A stretch of 59,906 nucleotides of DNA from an uncultured Gammaproteobacteria bacterium (GTDB taxonomy: Bacteria; Pseudomonadota; Gammaproteobacteria; GCA-001735895). Location of the stretch: contig CALDDP010000180.1 of the NCBI GenBank assembly GCA_937936805.1, positions 1 to 59,906 of the forward strand. Reading direction: 5' to 3'. The notes beneath the pieces were generated by a model. That model saw only the letters and a list, made by a program, of their open reading frames with translations. It had not been told where the DNA came from and made no database searches. The position numbers and the translations under genes were made by a program. This document shows positions 1 to 59,906 of the stretch, one piece after another; position 1 is the stretch's first letter; every line of letters begins with the position of its first letter.

Positions 1-1341
1 ATCAACCGGGCCGAATTCGAGAATCGAGTCAAAGAAGCGCTTGAGCTAAGTCGGCAGAACGACAGGCAAAACGCGCTGTGTTACATCGATCTCGACCAGT
101 TCAAACTGGTCAACGACACCTGTGGTCACAGTGCCGGCGACGAACTTTTGAAACGGTTGGCGGGTGTACTGCAAACGCTGATACGGGAGGAAGACCTGGT
201 GGCCCGTCTGGGCGGGGACGAATTCGGTGTATTGCTGCATGACTGCCACCAGGATCAGGCGCAAAAAATGGCCGAACGGGTGCGCCAGGCGCTGCACGAA
301 ATGCACTTCAAGTGGGAAGAGAAGATCTTCGACGTCAGCGGCAGTATTGGGTTGGTCATGATCAACCGCATGAGCGGCAGCCTGTCCGATCTGATGAGTG
401 CCGCCGATCTGGCCTGCTACGCGGCGAAGGATTCGGGGCGCGACATGGTGCATGTTTACCGTGTCGACGACGTCGAAATTGCCGAGAAATACCGTCAGAT
501 GGAGTGGTTACCGCGTATCAAGGAAGCGCTCAAAAACAGCGAGTTCGAACTGGCGGTGCAGTCGGTAACATCTCTGAGCGACAACAACAGCCCGAGGATA
601 ATCTACGAATTTTTATTGCGCTGGCCGCAGGATGACGGCAGCCTGATTTCCCCGTCACTGTTTATCCCCTCTGCCGAGCGCTACGACTTGATGCGTGACC
701 TCGACGGCTGGGTCATCGAGAATGCGCTGGCCGCGGCCGCGCAACTGAAAACCGAACTGCAATACCCTGCGGACCAGATGTTTACGATTAACCTGTCGGG
801 GCAATCGGTTTGCGATACGGAGTTGGCAGATTTCATTATCGGTATGCTGCGCCGATTCGAGGTAGATCCGCAGAACATTTGTTTCGAAGTGACCGAAACG
901 GTGGCGATCGCCAATTTTTCGACCGCAATCGAGTTTATCAACCGCCTGAGAGGGCTGGGCTGCCGCTTTGCGCTCGACGATTTCGGCAGTGGGCTGAGCT
1001 CATTCGGTTACCTCAAACGACTGCCGTTGGACTTCCTCAAGATCGACGGGCTGTTCGTGCGCGATATGCTGAACGACCCGGTCGATCTTGCGATGGTGCG
1101 CACCATAAACGATGTCGCCAGGGTACTTAAACTGCAAACTATTGCTGAATGGGTCGAAGACGAGGCAACTCTGGATGCGCTCAAATCGATCGGTATCGAC
1201 TATGCCCAGGGTTTCCATGTCTCGAAACCAACTCTGGTGTCGGAGCTTTTGCCTTTTAGCGCCGCATCAGAGAAAAGTTATCCACCCGCGATAGGGAGTT
1301 GTACAGATTTACCAGCCCTGTCAACGGCTACAAGCGATTAA
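1..1341 (+). CDS. GGDEF-EAL c-di-GMP turnover protein, 5'-truncated by the window edge
   Basis: Frame 1 is open from base 1; INRAEFENRV...CYIDLDQFKLVNDTCGHSAGDELL precedes the tracked Met at 148. GGDEF signature RLGGDEFGVLL, with an RxxD I-site (REED) 5 aa upstream. EAL-domain signatures: EFLLR, NLSG, EVTET, DDFGSG, KIDG, EWVE, QGF. Confidence 0.9.
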   Translation: MNRAEFENRVKEALELSRQNDRQNALCYIDLDQFKLVNDTCGHSAGDELLKRLAGVLQTLIREEDLVARLGGDEFGVLLHDCHQDQAQKMAERVRQALHEMHFKWEEKIFDVSGSIGLVMINRMSGSLSDLMSAADLACYAAKDSGRDMVHVYRVDDVEIAEKYRQMEWLPRIKEALKNSEFELAVQSVTSLSDNNSPRIIYEFLLRWPQDDGSLISPSLFIPSAERYDLMRDLDGWVIENALAAAAQLKTELQYPADQMFTINLSGQSVCDTELADFIIGMLRRFEVDPQNICFEVTETVAIANFSTAIEFINRLRGLGCRFALDDFGSGLSSFGYLKRLPLDFLKIDGLFVRDMLNDPVDLAMVRTINDVARVLKLQTIAEWVEDEATLDALKSIGIDYAQGFHVSKPTLVSELLPFSAASEKSYPPAIGSCTDLPALSTATSD

Positions 1342-1373
1342 CTGGTGCCGTAACATGACCATGCCCATCGAAA

Positions 1374-1661
1374 TTGAAATTGAATTTAAAACCCTTGCCT
1401 GTTTTGCCGATAAAGTATCAGGAATGCCTGATTTATGGTGTTAGCGTGAATAGAATTCTTCTTCATGTGTTTCTTGTCATAGCGGCCTGCACGCCGCTGG
1501 TTGTGCTGGTTGCCGATATGGTGCAACGATATCCGCTGGACAGGGCGTTAACGGACATTACCCTTGTCGATGCGGTTTTGCTGATTGCGGCAACGAGTTT
1601 GCCTGTTTTCGTTCTGTCCCGATTGGGCGTGGATTGGCGTGCGGATCCGGAAGAATACTAG
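1374..1661 (+). CDS. hypothetical small membrane protein (start uncertain)
   Basis: ORF only. Two hydrophobic helices (LLHVFLVIAACTPLVVLVA and LVDAVLLIAATSLPVFVL). The tracked start is TTG; an in-frame GTG at 1446 is an alternative. No recognisable family. Confidence 0.25.
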   Translation: MKLNLKPLPVLPIKYQECLIYGVSVNRILLHVFLVIAACTPLVVLVADMVQRYPLDRALTDITLVDAVLLIAATSLPVFVLSRLGVDWRADPEEY

Positions 1662-1727
1662 CGCGCGTATCTCAACAGGATGGCGGGACAGGGTATTTCT
1701 GTAAAATGCAGGACCTACCTGATTCTT

Positions 1728-2432
1728 TTAGCGTAGTAGCAGGGACGCGCCACTGGCCATAAGCAAGATGCTGATACCCCGGGTAAAGACTTCGGCAGAC
1801 AGGCCGGTGTGAATTTTTCCGCCCAGATACATGCCCAGTATCATCACCGGTAGCGACGTGGCCAATAACACCAGTAGCTGGATGTCCACAACCTCGGTCC
1901 CTAGATAACCGGTTACCCGCGCCGCACCATCGAGTAGAAAAATGCAGGCGAAAGTCGCCCGGAAAGCGGTCTTGTCGAGTTGCCTCGCTTTCAGATACGA
2001 GACATAGAATGGACCACCTGTACCAAACAGCGTCCCGACAGCCCCGCCGCTAAAGGCCGCGGGCACGGCCCACCAACTCGACGCCTTGGGTATATCGGGT
2101 CCCCACAGGGAGTAAAGCGCGTACAAAAGGACAAAGCCACCGAGGATACGGGGGAGCAAATTGGCGTCTGCATTATGGAATATCAGCAGGCCTGCAAATA
2201 CGCCCATCAGTGCGGGAATGATCAAGCGGCTGATTTCACTCCAGTGAATGCTTTGCCGCAGACTAACGCCATGTCCAGCTGAAGCCAGGTAATCCAGCAT
2301 CACGACCAGGGGCACTGCAACCTTCAACGGAAGCATCAAACTGAGAATCGGAATGGCAATCAAACCCGAGCCGAAGCCACAAATGCCGCGAACGAGATAA
2401 GCGAACAAAATAATTGGAGCTGCCATCGTCAT
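1728..2432 (-). CDS. TauE/SafE (TSUP) family anion/sulfite exporter
   Basis: Polytopic membrane protein with Gly-rich TSUP motifs (GICGFGSGLIAIPIL; GGAVGTLFGTGGPF). The tracked ORF runs to 2531 with a GTG start. ATG at 2432 (MTMAAPIILF...) gives the usual family length of about 234 aa. Confidence 0.8.
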   Translation of the reverse strand: MTMAAPIILFAYLVRGICGFGSGLIAIPILSLMLPLKVAVPLVVMLDYLASAGHGVSLRQSIHWSEISRLIIPALMGVFAGLLIFHNADANLLPRILGGFVLLYALYSLWGPDIPKASSWWAVPAAFSGGAVGTLFGTGGPFYVSYLKARQLDKTAFRATFACIFLLDGAARVTGYLGTEVVDIQLLVLLATSLPVMILGMYLGGKIHTGLSAEVFTRGISILLMASGASLLLR

Positions 2433-2878
2433 TAATTCAATCTGGTGGCTATCGAACAATCCCGTGGCTCCTTCTAGTATGTTCAGGCAAGAACTGCCAT
2501 TGTGCACAAAGAATCGACTATTAGGAATCACTTTCCTGCCTCAAATCGGTCTGATCGCAGTTTAAACCGCTAATGACAATCAAATCTCTCCTGAAAAACA
2601 GGGCCACCTCGCATAGCCATTTTCGCGCAGCCTATCTATGATGGGGCCGGCGAAAGAACTATCTGCAAGAAGGTTAACGTGCAACGCTGGTGCCGTATCA
2701 AATATCGAAACCGGCTATACCCGGGCCTTGATCAGAACGGTCAGATCGAACTCTATCAAGGCAGTATGCTGGGAAGCAAAACCGCCATGGGAACAACCAT
2801 TCCCCCAGAACAGGCTTCCGACGTATCCCCACTAGGAACCGCGGTCTATATCAAGCAGCTCTTTAATCCCACAATCCC

Positions 2879-3379
2879 TCAGATAGCTATAGGTCTCCCG
2901 CATTTTTCTTTTATGGGTGGCACGTAGATCACGCACCCATCGCGACCACGAGTGAGCAACACTCTGTAAGCATTTATTCTAAGCGCCTTGGGATCCTTGA
3001 TTCGATGAGCATCGCGATATCCGGACGCAAATGCATTATCCCATTCCCCGTCTCGACGAATCAGATCGGTTCTCCATGCTAGAAGATATGCGTCCAATTC
3101 CAGCCCCTGCGCACCGAACTCGGTTACCACCACATCTAAATTGGTGCACGAACCTGGGACCCCCATTGGCTCCGAATACCATTTCCCATACTTTCCAGGG
3201 GCCGCCTCAAAGGGGCTCTTGAAGCCTTTGGGAATCTCACAATCTTTAAGTTCTTTATCCTTGGACGAAGCAATCAGCCCAAATCGCGCATCAGAATTAT
3301 TGTCGTAGCGGCTTCGCAAATATTCCTTTGCCTTATCTAGGTCATGAGTTAGCTGAAGGTTGTAGCCGTCATACCCCAA
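2879..3379 (-). pseudogene. C-terminal remnant of a DUF2075 / Schlafen-like ATPase
   Basis: Ends with the typical DUF2075 C-terminus (EFGAQGLELDAYLLAW...NAYRVLLTRGRDGCVIYVP). It has only a TTG start, and the frame is open upstream only to a TAG at 3449-3451. The expected N-terminal P-loop part of about 400 aa is absent. Confidence 0.6.
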
Positions 3380-3552
3380 CCGATCACTAAATTGCTCTGG
3401 TGTAATTGTATTAGGTGTAAAAATATAAAAACTATGAGGTCTGGTTCTCTATAATCAAGGAAAAGCCTTGGGTGCCTGTGGTTTATTCTGCTATTTTCAC
3501 TGGTAACCAATAGCAATGCTCATTCTGGTTAACTGATTCCGGACCTGGAGTT

Positions 3553-4713
3553 ATGAATAACATTATAAAAAAATTACTAAAAGGGCTAATTTCCGTCACC
3601 CTGATCGCTTCATGCTCTGTTGCTGCCGCTACGCCAGAAATCAATGAAGCCGTAAAAAAATACTATGCCGGGTTTCCTGATGAGGCAATCGGCATGTTAA
3701 AACCATTGGCATTGTCCGGGGATGTCGACGCCCAATACCTGTTGGGCAATATCTTATACAGCCTGTCGCAAACCGGAAAATTTGACGAGATCGATGACCC
3801 GGTCAAGTGGTACAAAATGGCAGCTGCACAGCAATCGATTGGTGCGAATTATGCGCTCGGTAACATTTTTCACGACAGATGGCGTAAATCCCGCAACGAG
3901 CAGGATGCCGCAAACGCAATCGTTTATTATCAGAGAACGGTTGATTCGGGATATACCAAAGCGCAGGTGTCTTTAAACAGGCTCAAATCTCGCAGCGGCA
4001 TTTCTCAGCGACAGGCGGCGGCTCTGGTAAAACAACAGGTAACTGCGCCCATTGCTCAAGCCGAAGTCGAGCTGCCAGAGAAACAGACAGCCGCACCCGT
4101 TCCTCAAGCCGAAGTCAAGCTGCCGCAGAAACAAGCAGCCGCACCCGTTCCACAAACCGAAGTCGAGCTGCCGGAGAAACAGGCAGCCGATTCAGACGAC
4201 ATTAACGAAACACCGGTGGCTGCGAGTAATCCAGCAGTTCAGGATAATGCGGCCATGGAGGTGGCTGAGGATAATCAGGCCACGGAGAAAGAATCGAGCT
4301 TAGAGCCTGAAACAGATGCCGGTGACTCGAAGCAGATCTCGCAGATCGTTGAACAACCTGGCGAAGAGGTAACTATAACAATCACCCTTGCAGACATTGC
4401 CCGTCAATGTCAGAACTTTACAGAAACAGGGTTTAACTTGTATGCGGAGACAATTAAGGACGCTCTTTTTTCCGGAAAGGCGTCGTTGGTAGGAATCAGG
4501 CCTGACGCCTCGAAACAGGGAGTTTACTCGACAAAATTAGCCAGTAATCAATATGGCATCGTTATTTTTCTTGATTTGCACGACGTGCCGGAGGCGGTCG
4601 CCACAAGCTTTGTAAAAGGGATTAAATATGAAGTTACCGGGCCTGTCGTCGACGCGAAAGCGATCGGTTCCAACTGCACTGTCAACCTGATATATGGATC
4701 AGTAATCGGATAA
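3553..4713 (+). CDS. Sel1-repeat lipoprotein with a repetitive Pro/Ala/Glu linker and an unknown C-terminal domain
   Basis: Signal peptide with lipobox LIASC. Sel1-like repeats (DAQYLLGNILY...VKWYKMAAAQQSIGANYALGNIF). Contains 2.75 tandem 16-aa repeats, QAEVELPEKQTAAPVP. Confidence 0.75.
   Translation: MNNIIKKLLKGLISVTLIASCSVAAATPEINEAVKKYYAGFPDEAIGMLKPLALSGDVDAQYLLGNILYSLSQTGKFDEIDDPVKWYKMAAAQQSIGANYALGNIFHDRWRKSRNEQDAANAIVYYQRTVDSGYTKAQVSLNRLKSRSGISQRQAAALVKQQVTAPIAQAEVELPEKQTAAPVPQAEVKLPQKQAAAPVPQTEVELPEKQAADSDDINETPVAASNPAVQDNAAMEVAEDNQATEKESSLEPETDAGDSKQISQIVEQPGEEVTITITLADIARQCQNFTETGFNLYAETIKDALFSGKASLVGIRPDASKQGVYSTKLASNQYGIVIFLDLHDVPEAVATSFVKGIKYEVTGPVVDAKAIGSNCTVNLIYGSVIG
4057..4188 (+). 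repeat. 48-bp in-frame tandem repeat, 2.75 copies
   Basis: Unit caagccgaagtcgagctgccagagaaacagacagccgcacccgttcct at 4057-4104, repeated at 4105-4152 with a few substitutions, then a 36-bp partial copy at 4153-4188. Confidence 0.9.
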
Positions 4714-4840
4714 ACTGCCCTGGATCCAGGGTGCGCGTTAATCGGGATAGCAAGCTCACCTGGACTGCACTCTCACCCCGTCAGGGTCGATAGCATGCAG
4801 GCAAGTTGCCTGGACGGGGTTTGAGAAGCCAGGAAACTGC

Positions 4841-5173
4841 TTAACTCGACTTGAACAGTTTAAGAAATAAAGATTTGGGAAATGACGCTGGGCGTTGCTG
4901 ACTCTCGATGTATTCCTTTACCAGTTCTTCAGTCTCATAGTCCAAAGGCTGGGTAAAATCCGTTTTCCGCCTCCGCTGATCGGTTGCCTCGGTAACATCG
5001 TATTCATCGATGCCTTTTCTTGTGGTGTCGACGGTCATTGTAAACAGCCAGGTAGTGTCATTCACGGACAAAATTAAGTAATCAGCGACACTTTTAATGT
5101 GCTCTGAATCACAACTGCTCGTATTTACGTTGTTTGGTATACCACCGAAACGACCAGCAACAGGGAGCGTCAA
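4841..5173 (-). CDS. hypothetical protein (possibly shorter, ATG at 5038)
   Basis: ORF only, with no recognisable motifs. The acidic C-terminal half (DEYDVTEATDQRRRKTDFTQPLDYETEELVKEYIE) looks protein-like. Confidence 0.3.
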   Translation of the reverse strand: MTLPVAGRFGGIPNNVNTSSCDSEHIKSVADYLILSVNDTTWLFTMTVDTTRKGIDEYDVTEATDQRRRKTDFTQPLDYETEELVKEYIESQQRPASFPKSLFLKLFKSS

Positions 5174-5350
5174 GCCCTCGCCTGAAGCCTGGTTTCAAAA
5201 CCTGGTGCCTGCAAAAGGAACCAACTTCCATTCCGGTTTTTGTGACCTGGCTCACAAACAAAATGCATTCAGTAGGCGTAACGTTGGCTCTAAAACTTGA
5301 TCGATTTCTTGATGCAAAGGCTTTCTTTAAGGAGGATTCGGGGAAGTAGT

Positions 5351-5935
5351 ATGAAGGAATTACTGCTGGTATCGCTCATTCTGATAATCGGGGCACCTGC
5401 TTTTGCAGGCTACGACGAAGCCTGGGTGGCTTATTCAAATCAGGACTATGAAACAGCGCTAAAGGAACTCAAACCTCTCGCAGAACAAGGGGATCCCCGT
5501 TCTCAGTACGCCGTTGGCTGGATGTATCGAAATGGAGAAGGGGTAAAACAGGACTTTGAAACCGCCGTCAAATGGTACCGGCTCGCAGCAGAACAGGGTC
5601 ATGCCGAAGCCCAGAAAAGCCTGGGTTTGATGTACCAGTTTGGAGAAGGAATCGCGCCTGATCATCAGGCTGCCAGCAAATGGTACAGGTTGGCCGCTGA
5701 ACAGGGGAATGCCGAAGCGCAGAGCAATCTGGGCTTGATGTATTTGAAGGGGGATGGTGTTTCGGCCAGCAAACAAAAAGCATATATGTGGTTGCATAAC
5801 GCCGCTTCTCAGGGAGTGAGTTTAGCGAAATGGACTCAGGACGAACTCGAAAAGGAAATGACCCCTGAGCAGGTGGAAGAAGCACAACTCCTGGCACGCA
5901 AATGCCTGGAGAAAAATTATAAAGATTGTTTATAA
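5351..5935 (+). CDS. secreted Sel1-repeat (SLR/TPR-like) protein
   Basis: Signal peptide MKELLLVSLILIIGAPAFAG. Three or four canonical Sel1 repeats (AQYAVGWMYRNGEGVKQDFETAVKWYRLAAEQGHAEAQ...). AAGGAGG lies upstream. The tracked TTG at 5297 is unlikely to be the start. Confidence 0.85.
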   Translation: MKELLLVSLILIIGAPAFAGYDEAWVAYSNQDYETALKELKPLAEQGDPRSQYAVGWMYRNGEGVKQDFETAVKWYRLAAEQGHAEAQKSLGLMYQFGEGIAPDHQAASKWYRLAAEQGNAEAQSNLGLMYLKGDGVSASKQKAYMWLHNAASQGVSLAKWTQDELEKEMTPEQVEEAQLLARKCLEKNYKDCL

Positions 5936-6021
5936 GAACGGTGTTCTTAGCAAACTACCGCGGTCTGGGAGCAGACGCTAGCCCCACCCCCGAACCATAT
6001 CGAGTGAGGCCAGCTGAGGGT

Positions 6022-6060
6022 AAGTAAAGCCGCCGCAGCCGGAAACCCGGCCACGACGGC
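6022..6060 (-). terminator. rho-independent terminator of ibpA
   Basis: On the minus strand GCCGUCGUGGCCGG-GUUU-CCGGCUGCGGCGGC forms a 14-bp stem (including G-U pairs) followed by UUUACUU. It starts 9 nt after the stop codon. Confidence 0.7.
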
Positions 6061-6068
6061 CGATTACA

Positions 6069-6536
6069 CTAGGCCGCTTGTTCGGCTTTGTCCTTGTGCT
6101 CGAGCGTGGCACCCGCTGTACCGATTGCAATAGAGCGGGGTTTCATCGCTTCGGGGACTTCCTTGACCAGGCTGATGGTCAACAGTCCGTTCTTCAGATC
6201 AGCACCGCTCACCTCGATAAAATCGGCAAGATTGAACTTGCGCTCGAAGCTGCGGTTGGCAATACCGCGATACAGATAGGACTTTTCGTCACCGTCGTCG
6301 GCTTTCTTGCCGTGCACGCACAAAACGCCTTTTTCAACCTGGATGTCGAGTTCGCTGTCTTCAAAACCGGCGACCGCCAGGGTTATCGCGTAGCGATCGT
6401 CACCGGTAGCCTCGATATCGTAGGGCGGAAAACCTGTCGCGGCCTTCTGGCTGCGCAGGGCATTGTCCAGTAACGTACCCATACGGTCGAAACCGATACT
6501 GTTGCGGTAGAGGGGGGATAAATCGATAGTAGTCAT
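6069..6536 (-). CDS. ibpA: small heat-shock protein, IbpA/Hsp20 family
   Basis: MTTIDLSPLYRNSIGFDRM... N-terminus and an alpha-crystallin core (PPYDIE...YAITLAVAGF...GLLTISL). ATG at 6536 has GGAG 8 nt upstream. The tracked upstream extension to 6584 is unlikely. Confidence 0.9.
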   Translation of the reverse strand: MTTIDLSPLYRNSIGFDRMGTLLDNALRSQKAATGFPPYDIEATGDDRYAITLAVAGFEDSELDIQVEKGVLCVHGKKADDGDEKSYLYRGIANRSFERKFNLADFIEVSGADLKNGLLTISLVKEVPEAMKPRSIAIGTAGATLEHKDKAEQAA

Positions 6537-6540
6537 CACA

Positions 6541-6561
6541 AATTCTCCATATGAAGCAATT
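6541..6561 (-). promoter_or_regulatory. ROSE-like RNA thermometer hairpin occluding the ibpA Shine-Dalgarno
   Basis: The minus-strand RNA AAUUGCUUCAUAUGGAGAAUU folds as AAUU-(G bulge)-CUUC / GGAG-AAUU. The UUGCU motif pairs with the SD GGAG, as in ROSE/ibpA thermometers. Confidence 0.45.
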
Positions 6562-6608
6562 GATAAAAACGCCGCCATTCTCATCGAGACCTGGCGTGCG
6601 CAGTTACC

Positions 6609-6637
6609 TATGTGGGAGCTACTGCAATGATTTCAAG
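6609..6637 (-). promoter_or_regulatory. sigma32 (RpoH) heat-shock promoter of ibpA
   Basis: Minus strand reads CTTGAAA-N14-CCCACATA, against the consensus CTTGAAA-N13-15-CCCCATnT. It lies about 70 nt upstream of the ibpA ATG. Confidence 0.6.
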
Positions 6638-6650
6638 CTTGTAACAGGCA

Positions 6651-9600
6651 CTATTTTTTTGCTTCGTGATCGTCGAGCCATTTGAGCAGGTGGTTGAAAG
6701 GCAGGGGCCTCGACACATAGTATCCCTGCACCTGATCACAGCCAATCTCAGATACGAGTTCCCAGTCCTGCTCGTCTTCGACACCCTCTGCTACCACTTT
6801 CATATCAAGTTTTTTCGCCAGCAATACACTCGACTCGAGGATGGCCCGCGCCGATGCCTCCCGGGCAGCACCATGCACGAAGGCGCGATCGATCTTGAAC
6901 TCGTTGAAGGGGATACGTTGCAGCTGCTCCATCGAAGAATAGCCGGTACCAAAGTCATCGATCGAAAGATTAAAACGCTTCAGCGACAAGCGACTCAGAA
7001 TATCGAGCGCGACCGAGAGATGCTCCATCAAGCGGCTCTCCGTAATTTCGAAGGAAATACTGGAAGGTTCGAGCCCGGACTGTTCCATCAGTGATGAAAT
7101 CCGGTCGGGCCATTCCAGGTCGGTCAACGAATCGACCGAAAGATTAATCGCGATATTGAGGTCGTGGTCCTGCGCTTTTAACTTCAACGTATATGCCATC
7201 GCCTTTTGACAGACGATATCGGTCAGTTCCCCGATCAATCCATTATCTTCCGCCATGTTGATGAATGCATCGGGCTTGATCAGGCCCTTGAGCGGATGAT
7301 TCCAGCGTACCAGTGCTTCTACCCCTACAACCTCACCGGACTTGATATCTACTTTAGGCTGAAAATAAGTATCCAGTTCATCGCTATCGATTGCATTTTT
7401 CAGCTCAGCAAGGCTGAAGGCATCCACCAGCATCATTGTCCCTTCCTGGCGAATTTGATCCAGTGAATCGAGCAGTTCACTGAGCTTGGCCGGCGTTGCC
7501 GGTTTCTCCAGAACCCCGAGCACGTGCAAATCATGCTCGATGGACAGTTTTTCAACCGTTTTCAGAATGCGCAGGTCTTCGCCACTGGTCAGAATGAGCG
7601 AACCGGAGTATTTCATTTTCGCCAGATGGCGGATGAACTCGACCCCGTCCATCTCGGGCATGTTCAAGTCACAGATCACAACATCGATCGAGCCACGATT
7701 ATCCTGTAATACCTCGAGCGCAGCCGCGCCCGACATCGCGTTAAAAACTCCGGATATACCGAGATCATTCAGCATTACGGTTATAACCCGGTGCATGATG
7801 TAATCGTCGTCGACCAGTAACAGCTTGATACTAAACTGGGTAACATCATCGTCTTCATCGGGTAGCTCGAGTTTGAATTCAGCCTCGTTTACCGATGCTT
7901 CATGGGCAGCTATCGAATCACCGAAGAATGTTTCAATATACTCGGCTGCCTGATCGGCAATTCGCTGCAGCTGCGGCATTTGCTTTTCGATATCATCCCA
8001 GTCCGCCGCATTAGCTGCCGCTTCGAGTCGCTGGCATATCTGCGCCATGCTCATTGCGCCCAGGCTGCTCGACGAGGATTTCAACTTGTGGGTATATTCG
8101 GCAAGCTGTTCGTTATTCTTCCACGCGAATGCCTGTTGAATATTATCCAGTTCATCTGTCAGCGATTCTCGATAGGCATTCAACAAATCCCGATGCAGTT
8201 CGGGTTTATCTCCAGTGGATTGTGTGAGCACATTCAAATCGACGGTATCCTGTACCAGCAGGTCTATCGCATCCGGGTTCGTCCAGTCGGAATCTTCAGT
8301 CGTGCTGTGCGGCGTCCATTTCTCGAGTGCGCTGCCGAGGTCATCGAGTTCTACCGGTTTCGCGATGACGTCATTCATACCTACCGCGAAACATTTCTCG
8401 ACATCGGCTTCCATTGCGTTCGCCGTAATCGCAATCACCGGCATTGGTGATTCGTGCTCGGGTTCGTGCTGCCTGATTTGCCGCACCAGTTCGTAGCCAT
8501 TCATTTCAGGCATGCGGATATCGGTCAGTAGCAGGTTGTAATCGCCACCCCGCCATCGCTCCAATGCCTGCTGGCCATTCTCCGCGTAGTCTGCCGAGTA
8601 GCCCAGAATATTTAACTGCGCCTCCATCAGCTGCTGGTTGATAGGATTATCTTCAGCAACCAGTATGCGTGAAGCAGCGGCATTGCTGCGGGTCACGTCG
8701 ACAATCGTCGAATCTGCGGGAGCTACCTCGATAAGAGAATCCGTTGATGCCGCTATCTCCAGAGTTATCCAGAAGGTACTGCCTTCGTTCTCGACACTAT
8801 CGATCTCCAGCTTGCCCTGCATCAAATCGACCAGCTGGCGTGTAATCACCAGCCCGATTCCGGAACCCTCGATACCGCTGAACTCGGCACCCAGTCGATT
8901 AAAAGGCTGGAACAACTCCTTGCGTTTTTCGGCGGAGATTCCACTGCCCGTATCGCGAATACCAACGCGCAGGCAGCCCTTGTCAGCGGGTTCGGATATG
9001 ACGCTGACGTTACCGCCCGGACGGTTGTACTTTACCGCGTTGGTCAACAGGTTAAGAAAAACCTGCTTGAGCCGAATAGAATCAGCCACCAGGTTTACAT
9101 CTTCGAACCGCGCTGCGTCGAAGTCCAGGCTGATGTTGCGCTCCTCTGCAAGCGGCGTTACCCAGTGCACGCTATCGCTGAGAACCTGTATCAGCGATAT
9201 CGGTTCCAGTGACAGGTCGGCCTCGCCAACCTCGATACGGGACAGGTCCAGAATCTGGTCGATAAGCGACATCAGGTGCTTGCCGGCACGATTAATTTCG
9301 ATAGCGTTGGCGAGGTGCTGTTCATCCAGACCACGATCGTAGGTGAACAATTGCGAGAATCCGAGGATTGCATTCAATGGCGTGCGTAGTTCGTGACTCA
9401 TGCTGGAGAGAAACTCGGATTTGGCCGCATTGGCCTGTTCCGCCTGGTTCTTGGCGTCGATCAGTGCAGCCTCGGCATTTTTACGCTCGCTGATATCTTC
9501 ATGAATGGTGATAACCCGTTCCCAGCTATCCTCGTAGCCACGTACCAGGCTTACGATTGAGCGGGTTTGAAACAGGGAATTGTCCATACGCGAATCAACG

Positions 9601-10514
9601 CGTACCGAATCGAAAAAATTACTGCCCCTCGCCAATGCGGCTATTTCCGCGGCATAGTAGGCCACCCACTGTGCGTCCCACCAGCTGTCAATGTCAGCCT
9701 CGCCGGCGATAAACTCTTCTTTCGAATCCGCTTCGTGTATCTGCAGTAACGTCTCGTTGACATTGGTGACACGAGTCGCGCCAATCATTTCGCGCAGTAT
9801 TTTCGGATTATCCAGAAAATATTCTTCCAGGTTTTCGATGCCTTCGAAGCGGAGCTTATCGACAACCTTCTTGATAGCGGAGTAGTCTTCCTCCTGCACG
9901 CCGAACGGTAATTGTGCAAACAGCGAGTGATATCGTTCCTCGCTCTCCTTTAAGGCATCGACAGCGATCATGGCTTCGGTGACATCCTGTACCATGCCGA
10001 AACTCGACACCAGCTTGCCGCTATCGTCAAACACACCCTGTTCGAATTCACGCAAATGGCGCACTTCGTTTTTGCCAACGATCACGCGAAAATCGAACTC
10101 ATGGCAGACGCCCGGTTGCAGGATCGTCTTGGTATCCAGGTGCGAACGATAGTGTTGAAAGTCATCTGGATGGACGATGCGATCAAACTCAGCGCGGTTC
10201 TCGAACAAGCGATCCAGCTCGGCAGGATCAATCCCGAAAACATCGGCTAGCTCCGCCGAATAGGCAATCGGTTTATCGTTTAGCTCATCCCATTCCCAGA
10301 TGCCCAGCTTGAGCATCCTGGAGAACTCCTGACGTCGAAATTCGCGGGAATCGATTAGCGCCTGCGCGTCGGCCAGTTGTGCGCGCAAATCTTCGATTTC
10401 GTCACGCAACTCCTGCTCGGTCGATCGAGTTTTTGCGAGTTGTTTTATTTTCGCTGTCAAGGCATTGATGGGTAGGCATTCACAGCTGTTAGTATAGGCA
10501 GGAATGCGAATCAA
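6651..10514 (-). CDS. cytoplasmic hybrid sensor kinase: coiled-coil/PAS - HisKA/HATPase - REC - HPt - REC - EAL
   Basis: H-box SHELRTPLNAILGF; G-boxes RDTGSGIS and GSGIGL. REC1: ILVAEDNPINQ...LLLTDIRMPEMNG. HPt: HKLKSSSSSLGA. REC2: LLLVDDD...VVICDLNMPEMDG. EAL domain: EALVRW, NLS, EITES, DDFGTG, KIDR, EGVE, QGY. No TM segments. The tracked start is TTG and the first ATG is 65 codons in, so the start is uncertain. Confidence 0.85.
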   Translation of the reverse strand: MIRIPAYTNSCECLPINALTAKIKQLAKTRSTEQELRDEIEDLRAQLADAQALIDSREFRRQEFSRMLKLGIWEWDELNDKPIAYSAELADVFGIDPAELDRLFENRAEFDRIVHPDDFQHYRSHLDTKTILQPGVCHEFDFRVIVGKNEVRHLREFEQGVFDDSGKLVSSFGMVQDVTEAMIAVDALKESEERYHSLFAQLPFGVQEEDYSAIKKVVDKLRFEGIENLEEYFLDNPKILREMIGATRVTNVNETLLQIHEADSKEEFIAGEADIDSWWDAQWVAYYAAEIAALARGSNFFDSVRVDSRMDNSLFQTRSIVSLVRGYEDSWERVITIHEDISERKNAEAALIDAKNQAEQANAAKSEFLSSMSHELRTPLNAILGFSQLFTYDRGLDEQHLANAIEINRAGKHLMSLIDQILDLSRIEVGEADLSLEPISLIQVLSDSVHWVTPLAEERNISLDFDAARFEDVNLVADSIRLKQVFLNLLTNAVKYNRPGGNVSVISEPADKGCLRVGIRDTGSGISAEKRKELFQPFNRLGAEFSGIEGSGIGLVITRQLVDLMQGKLEIDSVENEGSTFWITLEIAASTDSLIEVAPADSTIVDVTRSNAAASRILVAEDNPINQQLMEAQLNILGYSADYAENGQQALERWRGGDYNLLLTDIRMPEMNGYELVRQIRQHEPEHESPMPVIAITANAMEADVEKCFAVGMNDVIAKPVELDDLGSALEKWTPHSTTEDSDWTNPDAIDLLVQDTVDLNVLTQSTGDKPELHRDLLNAYRESLTDELDNIQQAFAWKNNEQLAEYTHKLKSSSSSLGAMSMAQICQRLEAAANAADWDDIEKQMPQLQRIADQAAEYIETFFGDSIAAHEASVNEAEFKLELPDEDDDVTQFSIKLLLVDDDYIMHRVITVMLNDLGISGVFNAMSGAAALEVLQDNRGSIDVVICDLNMPEMDGVEFIRHLAKMKYSGSLILTSGEDLRILKTVEKLSIEHDLHVLGVLEKPATPAKLSELLDSLDQIRQEGTMMLVDAFSLAELKNAIDSDELDTYFQPKVDIKSGEVVGVEALVRWNHPLKGLIKPDAFINMAEDNGLIGELTDIVCQKAMAYTLKLKAQDHDLNIAINLSVDSLTDLEWPDRISSLMEQSGLEPSSISFEITESRLMEHLSVALDILSRLSLKRFNLSIDDFGTGYSSMEQLQRIPFNEFKIDRAFVHGAAREASARAILESSVLLAKKLDMKVVAEGVEDEQDWELVSEIGCDQVQGYYVSRPLPFNHLLKWLDDHEAKK

Positions 10515-10667
10515 TTCTCATGCAATTTCAGGCATTTGTAACTGTCTTCTCTTAATAAGTTGACAGCATTCATAATAGTTCTGCTTTCAGCCTGGGCAAC
10601 TCCGCGCAGTATCTGTTGGAATCGATGGCGTCCAGCAATAGATGGATCAGGATGCGATAATGGCCGG

Positions 10668-13049
10668 TTAAAGCGGTTGAATGATACGGGCTTTGCTGGA
10701 TCGCCCCAGGATTTCGACTTCGAGCTCATCATCTGCCTCAACTTTTTGTCGAAAATAGGCCAGCCCGATCGTTTTTCGCAGTCGATGGCCGTAACCGCCC
10801 GAGGTCACCAGGCCGATTGCGCTATTGCCTCGAAACACCGTATGCATATAAAAAGGATCAAACTCCGGTGCATCGAACTCGAGCAATTCCATACTCCAGT
10901 GATCCTTTGCCTGCGCACGCGCCAGCATTGCGTCCCGACCAGTGAAAGCCCGTCCGTCGATTTTAACCAGATGATCCAGTCCAGCCTCTAGCGGGGTGCG
11001 CTCGGTCGTCAGGTCGGCCCCCCAGGCGCGATAAGCTTTTTCCAGGCGCATTGAATTCATCGCAAAAGCGCCATAAAAACCGAGCTCGAATTTCTCTCCC
11101 GACTGAAGCAATTGTCGCAGCAGGTCTTCCTGCTGCGCGATATCGTGATGCAACTCAAAACCCGCTTCGCCGACATATGAAACGCGCAGCGCATTCACTT
11201 CGATGCCGGCAATCGTAACCGGCCTGGCACGGAACCCCGGGAAAGCCTCGATCGATAAATCCTGCTCGGTAATCTGCTGCAGCATGGCCTCGGCATTGGG
11301 CCCCATGACGCCAAAGACCCCCCTGGCGTCGGTAACATCCTCGATGCTGACATCGAAACCCCGCGCCCGACAGCGTAACAAATCATCGTCCTGGCGGCCG
11401 GCCGCCGCCGCACTGACAAGATAAAGTTCATCTGTGGACAGGTTGCAAACTGAAAACTCCGAATGCACCCCACCGTTGTCGGTAAGCGCATGGGTCAATC
11501 CGATACAACCAGTCCGCGGGGCCCGATTAGCGCCCAGCTGATCGACGAAGCGAAACGCATCCCGACCACTGACTCTGAACTTGGAGAACGCCGACAAATC
11601 TCCGAGGCCGACGTTTTGCTGCAAGTTTCGACATTCCGCGGCGACCGGCTCGAACCAGTTGGCGCGGCGAAAACTCAGCTCCGATGCCTTTACTGCCACG
11701 TCGCGGGAGTACCAATTAGGACGTTCGAATCCGTATACACTGCCAAACACGGCACCTTTACCCTCTAACAGTTCATAAGCGGGGGTCAGTTTTTTATTGC
11801 GCCCGGCCGGGCGTTCTTCGTAAGGATAATGAATGCCGAATTGTGCAGCGAAACACTCTACCGCTTTATCGATTCGGTAATCACGATCCGCGTAAGCCCC
11901 GAAACGACGTGCATCTACCGCCAGCGCATCCATCGGTGGCTCACCGTCGGTCATCCACTCGGCGAGAAATTTACCGGCGCCACCGCCTTCCATAATTCCC
12001 ATCGACGAACCGGTCAGCAGCCAGGCATTATCAAGCTTGAACGCCGGACCGATCAACGGGTTGGCGTCCGGGGTGAAAGTGATCGGGCCATTGACGATGC
12101 TCTTGATCCCGGCATCAGCAGCAGCCGGCACACGGGCCATTGCCTGGCCGGCGATATCTGCGATGGCATCGATATCAGGCTCGAGCAGCTCCATGCCGAA
12201 TTCGGGCGGTACGCCGTCGATCGACCAGGGCTTGCCATGTTTTTCGTAAGGCCCGATGATCACACCGTCACGCTCCATGCGTAGATACCAGCTTTCATCC
12301 GGATCCCGAATCATCGGCAGTTCATGATCGAGCTCGGCAAAGGTATCGATTCGATCGCTAACAATATACTGGTGCAGCATGGGCACCACCGGCAGATCGA
12401 TACCCATCATGTCACCGATTTCACGGCACCAGGTGCCAGCCGCATTGACGATATGCAACGCCGTAATTTCACCCTTGTCAGTGCTTACCAGCCACTCACG
12501 ATTCGGCTTTTGCCGGAGACCGGTTACCCGGGTTTGGCGGTAGATTTCGGCGCCGCGATCGCGCGCACCCTTTGCCATCGCATGGGTGGCCTGACTCGGA
12601 TCGACGTAGCCGTCAAGGGGTTCGTAAATTGCGCCGATCAGATCGTCGACCTCGGCCAGGGGATAAATCTCCTTGAGCTCATGCGGCGTCAGGATATGAA
12701 AATCGAAACCGGCAAATTTACCGATCCCCTGTACCTGGCGAAACTCATCGAGCCGGTCCTGGTAACGCGTTACCCGCAATGCACCGCAGCCATGGAAACC
12801 AACCGCCTGGCCAGTCTCCTCCTCGAGTATCGATCGATACAATTTCACACTGTGCGCGCGCAGATTCATAATCGTAATGTTGTGTGCGTAATGGGTACAG
12901 AGTCCGGCTGCATGCCAGGTTGAACCCGCGGTGAGTTCATTTTTTTCGATCAACACCACGTCGTTCCAGCCGAGCCGGGTCAAGTGGTAAATCAGCGAGG
13001 CACCCATGGCGCCGCCACCGATTACAACTACCTGCGCATGGGATTTCAT
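10668..13049 (-). CDS. DMGDH/SARDH-type FAD dehydrogenase fused to a GcvT-like folate-binding domain (paralogue 1)
   Basis: 793 aa. Dinucleotide fold VVVIGGGAMG, the GSTWHAAGL motif, and a C-terminal aminomethyltransferase-like half. Its start overlaps the upstream stop by ATGA. Confidence 0.85.
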   Translation of the reverse strand: MKSHAQVVVIGGGAMGASLIYHLTRLGWNDVVLIEKNELTAGSTWHAAGLCTHYAHNITIMNLRAHSVKLYRSILEEETGQAVGFHGCGALRVTRYQDRLDEFRQVQGIGKFAGFDFHILTPHELKEIYPLAEVDDLIGAIYEPLDGYVDPSQATHAMAKGARDRGAEIYRQTRVTGLRQKPNREWLVSTDKGEITALHIVNAAGTWCREIGDMMGIDLPVVPMLHQYIVSDRIDTFAELDHELPMIRDPDESWYLRMERDGVIIGPYEKHGKPWSIDGVPPEFGMELLEPDIDAIADIAGQAMARVPAAADAGIKSIVNGPITFTPDANPLIGPAFKLDNAWLLTGSSMGIMEGGGAGKFLAEWMTDGEPPMDALAVDARRFGAYADRDYRIDKAVECFAAQFGIHYPYEERPAGRNKKLTPAYELLEGKGAVFGSVYGFERPNWYSRDVAVKASELSFRRANWFEPVAAECRNLQQNVGLGDLSAFSKFRVSGRDAFRFVDQLGANRAPRTGCIGLTHALTDNGGVHSEFSVCNLSTDELYLVSAAAAGRQDDDLLRCRARGFDVSIEDVTDARGVFGVMGPNAEAMLQQITEQDLSIEAFPGFRARPVTIAGIEVNALRVSYVGEAGFELHHDIAQQEDLLRQLLQSGEKFELGFYGAFAMNSMRLEKAYRAWGADLTTERTPLEAGLDHLVKIDGRAFTGRDAMLARAQAKDHWSMELLEFDAPEFDPFYMHTVFRGNSAIGLVTSGGYGHRLRKTIGLAYFRQKVEADDELEVEILGRSSKARIIQPL

Positions 13050-15457
13050 GTTATTGCTGCCTGGTAGGGAGGTTTATCGAGAATCTGAAGGGCAAACCGT
13101 TCGCCTGCTATCTCAATCTGACAATCCGTGATCTCGGGCGATAGAGGTTGATAAAACATCACGAAACACAAACTCCTGGCGCAGCGGAAACCCAGCCCGC
13201 CCGAGGTACAATGTCCGACAATGGCTTCTCCCCGGTAAACCGGTTCATCGTGCAGTAGTAAAACTTCATCAGCCATAACTTCACACAAGCTCAATTGCTT
13301 GTTCCAGCCGCTCTCTTGTTGTTCCAGTAAAGCCTGCTTACCGATAAACCCGGCTGCCTTTTGCAGATTGACGGTGAAACCAAGACCGCTTTCGAAGGGC
13401 GTGTCTTCAGCACCCAGGTCATGCCCCCAATGGTGGTAACCCTTTTCCAGGCGGCAGGCATCGAGCGCGAGATGACCGGCGAGGCCGAGTTCGTGGCCCT
13501 CCCCGACGCGCAGAATTTCTTCCAGCAGCTGCCTTGCCTGCGCCACCGGAATGTATAGCTCCCAGCCCAGTTCACCGACGAAACTAAGCCGCACTGCATG
13601 CAGATCGCAGCCGTTGATCTGAATCGTTTGAACGCTGCTGAATGGAAACTTCGCCGCACTGAAATCGGACCTACTCAAGTCCTGCAGCAGCGCTCGTGAG
13701 CCGGGTCCCATCAGGCCAAGCACAGCGTAATCTTCGGTCACGTCGTCGATTTTCACATCCATCGAGGAATCGAGATGCCTGCGCAACCAGTACAGGTCCT
13801 TAAATCGCGTGGCTGCCCCGCTGACGAGTCGAAACCGGTCGTCAGCTAACCGCATCAGCGTAATTTCGGCTTCGATGCCGCCACGCTGATTCAACATCAG
13901 GCTGTGCAGCACCCTGCCCACTTCAATATCAACATCGCTACAGCATAGCGATTGCAGACAGGCCAGTGCGTCCTCGCCACCGATTTCGAATTTGCCAAAC
14001 GGGCTTAGCTCGAACAGACTCACATGCTGCTGGCAATGCAGCGCTTCACGTCGTGCTGCCGGCCACCAGCATTGCGCGTCGAAGCTGTACTCCAGTTTTG
14101 CCTCGTCGGCGTCGGCAGCAAACCACAGCGGGCGCTCCCAGCCTGTGGGCGCGCCAAACACCGCACCCCTGGCCGCCAGCAGATCGTGCCAGGTAGACCG
14201 GCGCAGGTTGCGCCCGGTTTCGAACTGCTTGTAGGGCCAATGCATGTCAAACTGGTTATGCACTGCTTCAGGCAGGCGCTGCTGCAAAAACCCGGCCTCG
14301 CTCTGCAATGGATCGAGACGCGCGATATCGACTTCCCATAGATCGAGCGGCGCCTGGTTATCGCGAATCCAGCGGGCCATCACCTTGCCCACGCCGGCCG
14401 AGGACATGATACCGATCGAGTTGAAACCCGCGGCGACAAACAGGTTTCTGCATGTCGGCGCCTCTCCCATAATCTGCTTCGTATCCGGCGTAAAACTTTC
14501 AGGACCATTCATGAAATGGGTAATGCCCTGGTCGGCGATCAGCGGCGCACGCCTGATACCGGCCTCGAGCATAGGCTGCGCGTGGTCCCAGTCCTCGTCG
14601 AACATCAGGAAGCCGGCATCCTGCTGGGTCGGGGTCCATGACCTGGGATTCGGCTCGAAAGCGCCCAGCACGAGTTTGCCATTGTCCCCCTTGAGGTATA
14701 TTCCCCCATCCAGGTCACGAATGATCGGGCAAGGCCGGGGTAATTGCTCGATGACATCCGTTACCAGGTACATATGCTCGCAGGCGACTACAGGGATATC
14801 GACGTTCGCCATGGCACCAAGCTGCGCGGTCCAGGCGCCAGCGCAGAGCAGCAGCTTGTCGCAACTGATTCGCGTACCATCGGCGAGTTCTACCGCGGTC
14901 ACCGCCGCACTGCGCGTTTCGATGTTCGACACCCGGCTGTACTCACGAATCTCGACTCCCAGTTTGGCCGCCGCCCTGGCATAGGCCATGCACAAGTCCA
15001 CCGGGTTGACCTGGGCATCCTGCTCGACCCATAGACCACCGGCAAGGTCTTCGCTGTACAACATCGGCAGGCGCTGCCTGATTTCCTTAGCTGACAGTAG
15101 CTGCGTCTCGAGCTTGCTACGATCCCCCATCGCCTTGATGCGCCGCAACTCAACCATCCGTGCTGCTTCCTGTGCCAGCCAGACGCCACCGGTTTGCTGA
15201 TAACCGGTTGCCTGTCCACTTTCTTCTTCCAGCTGCAGAAAAAGATCGAGCGCGTACCTGGCCAGCAGAGTCAGGTTCATACTCGCACGCAACGGTCCAA
15301 CAATACCGGCGGCATGCCAGCTGGTGCCGCTGGTCAATTGATCGCGCTCCAGCAACATGACGTCCCTGGTACCCAGGCGACCAAGGTGGTAAGCCACGCT
15401 AAGCCCGATAACGCCGCCACCGACGATGACCACCTGGGCCTGTTCCTGCACGGCCAT
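13046..15457 (-). CDS. DMGDH/SARDH-type FAD dehydrogenase fused to a GcvT-like domain (paralogue 2)
   Basis: 803 aa. VVIVGGGVIG and GTSWHAAGI motifs, with a GcvT-like C-terminal half. Its ATG overlaps the MttB stop (TAATG at 15455-15459). Confidence 0.85.
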   Translation of the reverse strand: MAVQEQAQVVIVGGGVIGLSVAYHLGRLGTRDVMLLERDQLTSGTSWHAAGIVGPLRASMNLTLLARYALDLFLQLEEESGQATGYQQTGGVWLAQEAARMVELRRIKAMGDRSKLETQLLSAKEIRQRLPMLYSEDLAGGLWVEQDAQVNPVDLCMAYARAAAKLGVEIREYSRVSNIETRSAAVTAVELADGTRISCDKLLLCAGAWTAQLGAMANVDIPVVACEHMYLVTDVIEQLPRPCPIIRDLDGGIYLKGDNGKLVLGAFEPNPRSWTPTQQDAGFLMFDEDWDHAQPMLEAGIRRAPLIADQGITHFMNGPESFTPDTKQIMGEAPTCRNLFVAAGFNSIGIMSSAGVGKVMARWIRDNQAPLDLWEVDIARLDPLQSEAGFLQQRLPEAVHNQFDMHWPYKQFETGRNLRRSTWHDLLAARGAVFGAPTGWERPLWFAADADEAKLEYSFDAQCWWPAARREALHCQQHVSLFELSPFGKFEIGGEDALACLQSLCCSDVDIEVGRVLHSLMLNQRGGIEAEITLMRLADDRFRLVSGAATRFKDLYWLRRHLDSSMDVKIDDVTEDYAVLGLMGPGSRALLQDLSRSDFSAAKFPFSSVQTIQINGCDLHAVRLSFVGELGWELYIPVAQARQLLEEILRVGEGHELGLAGHLALDACRLEKGYHHWGHDLGAEDTPFESGLGFTVNLQKAAGFIGKQALLEQQESGWNKQLSLCEVMADEVLLLHDEPVYRGEAIVGHCTSGGLGFRCARSLCFVMFYQPLSPEITDCQIEIAGERFALQILDKPPYQAAIT

Positions 15458-17010
15458 TAATAGGCCTTGTCCGGCAACGACGCCTTGCGCCGGTCGACAT
15501 ATTCCTGCAGGGCCTCGAGTCTGGCAGGATCAATCGGCGGTTGCTGGTACTCTTCGAGCAGGCCCTTCCATATCCTGTTGGCGCGCTGTGCTGCTTCGAG
15601 GCTGCCCTCGCTCTGCCATTGCTCGAATGAATTCGCGTCACCGATGCTGGAGCTATAGTAAGCAGTTTCAAAATTATTCAGGGTGTGGGCGCTGGCAAGG
15701 AAATGGCCGCCGGGACCGATCTCGGCAATTGCATCCAGTGCCTGCGCATTATCGGATAAATCCAGCCCCTTGCAGAATTCAATCAACTTGCCGCAGAGAT
15801 CGGCATCAATAATGGTTTTTTCGAAACCGGTACACAGCCCACCTTCCAGCCAACCGGTTGCATGATTGATGAAATTGGCACCCGCCAGTACCGCCATGAT
15901 CAAGCTCATGCTGCCTTCCTGCTGCGCCTGGCTGTCGGGTATCTTGGATGAAGTCAGGCTACCCACCGTGTGAAACGGAACCCCCAGGCGGCGTGCCAGC
16001 TGGCCTGCCGCGAGCACGGTTTTGGCGGCTTCGGGCATGCCGAAGGTAGGTGCGCCCGACTGCATCGACATCGCCGTGGCAAAGCTGCCCATCAGGCACG
16101 GCGTACCGGGGCGTATCAACTGGGTTAGCGCGCAGGTCGCGAGCGCCTCGGCGAGCAACTGCGCCAGCGTACCGGCCTCGGTACAGGGGCTCATCGCGCC
16201 GGTTATCATCCACGGGGTACAGGCGACGGCCTGATTGTTGCTGGCATAAACCTTGAGCGAACCGGACATGGCGTCGTCCATGACCAGTGGCGCATTCGTA
16301 TTGGAGACACCGTATAACACCGTGTTTTGATCGACAAAATCGTCGCCAAACAGAATCTTGACCATCGCCACCGAGTCCTGCGCCCGCTCGCTGCCGATCA
16401 GGGCACCAAACAGGGCACGATCACCGTAGGTAATATGCGACAGCATCATATCGAGATGGCGCTTGTTGACGGGAATGTCGACCGGTTCACAAACGATACC
16501 GCCGCAGTGATGCAGATGCGGAATCATCTGGTGAATCCGATTCAGATCCCTGAAATCCTCGAGGGTCGCATAGCGGCGACCGCGTTCGATATCATGCACA
16601 AACGGCGGCCCGTAAACCGGACTCAATACGGTATTCTCACCGCCGATTTCTACATTGTTGGCTGCATTGCGGGCGTGCTGGGTATACTGGCGCGGCGCGC
16701 TGGCCTGTATGATTTTACGACACATGCCGGGCTCGAAGCGCACCCGCTCACCATCGACATCGGCGCCGGCGTCCCGAAAATAATCCAGGATTTCGGGATC
16801 ATTGTGGAACTCCATGCCGACATCACGCAAAATGCGATCGGCATTTTCCTCGATCAGGCACAGACCTTCCTCGCTGAGGATATCGTAGGTCGCGATATTT
16901 CGACTGATGTAAGGCAAACGGGGAACGCTTGAGACACGCCGCTCGCCGCGAGTTCTTCGCTTACGCCGGCTCACTGGTTTGTCGACGTTATCAGTCAAGA
17001 TCGCTCCCAA
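15457..17010 (-). CDS. MttB-superfamily (trimethylamine methyltransferase-like, non-pyrrolysine) methyltransferase
   Basis: 517 aa. Arg-rich N-terminus (RRKRRTRGERR). Family-typical blocks are shared with the second copy at 58587 (ITGAMSPCT, HATGWLEGGL, GPGGHFL). There is no in-frame amber codon. The tracked start is TTG, so the exact start is uncertain. Confidence 0.8.
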   Translation of the reverse strand: MGAILTDNVDKPVSRRKRRTRGERRVSSVPRLPYISRNIATYDILSEEGLCLIEENADRILRDVGMEFHNDPEILDYFRDAGADVDGERVRFEPGMCRKIIQASAPRQYTQHARNAANNVEIGGENTVLSPVYGPPFVHDIERGRRYATLEDFRDLNRIHQMIPHLHHCGGIVCEPVDIPVNKRHLDMMLSHITYGDRALFGALIGSERAQDSVAMVKILFGDDFVDQNTVLYGVSNTNAPLVMDDAMSGSLKVYASNNQAVACTPWMITGAMSPCTEAGTLAQLLAEALATCALTQLIRPGTPCLMGSFATAMSMQSGAPTFGMPEAAKTVLAAGQLARRLGVPFHTVGSLTSSKIPDSQAQQEGSMSLIMAVLAGANFINHATGWLEGGLCTGFEKTIIDADLCGKLIEFCKGLDLSDNAQALDAIAEIGPGGHFLASAHTLNNFETAYYSSSIGDANSFEQWQSEGSLEAAQRANRIWKGLLEEYQQPPIDPARLEALQEYVDRRKASLPDKAY

Positions 17011-17176
17011 AAGTTACCTGCCGTCAATTATTCTACAGAGATTGCACCCAAAGTAATCAACAGGGGGCAATTCAGGCAAAAAAACGGGTGTCAAAATCGT
17101 TTGCGCCATCATCAGGATTGTCTGCAGACTCAGCTTGGGCTATGTTCGTGCGTAACTGACTCGCGCTGAGATTACG

Positions 17177-18505
17177 ATGGCTTCACAATTCGACCACGAT
17201 CAACACGAATTCGAACTCGACTGGAATACCGACGCCATCGTCGAGCGTCGCAATACTTACTACGCCGCGTCTCAACGCGCCTTTGTGCCTTATCAGAAAC
17301 CACTGATTTTCAGTAAGGGACAGGACAATTATCTGTGGGATGAAAAAGGCAATAAATACCTCGACTGCCTGAGCCAGAACCTGACCATCAGTGTCGGCTA
17401 CAACAACCCGGTAGTGACGCGCGAAGTCATCAGGCAGGCACAAACGCTACAGCACTGTACGACCATGTTCTTTCACCCGGTGCCGGCTCATTTTGCCGAG
17501 GAATTAACTCGCACCATGCCAGCAGGTGAAGAATGGGTAGTGCATCTTTGCAACAGCGGGGCCGAAGCAATCGACATGGCGATTTTGCTGGCACGCAGCT
17601 ACACCGGAAATAACGATATCATTTCGCTGACCAACGCATATCATGGCGCCACCTTCGGCGCCCAGTCGGTTACCGGGATCAGCGGCTTTCGCCACAACAT
17701 ACCGCAGCTGGGCGGAGTGCAGTTTGCGCCGGTGCCGGACCAGTACCGCGGCATTCATGGTGAAGGTGTAGAGCCCTATTTAAATGACCTTGAAGGAACC
17801 ATCCATTATGGCACCTCGGGTCAGCTGGCCGGTATGATAATCGAACCGGTGCAAGGTTATGGCGGTATCATTCCCGTCCCCGAAGGCTACATCAGCGGTG
17901 CCCGGGAGCGTATCAAAGCTGCCGGTGGGTTGCTGATCATAGATGAAGTGCAGTCCGGCATGGCGCGCACGGGGAATAACTTCTGGGCTTTCCAGCAACA
18001 CGGCATAGTGCCCGATATGGTGGTTGCGGCGAAAGGCATGGGTAACGGTTTTCCGCTCGCGGCATTGATCGTCAAACGTGAAATTGCGGAAACGATGGCC
18101 ACTAAATTCTATTTTCACACCTATGGCGCCAATCCGGTAAATTGTGCCGCCGGACGCGCCGTACTGCACGTGATAGAGGCGCATCAGCTGCAACAACGCG
18201 CACAACAGGTCGGCGCGGCATTACTTGCGGTACTCGAGGATTTACAAACCCGTCACCAGGTAATCGGCGCGGTACGCGGGCGCGGCATGATGATGGCAGT
18301 CGAGCTGGTCAAGGATCGCGGCAGCCGCGAACCCGACCCGGAGACCATGATACGACTGTTCGAAAAAACACGCGAGTGCGGACTCGTGGCAAGCAAGTCG
18401 GGTGCTTATCGCAACGTGCTCCGTATATGTCCACCGTTATGCACGCAAATGGAGGATGTTTCGTTTTTCGAAACAGCGATTAACCGGAGTTTTGAAAGTT
18501 TGTAG
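17177..18505 (+). CDS. class-III (omega) PLP aminotransferase, AGXT2 / beta-alanine-pyruvate type
   Basis: 442 aa. Motifs IIDEVQSGMARTG and the PLP-lysine context VAAKGMGNGFPL. Divergent from the MttB operon. Confidence 0.85.
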   Translation: MASQFDHDQHEFELDWNTDAIVERRNTYYAASQRAFVPYQKPLIFSKGQDNYLWDEKGNKYLDCLSQNLTISVGYNNPVVTREVIRQAQTLQHCTTMFFHPVPAHFAEELTRTMPAGEEWVVHLCNSGAEAIDMAILLARSYTGNNDIISLTNAYHGATFGAQSVTGISGFRHNIPQLGGVQFAPVPDQYRGIHGEGVEPYLNDLEGTIHYGTSGQLAGMIIEPVQGYGGIIPVPEGYISGARERIKAAGGLLIIDEVQSGMARTGNNFWAFQQHGIVPDMVVAAKGMGNGFPLAALIVKREIAETMATKFYFHTYGANPVNCAAGRAVLHVIEAHQLQQRAQQVGAALLAVLEDLQTRHQVIGAVRGRGMMMAVELVKDRGSREPDPETMIRLFEKTRECGLVASKSGAYRNVLRICPPLCTQMEDVSFFETAINRSFESL

Positions 18506-18557
18506 GATTAATGTTTAGGGTATAATTCAACACTGATCGATTTTACCGAGGAATGAC

Positions 18558-19133
18558 ATGTCAGAAACCCCATCGACAATGCTGGAGATTGGCAGCCAGG
18601 CGCAAGATTTTTCTTTACCTGAACCGGCCAGCGGTAAACAGCTGAGTCTCGACGACTTTAAAGGCAAGCCCCTGCTGGTTGTCTTTTCCTGTAATCACTG
18701 CCCTTACGTACTGCATATCCTCGGCTCCTTTACGGAATTTGCCAACCAGGCACTAACGCGAGGACTCGCGGTGGTCATGATCAGTTCCAACGACGTCGCT
18801 GGATACCCGGCTGACAGTCCGGAAAAGATGATTGAGCTGGCGCAACGCCAGGGCTTCGAATTTCCCTATCTTTATGACGAATCACAACAGGTTGCGAGTG
18901 CATACCGGGCTGCCTGCACCCCGGATTTCTTTTTATTCGACAGCTCGCATCGGTTGGTCTATCGAGGGCAATACGATGGCTCGAGACCAGGCAACAATGT
19001 TGCGGTGAGCGGTAGTGATTTGCGCAGTGCCGTCGACGCATTATTAAGTGGCGGCGAAATTCCTGCTGACCAGATTCCCAGCGTGGGTTGTAATATCAAG
19101 TGGCGCGCGGGTAACGAACCTGATTATTTCTGA
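18558..19133 (+). CDS. thioredoxin-fold (AhpC/TSA-like) family protein
   Basis: CNHCPY (CxxC) motif, plus SNDVAGYPADSPEKM...FPYLYDESQQVA...CTPDFFLFD...GCNIKW, typical of the conserved thioredoxin-family protein of about 190 aa. Confidence 0.8.
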   Translation: MSETPSTMLEIGSQAQDFSLPEPASGKQLSLDDFKGKPLLVVFSCNHCPYVLHILGSFTEFANQALTRGLAVVMISSNDVAGYPADSPEKMIELAQRQGFEFPYLYDESQQVASAYRAACTPDFFLFDSSHRLVYRGQYDGSRPGNNVAVSGSDLRSAVDALLSGGEIPADQIPSVGCNIKWRAGNEPDYF

Positions 19134-19741
19134 GCCTTTCGTGGCTCCGCGGGATCGTTGTTGGCTTTCATCGCATCTATCCTTTCAACTACTTCGTGCA
19201 TGCTGAGCTGGTGATCCTTGCCGCCACCGAACATATCAGCAAACTCGGAAATCGTATCGCTCAGCCTGTCTTTCGCGACCGATAATTCGCTGCGCAAGGT
19301 TTCATTCTCGACACGCAGGGAAGCGACTTCCTGAGCCGCTTCAAGTTCTTCCTGCGGGGTAGGGTCGCTTCGTGGCCGCAGGCACTTGTAAGCTTCGATT
19401 AGCCTGTCCATGGCAGTGTCAACACTGTCGAGTTGCGCGCGGCCACCCCGGTAAAGGCTGGCTAGCAGATGCTCGAAGAATTCGGCTTCATGGCGATTGA
19501 TATCGGCCAGGGCCACCCCGAGATCTTCTCCTTCGAGATGACATATCGTCTGCAGAAAGGTTCTGCTTTGTTCGCTTCGGCGCAGCGACCGGCCCTCGAG
19601 CCGAGCTTTCAACTCCGCTATTCTTCTGTTTTTGCGTCGCTTACCGATTAAGGTCATCAAGGTCCAGACCAGGAGCAGAATCAGCAGCAGCACAAAACCC
19701 TCGGCCAGCAAAATAAAGTAGATTGCATTGACTTCAAGCAC
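19124..19741 (-). CDS. hypothetical single-pass membrane protein with a cytoplasmic coiled coil
   Basis: N-terminal TM helix (IYFILLAEGFVLLLILLLVWTLMTLI) followed by a charged helical region. The GTG start overlaps the VWA gene stop by 8 nt. No recognisable family. Confidence 0.55.
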   Translation of the reverse strand: MLEVNAIYFILLAEGFVLLLILLLVWTLMTLIGKRRKNRRIAELKARLEGRSLRRSEQSRTFLQTICHLEGEDLGVALADINRHEAEFFEHLLASLYRGGRAQLDSVDTAMDRLIEAYKCLRPRSDPTPQEELEAAQEVASLRVENETLRSELSVAKDRLSDTISEFADMFGGGKDHQLSMHEVVERIDAMKANNDPAEPRKAQK

Positions 19742-21476
19742 TGAATTCCTCGTCTTCTAGATCCAGCTCCCCGGCTTCGCGCTTGCGTTTGAGAAACCAC
19801 CACCCCGAAACCAGTATTAACATTAGCGTCAGGTTGACCGCTACGATAACCACCCCTACCAGCTTCCAGTCGGTTTTCCCGGCCTTCGATTCCTGTTCTG
19901 TAACTTCCTTATCAGGGGTCATAGTCGACTCCGGCTCAACTTCGGCAGTCGCACGATAAACACCCAGCATCGAGAACCTGCCGAGATCCACATCGACAAT
20001 TTCGCTTGCATGAGATTGCGCCGAGATTTTTATATGTGCGTGGTAAAGTCCATCCTGGCTGGTTTCGACCAGGGTTCGCAACCATCCTGCCGATTCTTCG
20101 AGCGCAAGACTGTCGCGGGATCCGTCGGGCGCTTCAATATCCACGTCGGCCACCAGTCCATCAGGCATGAGGTATTCTTCGCGCGCACGCAATTTCAGCT
20201 CGTAAACACCGGCGGCCTGTTGCGGTTCGATTTTCACCTCCACCGGCCACTGCACCTGCATGTCGAAACGCTTGCTGCGGTTGAAGGTTGTGGTATCCGC
20301 CGAAACCACGAAACTATGCATACCCTCGGCCAGGGTCTGCTCCATCTGGAAAAGATACTGCCCCTTGTCCTTGCGCTCGCTCGTATGTGCCAGCTCGTAC
20401 CGGGATTCATCGCCGTCGACATCAATGTGCGCAAGATCAAAATCGACAAAACGCAGGAAGCTGTTCTTGCGAATTTTCTTGCCCTGATTATATAGTTCGG
20501 CGGCTATCCTGAAGGCTTCACGCGGCGTGCTATAGGCGGGTATACCACTAACCTGAAGTTTCAAATCAGTAACCACCATGAGGCGATTGTCGGGGTCGAG
20601 CACGGCATCGATTCGCCAGGTACCCGAGGCGGGTTTGTTAACCGTAATCAAATCATAACCCTGACCGCTGCGCCAGCGGGCTCCACGTGTTTTTTGCAGA
20701 CTGATGGCGGGGCTATCGGGAGGAATCAGGATGGTTGGCTGACTGCCCGGACTGCGGAAAATTAACAAGGTCATTTCCTTGATACTGGCGTCTATCGAAA
20801 ATTCCTTGCCCTTCAAGGCAACCGTTTCGGGATCACTGGCACGCTCAAACATTTTGAAAAACACTTTTTGCAGCTGGTCGGCATTTTGCGCGACCGCAAA
20901 TGAACCTCCTGTTTCAAGCGCAAGCTGTTTTAGCAAAACCTCGTCGGTGCCGTCCGATAACGCGATGGTATGAATTTGTGCGCCCGAGGATTTGTATTGA
21001 GCCAGGCCCTTGCTTAACAATCGGTCACGGGATTTGGCGTTTTTCGCCGGATCGCTGGAAATATCCACCTTGCCATCGGTCAGGAGTAACAGAATTCGCC
21101 TGGCCTTTGCGTCCGGCTTGTCCCAACCGACGCTGGCGCGCGCCAACGCACTTTCAATATTAGTTAACAGTGCATTAGAGTGGATCTTGTCAGCGCCCAG
21201 ATCCGCCCGCTTGCGCCAGGCGTCATCTACCCTGCCCCATTTCACCGCCATGTCGACGTAACGCCCGAAGGTCCAGACACCTGCACGCGATCCGGTTGGT
21301 ATCAGGCCATTGATCAATTTTAACGCGGGCACGCGCAAATTCTGCGGATCGGTTTGTTTCATGCTGCCGGATACGTCGATTACAATACGAAAATCATAAC
21401 GGGGTTCAGCCGCGAGTGCATGGCCACAGGCCAGGACCACTATTGAAAGCAGATATAGACAGATACGCTTGCGCAT
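19734..21476 (-). CDS. periplasmic von Willebrand factor A (VWA) domain protein with a C-terminal membrane anchor
   Basis: Signal peptide and the MIDAS motif DVSGSM...TDG. A beta-rich middle region of about 300 aa, then a C-terminal TM helix (LVGVVIVAVNLTLMLILVSGWWF) and an acidic tail. ATG at 21476 is preferred over the tracked TTG at 21488. Confidence 0.8.
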   Translation of the reverse strand: MRKRICLYLLSIVVLACGHALAAEPRYDFRIVIDVSGSMKQTDPQNLRVPALKLINGLIPTGSRAGVWTFGRYVDMAVKWGRVDDAWRKRADLGADKIHSNALLTNIESALARASVGWDKPDAKARRILLLLTDGKVDISSDPAKNAKSRDRLLSKGLAQYKSSGAQIHTIALSDGTDEVLLKQLALETGGSFAVAQNADQLQKVFFKMFERASDPETVALKGKEFSIDASIKEMTLLIFRSPGSQPTILIPPDSPAISLQKTRGARWRSGQGYDLITVNKPASGTWRIDAVLDPDNRLMVVTDLKLQVSGIPAYSTPREAFRIAAELYNQGKKIRKNSFLRFVDFDLAHIDVDGDESRYELAHTSERKDKGQYLFQMEQTLAEGMHSFVVSADTTTFNRSKRFDMQVQWPVEVKIEPQQAAGVYELKLRAREEYLMPDGLVADVDIEAPDGSRDSLALEESAGWLRTLVETSQDGLYHAHIKISAQSHASEIVDVDLGRFSMLGVYRATAEVEPESTMTPDKEVTEQESKAGKTDWKLVGVVIVAVNLTLMLILVSGWWFLKRKREAGELDLEDEEFSA

Positions 21477-21602
21477 TGGTATAAGCAACAGTTATTACAT
21501 TCGTTTTATCGGCCGCGGACTGAACTTCTAAACAATTTTTTGAGCCTCAACTATATGATTCCTGTCATCCTAGTAATTACAGCCAGTAAAGGTAGCTGAC
21601 AG

Positions 21603-23876
21603 ATGCCCGCCAATCCGGATAATCCGCAAATCAACACCAGAGTCTATGATTTCTGTGTGAGGGCTTTCCGCACCACCAAGAAGCTGCTCAAGCTCAACAT
21701 CAAGCTGCACCAGGAAGGTAGCGGAGAAGACGATCCGGTACACCAGGGCGATATCTTTCTGTTCAATCATTTCGCGCGTTTCGAGACCTTCATCCCGCAA
21801 GTCTTGATAAATGAAGCAACCGGCGCCTACTGTCGCTCGGTAGCCTCGGCTGAATTCTTTGCAGGCGATGAGCGCTTTAGCCAGTTCCTCTATTCCATCG
21901 GGGTAGTGCCTAACGATCTGCCCAACCTTTTTCCGTTCCTGGTGCGTGAGATTCTGCATGGCCGCAAGCTGGTGGTTTTTCCAGAAGGTGGCATGGTCAA
22001 GGACAAGCGCGTAGTCGATCAAAAAGGACGGTTCAGTGTTTACTCTCGTACCGCCAACGAAAGACGCAAACACCACCGCGGAGCGGCAGTCATCGCACTG
22101 GCACTGGATGCCTTTAAAACGGCATTACTGCACGATTACGCAGCCGGCCAATACCAGCGTGTCGAACGTTGGGCCGAACAGCTGGGCTTCGATGACGTCG
22201 AACAACTGATGATAAAAGCGGTCAAACCTACCGTCATCGTACCCAGCCACATTACTTTCTACCCGATCCGGGTCAGTGACAATATTCTGCACCAGGTCGC
22301 GCGACTCTTTAACAAGGGTATCAACAAACGTTTTACTGAAGAATTGATCATCGAGGGTAACCTGCTGTTCAAGCATACCGACATGGATATCCGCTTTTCA
22401 CGACCAATCATCGCCGGCGACTACTGGAAATGGTGGGAAAAAAGAATGCTGCCCAATGTCGTGCATCGCTTTGAATCGCTGAATGAGTTATTCGCGCTCA
22501 AGCCCAGTTCCGGCCACTGGCGCGGGCGCATTCATGCAATCGCGATGAGGGTAAAATCCGGCAAGGTGCGCGATGACTACATGAGCTCGATGTACGAGGC
22601 AGTCACCATCAATCTGAGCCATATCGCCTCGATGATAATACTCAAGCTATATCAGCAGGGACTGCGACAAATCAACTGTGGTCGCTTCCATAAAATGCTT
22701 TACCTGAGTATCAAACAATTACAGGAAACGGAGTCAGAGCTGCATCGTAGTCTGCTCAACCCGGAGGAGTACGGCGCGATTGTCAGCACGGGCAGCAGCC
22801 GACTGGAGCAATTTCTCAGGACCGCGAGTAACATGAAACTCGTGCATGTCGAACAAGGTGAGTACGTGCTCGACCAGAAACTGGTCGAGGATTTCGCGGT
22901 CGACGAAATTCGCACCGAAAATCTGATCAGCGTATACGCAAATGAAGTCAGTCCCTTGTCCCATGTCACCCGGAGTATCGACAAGGCAATGAAGCGCGCT
23001 GAAAAGATCGATAGCCGCGCCTTTGCCGACTATCGGTTCAACGATCAGATTCTCGCCTACGAATGGGACCGCCAGCAGTTTCAACGCGATCGGTATGACG
23101 AGATTAATTCGCAGCAAACGCAAACCGCCGATGCAAACTGGTTTTTCCTGAAATCAACCCGCGCAACCGCGTCGGCGGTTTTGCTGGTTCATGGATTCCT
23201 GTCCGGCCCCGCGGAGATGAAAAGTCTCGGTGAACGACTGCATGCGGCCGGTCATCACGTGCTTGCGGTTCGCCTCAAGGGCCACGGCACCTCGCCCTGG
23301 GATCTACGCAATCGCAACTGGCATGATTGGGCCGGGTCGGTGGCGAGAGGCTATGACATTCTCAGGGCGTACAGCAAGTCGATACATATCGTCGGCTTTT
23401 CTACTGGCGGTTTACTCGCGTTAAACCACGCGGCCAGTAATCCCGGCAGGAAAATCAGGTCGGTAACCAGTGTTAACGCGCCGGTGCATTTCAAAAACAG
23501 GAATATGATTTTCGTACCCCTGGTACACCACGCTAACAGGTTAGTCAGTTGGGTAAGTTCTGAAGGGCTCATGCCCTTCACCCCCAACGAACCTGAAAAC
23601 CCGGATATCAATTATCAGCACGTGCCTGTCAGGGCACTTTACCAACTACAGCAACTTATCGACCACTTTGCCGCAGATAAAGTTAAGATCGATGCAGATG
23701 TCCACATATACCAGGGAGATCGCGATCCCGTCGTGGATCCTGCCAGCGCCCAAACTCTGGATAAATTGATCATCGCCGAGAACAGGACACTGACCATCCT
23801 CGACAGCGACATCCATGGCGTCATATATCGCAATATCGATCAGGTTCAGCAGAAAATTTGCGCCAGTATTCTATAA
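21603..23876 (+). CDS. fusion protein: PlsC-like acyltransferase (N-terminal) + alpha/beta-hydrolase esterase/lipase (C-terminal)
   Basis: N-terminus carries FNHFARFE (an HX4E variant of the HX4D motif) and VFPEGG. C-terminus carries HGFLSGP...RLKGHGTSP, the nucleophile elbow GFSTGG, GDRDPVVD, and His in DIHGV. A linker of about 280 aa has no recognisable domain. Confidence 0.75.
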   Translation: MPANPDNPQINTRVYDFCVRAFRTTKKLLKLNIKLHQEGSGEDDPVHQGDIFLFNHFARFETFIPQVLINEATGAYCRSVASAEFFAGDERFSQFLYSIGVVPNDLPNLFPFLVREILHGRKLVVFPEGGMVKDKRVVDQKGRFSVYSRTANERRKHHRGAAVIALALDAFKTALLHDYAAGQYQRVERWAEQLGFDDVEQLMIKAVKPTVIVPSHITFYPIRVSDNILHQVARLFNKGINKRFTEELIIEGNLLFKHTDMDIRFSRPIIAGDYWKWWEKRMLPNVVHRFESLNELFALKPSSGHWRGRIHAIAMRVKSGKVRDDYMSSMYEAVTINLSHIASMIILKLYQQGLRQINCGRFHKMLYLSIKQLQETESELHRSLLNPEEYGAIVSTGSSRLEQFLRTASNMKLVHVEQGEYVLDQKLVEDFAVDEIRTENLISVYANEVSPLSHVTRSIDKAMKRAEKIDSRAFADYRFNDQILAYEWDRQQFQRDRYDEINSQQTQTADANWFFLKSTRATASAVLLVHGFLSGPAEMKSLGERLHAAGHHVLAVRLKGHGTSPWDLRNRNWHDWAGSVARGYDILRAYSKSIHIVGFSTGGLLALNHAASNPGRKIRSVTSVNAPVHFKNRNMIFVPLVHHANRLVSWVSSEGLMPFTPNEPENPDINYQHVPVRALYQLQQLIDHFAADKVKIDADVHIYQGDRDPVVDPASAQTLDKLIIAENRTLTILDSDIHGVIYRNIDQVQQKICASIL

Positions 23877-23942
23877 TTAGTTTAATGTCTGTCTGAAAAT
23901 TTAAGGACCAGGGACGCCAGACTCCAGGGAAATGACTCGGTA

Positions 23943-25196
23943 ATGCACCATCCAACTCGTTTTCTCATCTACGGATTTACTATCGTCATCCTGATGATGA
24001 TAGCCCTCGCATTCATCGCGTTTCACTCGACCAGTGGCAGTAATCGCGAGGTCAACCTCCAGGTCGCCCATCAACTCGAAAAGATAAACCTGATTAATGA
24101 GCTGTCGAGCATTATTCACGATCGCACTCGTTTTATGCAATCCATGCTGCTGCACGATGAAAATTTTAACGAGGACGACTCCTGGACAAATTTCAACCGC
24201 TTACGCGGCGCCTACATTGAAACTCATGACCGGCTGGTGCCTATGCTGGCGCCACGCGAACGTGAAATCATGGGCGCGATCGATCGACTCGACCGCGATA
24301 TCAGCGATTTAAATCGACAGGTGTCGGTGCTGTTCCTCAATGGCAGTCGTGACGAAGCCAGCAAGGTACTGCTGCAGGAAGTGTTACCTAAAACAGCACC
24401 GTTACTGTCTCACCTGGCTGAACTCACCCAGGCACAGCGTATGGATGTGCAAAAAGCGTTGCTCGTGGCCAGCAGTGATGCCGAGAAAAGCCGCACCCAG
24501 ATTGCCATTTTTTCGATCATTGCGGTTATCGTCAGCGTAACTGTAACCTTCATTGCGATCTGGTACGGACGCAAGTTATCGGGCCAGTTGCAGGAAATGA
24601 ATAACTACCTGGAACAGAAGATTCATGAACGCACCGAGTCGTTACTCGACACCCAGAAGGAACTGCTCGAAGACAATAATGAACTGGCGAGAATGGCATT
24701 GACGGACAGCTTAACCGGCCTGTCGAACCGCACCCATATGAATCAGATTCTGCGCCAGGAATACGCTCGATTCGAGCGCCACGATCAGCGCTTCGGCATC
24801 ATCATGCTGGATATCGATCATTTCAAAAATGTTAATGACAGCTTTGGTCACGATGCCGGTGACAAGGTGCTGAAAAAACTCGCGCAGATTATCGCCAGCG
24901 CAATTCGCACCAGTGATTTCGTGGCGCGCTGGGGTGGTGAAGAATTCCTCATATGCTGCACTACGATAGAGGAAACCGACTTGCTGCCGATAGCAGAAAC
25001 CATACGAAAACTTGTTGCAAGTTCCGATTTTGAAAAGGTTAAACAGATAACAACGAGTCTTGGATGTGCCGCCATCGTCAAGGGGGAAAGTATCAGCGAC
25101 CTGATCAAAAGATCTGATATCGCCCTCTACGAGGCCAAAAACAATGGCCGTAACCAGTCGATAGTCTCCGAATTCACCGATATTTCCCTGCCCTAG
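23943..25196 (+). CDS. membrane-bound diguanylate cyclase (periplasmic helical sensor - TM - GGDEF)
   Basis: Two TM helices flank a helical periplasmic domain of about 170 aa. GGDEF domain with RWGGEEF and an RxxD I-site (RTSD) 5 aa upstream. Confidence 0.85.
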   Translation: MHHPTRFLIYGFTIVILMMIALAFIAFHSTSGSNREVNLQVAHQLEKINLINELSSIIHDRTRFMQSMLLHDENFNEDDSWTNFNRLRGAYIETHDRLVPMLAPREREIMGAIDRLDRDISDLNRQVSVLFLNGSRDEASKVLLQEVLPKTAPLLSHLAELTQAQRMDVQKALLVASSDAEKSRTQIAIFSIIAVIVSVTVTFIAIWYGRKLSGQLQEMNNYLEQKIHERTESLLDTQKELLEDNNELARMALTDSLTGLSNRTHMNQILRQEYARFERHDQRFGIIMLDIDHFKNVNDSFGHDAGDKVLKKLAQIIASAIRTSDFVARWGGEEFLICCTTIEETDLLPIAETIRKLVASSDFEKVKQITTSLGCAAIVKGESISDLIKRSDIALYEAKNNGRNQSIVSEFTDISLP

Positions 25197-25259
25197 CCGT
25201 AGCCACCCGGCAGCTTCAAAAACCGGCAGCAGAACCCGGTCGACCGTTCCTCCCGCTAA

Positions 25260-25817
25260 CTAGTCAATGGAATGCAGTTTTACGCTGCGATCGGGGCCAC
25301 GACTAAACCAGGCGTGATGCACCCTGTCGGTGCCGTGCTCATAAAACAGCTCCAGGCTGTGGGTCACTACCGGGAAAGCGAGTTCGTCCCAGGGTATCTG
25401 CTCCCTGGTAAACATGCCGACATCGAGGCTCTCCGGGCCCGCCCAAACTTTCTCGCTGGCAAGTTTGCCATGAAACATCAGGTACACCTGTGATATGTAA
25501 GGCATGCTGAAAATCCCGAACAGGCTCAGCGGGCCGGCCTGCGCATTGGCCTCTTCCATCGCTTCGCGCGCTGCAGCCTCGGCCACGGTTTCGTTGTTTT
25601 CCATGAATCCCGCCGGTAAAGTCCAGAGTCCGTAGCGTGGTTCGATGGCACGCTTGCACAGCAGAATCCTGTCACCGAGCGTCAGCAGGGCGCCACAGAC
25701 GTTATTCGGGTTTTGATAGTGCACGTAACCACAGTGATCGCAAACAAAGCGCTCGCGGTTGTCATCTACCGGAATCTTGAGAGTGACGGGTTGTCCGCAC
25801 TGGCTACAGTAGTTCAT
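25260..25817 (-). CDS. NUDIX hydrolase with an N-terminal zinc ribbon
   Basis: CSQCG...CDHCG zinc ribbon. Nudix box GFMENNETVAEAAAREAMEEANA. Overlaps the upstream gene by ATGA. Confidence 0.85.
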   Translation of the reverse strand: MNYCSQCGQPVTLKIPVDDNRERFVCDHCGYVHYQNPNNVCGALLTLGDRILLCKRAIEPRYGLWTLPAGFMENNETVAEAAAREAMEEANAQAGPLSLFGIFSMPYISQVYLMFHGKLASEKVWAGPESLDVGMFTREQIPWDELAFPVVTHSLELFYEHGTDRVHHAWFSRGPDRSVKLHSID

Positions 25818-26557
25818 TGTTCGACCAATCCGGCTGCAACGAGTAACAATGCTTTAACCCGGCGCATTCCCTGCTCTACATTAGCCAGGATTTCCTGCAT
25901 GCTGATGATCTTGTCTTCAACACCTGCAGCCCAGTTCACCACCAGTGCCAGGCATGCATAATCTATTTCAAGTTCGCGCGCCAGCACGGTCTCGGGCATC
26001 CCGGTCATGCCCACCAGGTTACAGCCATCCTGTCGCATACGGGTTATCTCTGCTGCGGTTTCGAGGCGAGGCCCGTTGGTGCTGCCATAGGTCGCCGAAG
26101 CAAGCAGGGGCTGTCCCAGCTGCAGGCCGGCCTCAAGTAAAATACCGCGCAATGTTGCGCTATAGGGCCAGCTGAAATCCACATGTGAAACCTGGTCATC
26201 GCCACCATCGAAGAAAGTATGCTCTCGTCCTGAACTGTAATCGATAATCTGGTCCGGCACAGCCAGCGTTAATGGCGGACTATCAGCAGTGATTCCCCCC
26301 ACCGCATTTACCGCGATAATCCGTGCCACACCGAGCTGCTTCAACGCCCAGATATTGGCCCGGTAATTCACCTGGTGTGGCGGTACTCGATGGCCGGGGC
26401 CATGGCGGGGAAGAAACGCCAGCGGAATACCATTCCAGCGACCCAGTAAAATATCGGCTGAGGTATCGCCCCAGGGCGTAGCACGCAGGGCTTGCTCCTC
26501 GAGCTCGAAATCGTCACCCAGCGAGTAGAGACCACTTCCACCGATAATAGCGAGCAC
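25814..26557 (-). CDS. S-methyl-5'-thioadenosine / S-methyl-5'-thioinosine phosphorylase family (PNP/MTAP)
   Basis: 247 aa. MLAIIGGSGLY..., LPRHGPGHRVPPHQVNYRANIWAL, GMTGMPE. Cannot be assigned to MTAP or MTIP by eye. Confidence 0.8.
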   Translation of the reverse strand: MLAIIGGSGLYSLGDDFELEEQALRATPWGDTSADILLGRWNGIPLAFLPRHGPGHRVPPHQVNYRANIWALKQLGVARIIAVNAVGGITADSPPLTLAVPDQIIDYSSGREHTFFDGGDDQVSHVDFSWPYSATLRGILLEAGLQLGQPLLASATYGSTNGPRLETAAEITRMRQDGCNLVGMTGMPETVLARELEIDYACLALVVNWAAGVEDKIISMQEILANVEQGMRRVKALLLVAAGLVEQ

Positions 26558-27111
26558 TAGACGACCTTTTCAGGCAGGGCATAAATACTGGACAAGTTGC
26601 GGAAGTGCCCGTTCAAATCCATGCCGACACCGTAGACATAGCAATCTTCACATTCGATCCCGACGAAATCCGGATTGATATCCGCTTTTTTGCGTTGATG
26701 AGTTTTGCGAATCAGGAAAACACTGGTGCATTTTCTCGCCCCGTGTTTCAGACAGTAGGATTTGACTTCTTCCAGCGTGTAACCCTGATCAAAAATATCA
26801 TCCACTATTATCACGTTACGGTCTTTTATTTCGTTTTGCGGGTACGCCTTCCACAACACGTCCTTACCCAGGGTTGCCAGTCGATAGCGGGTCGCATGCA
26901 CGTAATCCAGGGTCAGCGGAAAGTTCCAGTGACGCAGCAGCTGCCCCGTCAGGTAGAGCCCTCCGTTCATGACGCATAGTACCAGTGGAAAATCAGCCGC
27001 GCAGTCGTGTTCGACTTTCTGCGCCAGTTCGGCAATCGATTTTTCAACCGTCTTATCGTCGAACAATAGTTCGGCGCTTTGATGCACTTGCCGGGCTCTG
27101 TCTGCGTCCAT
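26557..27111 (-). CDS. hpt: hypoxanthine(-guanine) phosphoribosyltransferase
   Basis: 184 aa. PRPP-binding loop VIIVDDIFDQGYTL and the typical Hpt length. Confidence 0.8.
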   Translation of the reverse strand: MDADRARQVHQSAELLFDDKTVEKSIAELAQKVEHDCAADFPLVLCVMNGGLYLTGQLLRHWNFPLTLDYVHATRYRLATLGKDVLWKAYPQNEIKDRNVIIVDDIFDQGYTLEEVKSYCLKHGARKCTSVFLIRKTHQRKKADINPDFVGIECEDCYVYGVGMDLNGHFRNLSSIYALPEKVV

Positions 27112-27112
27112 G

Positions 27113-28192
27113 TTACGAATTATCTATCGCGATTGCTTCGGCAAAATGAATTGTCGACGTTGGGAATGCTATCTCGGCGTTGTTTGCCTTGACAATCTCG
27201 GCGATGCGCAGCATCACGTTCTGTTTGACCTCGTGAAATTTTACCCACTGGGTTGTTTTCGTAAAACAATAGACGAAGAAATCTACCGAGGAATCGGAAA
27301 ATTCATTGAAATTAACAATCATCGTCTTTTCGGCTTCGATCTCCGGGTGATTTTCAAGCATCGCCACGACATCGGCAACGATTTGATCCATGCTGGTCAG
27401 ATCGGAGTATCGCAGACCAATGGTTTCATAGATACGTCGATTCGACATGCGCGACGGATTTTCGACGATGACGTTGGTAAACACCGAGTTAGGCACATAC
27501 ATGGGTTGCGACTGGAAATTACGGATCATCGTCATGCGCCAACCGATATGTTCCACGGTTCCCTCGATTTTGCGATCCGGCGAGCGAATCCAGTCGCCGA
27601 CCGCGAAAGGCCGGTCCAGATAAATAATCAATCCCCCAAAAAAATTGGCCAGCAGATCCTTGGCGGCAAAGCCCACCGCGATACCACCGACACCTCCCAT
27701 CGCCAGCACCCCGGAAATGCTATAGCCGAGGGTCTGCAGTATGACCAGCCCCGCGGTAATGATAACGGCGAGACGCAGTAACTTGCCGATCGCTTGCGCA
27801 GTGGTCTTGTCTATCTGATCGGATCGCCGGGTAAACTCCTCTTCCGCGCCACGGATAATACCGAGTACGAACCAGGTCAGGCAAAGCAGTATGCCCACGT
27901 CGCGCACCGAATTCGAATAGGTGAATATGGCGCTTTGCGTCCTGGCATAAATAACATCGGCCGCAATATCGAGGCCCTCCAGCCAGATTACCCAGGTAAT
28001 CGGGCGCTCCATGGCGTTCAGTACGATATCGTCCCAGCGAGTGCGCGTATCACTCACCCTGGCCGCCACCTTCCTTAGCAGACGCCTGGCGACGAAACCG
28101 ACCAGCAAGGTTGCCAGGACGATAACGAAAACCTCTACCATCCACGCCAGTTCGGGGTTAGCCCCCGGCAGCCATTTTTGCAAATCAAACAT
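27113..28192 (-). CDS. MscS-family mechanosensitive ion channel
   Basis: Multiple N-terminal TM helices and the conserved LDRPFAVGDWI beta-domain motif. Its ATG overlaps the nagZ stop by 1 nt. Confidence 0.85.
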   Translation of the reverse strand: MFDLQKWLPGANPELAWMVEVFVIVLATLLVGFVARRLLRKVAARVSDTRTRWDDIVLNAMERPITWVIWLEGLDIAADVIYARTQSAIFTYSNSVRDVGILLCLTWFVLGIIRGAEEEFTRRSDQIDKTTAQAIGKLLRLAVIITAGLVILQTLGYSISGVLAMGGVGGIAVGFAAKDLLANFFGGLIIYLDRPFAVGDWIRSPDRKIEGTVEHIGWRMTMIRNFQSQPMYVPNSVFTNVIVENPSRMSNRRIYETIGLRYSDLTSMDQIVADVVAMLENHPEIEAEKTMIVNFNEFSDSSVDFFVYCFTKTTQWVKFHEVKQNVMLRIAEIVKANNAEIAFPTSTIHFAEAIAIDNS

Positions 28193-29244
28193 TACTCGAA
28201 CAGGTCCCCACTTTCTGCCAGACCAAGGCGTTTATTGAAAGCATCCAGTTGCGCACAGGCGTTTTGCCATTTCCGGGTTGCAAACAGGTCCGTCTCCACG
28301 GCCTGCCCATGCAAACGGATCATGCGCATCTGTGATGTCGGATTAGAGTATCCCTGCAACGATTCCAGCACCTCGTCGGCACCCTCGGAATTGTTGCAAA
28401 CCAGCAAGATATCACAGCCAGCCGCGAGTGAGTGTCTGGCACGCTCGGGATAACCGCCAACGGATTCGGCGCCACTCATGCTGAGATCGTCGCTGAAAAC
28501 TATGCCATCGAACTCGAGCCGCTCGCGCAATACGCTCTCGATCCAGTATCTGGAATAACCCGCGGGGTTTTCATCAACATGATCATAAATAACATGCGCC
28601 ATCATGATGCCGGCTAAATGGGTCGCAATAACCCGCCGAAACGGCACCAGGTCGAGCATTTCGATTTCGGCGAAGCTGCGTCGATCGAAAGGCATCACAT
28701 GATGCGAATCGCCCTCCACCGAGCCATGACCAGGAAAGTGCTTACCGACAGCCTCCATGCCCGCGCTGCGCATCCCGCGCACCCAGGCATTAGCCAGGTG
28801 AGCGACCTTTTCGGGATCCCGATGGAAGGCACGATCACCAATGACACTGCTTATCGGGTTGGCAATATCGAGTACCGGCGCAAAGCTCAGATCGACTCCG
28901 CAGTGGAGTAATTCTGCGGCCATCAACCAGGCGAAGGTCTGGGCGCTCGATAGAGCCTGGTCCGGATCCTGATCATAGAAATCGCCCAGGTGCCCCATTG
29001 CCGGCAACGACTGGAAACCGTCGCGAAATCGTTGCACCCTGCCACCTTCCTGGTCAACCGCGACCACCAGTCGGGGATCTCTAAGCGCGTGGATTTCGCG
29101 GCACAGACTGGCGAGTTGCTCACGATCCTGGTAATTACGGCTGAACAAAATAACGCCCCCGACCTGCGGATGCATGAGTCGCCGGCGATCATCATCGTCA
29201 AGCGCGCAAGCCTTGATGTCGAGCATAACCGGCCCCAGCGTCAT
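28192..29244 (-). CDS. nagZ: beta-N-acetylhexosaminidase NagZ
   Basis: Motifs VAVDQEGGRVQRF and KHFPGHG. ATG at 29244 (MTLGPVMLDI) lies 1 nt after the ispF stop. The tracked extension to 29337 overlaps ispF and is unlikely. Confidence 0.9.
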   Translation of the reverse strand: MTLGPVMLDIKACALDDDDRRRLMHPQVGGVILFSRNYQDREQLASLCREIHALRDPRLVVAVDQEGGRVQRFRDGFQSLPAMGHLGDFYDQDPDQALSSAQTFAWLMAAELLHCGVDLSFAPVLDIANPISSVIGDRAFHRDPEKVAHLANAWVRGMRSAGMEAVGKHFPGHGSVEGDSHHVMPFDRRSFAEIEMLDLVPFRRVIATHLAGIMMAHVIYDHVDENPAGYSRYWIESVLRERLEFDGIVFSDDLSMSGAESVGGYPERARHSLAAGCDILLVCNNSEGADEVLESLQGYSNPTSQMRMIRLHGQAVETDLFATRKWQNACAQLDAFNKRLGLAESGDLFE

Positions 29245-29245
29245 C

Positions 29246-29728
29246 TTAAGCCTGCTCCAGTAAGACCACGGCCGCAACCGCGATTCCCTGCTCACGCCCG
29301 ATGAATCCGAGCCCCTCGGTGGTGGTCGCCTTGACATTTATGCTCGCGCTCGGGCAGTCGAGATCCTGCGCAAGGTTATCCTTCATCGCCGCAATGTGAG
29401 CTGCCATTTTTGGCGCCTGCGCAATAATGGTGAGATCGGCATTACCCAACCGGTAATTGTCGGCATCGACTAGCTGTTTGATTTCGCGCAGGAACTCCCG
29501 GCTATCGCGATTTTCATTCCGCGCGTCGTCATCGGCAAACAATTGACCGATATCGCCACGCCCCAGCGCGCCAAGCAGGGCATCGCAAAGCGCGTGGATG
29601 AGTACATCGCCATCCGAGTGGGCGACAACAGCCCTGGCGCAGCTGATGTGCACTCCGCCCAGTACGAAACCGTCGCCCTCGGCGAAGGCGTGCACATCAT
29701 AGCCATGTCCAATCCGGGTGTTACTCAT
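29246..29728 (-). CDS. ispF: 2-C-methyl-D-erythritol 2,4-cyclodiphosphate synthase
   Basis: 160 aa. RIGHGYDVHAF...HSDGDVLIHALCDALLGA... Confidence 0.95.
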   Translation of the reverse strand: MSNTRIGHGYDVHAFAEGDGFVLGGVHISCARAVVAHSDGDVLIHALCDALLGALGRGDIGQLFADDDARNENRDSREFLREIKQLVDADNYRLGNADLTIIAQAPKMAAHIAAMKDNLAQDLDCPSASINVKATTTEGLGFIGREQGIAVAAVVLLEQA

Positions 29729-29783
29729 CCACCGTCTGTCTCGTTTTTCTCAAGTCGCCAATTATAACCATCTAGACCGGCAA

Positions 29784-30818
29784 CTACACCCGGCTGAGCG
29801 CATGAATATTGAACAGCAGGACGCTGAACAATAACAGGGCGCCCGCCTGGTGCAACGCCCCCAGTAACACGGGGACCTGCATCAGCAGCGTGGCGATGCC
29901 GAGCAGCAACTGCACGATCACCATCATACCAACCAGCTTGAAACTGCTTTGCAGCGTAGCTTCGCTGAAACGAGAACGCCCATGGATGTACCAGATAATC
30001 AACAGTATCCCTGTGCCTGTGGCCAACCAGCGGTGGCTGAACTGTACCGTTACCATGTTCTCCAGCGGGTTAAGATACCACGGCGACAATGCGCCGATAC
30101 CCTCGGGTATTAACTGGCCGCCCATCAGCGGGAAGGTATTAAAAATGAGCCCTGCCTTGAGGCCGGCGACGAAACCACCAGAAACTATAGTCACCAGTAA
30201 CAGGCTAACCAGTCCTAACGAAGCCTTGCGCCAGGCAGCTACACCCGAATCAGCGAGGCGGCGATAATTATTCGCAGTGTCCAGATTGAATATCGTCCAC
30301 AAGATGAAGCCGTAGATCAGAATCGCGCTCAGCAAGTGTGCGCTCAATCGATACTGACTGACATGTGGATTGCTCACCAGCCCGCTTTTCACCATGTACC
30401 AGCCAAGTAGTCCCTGGAGCCCGCCGAGAATAAACATGACAATCAACCTTGGCGTCAAACCAGGCTTTATCATCTTGCGCAGCCAGAAATAAATAAACGG
30501 CAACAGAAACACCAGGCCTATCAATCTGCCCAGCATGCGGTGGGAATACTCGAACCAGAAAATCTGTTTGAACCCCTCGAGGGTCATGTCACGGTTAATT
30601 TTCTGGAACTCGGGAAACTGCTGGTAAAGCTCGAATTCCTCAAGCCATTGTTCGCTACCCAGCGGGGGTAGCATCCCGGTTGGATGCCAGGTCACCATAG
30701 ACAGCCCGGACCCGGTAAGACGTGTCACGCCACCGAGAATGACCATCGAGAAAATCAAAACCAGGCAAACTTTTAACCAGCGAGACACCGCGCGGTCGGC
30801 ATCACTAATGTCATGCAT
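29784..30818 (-). CDS. ctaA: heme A synthase (COX15/CtaA)
   Basis: 344 aa, polytopic, with conserved His residues in HR contexts (EYSHRMLG, QFSHRWLA). Confidence 0.85.
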   Translation of the reverse strand: MHDISDADRAVSRWLKVCLVLIFSMVILGGVTRLTGSGLSMVTWHPTGMLPPLGSEQWLEEFELYQQFPEFQKINRDMTLEGFKQIFWFEYSHRMLGRLIGLVFLLPFIYFWLRKMIKPGLTPRLIVMFILGGLQGLLGWYMVKSGLVSNPHVSQYRLSAHLLSAILIYGFILWTIFNLDTANNYRRLADSGVAAWRKASLGLVSLLLVTIVSGGFVAGLKAGLIFNTFPLMGGQLIPEGIGALSPWYLNPLENMVTVQFSHRWLATGTGILLIIWYIHGRSRFSEATLQSSFKLVGMMVIVQLLLGIATLLMQVPVLLGALHQAGALLLFSVLLFNIHALSRV

Positions 30819-30858
30819 GCTAAAAAGAGTCTCCGCCAGTACTGCCGTGGCAGCAACA

Positions 30859-31701
30859 TTAAGGGTTTAGCGCAACACGCCGAAAGCGTTCGGGGTTGGT
30901 CCGACCCGAAGCAAAACGGTCCAGCCGACCATCCATCCGCTCAGCGAGTCTGTTCAGACGATCAGCGATCGGGGGATGAGTGTTCAGCATAACGGTCAGT
31001 TCTTCGGCTGTCGGGTTAATACTATCGATAGTCGTTAATACGTCGAGTAGCGCAAACGGATCATAACCCGCCCGTGCCGCCAACACCACGCCGCGCAAAT
31101 CAGCATCGAGTTCGTCCTCTCGATCCAGACCGGTAGCATAAAGCTGAACCCCGGCATTGACCAGATTTTCCAGCTTGCGGCCCTTTTTTTTGTCATCCGC
31201 CGCGAGAACTGTCAAGTCGGTCAAAAATTCACGTCGCATGGATTTTTGCAAAGCGATCAAGTGATGCCTGCGCACCACGTGGGCAACTTCATGCGCCAGA
31301 ACCCCCGCGAGCTGGGCTTCGTTTTGCAATAGATTGTACAGACCGAGAGTAATAACGACGTATCCACCGGGTGCTGCAAAAGCGTTGATACCGTCAGAAT
31401 CTATCACCCCGAATGTCCACGGCAGGTCGCTACGTGAAGAGCGTGAAGCAACCCAGTAACCGACATCGTTCACATATTGCTGCAAGGCCGGATCCTCTAC
31501 CAGGGGCGCCGCACCAAGCAGACCCGATACCAGGTTGCCACCAATCCTGACTTCTTCTTCGACGGGTACATCACTGACAATCTTCTTTAACTTGTTACCC
31601 AGATCAACCAGTTCACCGAAATCCAGGGCGGTTGTCGAACCCATGCCGCCGAACCACAGGCCGATCACCAGGATTAATGAGTAACGGCAATTTCTGTTCA
31701 T
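30859..31701 (-). CDS. M48-family zinc metallopeptidase, secreted
   Basis: Signal peptide and the HEVAHVVRRH (HExxH) motif. Overlaps the upstream SH3 gene by 4 nt. Confidence 0.85.
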   Translation of the reverse strand: MNRNCRYSLILVIGLWFGGMGSTTALDFGELVDLGNKLKKIVSDVPVEEEVRIGGNLVSGLLGAAPLVEDPALQQYVNDVGYWVASRSSRSDLPWTFGVIDSDGINAFAAPGGYVVITLGLYNLLQNEAQLAGVLAHEVAHVVRRHHLIALQKSMRREFLTDLTVLAADDKKKGRKLENLVNAGVQLYATGLDREDELDADLRGVVLAARAGYDPFALLDVLTTIDSINPTAEELTVMLNTHPPIADRLNRLAERMDGRLDRFASGRTNPERFRRVALNP

Positions 31702-32291
31702 TTCTCACTAACCCTGTTGGCGGCAGTACTTTTAGCCTGTTTTTTGTCTGCAGCTAAATGCTTTACATTATTCTCGCTGAGCTGGCCAATCTGACGGAAC
31801 TCGACCAGTCGCACATTATTGCTCGCATATTGCTGCATCTTTTTTAACTCGTCATAATCCGGCCGGGCGGCGTTGATTTCGGCTTCACTCAATCCCCTTA
31901 CACCGATTGTCGCGGTACCCGAGCTGGTAGTCGAATTACTGGACCTGAAGAAGCCGCTGGCCTTGCGTGAAAAAGCAGCCAGACCGGCAAGAAATCCACG
32001 CGAGTCCGAACCGCTCTCTGCTTCCATGGCAGGGGCAAGACTGGCCTCGCGTATCTGGTAACCGCGCACCCAGCCGACTATCGACTCCTGTTCGAAATAG
32101 ACTTCTTTCCAGCCACCCTTGCGCTCAAATACGCTGACCCGGCTACCGGCAGCGATTTTCCCTACTGCTTGCGAGGTGCTACTGGAAGCGGAATACACCA
32201 CTGCTTCACGAACAACGATAGCATCCTGACCAGCCTGCAGGGGCGTGGCCAGAAAAATGAACAGTGCGCATATCTTAAAGTGCAACTTCAT
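31698..32291 (-). CDS. secreted bacterial SH3-domain protein
   Basis: Signal peptide and an SH3b-like segment (AVVYSASSSTSQAVGKIAAGSRVSVFERKGGWKEVYF...GWVRGYQI). Confidence 0.6.
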   Translation of the reverse strand: MKLHFKICALFIFLATPLQAGQDAIVVREAVVYSASSSTSQAVGKIAAGSRVSVFERKGGWKEVYFEQESIVGWVRGYQIREASLAPAMEAESGSDSRGFLAGLAAFSRKASGFFRSSNSTTSSGTATIGVRGLSEAEINAARPDYDELKKMQQYASNNVRLVEFRQIGQLSENNVKHLAADKKQAKSTAANRVSEK

Positions 32292-32549
32292 AGCAGTTAA
32301 TTATAGCAATGAATTCAAATATGACCGGGTGCAACCCGCCTGGCGGACAAGCCAGGCAGCGCAGTGCCTGCGCCGTCTACAGCAAACCGGAACCCCGGAT
32401 TGACAGGGATGGCCTACCTTGCTGATGGACCCCGGGTGTCAACAGGGAAGCGAACGATTACCAGCTCGAGATCCGCGGTTTGCAGACAAGAAGAAAGGTG
32501 CTTCGATTTGGTTTTTCCCGGGGCCTGTCCGAACGTTTCGGCACGGCAT

Positions 32550-32573
32550 AAAAAAAGGCGCCTGACGGCGCCT
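32550..32573 (-). terminator. strong rho-independent terminator (minus strand)
   Basis: Minus strand AGGCGCC-GUCA-GGCGCCU followed by seven U residues. Confidence 0.85.
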
Positions 32574-32599
32574 TCCTCGTTCTCACTGCCGTTATATTT

Positions 32600-32809
32600 T
32601 TATTTGGCAGCTATCTCCTCCAGTTCCCTGGCCTCGTTAAATTGACCGGCCAATGCCGCTCGTTCGGCACAACAGCCCCGGGCCACTATTAAAAGCTGGC
32701 AGTAGTAGACCACAGGCAAATCCAAGTTGCTACAAAATATTGCACTAATTTCATCACGGCAGATTTCTATATTTAACTGACAGACAAGCTTGATAAGCGG
32801 ATCTTTCAA
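32600..32809 (-). CDS. doubtful small Cys-rich ORF (69 aa)
   Basis: TTG start only, no in-frame ATG, and no recognisable family. Its only support is that it fills the gap between the PNPOx-like gene and the terminator. Confidence 0.2.
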   Translation of the reverse strand: MKDPLIKLVCQLNIEICRDEISAIFCSNLDLPVVYYCQLLIVARGCCAERAALAGQFNEARELEEIAAK

Positions 32810-32845
32810 TGCCCGCCGGTACAGAAATCATCGCCTGGAAACAAG

Positions 32846-33340
32846 CTATTTATTGCCTGGATTCACCGGGATTAGCTGTTCTAGTGTGTCACCAGACAGT
32901 TCGTAGGCCTGGCCGAAACCGCGAATAAACCGGCCGCGGTGCACAGTAATGCGAAACAGGTGAAAGTCTGCCAGGGGCTCGATAAGTTTCATCACATCAC
33001 CGAAGCGGCGATAAAAATCGTTGATGACAGTTTTGTAATTATCGTCGCTTCGAGCAACGATTCCCGCCTTGCCGAACAGACTGATTCGCTTGCGCGCGAA
33101 CGCGTTCCCGGCAGCAGTCTCCGCGTCAATAAGTAGCAGGCTAATCGATGGGTTCAGTTTAAGATTCTGCGTGTGACTGGCAAGCTCGCTCAGGAAAACA
33201 TAACAATAGCCTTCTCGCCAGATACATGGAGCGTAACTTGCCTCGGGGGTTGCCTCGCAACCAACGGTTGCCAGTTGAGCGCTGTCGACCTGGTCGCGCA
33301 GGGCCAGGTAGTCCTGGCGTAAACTATCTGTATTGCTCAA
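32846..33340 (-). CDS. pyridoxamine 5'-phosphate oxidase-fold / HugZ-like FMN- or heme-binding protein
   Basis: 164 aa with a split-barrel-like sequence (ATVGCEATPEASYAPC...YVFLSELASHTQNL...ISLLLID...RISLFG). TTG start with GAGGA 6 nt upstream. It lies 40 nt downstream of flgF. Confidence 0.6.
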   Translation of the reverse strand: MSNTDSLRQDYLALRDQVDSAQLATVGCEATPEASYAPCIWREGYCYVFLSELASHTQNLKLNPSISLLLIDAETAAGNAFARKRISLFGKAGIVARSDDNYKTVINDFYRRFGDVMKLIEPLADFHLFRITVHRGRFIRGFGQAYELSGDTLEQLIPVNPGNK

Positions 33341-33380
33341 GTCTGATCCTCGATACTGTGGACCAGGCTATTTTGTCATG

Positions 33381-34124
33381 CTATGAAGACATGCGCATCA
33401 GGCGAGCACTGGCAGCATCATTCTCGCTGGCCAGATTTATCAATTTAAACTGGTGCTCGTAGTAACGTGCGTAATCGATCATGCGCACCATCGCATCCAC
33501 CGCATTGACGTTGCTCGACTCAAGCGCCCCGGATGTTACCGATACTGCAGCATCGGCCGGGACATCAGCGCCGTTTCGGGTGCGAAACAATCCATCCTCG
33601 CCACGAACCAGCTGACCCTGCGGCGGATTGACCAGGCGAATTCGAGCCACTCCCACCACGGTAGTGGCGGCCTGGCCAGGGGCAACAATACTGATACTGC
33701 CGTCGCGACCTATTTCGAGGCTGTCAAATTGCGGAATCGTAATCGGCCCACCGTCATCCAGTACGATCTGATTTGCGCCATTGAGCAACAGTCCGGAGGA
33801 ATCTATCCTCAAATCGCCGCGTCGGGTATAGCCGACACTGCCGTCGGCGGCCTGCACCGCAAACCAGCCGTCGCCGTTGATGGCAAGATCAAGGTCGCGT
33901 CCGGTCGTGGCGATGGCACCCGGGGTAAAATTGGCGCCGGCAGGCTCGTCGGTGACGTAAACGCGATCCGAGTAACCCGGACCATAAACCAGGTTCGCCT
34001 CGAAATGGTCGAGGTTGGCCTTGAAACCGGTGGTACTGATATTGGCGAGATTATTGGCGTTATTCTGCTGCGCAAGCATCGCTTGCGCAGCTCCGTTCAT
34101 CGCCAGGTAAAGATACTTATCCAT
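33381..34124 (-). CDS. flgF: flagellar basal-body rod protein FlgF
   Basis: MDKYLYLAMNGAAQAMLAQQNNANNLANISTTGFKA... and C-terminal LESSNVNAVDAMVRMIDYARYYE. 247 aa. Confidence 0.9.
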   Translation of the reverse strand: MDKYLYLAMNGAAQAMLAQQNNANNLANISTTGFKANLDHFEANLVYGPGYSDRVYVTDEPAGANFTPGAIATTGRDLDLAINGDGWFAVQAADGSVGYTRRGDLRIDSSGLLLNGANQIVLDDGGPITIPQFDSLEIGRDGSISIVAPGQAATTVVGVARIRLVNPPQGQLVRGEDGLFRTRNGADVPADAAVSVTSGALESSNVNAVDAMVRMIDYARYYEHQFKLINLASENDAASARLMRMSS

Positions 34125-34145
34125 TTGCAGCTAAACCTTCAATCC

Positions 34146-35468
34146 TTACCGAATCTGGATCACGGTATCGGTAATCGAGTTCGATGTTTCAATCGAACGC
34201 GCGTTGGCCTGGAAGTTCCGCTGCGCGGTAATCAGGTTCACCAGTTGCTGGGTCAGATCGACATTGGAAGTTTCCAGCGCTCCTGATTGAATCAGGCCAA
34301 AACGTCCGGTTCCTGCCGCGCCGGTAATCACCGTGCCCGAATCAATGGATTCCTGCCATGCGGATCCACCGACAGAGCGCAGACCTTGCGGGTTGACGAA
34401 ATCAGCCATAGCGACCTGCCCCATCGGGACCGAAATACCGTTACTGTAAGCCGCGCGCAACAGGCCGTCTTCAGAGATATCGAGCCCGGTCAGCCGGCCT
34501 GTAGAATACCCATTGGGATCAAGCGTGCTCACCGAAAATGCCGTCGAAAACTGGGTTGTATTGTTGTTGGCAAAATCATGTAAGGTGGTTAGTGGATTAG
34601 CGCCGTTGGTCAACACCATTCCCGTATTCTGCAACACGGCCGGGGTGCTGCTGTTATAGCTGCCATCGGGGTTGAAGTTCATAATTCCAACGTCCTGGGT
34701 ATCTGTCCCGGCGCCATTGGGATGGGTAACCGAGGTACCGCCGTTAAGATCGACCGCGGCGCCATCAAGATAAGTCGCTACGATCCACTGGTTGGGGTCA
34801 TTGGCAGCATTGGTAGCCGATCCCGGCAAGTCATGTATGAAGTAGTAGGACATGACATGCGAGGCACCGAGTGAGTCATACACCGTGGTCGAAGTCGAAT
34901 GCGAATAGGTGTTGCTTGCAGTCGGGTCGAACAGGACAGGGTCGCTCGCGATTGCCGAGGCATCCAGATTCACGCCGACTTCAACTTCGGTTGTCGCCTG
35001 TGGGGCACCGGTGGTTGCCGGCAACTGAATCGGCACCGTGGTGTTGAGGCTGGTCGAGGTGACATTTCCATTCGCGTCTACCGGAAAAGCCTGCAGGTAC
35101 TCGCCCTGGCTATTGGTAATGGTGCCGCTACTGTCAACACCGAACTGGCCGGCGCGCGTATAAGAGATATCACTGCCGGTCAGGCTCTTGTTGGTAATAA
35201 AGAAACCCTGCCCGCTGATTGCCATATCGAGGCTGGCATCGGTGAATTTCAGGTTGCCCTGATCGAATTCCTGACTCACGCTCAACACCTGTACCCCGCT
35301 GCCAACCTGGTTAGGGGTATTGCCAAAAGGTGATATTTCATAGAGGTCGCCGAATTCGGTGCGCGAACTCTTGAACCCGGTGGTAGCGACGTTAGCGATG
35401 TTGTTGCTGGTAACGCTAAGATCGACGGTTGCGGCCTGTAGTCCGCTAAGTGCTGTGTTAAATGACAT
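34146..35468 (-). CDS. flgE: flagellar hook protein FlgE
   Basis: MSFNTALSGLQAATVDLSVTSNNIANVATTGFK... and C-terminal LETSNVDLTQQLVNLITAQRNFQAN. 440 aa. Confidence 0.95.
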   Translation of the reverse strand: MSFNTALSGLQAATVDLSVTSNNIANVATTGFKSSRTEFGDLYEISPFGNTPNQVGSGVQVLSVSQEFDQGNLKFTDASLDMAISGQGFFITNKSLTGSDISYTRAGQFGVDSSGTITNSQGEYLQAFPVDANGNVTSTSLNTTVPIQLPATTGAPQATTEVEVGVNLDASAIASDPVLFDPTASNTYSHSTSTTVYDSLGASHVMSYYFIHDLPGSATNAANDPNQWIVATYLDGAAVDLNGGTSVTHPNGAGTDTQDVGIMNFNPDGSYNSSTPAVLQNTGMVLTNGANPLTTLHDFANNNTTQFSTAFSVSTLDPNGYSTGRLTGLDISEDGLLRAAYSNGISVPMGQVAMADFVNPQGLRSVGGSAWQESIDSGTVITGAAGTGRFGLIQSGALETSNVDLTQQLVNLITAQRNFQANARSIETSNSITDTVIQIR

Positions 35469-35485
35469 TGTTTTCTCCTGCCTTG

Positions 35486-36163
35486 TTACATTATTTTCCG
35501 AACCTGGCTCATGTCGATATCGCCGAGGCCAGATACGCTAAGCGTAAGATCCTGACCACCGACGCCGAGCGTTACACTCTCGACATCAACCACCGTATAC
35601 ATCTGTCCCGCGCTGACCTCGTTGCCGCGGCGAACTTCGGCAGCAACCCGGTATTCACCAGCCGGCAGTGGATTGCCGCGGGCATCCATACCATTCCATT
35701 CAAAATCTATCAGCCCCGCCTGCTGCGCACCGAGATCCTGTCGATTGACAATCTGGCCGGCCTGATTTTCGATCGAAATCGTCACCTTGCTTGCAGACTG
35801 GACGAGTTCCACCGAACCTTGCAGCGATTCACCGCCGGCCAGGTAACCGTTTGATGAAGGCACCATCACGCGGCGCCCGACCAGGGTAGATGCCTGCAAC
35901 GCCTGGTTCGACTGAAACGATTCACTCAAACTGCTGAACGTGTTGTTTAACTCGCTGATCCCGCTTACCGTGCCGAACTGGGCCATCTGCCCGAGAAAGT
36001 CGCCGTTTTCCATTGGTTTAAGTGGATCCTGGTAGGTCAGTTGCGCGGTCATCAGTTCCAGGAACTCGGTCTGGCCGAGTTCGTCGTTTTCCTTGGTCCT
36101 GGTCTCGGTCGGCGGATTCAGGCCCAGCTGGGTGTATATATTGTTGGTATCTATATCAGCCAT
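35486..36163 (-). CDS. flgD: flagellar hook assembly/capping protein FlgD
   Basis: The motif FLELMTAQLTYQDPLKPM plus its position between flgC and flgE. Confidence 0.9.
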   Translation of the reverse strand: MADIDTNNIYTQLGLNPPTETRTKENDELGQTEFLELMTAQLTYQDPLKPMENGDFLGQMAQFGTVSGISELNNTFSSLSESFQSNQALQASTLVGRRVMVPSSNGYLAGGESLQGSVELVQSASKVTISIENQAGQIVNRQDLGAQQAGLIDFEWNGMDARGNPLPAGEYRVAAEVRRGNEVSAGQMYTVVDVESVTLGVGGQDLTLSVSGLGDIDMSQVRKIM

Positions 36164-36175
36164 CTTCAGTCTCCG

Positions 36176-36586
36176 TTAACTGCCCAACGACAATACGCGT
36201 AGCAACAGATCGCGTGACGTCGTCATCACTTCTACATTATTCTGGAAGGCGCGCGAGGCCGAGATCATGTTCGCCATCTCTTCGACCGGATTGACATTAC
36301 TGCTGAACACGTAACCGTCTGCATTGGCAAGCGTATGCCCCGGGTCGTAACGACGCACGACCTCCGCATCGCTCTCGACGATTTCGAGCATTCGCACACC
36401 GACTTCACCCGGTCTGGTGTAATCACCCATCAATGCCTGGAACACCGGTTGACGGGAACGATATGCATCTACCTCGTTGCTGGCAGTAGTCTCCACGTTG
36501 GCCAGATTACTGGCGGTAGTGTTCAATCTGACGGACTGAGCGCTCATCGCGCTACCCGAAATCTCAAAGTTGGCAAATAATCCCAT
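36176..36586 (-). CDS. flgC: flagellar basal-body rod protein FlgC
   Basis: SGSAMSAQSVRLNTTASNLANVETT... and C-terminal SNVNPVEEMANMISASRAFQNN. Confidence 0.95.
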   Translation of the reverse strand: MGLFANFEISGSAMSAQSVRLNTTASNLANVETTASNEVDAYRSRQPVFQALMGDYTRPGEVGVRMLEIVESDAEVVRRYDPGHTLANADGYVFSSNVNPVEEMANMISASRAFQNNVEVMTTSRDLLLRVLSLGS

Positions 36587-36588
36587 GT

Positions 36589-36990
36589 TTATTCTCCTTT
36601 CAGGGCTTTCATCAAACCCTGGACCTTTCTATTGAGGAAGGTAAAACTTGTTTGGAACATCAGTGCATTTTCAGAAAAACTGGTCTGCTCAACATGTGAA
36701 TCGACAGTGTTTCCATCCAGTGAGGCATGTAGCGGATTGCGATACATTAACGCCGGCTGCAGTTGCCCGGGTTGTGGTGCAATGTGATTTCGATGGGTAC
36801 TGGCGAGAACAATCCTGTCAGGCTGCTGCTCACCCGCTTTACGCAACATGTCGGCGAACTCGATGTCACGCGCCTTGTAATTCGGAGTATCGGCATTGGC
36901 TATGTTGGCAGCCAGAATTGATGAGCGTCTGCCGCGTAGCAAGAGTGCGTCATCGTGTATTGAAAAGGCTCTTTCGAAACTGATTGGCAT
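36589..36990 (-). CDS. flgB: flagellar basal-body rod protein FlgB
   Basis: RSSILAANIANADTPNYKARDIEF. 133 aa. First gene of the operon. Confidence 0.95.
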   Translation of the reverse strand: MPISFERAFSIHDDALLLRGRRSSILAANIANADTPNYKARDIEFADMLRKAGEQQPDRIVLASTHRNHIAPQPGQLQPALMYRNPLHASLDGNTVDSHVEQTSFSENALMFQTSFTFLNRKVQGLMKALKGE

Positions 36991-37024
36991 GGCATTAACC
37001 GTAAATCAACAATACGGAAATCAA

Positions 37025-37040
37025 TGCATGGTCGATGCCA
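37025..37040 (-). promoter_or_regulatory. sigma54 (-24/-12) promoter for flgBCDEF
   Basis: Minus strand TGGCATCGACCATGCA, with GG and GC at the exact consensus spacing (TGGCAC-N5-TTGCA). The GC lies about 36 nt upstream of the flgB ATG. Confidence 0.6.
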
Positions 37041-37269
37041 CCATACTATTATTTTTTAATATCAATGACTTAAGGTAAAAGTTCGCGTCAGAAAGCGGCA
37101 AGGCGGCAAGCGGAAGCGGCAACAATGCCGCTTGTTAATTACCAATCAATAGCTCGGTAAACTCATTATACGAGCAGACCGGGACATTGCCTGATCTGCC
37201 GCACGGTGCTGATTGTGTGCGGCAGCCAGGTAAGTTGCTTACTTGCGGGCCGATTACCGTTGCGCTGAC

Positions 37270-37285
37270 TGGCATATTACCTGCT
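37270..37285 (+). promoter_or_regulatory. sigma54 (-24/-12)-like promoter upstream of flgA
   Basis: TGGCATATTACCTGCT, with GG at 37271-72 and GC at 37283-84 at correct spacing. About 85 nt upstream of the flgA ATG. Confidence 0.45.
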
Positions 37286-37370
37286 TCACAAAATAGTGCG
37301 GCAAAATTGTTACCGCTTTAAGTCCCGCCCGGGCGGGTTGTTGGCCTGAAAATTGCTAGTATTTCCTACC

Positions 37371-38105
37371 ATGAGGATACAAATGATATTGACCCACTTA
37401 ATAAGTTTCAGCCGGAGTAGCGCGGTCACTGCCTGCTTGATGCTGATGATTTCATTGCCCTCACAGGCAACAGAGTTCTACAGCCTGGCGTCGATTCGCA
37501 TGCAAATCGAGTCCTTTATCATGAACTACCCTTACGCAAGCCCTTACCCACCTCGGTTTCAACTCGGCAAGCTGGATTCCAGATTACGTCTCAAAGCCTG
37601 CGCGGAGCCACTTTCGATCGAATTTGCACGGCGCAACATGGTGAGTGGAAATACGGCGGTCCTGGTGCGATGCCCACAGGAATCAGCCTGGAAAATCCAT
37701 TTGCCCGTGACTATCGATGTTTTTGACGACGTCCTCGTCGCTGCGAAACCATTGCTAAAAGGTCAATTTATTGACACAGATGCGGTCCGTTTCCAGAAAC
37801 AAAACATCGCCAGGCTGAAAAACGGCTACTATTCGAGGGACAGTAACCTGGAGCAGTTGGAGTCACGGCGGAACCTGGCGCAGGGCACTGTCTTGACCCC
37901 GGCCAATTTAAGCCCCCGTTTACTGGTGCACTCGGGACAACAGGTCACTCTGGTGCTGGATTACAACGGTATGCAGATCAGATCGACTGATGAAGCGCTG
38001 CGCTCAGCCAGCCTCGGCGAGGTGGTCAGGGTTCGTAACAGCCAGTCGCTTAAAATTGTCGAAGGGGTTGTCTCGGGGGAAGCACAGGTCAGGGTAAATC
38101 TCTAA
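37371..38105 (+). CDS. flgA: flagellar basal-body P-ring formation chaperone FlgA
   Basis: Signal peptide and the C-terminal SAF-like motif GEVVRVRNSQSLKIVEGVVSGEAQVRV. The start could be ATG 37371 or ATG 37383; the tracked TTG at 37353 is less likely. Confidence 0.85.
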   Translation: MRIQMILTHLISFSRSSAVTACLMLMISLPSQATEFYSLASIRMQIESFIMNYPYASPYPPRFQLGKLDSRLRLKACAEPLSIEFARRNMVSGNTAVLVRCPQESAWKIHLPVTIDVFDDVLVAAKPLLKGQFIDTDAVRFQKQNIARLKNGYYSRDSNLEQLESRRNLAQGTVLTPANLSPRLLVHSGQQVTLVLDYNGMQIRSTDEALRSASLGEVVRVRNSQSLKIVEGVVSGEAQVRVNL

Positions 38106-38129
38106 TGAATTCTTTTATGCTTTTAGATG

Positions 38130-38156
38130 TAAACTATTTTACCATGCTGCCGATAA
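38130..38156 (+). promoter_or_regulatory. sigma28 (FliA) promoter of flgMN
   Basis: TAAA-N15-GCCGATAA, an exact match to the enterobacterial FliA consensus spacing and -10 element. It ends 31 nt before the flgM ATG. Confidence 0.75.
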
Positions 38157-38187
38157 GGTATATGGGTTATCTCAAAGGAAACCAGCA

Positions 38188-38505
38188 ATGACTGACGCGA
38201 TTAATGCACAAAACCGTCCGCGAACTACCGGAGTATCCGCTGATACCAGGGCCGGCTCTACCGCGAAAACAAACCAAACTGGCGAACAGGGGAAGCCTGC
38301 TGCCGGCAGTAGCGACGAAGCAAGTATCGTCGAGCTTAGCAGCGCCAGGCTGCTTGATGAACTGAGTGAGCAAATCAAGAATCTTCCCGAGGTTAACGAG
38401 GCTCGTGTCGACGCGGTCAAGCAGGCATTGGGGAACGGCGAGTATCAACCCGATGCCGAGGTGATTGCACGCAAGTACAGTGAAATCGAGAAGCTACTGC
38501 CATGA
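38188..38505 (+). CDS. flgM: anti-sigma-28 factor FlgM
   Basis: 105 aa. C-terminal RVDAVKQALGNGEYQPDAEVIARK. Located downstream of flgA, with AAAGGA as SD. Confidence 0.9.
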   Translation: MTDAINAQNRPRTTGVSADTRAGSTAKTNQTGEQGKPAAGSSDEASIVELSSARLLDELSEQIKNLPEVNEARVDAVKQALGNGEYQPDAEVIARKYSEIEKLLP

Positions 38506-38993
38506 ATAGCAGCCAATGCCGCGAGCAACTAACAGCGTTACTGGAGGCCCATATTGCGCGCATCTCCAGCGCTAACGATTTCCTGCTTGCGATCAAGAAT
38601 GCAATTGCTGCCAACCAGCTGGAGAATCTGCAGCAGTCACTAGCCAACCCCGAACTCGCGCTTGACCAGATCGAACAACTCGAGCAACAGCGGCATCAGC
38701 TCCTGTCAACTTACGGATTCAGCGAAAACAGCGATGGCTTCGAAAAATGTGTAGCCTGGTGTGATAACGAGCAGGGACAGGTTTCCAGGCTTTATCAACA
38801 GTTGATTCAGGGACTGCTGCAACTGCAACATTCGATTCAGCTCAATAACCTGCTTATTGCCAGAGGCCAGGATCGCATACGACGTTCCCTCGGGGTTTTG
38901 ACCGGGCTTGGTGCGATGGGCAACTGCAAGACCTATAGCAGCAATGGCAAAACACTCAGTCCCGCCAGTCAGTGCGACATCGCCATCGCCTGA
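38502..38993 (+). CDS. flgN: flagellar export chaperone FlgN
   Basis: 163 aa, helical and Gln/Leu-rich. ATGA overlap with flgM, in the conserved flgM-flgN position. Confidence 0.75.
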   Translation: MNSSQCREQLTALLEAHIARISSANDFLLAIKNAIAANQLENLQQSLANPELALDQIEQLEQQRHQLLSTYGFSENSDGFEKCVAWCDNEQGQVSRLYQQLIQGLLQLQHSIQLNNLLIARGQDRIRRSLGVLTGLGAMGNCKTYSSNGKTLSPASQCDIAIA

Positions 38994-39033
38994 TATCGCT
39001 TGTTAACCACTATTTGTGCTATCTGACGCAGGC

Positions 39034-39060
39034 AAAAAAAACCCCATCACTAAAATGGGG
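39034..39060 (-). terminator. orphan rho-independent terminator oriented for the minus strand
   Basis: Minus strand CCCCAU-UUUAGUG-AUGGGG followed by eight U residues. On the plus strand there is no U tract, so it is not a canonical flgN terminator. Confidence 0.6.
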
Positions 39061-39241
39061 CCAACACACAAAGAAATAATCCAGCTTCAGATTTTAACCA
39101 CCTCCCCCGGCAGGAACTGGGAGCTGGATCTCAAAACCCGGTCAGATTAACGGGAATTATCACTGACCAGCCAAAATCTCAATGAATCACTTGATCGCTT
39201 TGCTGACCTGTGGACCCGGCAACAATAAATATCGCCTCAGG

Positions 39242-39270
39242 TTAGAAAACCCCGGCAGTACCGTTATAAT
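39242..39270 (+). promoter_or_regulatory. sigma70-type promoter of dapC
   Basis: TTAGAA-N17-TATAAT, ending 27 nt before the dapC ATG at 39298. Confidence 0.5.
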
Positions 39271-39297
39271 GTGTGCACCAGCCCGGACGCATTCCTG

Positions 39298-40497
39298 ATG
39301 AATAAAGATCTAGCCCTGCTCCAGCCTTATCCGTTTGAAAAACTGGCCCAGCTCAAACTGGGTTCGCAGCCGCCGGGACATCTCGATCACATCGCCCTGT
39401 CAATCGGCGAGCCTCAGCATCCGGCGCCGCATTTCGTCGTGGAAAACCTGATCCGGCATTTGCACCAGTTATCGAACTACCCCAGCACGCGCGGTAGTGA
39501 CGAATTGCGCACAGCTATAGCGGTCTGGCTGTCGGCCCGCTTCGGCATTACAGCAAACCTGGTCGACCCTGGAGTTAACCTGCTACCGGTGAGCGGAACG
39601 CGTGAAGCCCTGTTTGCGATCGCGCAATGCGTAGTCGACCGCAACGCGGCGAATCCACTGGTGTTCATGCCCAACCCTTTCTACCAGATCTACGAAGGCG
39701 CCGCGGTACTGGCCGGAGCCTCCCCTGCTTACCTCGATTGCCTGCCGGCAAACGATTTCCTGCCGGATCTCGGCCAGGTCGAGGAAAAGCAATGGGCAGA
39801 CTGCCAGATGATTTATATTTGCAACCCGGGTAATCCCACCGGGGCGGTGATGTCGACGCGGTATCTGCAGCAACTGATCGAGCTTGCTCATCGATATGAC
39901 TTCGTTATCGCCAGCGATGAGTGTTACTCGGAGATTTTTTTCGATGAAGGCAACCCTCCTCCGGGACTGCTGGGTGTAGCCGCCGCCATGGGCAATGATG
40001 ACTTCAGCCATTGCCTCGTATTTCACAGCCTGTCGAAACGCTCCAATTTACCCGGGCTGCGTTCCGGATTCGTCGCCGGTGATGCGCGAATAGTGGAAAA
40101 ATTCCTGCTCTATCGGACTTATCACGGCTGCGCCCTGCCGCCTGCGACGCAGACCGCAAGTGCCGCGGCCTGGTCGGACGAAGCCCACGTGGTCGAGAAT
40201 CGTGCGCTTTATCGACAAAAATTTGAGCGGGTTTTGGCCCTGCTTTCTGATACACTCGCGCCGCAGAAACCGCAGGCAGGTTTTTACCTGTGGGCGAGAA
40301 CCCCGATTTCGGATACCGAATTTGCACGGCGGCTTTACGCTGAACAAAATGTAACCGTGCTGCCAGGGCAATTCCTCGCGCGCGATCACGGTAACGGCAA
40401 TCCGGGCGAGAACCGGGTGCGCATGGCGTTGGTGGCTCCACTGGATGAATGTGTCGACGCGGCCGCACGAATCAACTCTTTGTTAGCAGTTCTTTAG
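39298..40497 (+). CDS. dapC: succinyldiaminopimelate transaminase
   Basis: [19 protein letters not shown]... N-terminus typical of proteobacterial DapC. Class-I aminotransferase ([14 protein letters not shown]). The tracked GTG at 39271 is unlikely to be the start. Confidence 0.85.
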
Positions 40498-40507
40498 GAG
40501 ATACGAC

Positions 40508-41329
40508 ATGGCTGAACTTCAGCAAATTATCGAACAGGCATTCGAAAATCGCGCTGAAATAACCCCCGACAACGTCACCGCCGAAACCAGGGAAGCGGTA
40601 CTCGCGGCGATTGAACTGCTCGACTCGGGGCAGCAACGCGTAGCCGAACCGGTTAGTGATGGCTGGCAGGTTAACGAGTGGCTGAAAAAGGCTGTGTTGC
40701 TATCCTTCCGCATCCGCGAGAACCAGGTCATGCCGGGTGGCTTTACCCAGTACTACGACAAGGTGGACTCGAAGTTCGACGGCTGTAGCGCCGCACAGCA
40801 CGCCGCCAGCGGTGTGCGCGTGGTTCCACCCGCGGTGGCGCGCAAAGGTTCATATGTCGCGCCCGGTGTTGTCATGATGCCTTCGTATGTCAATATCGGC
40901 GCCTACGTGGACAGCGGCACCATGGTCGATACCTGGGCAACCGTTGGCTCCTGTGCGCAAATTGGCAAGAATGTGCATCTATCCGGTGGCGTGGGTATTG
41001 GCGGGGTACTCGAACCGCTGCAGGCCTCACCGACAATAATCGAGGACAATTGCTTCATCGGTGCCCGCTCAGAAGTCGTTGAGGGCGTTATCGTCGAAAA
41101 GAACTCGGTTATTTCGATGGGCGTCTATATTGGTCAAAGTACCAAGATTTACAACCGTGAAACCGACACGGTGAGCTACGGGCGAATCCCCCAGGGATCG
41201 GTGGTGGTAGCCGGCAACCTGCCGTCCGCGGATGGCAGGTATAGTCTCTATTGCGCGGTAATCGTCAAACAGGTCGATGAAAAAACGCGGGCCAAGGTTG
41301 GCATCAACGAACTGATACGTAACATCTAA
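40508..41329 (+). CDS. dapD: 2,3,4,5-tetrahydropyridine-2,6-dicarboxylate N-succinyltransferase
   Basis: 273 aa with hexapeptide repeats and an N-terminal domain ([17 protein letters not shown]...). Confidence 0.95.
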
Positions 41330-41482
41330 CCTGCATATTGCATGAAGGCGAGCACCGAGTGTCGTGAGAAATTGATTTAATGAGGGATAGTAAGGATTTA
41401 ATATGAATACTATTGATCACATTATGCGCCTGAACGAACACCAGGGGAAATCTGGTTTCGTTCCCTTCATGCAGTATGCAGG
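41330..41482. repeat. 153-bp element bounded by 19-bp near-perfect inverted repeats
   Basis: CCTGCATATTGCATGAAGG (41330-41348) pairs with CCTTCATGCAGTATGCAGG (41464-41482). This is 18 of 19 complementary, and the single mismatch is a G-U pair in plus-strand RNA. Confidence 0.8.
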
Positions 41483-41493
41483 CTAGCTGTCCG

Positions 41494-41847
41494 ATGGCAC
41501 TCCCGGTAACACTCTACGGCATATCCAGCTGTGATACGATCAGAAAAGCCAAAGCCTGGTTGAAAAACCAGCAGATCGAGTTCGAGTTCCACGATTATCG
41601 CAAGCAGGGACTGGAGCAGAAACTGCTGCAGTCGATGATCTCTGAGCTGGGATGGGAGGCGATGCTCAATCGCCGCGGCACCACCTGGAGAGCTCTGCCC
41701 GACAAACTTAAACAACAGATTGACGAGGCATCGGCAATGCGCGTAATGCTGGATAACCCGGCGATCATCAAACGCCCGATACTCGCCAGGGGCGATCAGC
41801 TCCATCTGGGATTCAGTGATCGGCAATACCAGGAGATATTTAGCTAA
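41494..41847 (+). CDS. ArsC/Spx-family reductase (YffB-like)
   Basis: MALPVTLYGISSCDTIRKAKAWL... Conserved position immediately upstream of dapE, as for E. coli yffB. Confidence 0.85.
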   Translation: MALPVTLYGISSCDTIRKAKAWLKNQQIEFEFHDYRKQGLEQKLLQSMISELGWEAMLNRRGTTWRALPDKLKQQIDEASAMRVMLDNPAIIKRPILARGDQLHLGFSDRQYQEIFS

Positions 41848-41850
41848 ACC

Positions 41851-42981
41851 ATGACCTCGGCAACCCTGCAACTGGCAACCGACCTGATAGCCAGACCTTC
41901 AATCACCCCGGACGATGCCGGCTGCCAGGCAATGCTGATCGAGCGGCTAACCGCGATCGGCTTCGAATGCGAGACCATGGTTTTCGACGACGTAACCAAT
42001 CTGTGGGCGCGCCGCGGGCGCGCCGCACCGGTGCTGGCATTTGCCGGACATACCGACGTTGTACCTCCCGGCCCACTGGAACAGTGGCATAGCGACCCGT
42101 TCGTCCCGGAAATTCGGGACGGCAATCTGTTTGGACGAGGCGCCGCGGACATGAAATCGAGTATCGCCGCGATGGTTACGGCCTGTGAAAGATTTGTCGC
42201 GCAGCACGCACAGCATCAGGGCTCTATTGCACTGTTGATCACCAGTGACGAGGAAGGCATTGCTACCAACGGTACGGTCAAGGTAATCGAGGTGCTCGAG
42301 GCGCGCGGAGAGAAAATTGACTGGGCCCTGATCGGCGAACCTTCCAGCCTGGCCCATGTGGGTGACGTTGTAAAAAATGGCAGGCGCGGTTCGATCGGCG
42401 CAAAGCTGATAATTAACGGAGTGCAAGGACATGTTGCCTACCCGCACAAGGTGGATAACCCGATCCATCGGGCAATGCCGGCATTACACGACCTGGCGCG
42501 ACACGAATGGGACCCGGGAAACAGCTTTTTCCCACCGACCAGCCTGCAGATTTCAAACATCAATTCCGGCACCGGCGCCCATAACGTGGTCCCCGCACAC
42601 GCCGAGGTCTGGTTTAACCTGCGTTACTCAACCGAGATCGACGCAAAACAAATTATCGAAACCACCCGGGTGATTCTCGACAAACACGAACTCGACTATG
42701 ACATTAACTGGTCGGTTTCGGGTTATCCTTTCCTGACCCCGGAAGGAGAGCTGGTGGAAGCGGCCAGGCAGGCTATTAAACAGCATACCGGCCATGCTCC
42801 CGCACTCGAAACCACCGGTGGTACGTCAGATGGTCGCTTCATCGCACCAACCGGCGCCCAGGTACTCGAACTGGGACCAGTCAACGAGACAATTCACAAG
42901 CTCAATGAACATGTGAATGTCAAAGAGCTCGATCTGTTGTCCGACATCTACCATAGTATTCTCGAAAATCTGCTGTCTTGA
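41851..42981 (+). CDS. dapE: succinyl-diaminopimelate desuccinylase
   Basis: 376 aa, M20 peptidase family. Motifs [24 protein letters not shown]. Confidence 0.95.
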
Positions 42982-43886
42982 CGCAGCTAACCGGACGCTT
43001 CGCACCCTCTCCGTCAGGACCCCTTCATTTCGGATCGCTGGTCGCCGCAGTGGCGAGCTACTGCGAGGCTAAATCACGTCACGGACTATGGTTGTTGCGT
43101 ATCGAGGATGTCGACACGCCACGGGTCGTTGCCGGCGCCAGCGAACAGATTCTGCGCGATCTGGAGGCTTTTGGCTTTGCCTGGGATGGCGCGGTGTTGT
43201 ATCAAAGCGATCAGTTCGAGCATTACCAGTTCTATCTCGATCAATTGCTGGCGCAGGGTGATTGCTATGCCTGCGAATGCAGCCGCAGAAGCCTGCGCGA
43301 ACATGGTGTACGCACCGGTCCACTGGGGCAGATTTACCCCGGCCTGTGCCGTCTGAAGCAGTTACCAGTCGCTAATCACTCGCTTCGACTCAACACCGAA
43401 AAAGCGTCATCGATTGGTTTTTCAGATCGGGTTTATGGCGAGTTTGCATTAAACCTGCCCGAATCGGTGGGCGATTTTGTGCTCAAGCGGGTAGACAACG
43501 TTTTTGCCTACCATCTCGCCGTAGTTGTCGACGACCAGCTGCAGGGTGTCAACCAGGTAGTACGTGGCGCTGATTTACTGGAAAATACCTGCCTGCATCT
43601 TTACCTGCAGCAAAAACTATCATTTGCGACACCCGAATACATGCACATCCCGCTGGTCAACAACGCGCTGGGGGTGAAGCTCAGTAAACAGACCGGGGCT
43701 ACAGCCTTAGATCACCGGCATGCATCGAGGCAGCTGGCTGCCGCGTTACGTCATCTGGGACAGACACCGCCAGCAGAACTAGGCAACCACGACCCGGCCG
43801 AAATCCTGCGTTGGGCAGTCGACAACTGGAATCATGCGTTAATTCCAGTGCCGCCGAGAACAGCCGCGGAAGGTATCCAGGATTAA
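42978..43886 (+). CDS. gluQ: tRNA glutamyl-Q(34) synthetase
   Basis: [22 protein letters not shown]... and KLSKQ. A truncated GluRS-like protein of 302 aa. ATGA overlap with dapE. Confidence 0.9.
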
Positions 43887-43941
43887 CCAGTTTGCGCTAA
43901 ACTACGTGATTCCGGAGTCAAAGCAAACAAAGGTCAATAAA

Positions 43942-44292
43942 ATGCTTAAAACCGCAGGTGATTTGATCAGCGAAGCCCAGCAGCATATAGAGTGCGTGGA
44001 TGTCGCAACAGCCAAGAAAATCTACGACGAAAACCCTGATGCGGTCATTGTCGATGTGCGTGAATCCCACAGCTCGAATGAGTCCAAGTTAACCAACTCG
44101 GTCAATATTTCGCGCGGGTTACTGGAAATGCAGGTGCACAAGGAATGCCCCGCGGCTACAACGGTGATACTGACCCATTGTGGCGGCGGCGGGCGCGCAT
44201 CGCTCGCGGCCTACTCGCTTAAACAGCTCGGCTATTCAGAGGTATACGCGATAACTGCACCCTTTGATGAAATCAAAAAAGTATTCGGTTAG
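43942..44292 (+). CDS. rhodanese-like sulfurtransferase domain protein
   Basis: Active-site loop HCGGGGRAS. About 116 aa from ATG 43942; the tracked GTG at 43906 is possible. Confidence 0.8.
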   Translation: MLKTAGDLISEAQQHIECVDVATAKKIYDENPDAVIVDVRESHSSNESKLTNSVNISRGLLEMQVHKECPAATTVILTHCGGGGRASLAAYSLKQLGYSEVYAITAPFDEIKKVFG

Positions 44293-44295
44293 CGC

Positions 44296-45516
44296 TTATT
44301 TGACCTGGTCGATGATCAGGTTGATCTGTGCTGGTGGATTTTTACTGTCTACCGCTTCGCGTTCGGTATAGAAATCACCGCTTTGTGCCACCGGGTTACC
44401 GCTGCTCGACACGCGTGCGCCAACGATAACCTGGTCAAATGATGACAGCTTCATCGTTGGCATCATCGCGTCATTGTCACTTAGCGTCAAAGATACCGGC
44501 AAATCACTCAGCTGCAGCTTTCGCACCGCTAACGGCATCGGCGGACCCTGCATTGCCTTGGCGTAAATAAACACTGCCGTATCCGGACTGGCCCTGGCCT
44601 TGAGTTCGGCACTGATATCGACGACCAGCTTTATGCCGGCTGCATTGTCGGCGGCGGCCGTTTTGGCCAGTTGCGGATCGCGCTCTTCGAGCGTCGCCAG
44701 CAAACCCCGCACTTCGCGCGAGGAAGCCTGATTGTCTGCGATCAGGGGTAGCAGCAAGCTCCAGTTGCGGTGCGCTGCCTTGTAATCCTGGCGCTGTTCG
44801 GCGGCCATACCGGCAAGCCAGAGACCGTTTGGAAAGCGTGGTGCGAGCTCCAGGCCACGCTGCACCAATGCTTCAGGCTCACCCAGCAGATTGCCATTGT
44901 TTTGCATCGCCAGCGCATCGGCGAGCGCAAACATGATACCGGGCTCATCGACAAGCAGATCATTACTGCGTTGAAATGCTGTAACTGCCTGATCGTACTG
45001 CTGCCTGGCCATCATCGTTCTGCCGAGCATAAACCATCCCTCCGCATCCTCCGGATTGTCCTGCAGTCGCTGCTTGATCGCGGCCGTCATTTCTTCCAGG
45101 CTCATCTGCGGGGCCGCGGCAGTTTGTTGGCGGGGTGCGGCAAGTGCCAGTTGCGGATTCTCTACCACCCGGTATTCACCATAGACCAGGTAAAGCGAAA
45201 CACTGGCTACGGGTATTGCCAGCAACACCACAATCGCCATCCACTTGCCACGTGTTTTTTCACTGTCCGCCGCGCTGCGATCGAGTTCCAGTGCCAGCGA
45301 AGTCTGCAGGTCAAGGTAAGCACTGTCATAAGTCGCCTGATCAATCTCGGCACCCTTAAGCTGGGTTTCAAGTTGCTGCTTTTTCTCGCGCGCGATTTGA
45401 ATATTCTGCTGCTGGCGTTGATCGCTTTGCTGCGCCCGCACAGTCCGCATCAGTGGAATTAATAAAATCGCAAGCGCAAGCGCAAGCAGCAAAATGACGG
45501 CTATCCAGAAACTCAT
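44296..45516 (-). CDS. ccmI: cytochrome c-type biogenesis protein CcmI
   Basis: N-terminal TM helix, TPR region, and its position last in the ccm cluster. Confidence 0.85.
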   Translation of the reverse strand: MSFWIAVILLLALALAILLIPLMRTVRAQQSDQRQQQNIQIAREKKQQLETQLKGAEIDQATYDSAYLDLQTSLALELDRSAADSEKTRGKWMAIVVLLAIPVASVSLYLVYGEYRVVENPQLALAAPRQQTAAAPQMSLEEMTAAIKQRLQDNPEDAEGWFMLGRTMMARQQYDQAVTAFQRSNDLLVDEPGIMFALADALAMQNNGNLLGEPEALVQRGLELAPRFPNGLWLAGMAAEQRQDYKAAHRNWSLLLPLIADNQASSREVRGLLATLEERDPQLAKTAAADNAAGIKLVVDISAELKARASPDTAVFIYAKAMQGPPMPLAVRKLQLSDLPVSLTLSDNDAMMPTMKLSSFDQVIVGARVSSSGNPVAQSGDFYTEREAVDSKNPPAQINLIIDQVK

Positions 45517-45971
45517 TTACGTGACTCGTTATCTTCCAGCAGCTGTTTTGCTTCGGCCATTGCACCGGCATCGACTTCAACTGGTTTATCGGCAGCGCGC
45601 AGGCGGCGCACAACCAGGTAAAGCACGAGCACTAAAAGCAGAAAAGGTCCCAGCCACAACAAATAGGTGCTGGTTTTAAATTGTGGACGGTAGAGAACAA
45701 AGTCGCCGTAACGTGCAACCATAAAGTCGACTACTTCCTGCTGCGACTTTCCCTGCTGCAACATCTGGTAGGTTTCGCGGCGCAGATCACGCGCCAGATC
45801 GGCATCGGACCCGGAAAGGTTCTGATTCTGACATACCAGGCAGCGCAGTTCATCGATGAGCTGGTTATAGTCCGCCTCCATTTCAGGTGAATCGAACTGG
45901 TAGGCCTCGATAGCAGCCTGCAGCGGCGCGATCCAGAGGCTAAAAACAACCAGCAAAACCAGGCGCTTCAA
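45513..45971 (-). CDS. ccmH: cytochrome c-type biogenesis protein CcmH
   Basis: LRCLVCQNQNL CxxC motif, signal peptide and a C-terminal TM helix. TTG start overlaps the ccmG stop. Confidence 0.9.
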   Translation of the reverse strand: MKRLVLLVVFSLWIAPLQAAIEAYQFDSPEMEADYNQLIDELRCLVCQNQNLSGSDADLARDLRRETYQMLQQGKSQQEVVDFMVARYGDFVLYRPQFKTSTYLLWLGPFLLLVLVLYLVVRRLRAADKPVEVDAGAMAEAKQLLEDNESRK

Positions 45972-46492
45972 CTCTTCAGCTCCTTGAGCATAGGCAGGAT
46001 TGTCTGCTCCAGCGACTCGTGCGTTACCGGGCCTATATGTTTGTACTTGATCATGCCATCGGCGCCGATGACGAAGGTTTCCGGCACGCCGTAAACTCCC
46101 CAGTCAATACCGACGCGCCCGTCACGATCTATCACGCTGGTGGCATAGGGATTACCAAACTGCTCCAGCCAGCGGGTCGCATCGGCGGGCTCATCCTTGT
46201 AGTTGAGTCCCACCACGGTAACCAGTTTCCTATTCGCCAGTTCGGTAATGACCTCGTGCTCCGCGCGGCAGGATACGCACCATGAAGCCCATACATTTAA
46301 CACCCAGACCTGCCCCGACATATCCTTCGTGGAAAGCTGCCGCGACGGCGTTTCCAGCATCGATAAAGTGAATTCAGGCGCCGGTTTGTCGATCAGCGGT
46401 GACGGGACTTTCTTCGGGTCCAGGCGCAAGCCGTAGCCTAGCAATCCGACCATCAGCACAAACACAACCAGCGGCAGCGCAAAACGAATCAT
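45968..46492 (-). CDS. ccmG: thiol:disulfide interchange protein DsbE/CcmG
   Basis: WASWCVSCRAEH (CxxC) motif and the GVYGVPETF motif. Confidence 0.95.
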   Translation of the reverse strand: MIRFALPLVVFVLMVGLLGYGLRLDPKKVPSPLIDKPAPEFTLSMLETPSRQLSTKDMSGQVWVLNVWASWCVSCRAEHEVITELANRKLVTVVGLNYKDEPADATRWLEQFGNPYATSVIDRDGRVGIDWGVYGVPETFVIGADGMIKYKHIGPVTHESLEQTILPMLKELKS

Positions 46493-48459
46493 GACAGCTG
46501 TTCAGCCCCCGCGTTACCGGTACTGGTGCTGCGCGCCAGGCGGCGGTAACGCCTGTCGCTGGCCGCGAACAGTCCACCCAGCGCCATGATGATCGCACCA
46601 AGCCAGATCCAACGGATAAACGGCTTGTAGTAAATGCGCACCGCCCAGGCACCCTCCTGATTGAGTGGCTCACCCAGGGCAATAAACAGGTCGCGCGTAA
46701 ATCCGGCGTCGATTGCGGCTTCGGTCATGGGCATGGTTTGCACCAGGTAAATCCGTTTCTCGGGAAACAGGTCGACCTGGAAGTCGCCGCTTTCAGAACG
46801 TACCGTGAAGCCACCGCGGGTAGCTACATAGTTGTCGACATTGAAATCGCGAACGCCATGAAAGGTGAACTCGTACCCGGCCACCTTGTAGACGTCACCC
46901 GGAGCCATGCGCAAATCTTTTTCCTGGTTGTACAGGCTGGTCAGGGTAACCCCGACGATAAAAACCGCAATCCCGAGATGTCCCAGCAACATGCCGTAAA
47001 AACCAGCGGGGGTTGAGCGCAGTGTTGAAAGCAGCGACCGGTGATGAAAGCGCTCATAGATCGCTATGCCGGCAGTAAACGCAATCCACAGCGCCATGGC
47101 TATGCCGAGGTAGGCCGTCCACACCCAGTGCGGTAATGCCAGGCTGAGCAACAATGCCAGCACCAGCACCACCAGGGCAGGAATCTTCAGTTTGGCGCCG
47201 AGGCGCTCCAGGCTGTCGCTTTTCCAGCGAATCAGCATACCGATGCCGATCAACACGCCCAGCGGTGCCGTCAGGGTTAAAAACATCAGGTTGAAATACG
47301 GCGGTCCCACCGAGATCTTGCCACCCATCGCATCGATCGCGATCGGATAAAGAGTGCCCAGTAAAATCGCGCTGGTTGCGACCGCGAGGAAAATATTGTT
47401 CGCCAGCAAGGCACTGTCGCGCGACAGCAGCCGGGTCTGCACCGCACTCCTGAGTAACGGCGCCCGCCACGCGAATAGCGTCAATGAGCCGCCTACCACG
47501 AACACCAGGAAACCCAAAATGAAAACTCCCCGTTCCGGGTCGGTGGCAAAAGCATGCACCGAGGTCAGCACGCCGGAGCGCACCAGGAAAGTCCCGAGCA
47601 GACTCAGCGCGAAGGCAGAAATTGCCAGTAAGGCGGTCCAGGCCTTAAAGCTGCCACGTTTTTCGGTAATCGCGAGTGAATGCATCAACGCCGTGCCGAC
47701 CAGCCACGGCATAAACGACGCGTTTTCTACCGGATCCCAGAACCACCAGCCGCCCCAGCCCAGTTCGTAGTAGGCCCACCAGCTGCCCAGCGCGATACCC
47801 AGGGTAAGGAACAGCCATGCCACGTTGGTCCAGGGTCTCGACCAGCGCGCCCATGCCGAGTCGACCTGCCCCGAAATCAACGCCGCAATAGAAAATGCAA
47901 ACGCCACCGAAAATCCGACGTATCCCAGGTAAAGCATCGGTGGATGAATCGCCAGCCCGATATCCTGCAACAGCGGATTCAAATCACCGCCCTGGGCGGC
48001 CGCGGGCAGCAAACGCTCGAACGGATTCGATGTGATGATGATAAACAACAAAAAACCGCAGCTTATCAGGCCGAGAATTGCCAGTACGCGGGCGCGCATC
48101 GCGCGCGGTACATTTGGCGTGAACAGGGCCACCGCTCCGGTCCACAACGAGAGCACCAGCGACCAGAGTAACAGCGATCCCTCGTGTGCTCCCCAGACAC
48201 CGGAAATCTGGTAAATCAGGGGTAACTGGCTATTCGAATTCCTGGCGACATATAAAACCGAAAAATCGTTGCTCAAAAAAGCCCAGGTAAGACAGGCATA
48301 GGCGATCGCGACAAACAGTAACTGGGCCAGTGCGGCCGGCACGGCAAGCACGATCCAGCGCTGTACGCCCAAACCGGCTCCGGCGAGCGGTACCACAGCC
48401 TGGGTAAACGCAATGCACAGCGCGACGATTAATGCAAACTGCCCAATTTCCGGAATCAT
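46489..48459 (-). CDS. ccmF: heme lyase CcmF
   Basis: 656 aa, polytopic, with the WGGWWFWDPVEN tryptophan-rich motif. Confidence 0.95.
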   Translation of the reverse strand: MIPEIGQFALIVALCIAFTQAVVPLAGAGLGVQRWIVLAVPAALAQLLFVAIAYACLTWAFLSNDFSVLYVARNSNSQLPLIYQISGVWGAHEGSLLLWSLVLSLWTGAVALFTPNVPRAMRARVLAILGLISCGFLLFIIITSNPFERLLPAAAQGGDLNPLLQDIGLAIHPPMLYLGYVGFSVAFAFSIAALISGQVDSAWARWSRPWTNVAWLFLTLGIALGSWWAYYELGWGGWWFWDPVENASFMPWLVGTALMHSLAITEKRGSFKAWTALLAISAFALSLLGTFLVRSGVLTSVHAFATDPERGVFILGFLVFVVGGSLTLFAWRAPLLRSAVQTRLLSRDSALLANNIFLAVATSAILLGTLYPIAIDAMGGKISVGPPYFNLMFLTLTAPLGVLIGIGMLIRWKSDSLERLGAKLKIPALVVLVLALLLSLALPHWVWTAYLGIAMALWIAFTAGIAIYERFHHRSLLSTLRSTPAGFYGMLLGHLGIAVFIVGVTLTSLYNQEKDLRMAPGDVYKVAGYEFTFHGVRDFNVDNYVATRGGFTVRSESGDFQVDLFPEKRIYLVQTMPMTEAAIDAGFTRDLFIALGEPLNQEGAWAVRIYYKPFIRWIWLGAIIMALGGLFAASDRRYRRLARSTSTGNAGAEQLS

Positions 48460-48890
48460 TACTGGTCGTCCTTTTGCTCGTGCATGCCGGCAAGTTCGGG
48501 GGGCATGTAGTTTTCATCATGCTTGGCCAGCACTTCTTCGGCGACAAATTCTCCCGACCCGTCGAGCTTGCCATTGGCGATGATGCCCTGCCCCTCACGA
48601 AACAGGTCAGGCAGTATGCCGGCAAAACGCACCGTGACGCTTTGCTCGTTATCGGTTAAATCGAATTTCACGGTCAAGCCGTCTCCCGGACGCGCAACGC
48701 TGCCCTCGACGACCATGCCGCCGATGCGAAACAGCTTGTTGGCCGGTGCCTTACCTGAATTCACCTCGGTCGGGGTGAAAAAGAACATGATGTTCTGATC
48801 CAGTGATTTAAGCGCAAGGCCGACGCCAAGCGCAACACCGCAGACCATCAACATTATCAAACCAAGTCTTTTCTTTCTTGCAGGAGTCAT
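48459..48890 (-). CDS. ccmE: cytochrome c maturation heme chaperone CcmE
   Basis: 143 aa. FRIGGMV, and LAKHDENYMPPE containing the heme-binding His. Confidence 0.95.
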   Translation of the reverse strand: MTPARKKRLGLIMLMVCGVALGVGLALKSLDQNIMFFFTPTEVNSGKAPANKLFRIGGMVVEGSVARPGDGLTVKFDLTDNEQSVTVRFAGILPDLFREGQGIIANGKLDGSGEFVAEEVLAKHDENYMPPELAGMHEQKDDQ

Positions 48891-49045
48891 TTCTTATCCA
48901 CCTTGCGGCGCCGTTTTAACTGGCGCAATGCCTTCTCATGTTGCTTGCGCGGAAGATACCAGTTTAGCCATAAAACCAGGGCAGTCAGCGCGTAACTCGG
49001 CCATACGAATACGGCATAGCCACCCATTTGGAAAAATTCTGCCAC
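48887..49045 (-). CDS. ccmD: heme exporter protein CcmD (below the ORF-track size cut-off)
   Basis: Hand translation gives (M)AEFFQMGGYAVFVWPSYALTALVLWLNWYLPRKQHEKALRQLKRRRKVDKK. The GTG lies directly after the ccmC stop (alternative ATG at 49027). The stop overlaps the ccmE ATG (ATGA). One TM helix plus a basic tail, as in CcmD. Confidence 0.85.
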   Translation of the reverse strand: MAEFFQMGGYAVFVWPSYALTALVLWLNWYLPRKQHEKALRQLKRRRKVDKK

Positions 49046-49777
49046 TTAAAGTTCCTCAACCCATTTGCTGTTGCGCTCACGCTGCAGCAGTTCAACGCGA
49101 CACTTCTGGAACAATGCCAGCACGTAATAAACCTGGAACGCCAACGCCATCAGCAGCAACGGAATCAACATGCTCCAGTGAATCGAGGGTTTATCGAACT
49201 TGGTAACCGTCGCGCCCTGGTGCAGGGAATGCCACCACTCCACCGAGTAATGAATAATAGGAATATTCACCACGCCGACCAACGCCAGGATAGCAACCGC
49301 CCTGGATGCGACGCGCTTGTCTTCAATCGCATTATGCAGGCCGATAATGCCGAGGTATAAAAACAGCAGGATTAACTCCGAGGTCAGACGTGCGTCCCAG
49401 ACCCAGTAGGTCCCCCACATGGGTTTACCCCAGAGCGAGCCGGTTACCAGCGCCAGAAAGGTAAAACTGGCACCGATCGGGGCGCTACTGATTAACACCA
49501 CCTCGGCAAGTTTCATCCGCCAGACGATAATAACCGCACCACAAAAGGCCATCACCACGTAGATGAACAATGACATCCAGGCAGCCGGCACATGCACGAA
49601 AATGATACGGTAGCTTTCACCCTGCTGATAATCCGGCGGTGCTTCGATCAGACCGCCATAGAGCCCGGCCAGCAACAGCATCAGGAATATCCACGACAGC
49701 CACGGGATCCATTTACCGGCAATGCGGTAAAAGTGCGGGGGCGAACCTAACTTATGAAACCAGAGAAACATTTTCAC
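49046..49777 (-). CDS. ccmC: heme exporter protein CcmC
   Basis: 243 aa with the WGKPMWGTYWVWDARLT tryptophan-rich motif. Confidence 0.95.
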   Translation of the reverse strand: MKMFLWFHKLGSPPHFYRIAGKWIPWLSWIFLMLLLAGLYGGLIEAPPDYQQGESYRIIFVHVPAAWMSLFIYVVMAFCGAVIIVWRMKLAEVVLISSAPIGASFTFLALVTGSLWGKPMWGTYWVWDARLTSELILLFLYLGIIGLHNAIEDKRVASRAVAILALVGVVNIPIIHYSVEWWHSLHQGATVTKFDKPSIHWSMLIPLLLMALAFQVYYVLALFQKCRVELLQRERNSKWVEEL

Positions 49778-49781
49778 CTGT

Positions 49782-50468
49782 TCAACTTACTGACATTCGT
49801 AACGCTGCCGCTGTGGCCCATGGCGACAGTGATATCGACAGAAACAGGAAAGCCAGCAACATGTAGATCTGTGCAGACACCTCGAATCCCATCGCGGCAT
49901 TTTCGGTTGCGCTGGCCGCGAAAATCAACACTGGGACATACAGGGGCAACACCAAAAGCGACAGGATTATACCACCTTTTCGCAATCCCACAGTCAATGC
50001 GACACCAATTGCGCCAATCAGGCTCAAGATTGGGGTTCCAATCAAAATAGTCAATAGCAGCGTCGGTTGCGCGGCCGCCGGCATCCCCAGCATTTCCGCC
50101 AGTAATGGCGCGACGAGCAATAAGGGTAACCCGGTAACCAGCCAGTGCGCGCTCACTTTGGCGAGCACCAGCACAGCGACCGGATGCGCGCTGAGCAAGA
50201 TCTGTTCGAGCGAACCGTCATCAAAATCTGAACGAAAAATACTGTCCAGCGACAACATGGCCGCGAGTAACGCAGCGACCCATATAATCCCCGGCGCGAT
50301 GCGTGCCAGCAGCTCCGGTAACGCACCAAGTGCGAGCGGAAACAGCGTGATAACCAGCACAAAGAATAACAGCGGCATTGCATACTCGGCGCGATTGCGC
50401 AGCGCCAGCAGCAAGTCCCGCCTGAGCAGGAAAACAAATGCCTGGGTCAGGGATAAACGTCGACTCAT
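49782..50468 (-). CDS. ccmB: heme exporter permease CcmB
   Basis: 228 aa, six TM helices, positioned between ccmA and ccmC. Confidence 0.9.
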   Translation of the reverse strand: MSRRLSLTQAFVFLLRRDLLLALRNRAEYAMPLLFFVLVITLFPLALGALPELLARIAPGIIWVAALLAAMLSLDSIFRSDFDDGSLEQILLSAHPVAVLVLAKVSAHWLVTGLPLLLVAPLLAEMLGMPAAAQPTLLLTILIGTPILSLIGAIGVALTVGLRKGGIILSLLVLPLYVPVLIFAASATENAAMGFEVSAQIYMLLAFLFLSISLSPWATAAALRMSVS

Positions 50469-51097
50469 GATTGCCTTCCCAGCTGCAGGTGCTGCACGGA
50501 TAACGTGGGTAGCGAAATGTCGTGATGCGACGTCATGACGATAAGCCCCTGCCGCTGCAGGTGCTTTTCAAACAGGGATGCGAACATCGACATGCTGGCT
50601 TTATCGAGCGAAGTAAAAGGTTCATCCAGAATCCATAGCATCGCATCGGTTGCAAGTAATCGCGCCAACGCAAGGCGACGCTTTTGCCCCGCCGATAAAC
50701 TGCCCACTTCGGTTTCACCATAGGCATAGAGATTTACCTGCTCCAGTATATCGTCGAGGCCTGCCGTCGAAGGCATGCCCATCGCCCTCGCCAGGCGCAG
50801 ATTCTCGAGACAGGAGAGTTCATGTTTAACGCCGTCGTGATGGCCGACGTAGGTCACCTGTTCATAATAATCGCCCGCCAGCCGATCGATCGGTTCGCCA
50901 CGCCATAATATCTCACCACCATCCGCCAGTCTGAGGCCGGTCAAGATCCGCAACAGGCTTGTTTTACCGCAGCCATTAGGACCTTCGACCACCAGCATCT
51001 GTCCGGGTTCGAGCCCAAAATCAAGATGTTCGAACAACAAACGGTCATTGCGATTACAGCTGAGATCGCGGGTTTCGAGTAAAGCCGATGAGGACAT
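50465..51097 (-). CDS. ccmA: cytochrome c biogenesis ABC ATPase CcmA
   Basis: Walker A GPNGCGKTS, signature LSAGQKRR, Walker B LWILDEP. Confidence 0.95.
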   Translation of the reverse strand: MSSSALLETRDLSCNRNDRLLFEHLDFGLEPGQMLVVEGPNGCGKTSLLRILTGLRLADGGEILWRGEPIDRLAGDYYEQVTYVGHHDGVKHELSCLENLRLARAMGMPSTAGLDDILEQVNLYAYGETEVGSLSAGQKRRLALARLLATDAMLWILDEPFTSLDKASMSMFASLFEKHLQRQGLIVMTSHHDISLPTLSVQHLQLGRQS

Positions 51098-51233
51098 ACA
51101 CAGGTCAGAAATTAGCGTGTTCGAAGATTAGCCTTGCACCCGAAAACGTTCAACCAATTTATCATGATATATATCAGACAAATTGGCTAAAAAAGTGTTA
51201 ATTTACTACTAAAGTTGAAACAGGATCAGAGCC

Positions 51234-51539
51234 ATGACTACTAAAGAACATTTGGTCGAGCAGCACATTCGCGAATACGAATCTCGCCTGAAGCATATCG
51301 ACGAACTCTACGAACGCGCCCACCAGGCCACGGACCACCTCGATGAAGAGCATGAAGTCCGCTCCGAATTGAAGGAATATGACCTCCAGCGTGCCCGCTT
51401 AAAGCAGCATGCCGATGACGTGAGGACCATGCCCGTCGAAAAGTGGCGCGAGGAAACGGTGCAAAACGCCGGGCCCATGGCGATTTGGGATATTCTTGCG
51501 CAGAAGCTGGAAAATTTCCTCGAACGCCACGATAAGTGA
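51234..51539 (+). CDS. hypothetical helical protein
   Basis: 101-aa charged helical ORF with an ATG start. No family recognised. Confidence 0.4.
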   Translation: MTTKEHLVEQHIREYESRLKHIDELYERAHQATDHLDEEHEVRSELKEYDLQRARLKQHADDVRTMPVEKWREETVQNAGPMAIWDILAQKLENFLERHDK

Positions 51540-51555
51540 CGGCAGCAGAATTGAT

Positions 51556-52182
51556 TCAGCGTTTTTCGGCCAGTACCAGCCAGCCGGGTCGGTCGAGTTG
51601 CGTCATGTAGTTGAATTGCTGCAGCGTGTGGATTTGCCATAAGCCGGTGTCTTCCAGTTGCCTGAACGCCCGCTCAAACCCTTCCGCCGCAAAATGCATA
51701 CTGTTTATTGTAATGATGAACAACCCACCTGATTTGAGCGGACGCAACAGTTGCGGTACATGCCGCGCGCCGACATGCCCCGCGCCCATCGCACCGACAC
51801 AGATGGCGACGTCGTAGATTGCGTCACCGAGCGCTATTTGTGCGGTCAGGTCGCCACTTATCAGATTTCGATAAACACCTTTCTCGCGAGCCTGCCCGAG
51901 CATGCCTGCAGAAATATCTACCCCGTCAACGTTTGTGAATCCCTGCTTGCCTAGTTCCTCACCGACCAGACCGGTACCACAACCGTAATCGATAATATCA
52001 ACATCGCGTTGGCGGCTCCGATCCGCCAGTGTTTGCGCGGCTATTTGCGGCGAGATATAGCCGAAATCATCGAGCAGATGGGCATCGTAACTTTGTGACC
52101 AGTCATCATACAGGTCGCGTGAACTGGCGCCTTCGCCAAGATGATTGACCCGCTTCAGGATTTCTTTTGAACACCTGCTCAT
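51556..52182 (-). CDS. class I SAM-dependent methyltransferase
   Basis: Motif I IIDYGCGTGLVG, with downstream motifs in a Rossmann-fold arrangement. Confidence 0.8.
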   Translation of the reverse strand: MSRCSKEILKRVNHLGEGASSRDLYDDWSQSYDAHLLDDFGYISPQIAAQTLADRSRQRDVDIIDYGCGTGLVGEELGKQGFTNVDGVDISAGMLGQAREKGVYRNLISGDLTAQIALGDAIYDVAICVGAMGAGHVGARHVPQLLRPLKSGGLFIITINSMHFAAEGFERAFRQLEDTGLWQIHTLQQFNYMTQLDRPGWLVLAEKR

Positions 52183-52191
52183 GCCGGATTA

Positions 52192-53118
52192 CTAGCTGCC
52201 ATGGGGAAACTTGTTACTGCGTTTTTCCGCCTCGATAAAGACGCGCTTTATCTGCGGGTAAGCCTGCTTGATACCGCGATCAATTGCGGCGATATCTTCT
52301 TCCACCTGCTGCGAGCTAACATTGTCGACGAAATCCACGCTGATATTGGCGAGGATAAAATCCGGCCCCATGTGCATGGTTAAAATTTCGTTGACATGCT
52401 GGATATTCGGCTTCGTCCCTAGTGCGCTGCGAATCCCGCGAATCACCGACTGGTTGGCGCTTTCCCCGATCAGCAAACCCTTGGTTTCATAGGCCAGCCA
52501 GATCGCTGTACCCACCAGGATAAAACCAATGGTGACAGAGGCAATGCCGTCAAAAATCAGAATCCCCGTCGACTGGGTCAACCAGACACCGACGAAAGCG
52601 ACGATCAAGCCAAGCATCGCGGCGCTGTCTTCGAACAGGACAACGAATATCGAAGGATCCTTGGCGCGCTGAATCGCTTCAAGATATCCCCAGCGACCCT
52701 TGACCCGGTTGAATTCGCGAAACGCGAAATACCAGGCGGCGCCCTCGAACACCATCGCCAGCCCGAGCACGATATAGTTGATCAGGGGATTACTGATCGG
52801 CTCGGGATGCTGAATATGCTGGATGCCCTCATAGATGGAGATGCCGCCACCCAAAGCGAATATCAGAATGGCGACGATGAAACTCCAGAAATATATTTCC
52901 TTGCCATAACCGAAGGGAAAATCGGCGTCGGGCGGTTTCGCGGCACGTTTCATGCCATACAGCAGCAGCACCTGGTTACCGCTATCGACGAGCGAGTGGA
53001 TACCTTCCGACATCATTGCCGAACTGCCGGTAATCGCCGCGGCGACGAACTTGGTAACCGATATCAGCGAATTGCCGATTAGCGCCGCGATTATGACCAG
53101 CTTCGAACCCGATGCCAT
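52192..53118 (-). CDS. cation diffusion facilitator (CDF) family metal efflux transporter
   Basis: SEGIHSLVDSGNQ in TM2, six TM helices, and a C-terminal cytoplasmic domain. Confidence 0.85.
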   Translation of the reverse strand: MASGSKLVIIAALIGNSLISVTKFVAAAITGSSAMMSEGIHSLVDSGNQVLLLYGMKRAAKPPDADFPFGYGKEIYFWSFIVAILIFALGGGISIYEGIQHIQHPEPISNPLINYIVLGLAMVFEGAAWYFAFREFNRVKGRWGYLEAIQRAKDPSIFVVLFEDSAAMLGLIVAFVGVWLTQSTGILIFDGIASVTIGFILVGTAIWLAYETKGLLIGESANQSVIRGIRSALGTKPNIQHVNEILTMHMGPDFILANISVDFVDNVSSQQVEEDIAAIDRGIKQAYPQIKRVFIEAEKRSNKFPHGS

Positions 53119-53329
53119 CTTCTATCCCCATCAATAACGCGGCAACTATAGCCCATATAAATCAAAGCCTCAGCATCTTTTCGCGCGCCAGTTTTTTTCA
53201 CTGCGAATCAAACATGCTTGAAAAATTAATACTAACGGTAGAAAAATTTACCTATATTGACAAAGATATCATCGCATTTGATACTTGTTTTTTTCTGGAG
53301 ATTGGTTTGATCGCGCGGGAGTGAAATTG

Positions 53330-53902
53330 ATGTTGTTTAAAATTACCTTTGTTGGATTGCTGACCGGAAGTATTCTACTGGCTGGAAATGCCCAGGCTAC
53401 AAAACTCTCGGCAGTCGCGTACGGGACTATCTCGGCGGTAAGCAAGCAGGAAAAAGACAATTCCGGTGGAAAAAAAGGTGGCGCAATAGTGGGTGGTCTG
53501 ATCGGTCTGGCGAGCAGCGGCGGAAGATCAACCAGGACTAAAATATTACGCAGCGGGGTGGGCGCTGCAGCTGGCGGCGCTGCGGGCGGAGCCATGGCTA
53601 GTGGAACCGAAATGGCTTACACGGTAGATCTGGTTGGTGGTGGCACGGTGCGGGTCGTCATGGACACCGGCAATTTCCATCAGGGTGACTGTGTTTCGGT
53701 CGAACGCGGCAGCACAAATAACATGCGCAGGGTCTCCAGTGAGTTTTGTACGCGCAACGAAGAGGTTCCCGAGGAACACAAAGCTGAGCATGAAAAAGAA
53801 GCCAACGAATGCGCACAAGCCAAGCAGGAGTTACTGGCGGCTGAGGATGAAGCCGCAGTAAAAACAGCGCATATGAAAATGAATATTCTATGCCAGGATT
53901 AG
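53330..53902 (+). CDS. secreted glycine-zipper protein (SlyB / 17-kDa-antigen-like) with a charged C-terminal extension
   Basis: Signal peptide ending AQA and glycine zippers (GGAIVGGLIGLASSGG; GVGAAAGGAAGGAMASG). ATG at 53330 follows GGGAG. The tracked TTG at 53285 is unlikely. Confidence 0.65.
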   Translation: MLFKITFVGLLTGSILLAGNAQATKLSAVAYGTISAVSKQEKDNSGGKKGGAIVGGLIGLASSGGRSTRTKILRSGVGAAAGGAAGGAMASGTEMAYTVDLVGGGTVRVVMDTGNFHQGDCVSVERGSTNNMRRVSSEFCTRNEEVPEEHKAEHEKEANECAQAKQELLAAEDEAAVKTAHMKMNILCQD

Positions 53903-54007
53903 GCAGCCGTGAGGTGCAGGCATCCGCATTAATCGCCTCCCCAGTGCGCAATCCTTATTACCCACGGCCCCGTACGCCCTTTCAACTAAGCGGGAACAAA
54001 CGCTAAT

Positions 54008-56425
54008 CTAACCGCGCAGGTACTCATTGTCCGGATCGAATAACGGCCTGCTATAAAGCAGTGCCGGAATCATCTCACCGAGAATTTCGATCTCGACATG
54101 ACGCCCTTCCTCGATCAATTCGAGCGGCAGAAATCCAAACGCGATACTTTTCTGCGCGTAATGCGAATAACCGCCCGAAGTCACGTAACCAACCACGTCG
54201 CCATCATGCCAGATCGGTTCCCAGGCGACGGCGTCGGCATCACGCGCATCGACCTCGAAAGTGCAAAGTTTGCGCGACACACCCTGCTCTTTTTCCGCCA
54301 GTACAGCCGCTTTGCCGATAAAATCGTTCCGTTTATCGTAGGCGACAAATCGATCCAGCCCGGTCTCGAGCGGTGTGTAATCGGGTTTGAATTCTCGCAT
54401 CCACGAACCGAAAGACTTGTCCAGGCGCAGGCTCATCATTGCGCGCATACCGAATGGGCGCAGCCCCAGGTCCTTGCCGGCGTCGGTCAGCAATTGATAA
54501 AGCGCAACCTGGTTATACCAGGGCACATAAATTTCATAGCCACGATCACCGGTGTAACTGACGCGTTGCACGATAGCCCGGCACTGGCCAATGTCGATTT
54601 TGCGGATCGACAGGAACGGCATTGCCGCGGTTGATACGTCGGCAAGCGTAACCCGACTCAATAGTTCCTGCGCGCGCGGACCCGCAATCTGAAAACCGAT
54701 TCGCTCCCGCGAAACATTTTTCAGGCTGACTCCACTGGCGGGTAAATGCTGCTCGAACCAGCGCATGTGGTAGGCCTGGGCTCCAAATGACGCCGTCACC
54801 TGGAAAACATCGCTCTCCAGTTGCGCAACGGTAAAATCCCCGATTATTCTACCTTTCGGGCTCAGCATCGGGTTTAAACCGAGACGCCCGGGCGGCGGAA
54901 TTTTCCCCGCCATTATGGTATCCAGGTATTCGAGTGCACCTGCGCCGGAGACTTCATATTTGCCAAAATTATGTACTTCGTTTATGCCGACTCCTGCGCG
55001 CACCGCACGCACTTCCCCGGCAACCGTATCGAATGCATTGGAACGCCTGAAACTCGGTATTTCATATGGTTCCTCACCCAGCGGGGCAAAATAATTAACA
55101 TGCTCCATGCCATACATTTCACCGAACACCGCATTTTGCGACTGCCAGATGGCATATGCGGGCGTGGTCTCGAGCGGCCGAGCCGCTGGTATTTCCTCGT
55201 TCGGATAAGACACGGTAAAACGGCGTTGATAATTCTCACGCACCTTGAGCCGGGTATACGATGGCGTGCAATAATCGCCGAAGCGCGCCACGTCCATGGC
55301 AAAAACATCGCGCGAGGGCTCCCCGTCAACCATCCATTCCGCCAGCGTCAGGCCGACGCCGCCGCCCTGGCTGAAGCCTGCCATAACGGCACAGGCCGAC
55401 CAGTAGTTGCGCAGCCCGGGCACCGGGCCGACCAGCGGATTACCATCGGGGGCGAAGGTAAACGGGCCGTTGACAATGGTCTTGATACCCGCATCCGCGA
55501 GTACCGGGAAACGTTTGAAGGCAAACTCCATCGAGTCACCGATACGATCCAGGTTATCATCCAGCAGTTCATGCCCGAAATCCCAGCGCGTACCGTCAAC
55601 GGCCCAGGGCTCGCAATTCTGTTCATAGAATCCAATGACCAGTCCTTTACCTTCCTGGCGCAGGTAACTTTCTCCCTCGGGATCCATCACATGTGGCAAT
55701 TCCTGGTCACGGTCGAACACCGCGGGGATGTTATCGGTCGCGAAGTACTGATGTTCCATCGGGTGCAGCGGCAGATAGATGCCCGCCATCGCGCCGACCT
55801 CGCGTGCCCAGAGTCCAGCGGCATTGACCAGGTTTTCCGCAATGACGGTGCCCTGCTCGGTGACGACTTCCCAGCCACCATCGGTGCGCGGACTGGTTTC
55901 CAGCACGCGATTGCGCAGTACGATTTCGGCACCCTGCATTTGCGCGGCTTTGGCATAGGCATGGGTGGTGCCGGAGGGATCCAGGTGCCCGTCGAGCGGA
56001 TCGTAAAGGCCCCCGAGCACCCCTTCGGTATTGGTAATCGGGCTAAGTTTTCGAATTTCCCCGGGTGTAATCAACTCGGTATCAAGCCCCATGTGACGGT
56101 GCATCGCGCGCGCGGATTTCAGAAAATCGAGGCGTTCGGGAGATTCGGCCAGCGTGATACCGCCGACATGATGCAGGCTGCAGGATTGACCGGTAATCTC
56201 TTCGAGTTCGCGATAAAGCCGAATCGTGTAGCCCTGCAGGGCCGCCATATTGGTGTCGGCATTGAGCGTATGAAAACCGCCCGCTGCATGCCAGGTCGAC
56301 CCCGACGTCAGTTCCGAGCGCTCGATCAAAATGACATCTTTCATGCCCAGCCGGGTCAGGTGATAAATGACGCTGCATCCAACCACCCCGCCACCGATAA
56401 CGACAACTTGCGCATGACTTTTCAT
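54008..56425 (-). CDS. DMGDH/SARDH-type FAD dehydrogenase fused to a GcvT-like domain (paralogue 3)
   Basis: 805 aa. MKSHAQVVVIGGGVVG is identical to the first 13 aa of paralogue 1. GSTWHAAGG motif and a GcvT-like C-terminal half. Confidence 0.85.
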   Translation of the reverse strand: MKSHAQVVVIGGGVVGCSVIYHLTRLGMKDVILIERSELTSGSTWHAAGGFHTLNADTNMAALQGYTIRLYRELEEITGQSCSLHHVGGITLAESPERLDFLKSARAMHRHMGLDTELITPGEIRKLSPITNTEGVLGGLYDPLDGHLDPSGTTHAYAKAAQMQGAEIVLRNRVLETSPRTDGGWEVVTEQGTVIAENLVNAAGLWAREVGAMAGIYLPLHPMEHQYFATDNIPAVFDRDQELPHVMDPEGESYLRQEGKGLVIGFYEQNCEPWAVDGTRWDFGHELLDDNLDRIGDSMEFAFKRFPVLADAGIKTIVNGPFTFAPDGNPLVGPVPGLRNYWSACAVMAGFSQGGGVGLTLAEWMVDGEPSRDVFAMDVARFGDYCTPSYTRLKVRENYQRRFTVSYPNEEIPAARPLETTPAYAIWQSQNAVFGEMYGMEHVNYFAPLGEEPYEIPSFRRSNAFDTVAGEVRAVRAGVGINEVHNFGKYEVSGAGALEYLDTIMAGKIPPPGRLGLNPMLSPKGRIIGDFTVAQLESDVFQVTASFGAQAYHMRWFEQHLPASGVSLKNVSRERIGFQIAGPRAQELLSRVTLADVSTAAMPFLSIRKIDIGQCRAIVQRVSYTGDRGYEIYVPWYNQVALYQLLTDAGKDLGLRPFGMRAMMSLRLDKSFGSWMREFKPDYTPLETGLDRFVAYDKRNDFIGKAAVLAEKEQGVSRKLCTFEVDARDADAVAWEPIWHDGDVVGYVTSGGYSHYAQKSIAFGFLPLELIEEGRHVEIEILGEMIPALLYSRPLFDPDNEYLRG

Positions 56426-56430
56426 AACTG

Positions 56431-57738
56431 CTACCCCAGCACCGAAAAACTACTGTCCTGATTGACTTCGCGCAGGCGTGAATAAAAGCCACTCGAGAAA
56501 GTATGGTTGATATATTTCAAATGGAATTCAACTGGCGTGTTGTCCTGGTCGTTACCGTTTTGCGTGGCTTCGATAATATCCGCCATCAGTTCGCCTGCAA
56601 TCGGCGCATTTTTGAACTGGTTGCCGCTGGTGCCGATCGCGAGGTAAAAACCGGGCAGGTCCGAATGATCGTATATCGGGATCCAGTCATCGGTGACATC
56701 GTACAGGTCAACCACGCCGCGGGCCTGGTTTGGCACCTCCAGTTCGGGCACGCGCTGGCACACGCGCAATACCTGCACCTTCCATTGTTCGCTGAATTCC
56801 CGGTTGTAGTCATCCGGATCGACCCACTCATGCTTGTCCACGGGCGGATCCTCGCTGCCGATCAACAGATAATTGCCGCGCTCCGGCCGCGTATAGACGC
56901 CGATGTCGCTGTCGGAGGTCACGCAGGCGGTTGCGGCGTTATAGCCTTCGGGCACAGGCACATGGGCGACTTCCTGACGCAGGGCGCGGGTTTTTACCGA
57001 CATCGATTTTTCAACATCGGCCAGGCGATTGATCCCGGACGAATGTGGACCCGCTGCGTTAAGAACCACTGGCGCATTCAGGGTCTCACCGCCGGCAAGG
57101 CTTACACCGCAAACCCGGCCGGACGCGGTTTGAATGCCGTTGACTTCGGCATTATAGATAAACTCGCCACCTGCCTGTTGCGCCGCGCGCATGATGTTGT
57201 GCGTCGCCAGCTGCGGATCCGAAATATAACCGGCCGCGTGAAACAGCACGCCGCCGCTTAACGATTCCTTGTTGGCGATACCGAACTGTGGATCGTCCGG
57301 ACGCTTCACCGGGAAAAAAGACTGAGTATTCCACACCGGCAACTTGTCACGAATTTCCTCCGCATTGAGTTCACTGTAAGGCGAGTCGAGCTGGTCCATC
57401 AATGCCATCGTCGGTCGCATGTAATCATTTTGCTCGGTCTTCATCACCAGCGAACCCACGTTGTGGTACTCGATCAAACCACGCTCATCGATATCCTCAC
57501 CGCCCAGGTATTCGGCCCAGTTTTTCCAGTAAAAGTGGGATTCATAGGCCATCGCGGAGCCGTCGAGGGTCGAGTAATAGGGTCGAATGATCGCGCAGGA
57601 GCCGGAAGTCGAGCCGTAACCCGCCGCCGGCAGGCGATCGAGATTTAAAACTTTCCAGCCCTTTCGACCGAGCGCCAGCGAAGTAGCACAGCCAATGATA
57701 CCGGCCCCGATAATGATTGCGTCGTATGATTTTGCCAT
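56431..57738 (-). CDS. DAO-family FAD-dependent oxidoreductase (sarcosine-oxidase-beta-like)
   Basis: 435 aa. YDAIIIGAGIIGCATS dinucleotide fold and a C-terminal GTSGNQFKNAPIAG motif. Confidence 0.75.
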   Translation of the reverse strand: MAKSYDAIIIGAGIIGCATSLALGRKGWKVLNLDRLPAAGYGSTSGSCAIIRPYYSTLDGSAMAYESHFYWKNWAEYLGGEDIDERGLIEYHNVGSLVMKTEQNDYMRPTMALMDQLDSPYSELNAEEIRDKLPVWNTQSFFPVKRPDDPQFGIANKESLSGGVLFHAAGYISDPQLATHNIMRAAQQAGGEFIYNAEVNGIQTASGRVCGVSLAGGETLNAPVVLNAAGPHSSGINRLADVEKSMSVKTRALRQEVAHVPVPEGYNAATACVTSDSDIGVYTRPERGNYLLIGSEDPPVDKHEWVDPDDYNREFSEQWKVQVLRVCQRVPELEVPNQARGVVDLYDVTDDWIPIYDHSDLPGFYLAIGTSGNQFKNAPIAGELMADIIEATQNGNDQDNTPVEFHLKYINHTFSSGFYSRLREVNQDSSFSVLG

Positions 57739-57744
57739 ATTTTT

Positions 57745-58590
57745 TTACCTGTTCTGCTGCAGCAACCGTTGCAGATATTTCTGGATTTCGTGCGGGTGCA
57801 CCGTCGCGATACGAATAAGATCGTCAAAGCGATCGGTCAGTTTACGTATGTGATCGATGCTGTTAACGATGACGTACAGGTGGCCGAGAAAAACCGTCGC
57901 GCGCATGGGGCCGAAGATGGTAAACGACGCCGAATAAGTCTGCTTGCCATCATAAAGATACCAGCGAAAGCCCGGGTAAAGCTCATCGTTGAGCTCGACC
58001 ATGCGTTCGAGTTGCTCGCGTCGATCGCGTATCGGCAATCCCTGCCATATACCTTCACCTGCGGCGAAGCTCTGCAGATGCTGCACCGACATACAGGTTT
58101 CGAGCTCGCTGCCGGGATGTCGCTGCTGCAACAGCAACAACTGATTATCGCGCACTGACTGGTCGACCTTGCCCGAACCGTAACGATTGAACTCGTACTC
58201 GGCGACGGCTTCTGTTTTCAACAAATCCGGCAGTGTAGTCGGTACATAGCGAATCTTGTAACCACTGGCCTGACGATGCCATTCCAGGGTTTTTTCGAAA
58301 ATGGTGGCCGAATAGTCGTCGACCTGGAAGGCCTCGGGCAGAATATTGGCGCCCATCGGTCCCTGCCGGGTAAGACCCAGTAACCAGTCGATGCTGACCT
58401 GGTGAACTTCGGCTATCGAGGCCAGCGTATCGGCTCGTGGCAGCCGGATGTTATCTGCCGCAAGCAACTGCGACAGGGTCGAACGATCGACCTTGATCGA
58501 TACCGCGAAAGCCGAACGATTGAGGCCGCTATGCGTGATCACCTGTTGCAATCTATCCTGGAACAGCATCACCCGTTCCTGCAGCTTCAT
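57745..58590 (-). CDS. XRE-family helix-turn-helix regulator with a C-terminal sensor-like domain of about 200 aa
   Basis: N-terminal HTH (GLNRSAFAVSIKVDRSTLSQLL...IAEVHQVSIDWLLGL). By eye the C-terminal part loosely resembles DUF5753/Scr1-type domains; this is low confidence. Its ATG overlaps the MttB stop (ATGA). Confidence 0.7.
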   Translation of the reverse strand: MKLQERVMLFQDRLQQVITHSGLNRSAFAVSIKVDRSTLSQLLAADNIRLPRADTLASIAEVHQVSIDWLLGLTRQGPMGANILPEAFQVDDYSATIFEKTLEWHRQASGYKIRYVPTTLPDLLKTEAVAEYEFNRYGSGKVDQSVRDNQLLLLQQRHPGSELETCMSVQHLQSFAAGEGIWQGLPIRDRREQLERMVELNDELYPGFRWYLYDGKQTYSASFTIFGPMRATVFLGHLYVIVNSIDHIRKLTDRFDDLIRIATVHPHEIQKYLQRLLQQNR

Positions 58591-59906
58591 CGCGCTAGTT
58601 CCAGTTCACGCCGACGCTCGTCGGCGTACTCTTTCAGTGACTCGCGCCTCGATTCATCCATAGCCGGCGCTTCATATTCCTCGAGTTTCCGCCGGTAAAC
58701 CTTATTGGCCCGTTGAAAAGCGGTTTGCTCGCCATTATCGTACCAGGTTTCAAAATTACTCCAGTCCGAAACCAGGGGTTCGTAAAACGCCGTGGTGTAG
58801 TTCTCTTTGGTGTGCTCGGTACCAAAAAAATGCCCGCCATGTCCGGCCTCGCGAATCGCATCCAGCGCCAGCGTCGACTCGTCCACCTGCAGCGGGGTCA
58901 GCGTTTCACGCATCATTTGCAACATATCGATGTCGATGATGAATTTTTCGAATGACGCGCATAATCCGCCTTCGAGCCAGCCGGCAGCATGCTTGATTAC
59001 CTGGGCATGCCCCATAACCGCGCCCCAGAGAGACATCTGCGATTCCCACGCGGCTTGCGCATCGACACAATTCGATGCGTTGGTATTCGACGAGCGGAAC
59101 GGCAATCCGTAGCGCCTCGCGAGTTGCCCGCTGGCCCAGGCGGCGCGCGTATATTCAGGCGTGCCGAAGGCTGGCGCACCGCTACGCATATCAGCATTCG
59201 AGGTAAAACCACCATAAACCATCGGTGCCCCCGGGTTGACGATTTGCGATAGCGAGATTACGCCGAGCGCCTCCGCGTTTTGCTGCGCCAGGGCACCGGC
59301 AATCGTAATTGGACACATCGCACCTGACAGGGTAAACGGGGTCACAATAGTCGGCTGCCCGAACTCGGCCATTTCAATCAGCCCATCCAGCATCGGCCCA
59401 TCGACCCGCAACGGAGAATTGGTATTGACCACGGTGATGATGCTCGGTTCGGATTTGAGTGTCTCCAGCTCAACACCACGCGCAATAGCTGTCATCTCGA
59501 TGCCATCCATGACGCGTCCGCCACCGAGGCAATAGAGCGAAAATGCCCGGTCGGTCAACGTGAATGCAGCCAGAGTTGCGTCGAGATGACGGGTTTCGGG
59601 AGGTTTGTCGACCGGCTCGACCGGGTATCCACTAAGGAAATCGATGACGTCAAAACTTTGCGTCAGGCGCAGGAAATTACAGTAATCTTCAAAATTGCCG
59701 GTGCGTCGTCCCCCTTCCAGATCCGAGCTATTGGGCGCGCTGGCAACTGTCGTAAAATTGATCGCATTACGCCCTATCAGGCGGTTACGTTCAGGATTGG
59801 GAGCGTATAACGTAAATTCCGCAGGAACCGTATCGATGAGCTCCATCAACCTGTTGCGATCGAGATACACTCGCTGCGTATCCCAGTCCACGCGCGCGCC
59901 ATCCTG
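58587..59906 (-). CDS. MttB-superfamily non-pyrrolysine methyltransferase (paralogue 2), 5'-truncated by the window edge
   Basis: The frame is open to base 59906 (QDGARVDWDTQ...); the tracked start is an internal GTG. Shares family blocks with the 15457 copy (LSGAMCPIT, HAAGWLEGGL, GHGGHFF). No in-frame amber codon. Confidence 0.85.
   Translation of the reverse strand, partial: QDGARVDWDTQRVYLDRNRLMELIDTVPAEFTLYAPNPERNRLIGRNAINFTTVASAPNSSDLEGGRRTGNFEDYCNFLRLTQSFDVIDFLSGYPVEPVDKPPETRHLDATLAAFTLTDRAFSLYCLGGGRVMDGIEMTAIARGVELETLKSEPSIITVVNTNSPLRVDGPMLDGLIEMAEFGQPTIVTPFTLSGAMCPITIAGALAQQNAEALGVISLSQIVNPGAPMVYGGFTSNADMRSGAPAFGTPEYTRAAWASGQLARRYGLPFRSSNTNASNCVDAQAAWESQMSLWGAVMGHAQVIKHAAGWLEGGLCASFEKFIIDIDMLQMMRETLTPLQVDESTLALDAIREAGHGGHFFGTEHTKENYTTAFYEPLVSDWSNFETWYDNGEQTAFQRANKVYRRKLEEYEAPAMDESRRESLKEYADERRRELELAR

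Follow-up and report, generated by a model that had tools for sequence, protein, structure and literature searches.

In Proteobacteria of sea and soil, few methyltransferase genes without an assigned role are as common as those for non-pyrrolysine MttB homologues. To our knowledge, only six MttB substrates have been established, and each comes either from an anaerobe or from the system for glycine betaine. The anaerobic systems, found in Desulfitobacterium and Eubacterium, comprise MtgB (glycine betaine), MtpB (proline betaine), MtcB (carnitine), MtyB (gamma-butyrobetaine) and MthB (phosphocholine) (PMC13080624, PMC12155760). These enzymes remove a single methyl group from a quaternary amine, and the tertiary amine is excreted. 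Their genes are accompanied by genes for a corrinoid protein and an MT2 protein, and often by one for an activase. The substrate site of DhMtgB consists of Y97, F356, R312 and H348, and R312, which forms a salt bridge with the acidic group, is conserved in all MttB members of known function (PMC13080624). An aerobic system, the MtgBCD(E) glycine betaine demethylase/split methionine synthase, has been described in Ruegeria pomeroyi, Phaeobacter inhibens and Sinorhizobium meliloti (PMC12478193). In the mitochondrial BHMT-DMGDH-SARDH route, which leads from betaine to glycine, one methyl transfer is followed by two THF-dependent dehydrogenases of a single covalent-FAD family.

The locus described here lies in a 59.9-kb stretch of gammaproteobacterial DNA (the window) and encodes a methyltransferase (MttB1), two dehydrogenases (DH1 and DH2) and a class-III PLP enzyme. 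It resembles the MtgBCD(E) system in having a PF06253 enzyme 55% identical over its full length to S. meliloti MtgB (PDB 4YYC, 606 bits), in its aerobic proteobacterial host, in corrinoid and MT2 partners that need not adjoin, and in the THF-linked oxidative demethylases that come next. Unlike in MtgBCD(E), the methyltransferase has a fixed set of partners here, namely two particular paralogues of the DMGDH family and an aminotransferase of class III. With the anaerobic systems it shares a TIM-barrel MT1 of the same Pfam family and a single demethylation of a quaternary amine; however, the module is proposed to continue to a primary amine and its deamination. In our judgement MttB1 founds a "His-type" clade, and the locus is a paralogue of the aerobic Mtg pathway that has yet to be characterised. 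The module is, on balance, probably catabolic: a trimethylammonium compound, though not glycine betaine, would lose its three N-methyl groups and after them its nitrogen.

A conserved four-gene module

MttB1, DH1 and DH2 are encoded by an overlapping minus-strand operon from which the aminotransferase gene diverges (Table 1). The original prediction of three translationally coupled genes beside a divergent class-III aminotransferase was borne out, as the open reading frames occupy the positions listed and both overlaps, TAATG at 15459-15455 (MttB1/DH1) and ATGA at 13049-13046 (DH1/DH2), were read directly in the sequence. A Pfam search also recovered the domains expected in the methyltransferase and in both dehydrogenases. 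A consensus promoter scan of the divergent intergenic region gave matches no more numerous than in shuffled sequence, and no promoter was assigned. A second MttB cluster (MttB2-HTH-DAO-DH3), absent from the earlier prediction, is located at the 3' end of the window (54008-59906). The window also contains CtaA and Ccm genes, which suggests that the host is aerobic.

Table 1. Features of the MttB1 locus (positions in the window)
Feature	Position	Strand	Remarks
MttB1, methyltransferase (MT1)	15457-17010	-	full-length PF06253 MTTB, E 1e-206
DH1, FAD + GcvT(THF) dehydrogenase	13046-15457	-	DAO + FAO_M + GCV_T + GCV_T_C
DH2, FAD + GcvT(THF) dehydrogenase	10668-13049	-	DAO + FAO_M + GCV_T + GCV_T_C
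Class-III PLP enzyme, probable aminotransferase	17177-18505	+	PF00202, E 1.6e-91
MttB1/aminotransferase divergent intergenic region, 166 bp	17011-17176		presumed common control region

The four-gene set is a real, widely conserved module. Among 39 genomic loci with an MttB1-type gene, drawn from Gamma- and Alphaproteobacteria and including one Mesorhizobium plasmid, 25 contain MttB1, DH1, DH2 and the aminotransferase. Nine further loci either are variants or run into a contig end, and five carry only a LysR gene and MttB, which suggests that the methyltransferase can function without DH1 and DH2. The complete loci show three distinct gene orders, with gamma MAGs, Rhizobiales and roseobacters differing from one another. 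In the roseobacter loci the aminotransferase, MttB, DH1 and DH2 form one operon that includes a betaine-type ABC importer, and Mesorhizobium plasmid pB1-1-8 has the order AT-LysR-DH1-DH2-MttB together with an ABC transporter annotated as belonging to the betaine/proline/choline family. Genes for a regulator of the LysR family and a betaine ABC importer of OpuAC type, both identities confirmed by Pfam, often adjoin the module. That the four module genes occur together in both proteobacterial classes, and in differing orders, supports the functional link that had been proposed between them. DH1 forms a separate orthologous group across the alpha and gamma loci (47-92% identity), as does DH2 (45-96% identity). 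In a variant locus (L009) and in the second cluster of the window, a single DAO-family oxidase takes the place of DH1 and the aminotransferase, which is consistent with the aminotransferase acting on the end product of the pathway. The clade is found in symbionts of gutless worms and bryozoans, in MAGs from sediment and from pelagic samples, and in rhizobia and roseobacters. Sulfotransfer_5 genes adjoin the module in three loci, and GDPD and a UgpB-like binding protein do so in one.

The MttB1 substrate pocket

Residues 16-513 of MttB1 align to positions 3-500 of the 500-position PF06253 profile. The open reading frame is uninterrupted and has no in-frame amber codon or internal stop, placing MttB1 in the non-pyrrolysine MttB superfamily. 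The original description of a 517-aa non-pyrrolysine MttB protein holds for the family but probably not for the length. The start codon is TTG, and 517 aa are counted from the first TTG; the second, at 16998, is the likelier start because GGAG lies 5 nt upstream of it and because the 513 aa that it would give is the most frequent length among orthologues.

The nearest paralogues of MttB1 (50-55% identical) form an Arg-type sister clade that includes S. meliloti MtgB; the match of MttB1 to DhMtgB (2QNE/9YCE) is 351 bits. Two DhMtgB pocket residues, H348 and Y97, are kept in MttB1 as H383 and Y133, and F356 aligns with a Gly in both MttB1 and S. meliloti MtgB, with a conserved Trp lying four residues upstream. 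The residue aligned with R312 is H347. His occupies this position at 39/39 loci of the MttB1 clade and in 120/120 metagenomic orthologues (159 clade members), whereas Arg is found in all 53 other aligned paralogues, in the MttB2 clade and in the MtgC-linked MtgB clade. L347N co-varies with R312H; in all, the clade has eight changes of its own besides R312H. Judged from these alignments, the Arg-to-His replacement in the predicted substrate pocket is a clade-defining signature, new in the present analysis.

Glycine betaine, one of the candidate substrates originally listed, is disfavoured by this finding; it is unlikely to be the substrate of MttB1 since the acid-binding Arg is His throughout the clade. 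In ProX-type binding proteins His hydrogen-bonds a carboxylate (PMC13080624), so that a carboxylate betaine is still a possible substrate for MttB1.

The dehydrogenases and the class-III PLP enzyme

DH1 and DH2 had been described as FAD + GcvT fusions of about 800 aa that retain an (S/T)WHAAG motif, and this description stands. All four domains were found in each chain (Table 1), and the motif reads SWHAAG at residue 46 of DH1 and TWHAAG at residue 44 of DH2. The covalent 8-alpha-FAD His is known from human DMGDH (His91) and the catalytic His/Tyr dyad from DMGO (H225/Y259) (PMC5082570). H228 of DH1 and the Tyr in its GGIYLKG motif align with the DMGO dyad, and in DH2 the matching His and Tyr were read in LHQY and SWYLR. 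The best PDB matches of DH1 and DH2 are rat and human DMGDH and Arthrobacter DMGO. DH1 is the more divergent of the pair (446 bits to rat DMGDH vs 653 bits for DH2). DH2, which is close to dimethylglycine dehydrogenase, is proposed to carry out the tertiary-amine demethylation, and DH1 the secondary-amine demethylation, a step like that of sarcosine dehydrogenase. The two proteins thus keep the flavin motif and the dyad of the mitochondrial enzymes; unlike the mitochondrial route, the module has an MttB-type rather than a BHMT-type first step, a dedicated PLP enzyme as the last and probably a substrate other than glycine betaine.

A rival reading is a plain glycine betaine route. MttB1 would be a second MtgB, DH2 a DMGDH, DH1 a SARDH and the class-III enzyme an AGXT2-like glycine:pyruvate/glyoxylate aminotransferase. 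The score of DH2 against mammalian DMGDH agrees with this, as do the MtgB clade being the nearest relative of MttB1 characterised by context and the glycine-betaine-family importer of OpuAC type adjoining the module. [quoted passage not shown] However, DH1 and DH2 share only about 30% identity with the DMGDH-like genes found beside true mtgBCD clusters, DH3 from the second cluster of the window resembles DMGDH about as closely as DH2 does (622 bits), and a dedicated class-III aminotransferase is not normally needed for glycine. Together with the invariant His in place of R312 and the accompanying L347N, these points make the route unlikely.

The best PDB match of the class-III enzyme is human ETNPPL (6TOR, 264 bits, 36% identity); another ethanolamine-phosphate phospho-lyase, 5G4I, scores 213 bits, and the top NCBIfam models are AGXT2L-type fusion proteins. 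The enzyme resembles ETNPPL/AGXT2L1 and the AGXT2 subgroup in its fold and in the catalytic Lys region, where the Lys of AAKGMGNG aligns with that of MGKPMGNG in ETNPPL. Its nearest structural relative is a lyase, not a transaminase, which counts against a transamination step.

These matches bear on a different reading, in which the module would start from a choline O-ester (phosphocholine or choline-O-sulfate) and the supposed aminotransferase would be a beta-eliminating lyase that converts phospho- or sulfo-ethanolamine to acetaldehyde, ammonia and phosphate or sulfate. Both phospho-lyase matches and the AGXT2L-type models favour it, as do the neighbouring Sulfotransfer_5, GDPD and UgpB-like genes, although each of the sulfotransferase and GDPD links is limited to a few loci. 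A phosphocholine-acting MttB member, MthB, exists (PMC12155760), but MthB retains R312 (PMC13080624), which MttB1 has lost. The module has no conserved kinase and also lacks a phosphate-donor gene. In addition, an Arg is invariant within NV[LI]R[IM]xPP[LM]C (here NVLRICPPLC) in 31/31 orthologues of the class-III enzyme, whereas ETNPPL has Lys there. This Arg, typical of transaminases that use oxo acids, we take to be the equivalent of GabT R398, which binds the oxo-acid carboxylate. The O-ester reading is thus quite improbable, and the class-III enzyme is probably an omega-amine:2-oxoacid aminotransferase.

The probable corrinoid partner and the proposed pathway

The earlier observation that the window contains no B12-binding or MtgA/MtbA-like gene was confirmed in three ways. 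PF02310, PF02607 and PF00809 were not found among 48 window ORFs scanned against Pfam. The genes neighbouring S. meliloti mtgB encode a cobalamin-binding protein, a methyl-THF:cobalamin methyltransferase, an ASKHA activase (RamA-like) and a DUF1638 protein; tblastn with the S. meliloti MtgC, MtgD, RamA-like and DUF1638 proteins gave no match in the window. A six-frame scan of the window for DxHxxG...SxL...GG was also empty, and the MtgC control matched.

From this absence it had been proposed that MttB1 uses an unknown methyl acceptor. We know of no MttB member that acts without cobalamin. The proposal that a His-type MttB passes its methyl group directly to tetrahydrofolate or another acceptor draws on the lack of any corrinoid, MT2 or activase gene within 10 kb of the His-type gene (0/39 loci), compared with 14/37 loci of the Arg-type sister clade flanked by MtgC, MtgD and a RamA-like activase. 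MtgC is also missing from the Mesorhizobium plasmid that carries the module, and the pocket of the MttB1 clade is remodelled. On the other hand, MttB1 is closely similar along its whole length to the corrinoid-linked MtgB, and other accessory paralogues (the MttB2 and Ruegeria clades) are equally unlinked to corrinoid genes. In aerobic marine bacteria, knock-outs of mtgC and mtgD in R. pomeroyi and of mtgC in P. inhibens, published in 2025, showed that unlinked, shared partners are required by the MtgB route, and a common MtgC/MtgD is believed to serve as many as seven MttB paralogues in one genome (PMC12478193; bioRxiv 10.64898/2025.12.19.695462). With a corrinoid-linked sister clade and unlinked partners in relatives, the reading of an unknown acceptor is probably wrong, and direct transfer without a corrinoid protein is very improbable. 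A required corrinoid/MT2 pair encoded elsewhere, which the original prediction itself had named as counting against it, is on record for R. pomeroyi and P. inhibens; for the source genome it is an analogy, not an observation. Most likely, MttB1 relies on a corrinoid protein whose gene lies in another part of the genome and which other enzymes share.

The original scheme of one methyl transfer and two oxidative THF-linked demethylations, giving a primary amine that is then deaminated, fits the linkage of the four genes because they travel together across gene orders and lineages. In the first step, as suggested by homology and by the published genetics of relatives, MttB1 would bind the quaternary amine and methylate the Co(I) form of a small MtgC-type cobalamin protein, presumably encoded elsewhere and common to other MttB paralogues and a split methionine synthase, from which an MtgD-type enzyme would transfer the methyl group to tetrahydrofolate. 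DH2 would then oxidise one methyl group of the tertiary amine and load the C1 unit onto THF bound to its GcvT domain, and DH1 would repeat this oxidation and transfer with the secondary amine. Both dehydrogenases are predicted to carry covalent FAD and to pass electrons to the aerobic respiratory chain. Finally, transamination of the primary amine by the class-III enzyme would yield an aldehyde or oxo product.

It is very unlikely that the His-type clade represents either the first corrinoid-free MttB methyltransferase or, less radically, the first to act on a quaternary amine without an Arg-bound acidic group (such as choline or tetramethylammonium); if true, either would provide a complete aerobic route from a trimethylammonium compound to a primary amine without an oxygenase. 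The clade is widespread, and with it come downstream enzymes, a regulator and an importer of its own. A single residue, His instead of Arg, sets it clearly apart from the enzymes for glycine betaine. Since the module is found in cultured strains of Mesorhizobium, Shinella and Roseovarius, among them Mesorhizobium sp. B1-1-8 and Shinella lacus CPCC 100929, its role is directly testable. The identity of the substrate would add a route by which aerobic bacteria obtain C1 units, nitrogen and energy from methylated nitrogen osmolytes, and would also widen the known cobalamin demand of these bacteria.

The four-gene module and its conservation

An ORF list and a Pfam scan place the genes of the module where the original prediction had put them (see table). 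These are MttB1, a non-pyrrolysine MttB-superfamily methyltransferase gene, DH1 and DH2, which encode FAD and GcvT fusion dehydrogenases, and AT, which encodes a class-III PLP enzyme. Direct reading of the sequence confirmed TAATG and ATGA as the predicted stop/start overlaps, and both dehydrogenases carry the (S/T)WHAAG motif. The start codon of MttB1 is TTG, for which there are two in-frame candidates (window 16998-17010). The downstream TTG (16998), 4 codons on, is likelier to be the start than the first since it has GGAG 5 nt upstream and the commonest length among MttB1 orthologues is 513 aa. A promoter and terminator scan of 10300-19300 gave match counts not above those of shuffled sequence, and no element was assigned. 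The hybrid sensor directly downstream of DH2 keeps this position in gammaproteobacterial loci (L001, L006, L007, L032, L036) and not in alphaproteobacterial ones.

Features of the module and of other genes in the window
Feature	Coordinates	Strand	Remarks
Hybrid sensor, 1287 aa	6651-10514	minus	PAS, HisKA, HATPase, two receiver domains, Hpt, EAL
DH2	10668-13049	minus	DAO, FAO_M, GCV_T, GCV_T_C (Pfam); TWHAAG at residue 44
DH1	13046-15457	minus	DAO, FAO_M, GCV_T, GCV_T_C (Pfam); SWHAAG at residue 46
MttB1	15457-17010	minus	full-length PF06253, E 1e-206
AT	17177-18505	divergent from MttB1	PF00202; 166 bp gap to MttB1
ORF, 160 aa	29246-29728		IspF-like
DH3	54008-56425	minus	DMGDH-like, 622 bits; TWHAAG
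DAO-family oxidase, 435 aa	within 54008-59906	minus	without PDB relative
HTH protein, 281 aa	within 54008-59906	minus	second MttB cluster
MttB2	58587 to window end, cut there	minus	Arg-type MttB

A scan with one genome per species yielded 80 loci, all ORFs of which were compared with the window proteins by BLAST. Orthologues of DH1, DH2 and AT almost always accompany MttB proteins that share 62% identity or more with MttB1. At 55% identity or less the module is never present, and a few loci have distant (26-35%) matches to DH2 or AT. The association first drawn from gene content holds in the gene neighborhoods of this MttB clade: the four genes co-occur in 25 of the 39 MttB1-type loci (a count that includes the window and a Mesorhizobium plasmid locus), while 9 are cut by a contig end or are variants and 5 are without any partner. 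In gammaproteobacterial MAGs, AT is divergent from MttB-DH1-DH2; Mesorhizobium and Shinella have AT-LysR divergent from DH1-DH2-MttB; Roseovarius and other roseobacters have the order MttB-DH1-DH2-AT. Cultured carriers include Mesorhizobium sp. B1-1-8, Shinella lacus CPCC 100929 and a Roseovarius isolate, and a module with 95% identity is found on the 325-kb JGI contig Ga0049107_10000005. DH1 and DH2 are separate orthologous groups (47-92% and 45-96% identity within, respectively, and 32% between). That the set is conserved despite rearrangement and in different classes is strong evidence that the four proteins share one pathway.

The operon of a Paracoccaceae MAG (L025) extends into an OpuAC-type binding protein, an ABC ATPase and a permease. 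The annotation of plasmid pB1-1-8 of Mesorhizobium sp. B1-1-8 lists an aminotransferase, a LysR regulator, two FAD oxidoreductases, MttB and a betaine/proline/choline-family ABC transporter. A PDB search with the module-linked OpuAC binding protein found at best distant matches (41 bits or less) to ProX and ChoX, which gave no substrate clue.

Uncultivated marine Gammaproteobacteria, among them the Olavius algarvensis Gamma 3 endosymbiont (MttB1 84-86% identical), are the nearest relatives. An aerobic respiratory lifestyle is plausible since heme A synthase and Ccm cytochrome c maturation genes are also encoded in the window. The highest G+C of the window is at 14001-16000 (DH1 and the 3' part of MttB1; 0.595 versus about 0.53), which, together with the Mesorhizobium plasmid location (L082) and the patchy distribution among Alpha- and Gammaproteobacteria, suggests acquisition of the module by horizontal transfer. 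In an old-assembly scaffold of the O. algarvensis Gamma 3 symbiont (L032:9971-14209), DH1 is missing and two overlapping ORFs take the place of an intact DH2, which could be gene decay or an assembly error.

The corrinoid partner

The original prediction had found no corrinoid partner in the window and treated this as a puzzle. The absence stands, but the puzzle is largely answered by work from 2025. None of the 48 window ORFs scanned with Pfam has a B12-binding (PF02310/PF02607) or pterin-binding (PF00809) domain; one further long non-nested ORF (160 aa in the table) was read as IspF-like from its translated sequence. No match to S. meliloti MtgC (the corrinoid protein), MtgD (MT2), the RamA-like activase or DUF1638 was found in the window by tblastn. 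A six-frame scan of the window for DxHxxG...SxL...GG, which matched the MtgC control, found none.

The best solved relative of MttB1 is PDB 4YYC (606 bits), an S. meliloti protein that is 55% identical. Its locus encodes a cobalamin-binding protein, a methyltetrahydrofolate:cobalamin methyltransferase, MetF, an ASKHA (RamA-like) protein, DUF1638 and bmt, and is the MtgBCDE locus of Mausz et al. (PMC12478193). Of the 37 Arg-type MttB genes (48-56% identical to MttB1), 14 have homologues of the partner genes within 10 kb; these homologues adjoin 0 of the 39 MttB1-type genes. MtgC is approximately 80% identical across phyla. Genetic evidence from R. pomeroyi shows that glycine betaine demethylation requires mtgC and mtgD, which are not linked to mtgB and also serve in a split methionine synthase (PMC12478193). 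The two genes are presumed to serve as many as seven PF06253 paralogues in a single genome, and marine Gammaproteobacteria carry mtgC (PMC12478193). P. inhibens has four PF06253-type genes, of which mtgB1 alone is tied to glycine betaine (bioRxiv 10.64898/2025.12.19.695462). According to this recent work, corrinoid genes that are not adjacent are normal in aerobic MttB systems, and the module is alike in this respect. The unlinked, shared mtgC and mtgD of R. pomeroyi would explain the missing partner genes beside MttB1-type loci. By this analogy, MttB1 is most simply read as an accessory substrate module, one that would plug into shared MtgC/MtgD, encoded elsewhere, as its methyl acceptor route.

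Substrate and chemistry of the pathway

Mutagenesis and a ligand-bound structure of D. hafniense MtgB (DhMtgB) with glycine betaine identified four contact residues, Y97 and F356 for cation-pi interactions and R312 and H348 for the carboxylate (Picking et al., PMC13080624). The same study found R312 in all MttB members whose function is known, and the substrates of these enzymes are all acidic quaternary amines (PMC13080624). MttB1 differs from the characterized members in lacking this feature. When the DhMtgB positions were mapped via the 9YCE alignment onto an alignment of 92 MttB homologues, His was found at the R312 position in 39/39 MttB1-type proteins (motif P[FLM]HT[VI]G; H347 in MttB1). 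Arg is kept in all 53 other MttB proteins, which comprise the MtgC-linked clade, a Ruegeria/Roseovarius-dominated clade and the MttB2 clade. Among the matches listed, metagenomic proteins at least 68% identical to MttB1 have His in 120/120 cases and MttB2-type proteins have Arg in 120/120. The MttB1 clade differs from the MtgC-linked clade at only nine positions, including R312H, the neighboring L347N (N382 in MttB1) and, at position 232 (Leu in DhMtgB), Phe to Trp; H348 (H383 in MttB1) and Y97 are retained. Glycine betaine had been proposed as a candidate substrate, but the change at the R312 position across the clade, with its companion changes, argues against it. The pocket instead points to a substrate tail that would be bound differently, either that of a longer carboxylate betaine or a non-carboxylate/non-acidic group.

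The best solved relative of AT is human ethanolamine-phosphate phospho-lyase (ETNPPL; 264 bits, 36% identity); amino-acid racemases and the Arthrobacter phospho-lyase rank next. That the closest structural relatives include phospho-lyases suggested a phosphocholine or choline-sulfate route that would end in AT acting as a lyase, with the phosphocholine-specific MthB as an analogue (PMC12155760). The lyase route is weakened by MthB itself, which retains R312, and by the fact that no kinase is conserved in the module; moreover, ETNPPL has Lys in NVLKIKPPMC, whereas Arg is kept in 31/31 module-linked AT orthologues. This invariant Arg corresponds to GabT R398, the residue that binds the carboxylate of the oxo acid. 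The invariant Arg, the lack of a conserved kinase and the R312 of MthB make AT more likely a true transaminase than a lyase.

DH2 and DH1 score 653 and 446 bits, respectively, against rat DMGDH. Both retain the covalent-FAD His and the His/Tyr dyad of Arthrobacter DMGO, residues whose roles are described in PMC5082570; the text of that paper does not name the DMGDH carboxylate-contact residues. From the bit scores and the kept catalytic residues we infer that the tertiary amine may be the substrate of DH2 and the secondary amine that of DH1. The module would work like the aerobic MtgBCD-DMGDH-SARDH glycine betaine route and the mitochondrial BHMT-DMGDH-SARDH route.

Several genes flanking the module were considered as substrate clues and rejected as too sporadic. 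Only at L034:10600-13517 (Chromatiales symbiont of Bugula neritina) is the module followed by genes for a glycerophosphodiester phosphodiesterase (PF03009) and a UgpB-like binding protein. A 250-aa PF19798 Sulfotransfer_5 protein, which might point to a sulfated substrate, adjoins AT or MttB in three loci (L011:7486-8250, L026 and L033, the last with two copies). Three loci have ORFs that read, from N-terminal sequence only, as Rieske oxygenase-like alpha subunits, and by the same reading one locus has an ORF resembling a GMC (choline-dehydrogenase-like) oxidoreductase. Some genomes have a 686-aa OYE/TMADH-like flavoprotein near the module, identified by N-terminal sequence only. These other amine-catabolism genes lie at L030:3076-6323, L011:12549-13688, L033:1558-2667 and L024:3901-5658.

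Related clusters and significance

A second, paralogous quaternary-amine cluster, overlooked in the original prediction, lies at the 3' end of the window (54008-59906, minus strand). Divergently upstream of it, relatives encode an MFS transporter together with a PF12974 'Phosphonate-bd' binding protein, and in them no mtgC or mtgD was found beside the MttB2 gene. Its layout (MttB2-DAO-DH3) matches that of a variant locus in an Acidiferrobacterales MAG (L009:8073-14053), in which a His-type MttB is accompanied by a DH2 orthologue and a homologue of the 435-aa oxidase (58% identical), without DH1 and AT. In both, one oxidase cleaving an N-methyl amine to an aldehyde would stand in for demethylation and transamination. 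This replacement supports the view that AT acts on the end product of the pathway.

Five loci from Hyphomicrobiales or unclassified alphaproteobacterial MAGs (L023, L029, L031, L035, L037) have only a divergent LysR gene and a His-type MttB. In four of the five, neighbors read as flagellin and serine-cycle genes (N-terminal sequence only); by the same reading malyl-CoA lyase is present in 4/4, and two of the four also have PEP carboxylase, malate thiokinase and an Sga-like (serine-glyoxylate aminotransferase-like) protein. These neighbors suggest a methylotrophic context that does without the dehydrogenases, in which the methyltransferase alone seems to feed C1 metabolism.

Domains and motifs place the proteins in the MttB, DMGDH and class-III aminotransferase families; we infer the substrate, the methyl acceptor in the host, the order of DH1 and DH2 and the transaminase rather than lyase chemistry. 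A full-text literature search found no description of the four-gene module or of the His-type clade. The module represents a paralogous pathway, uncharacterized and widespread, that has a clear sequence signature and is present in cultured strains.
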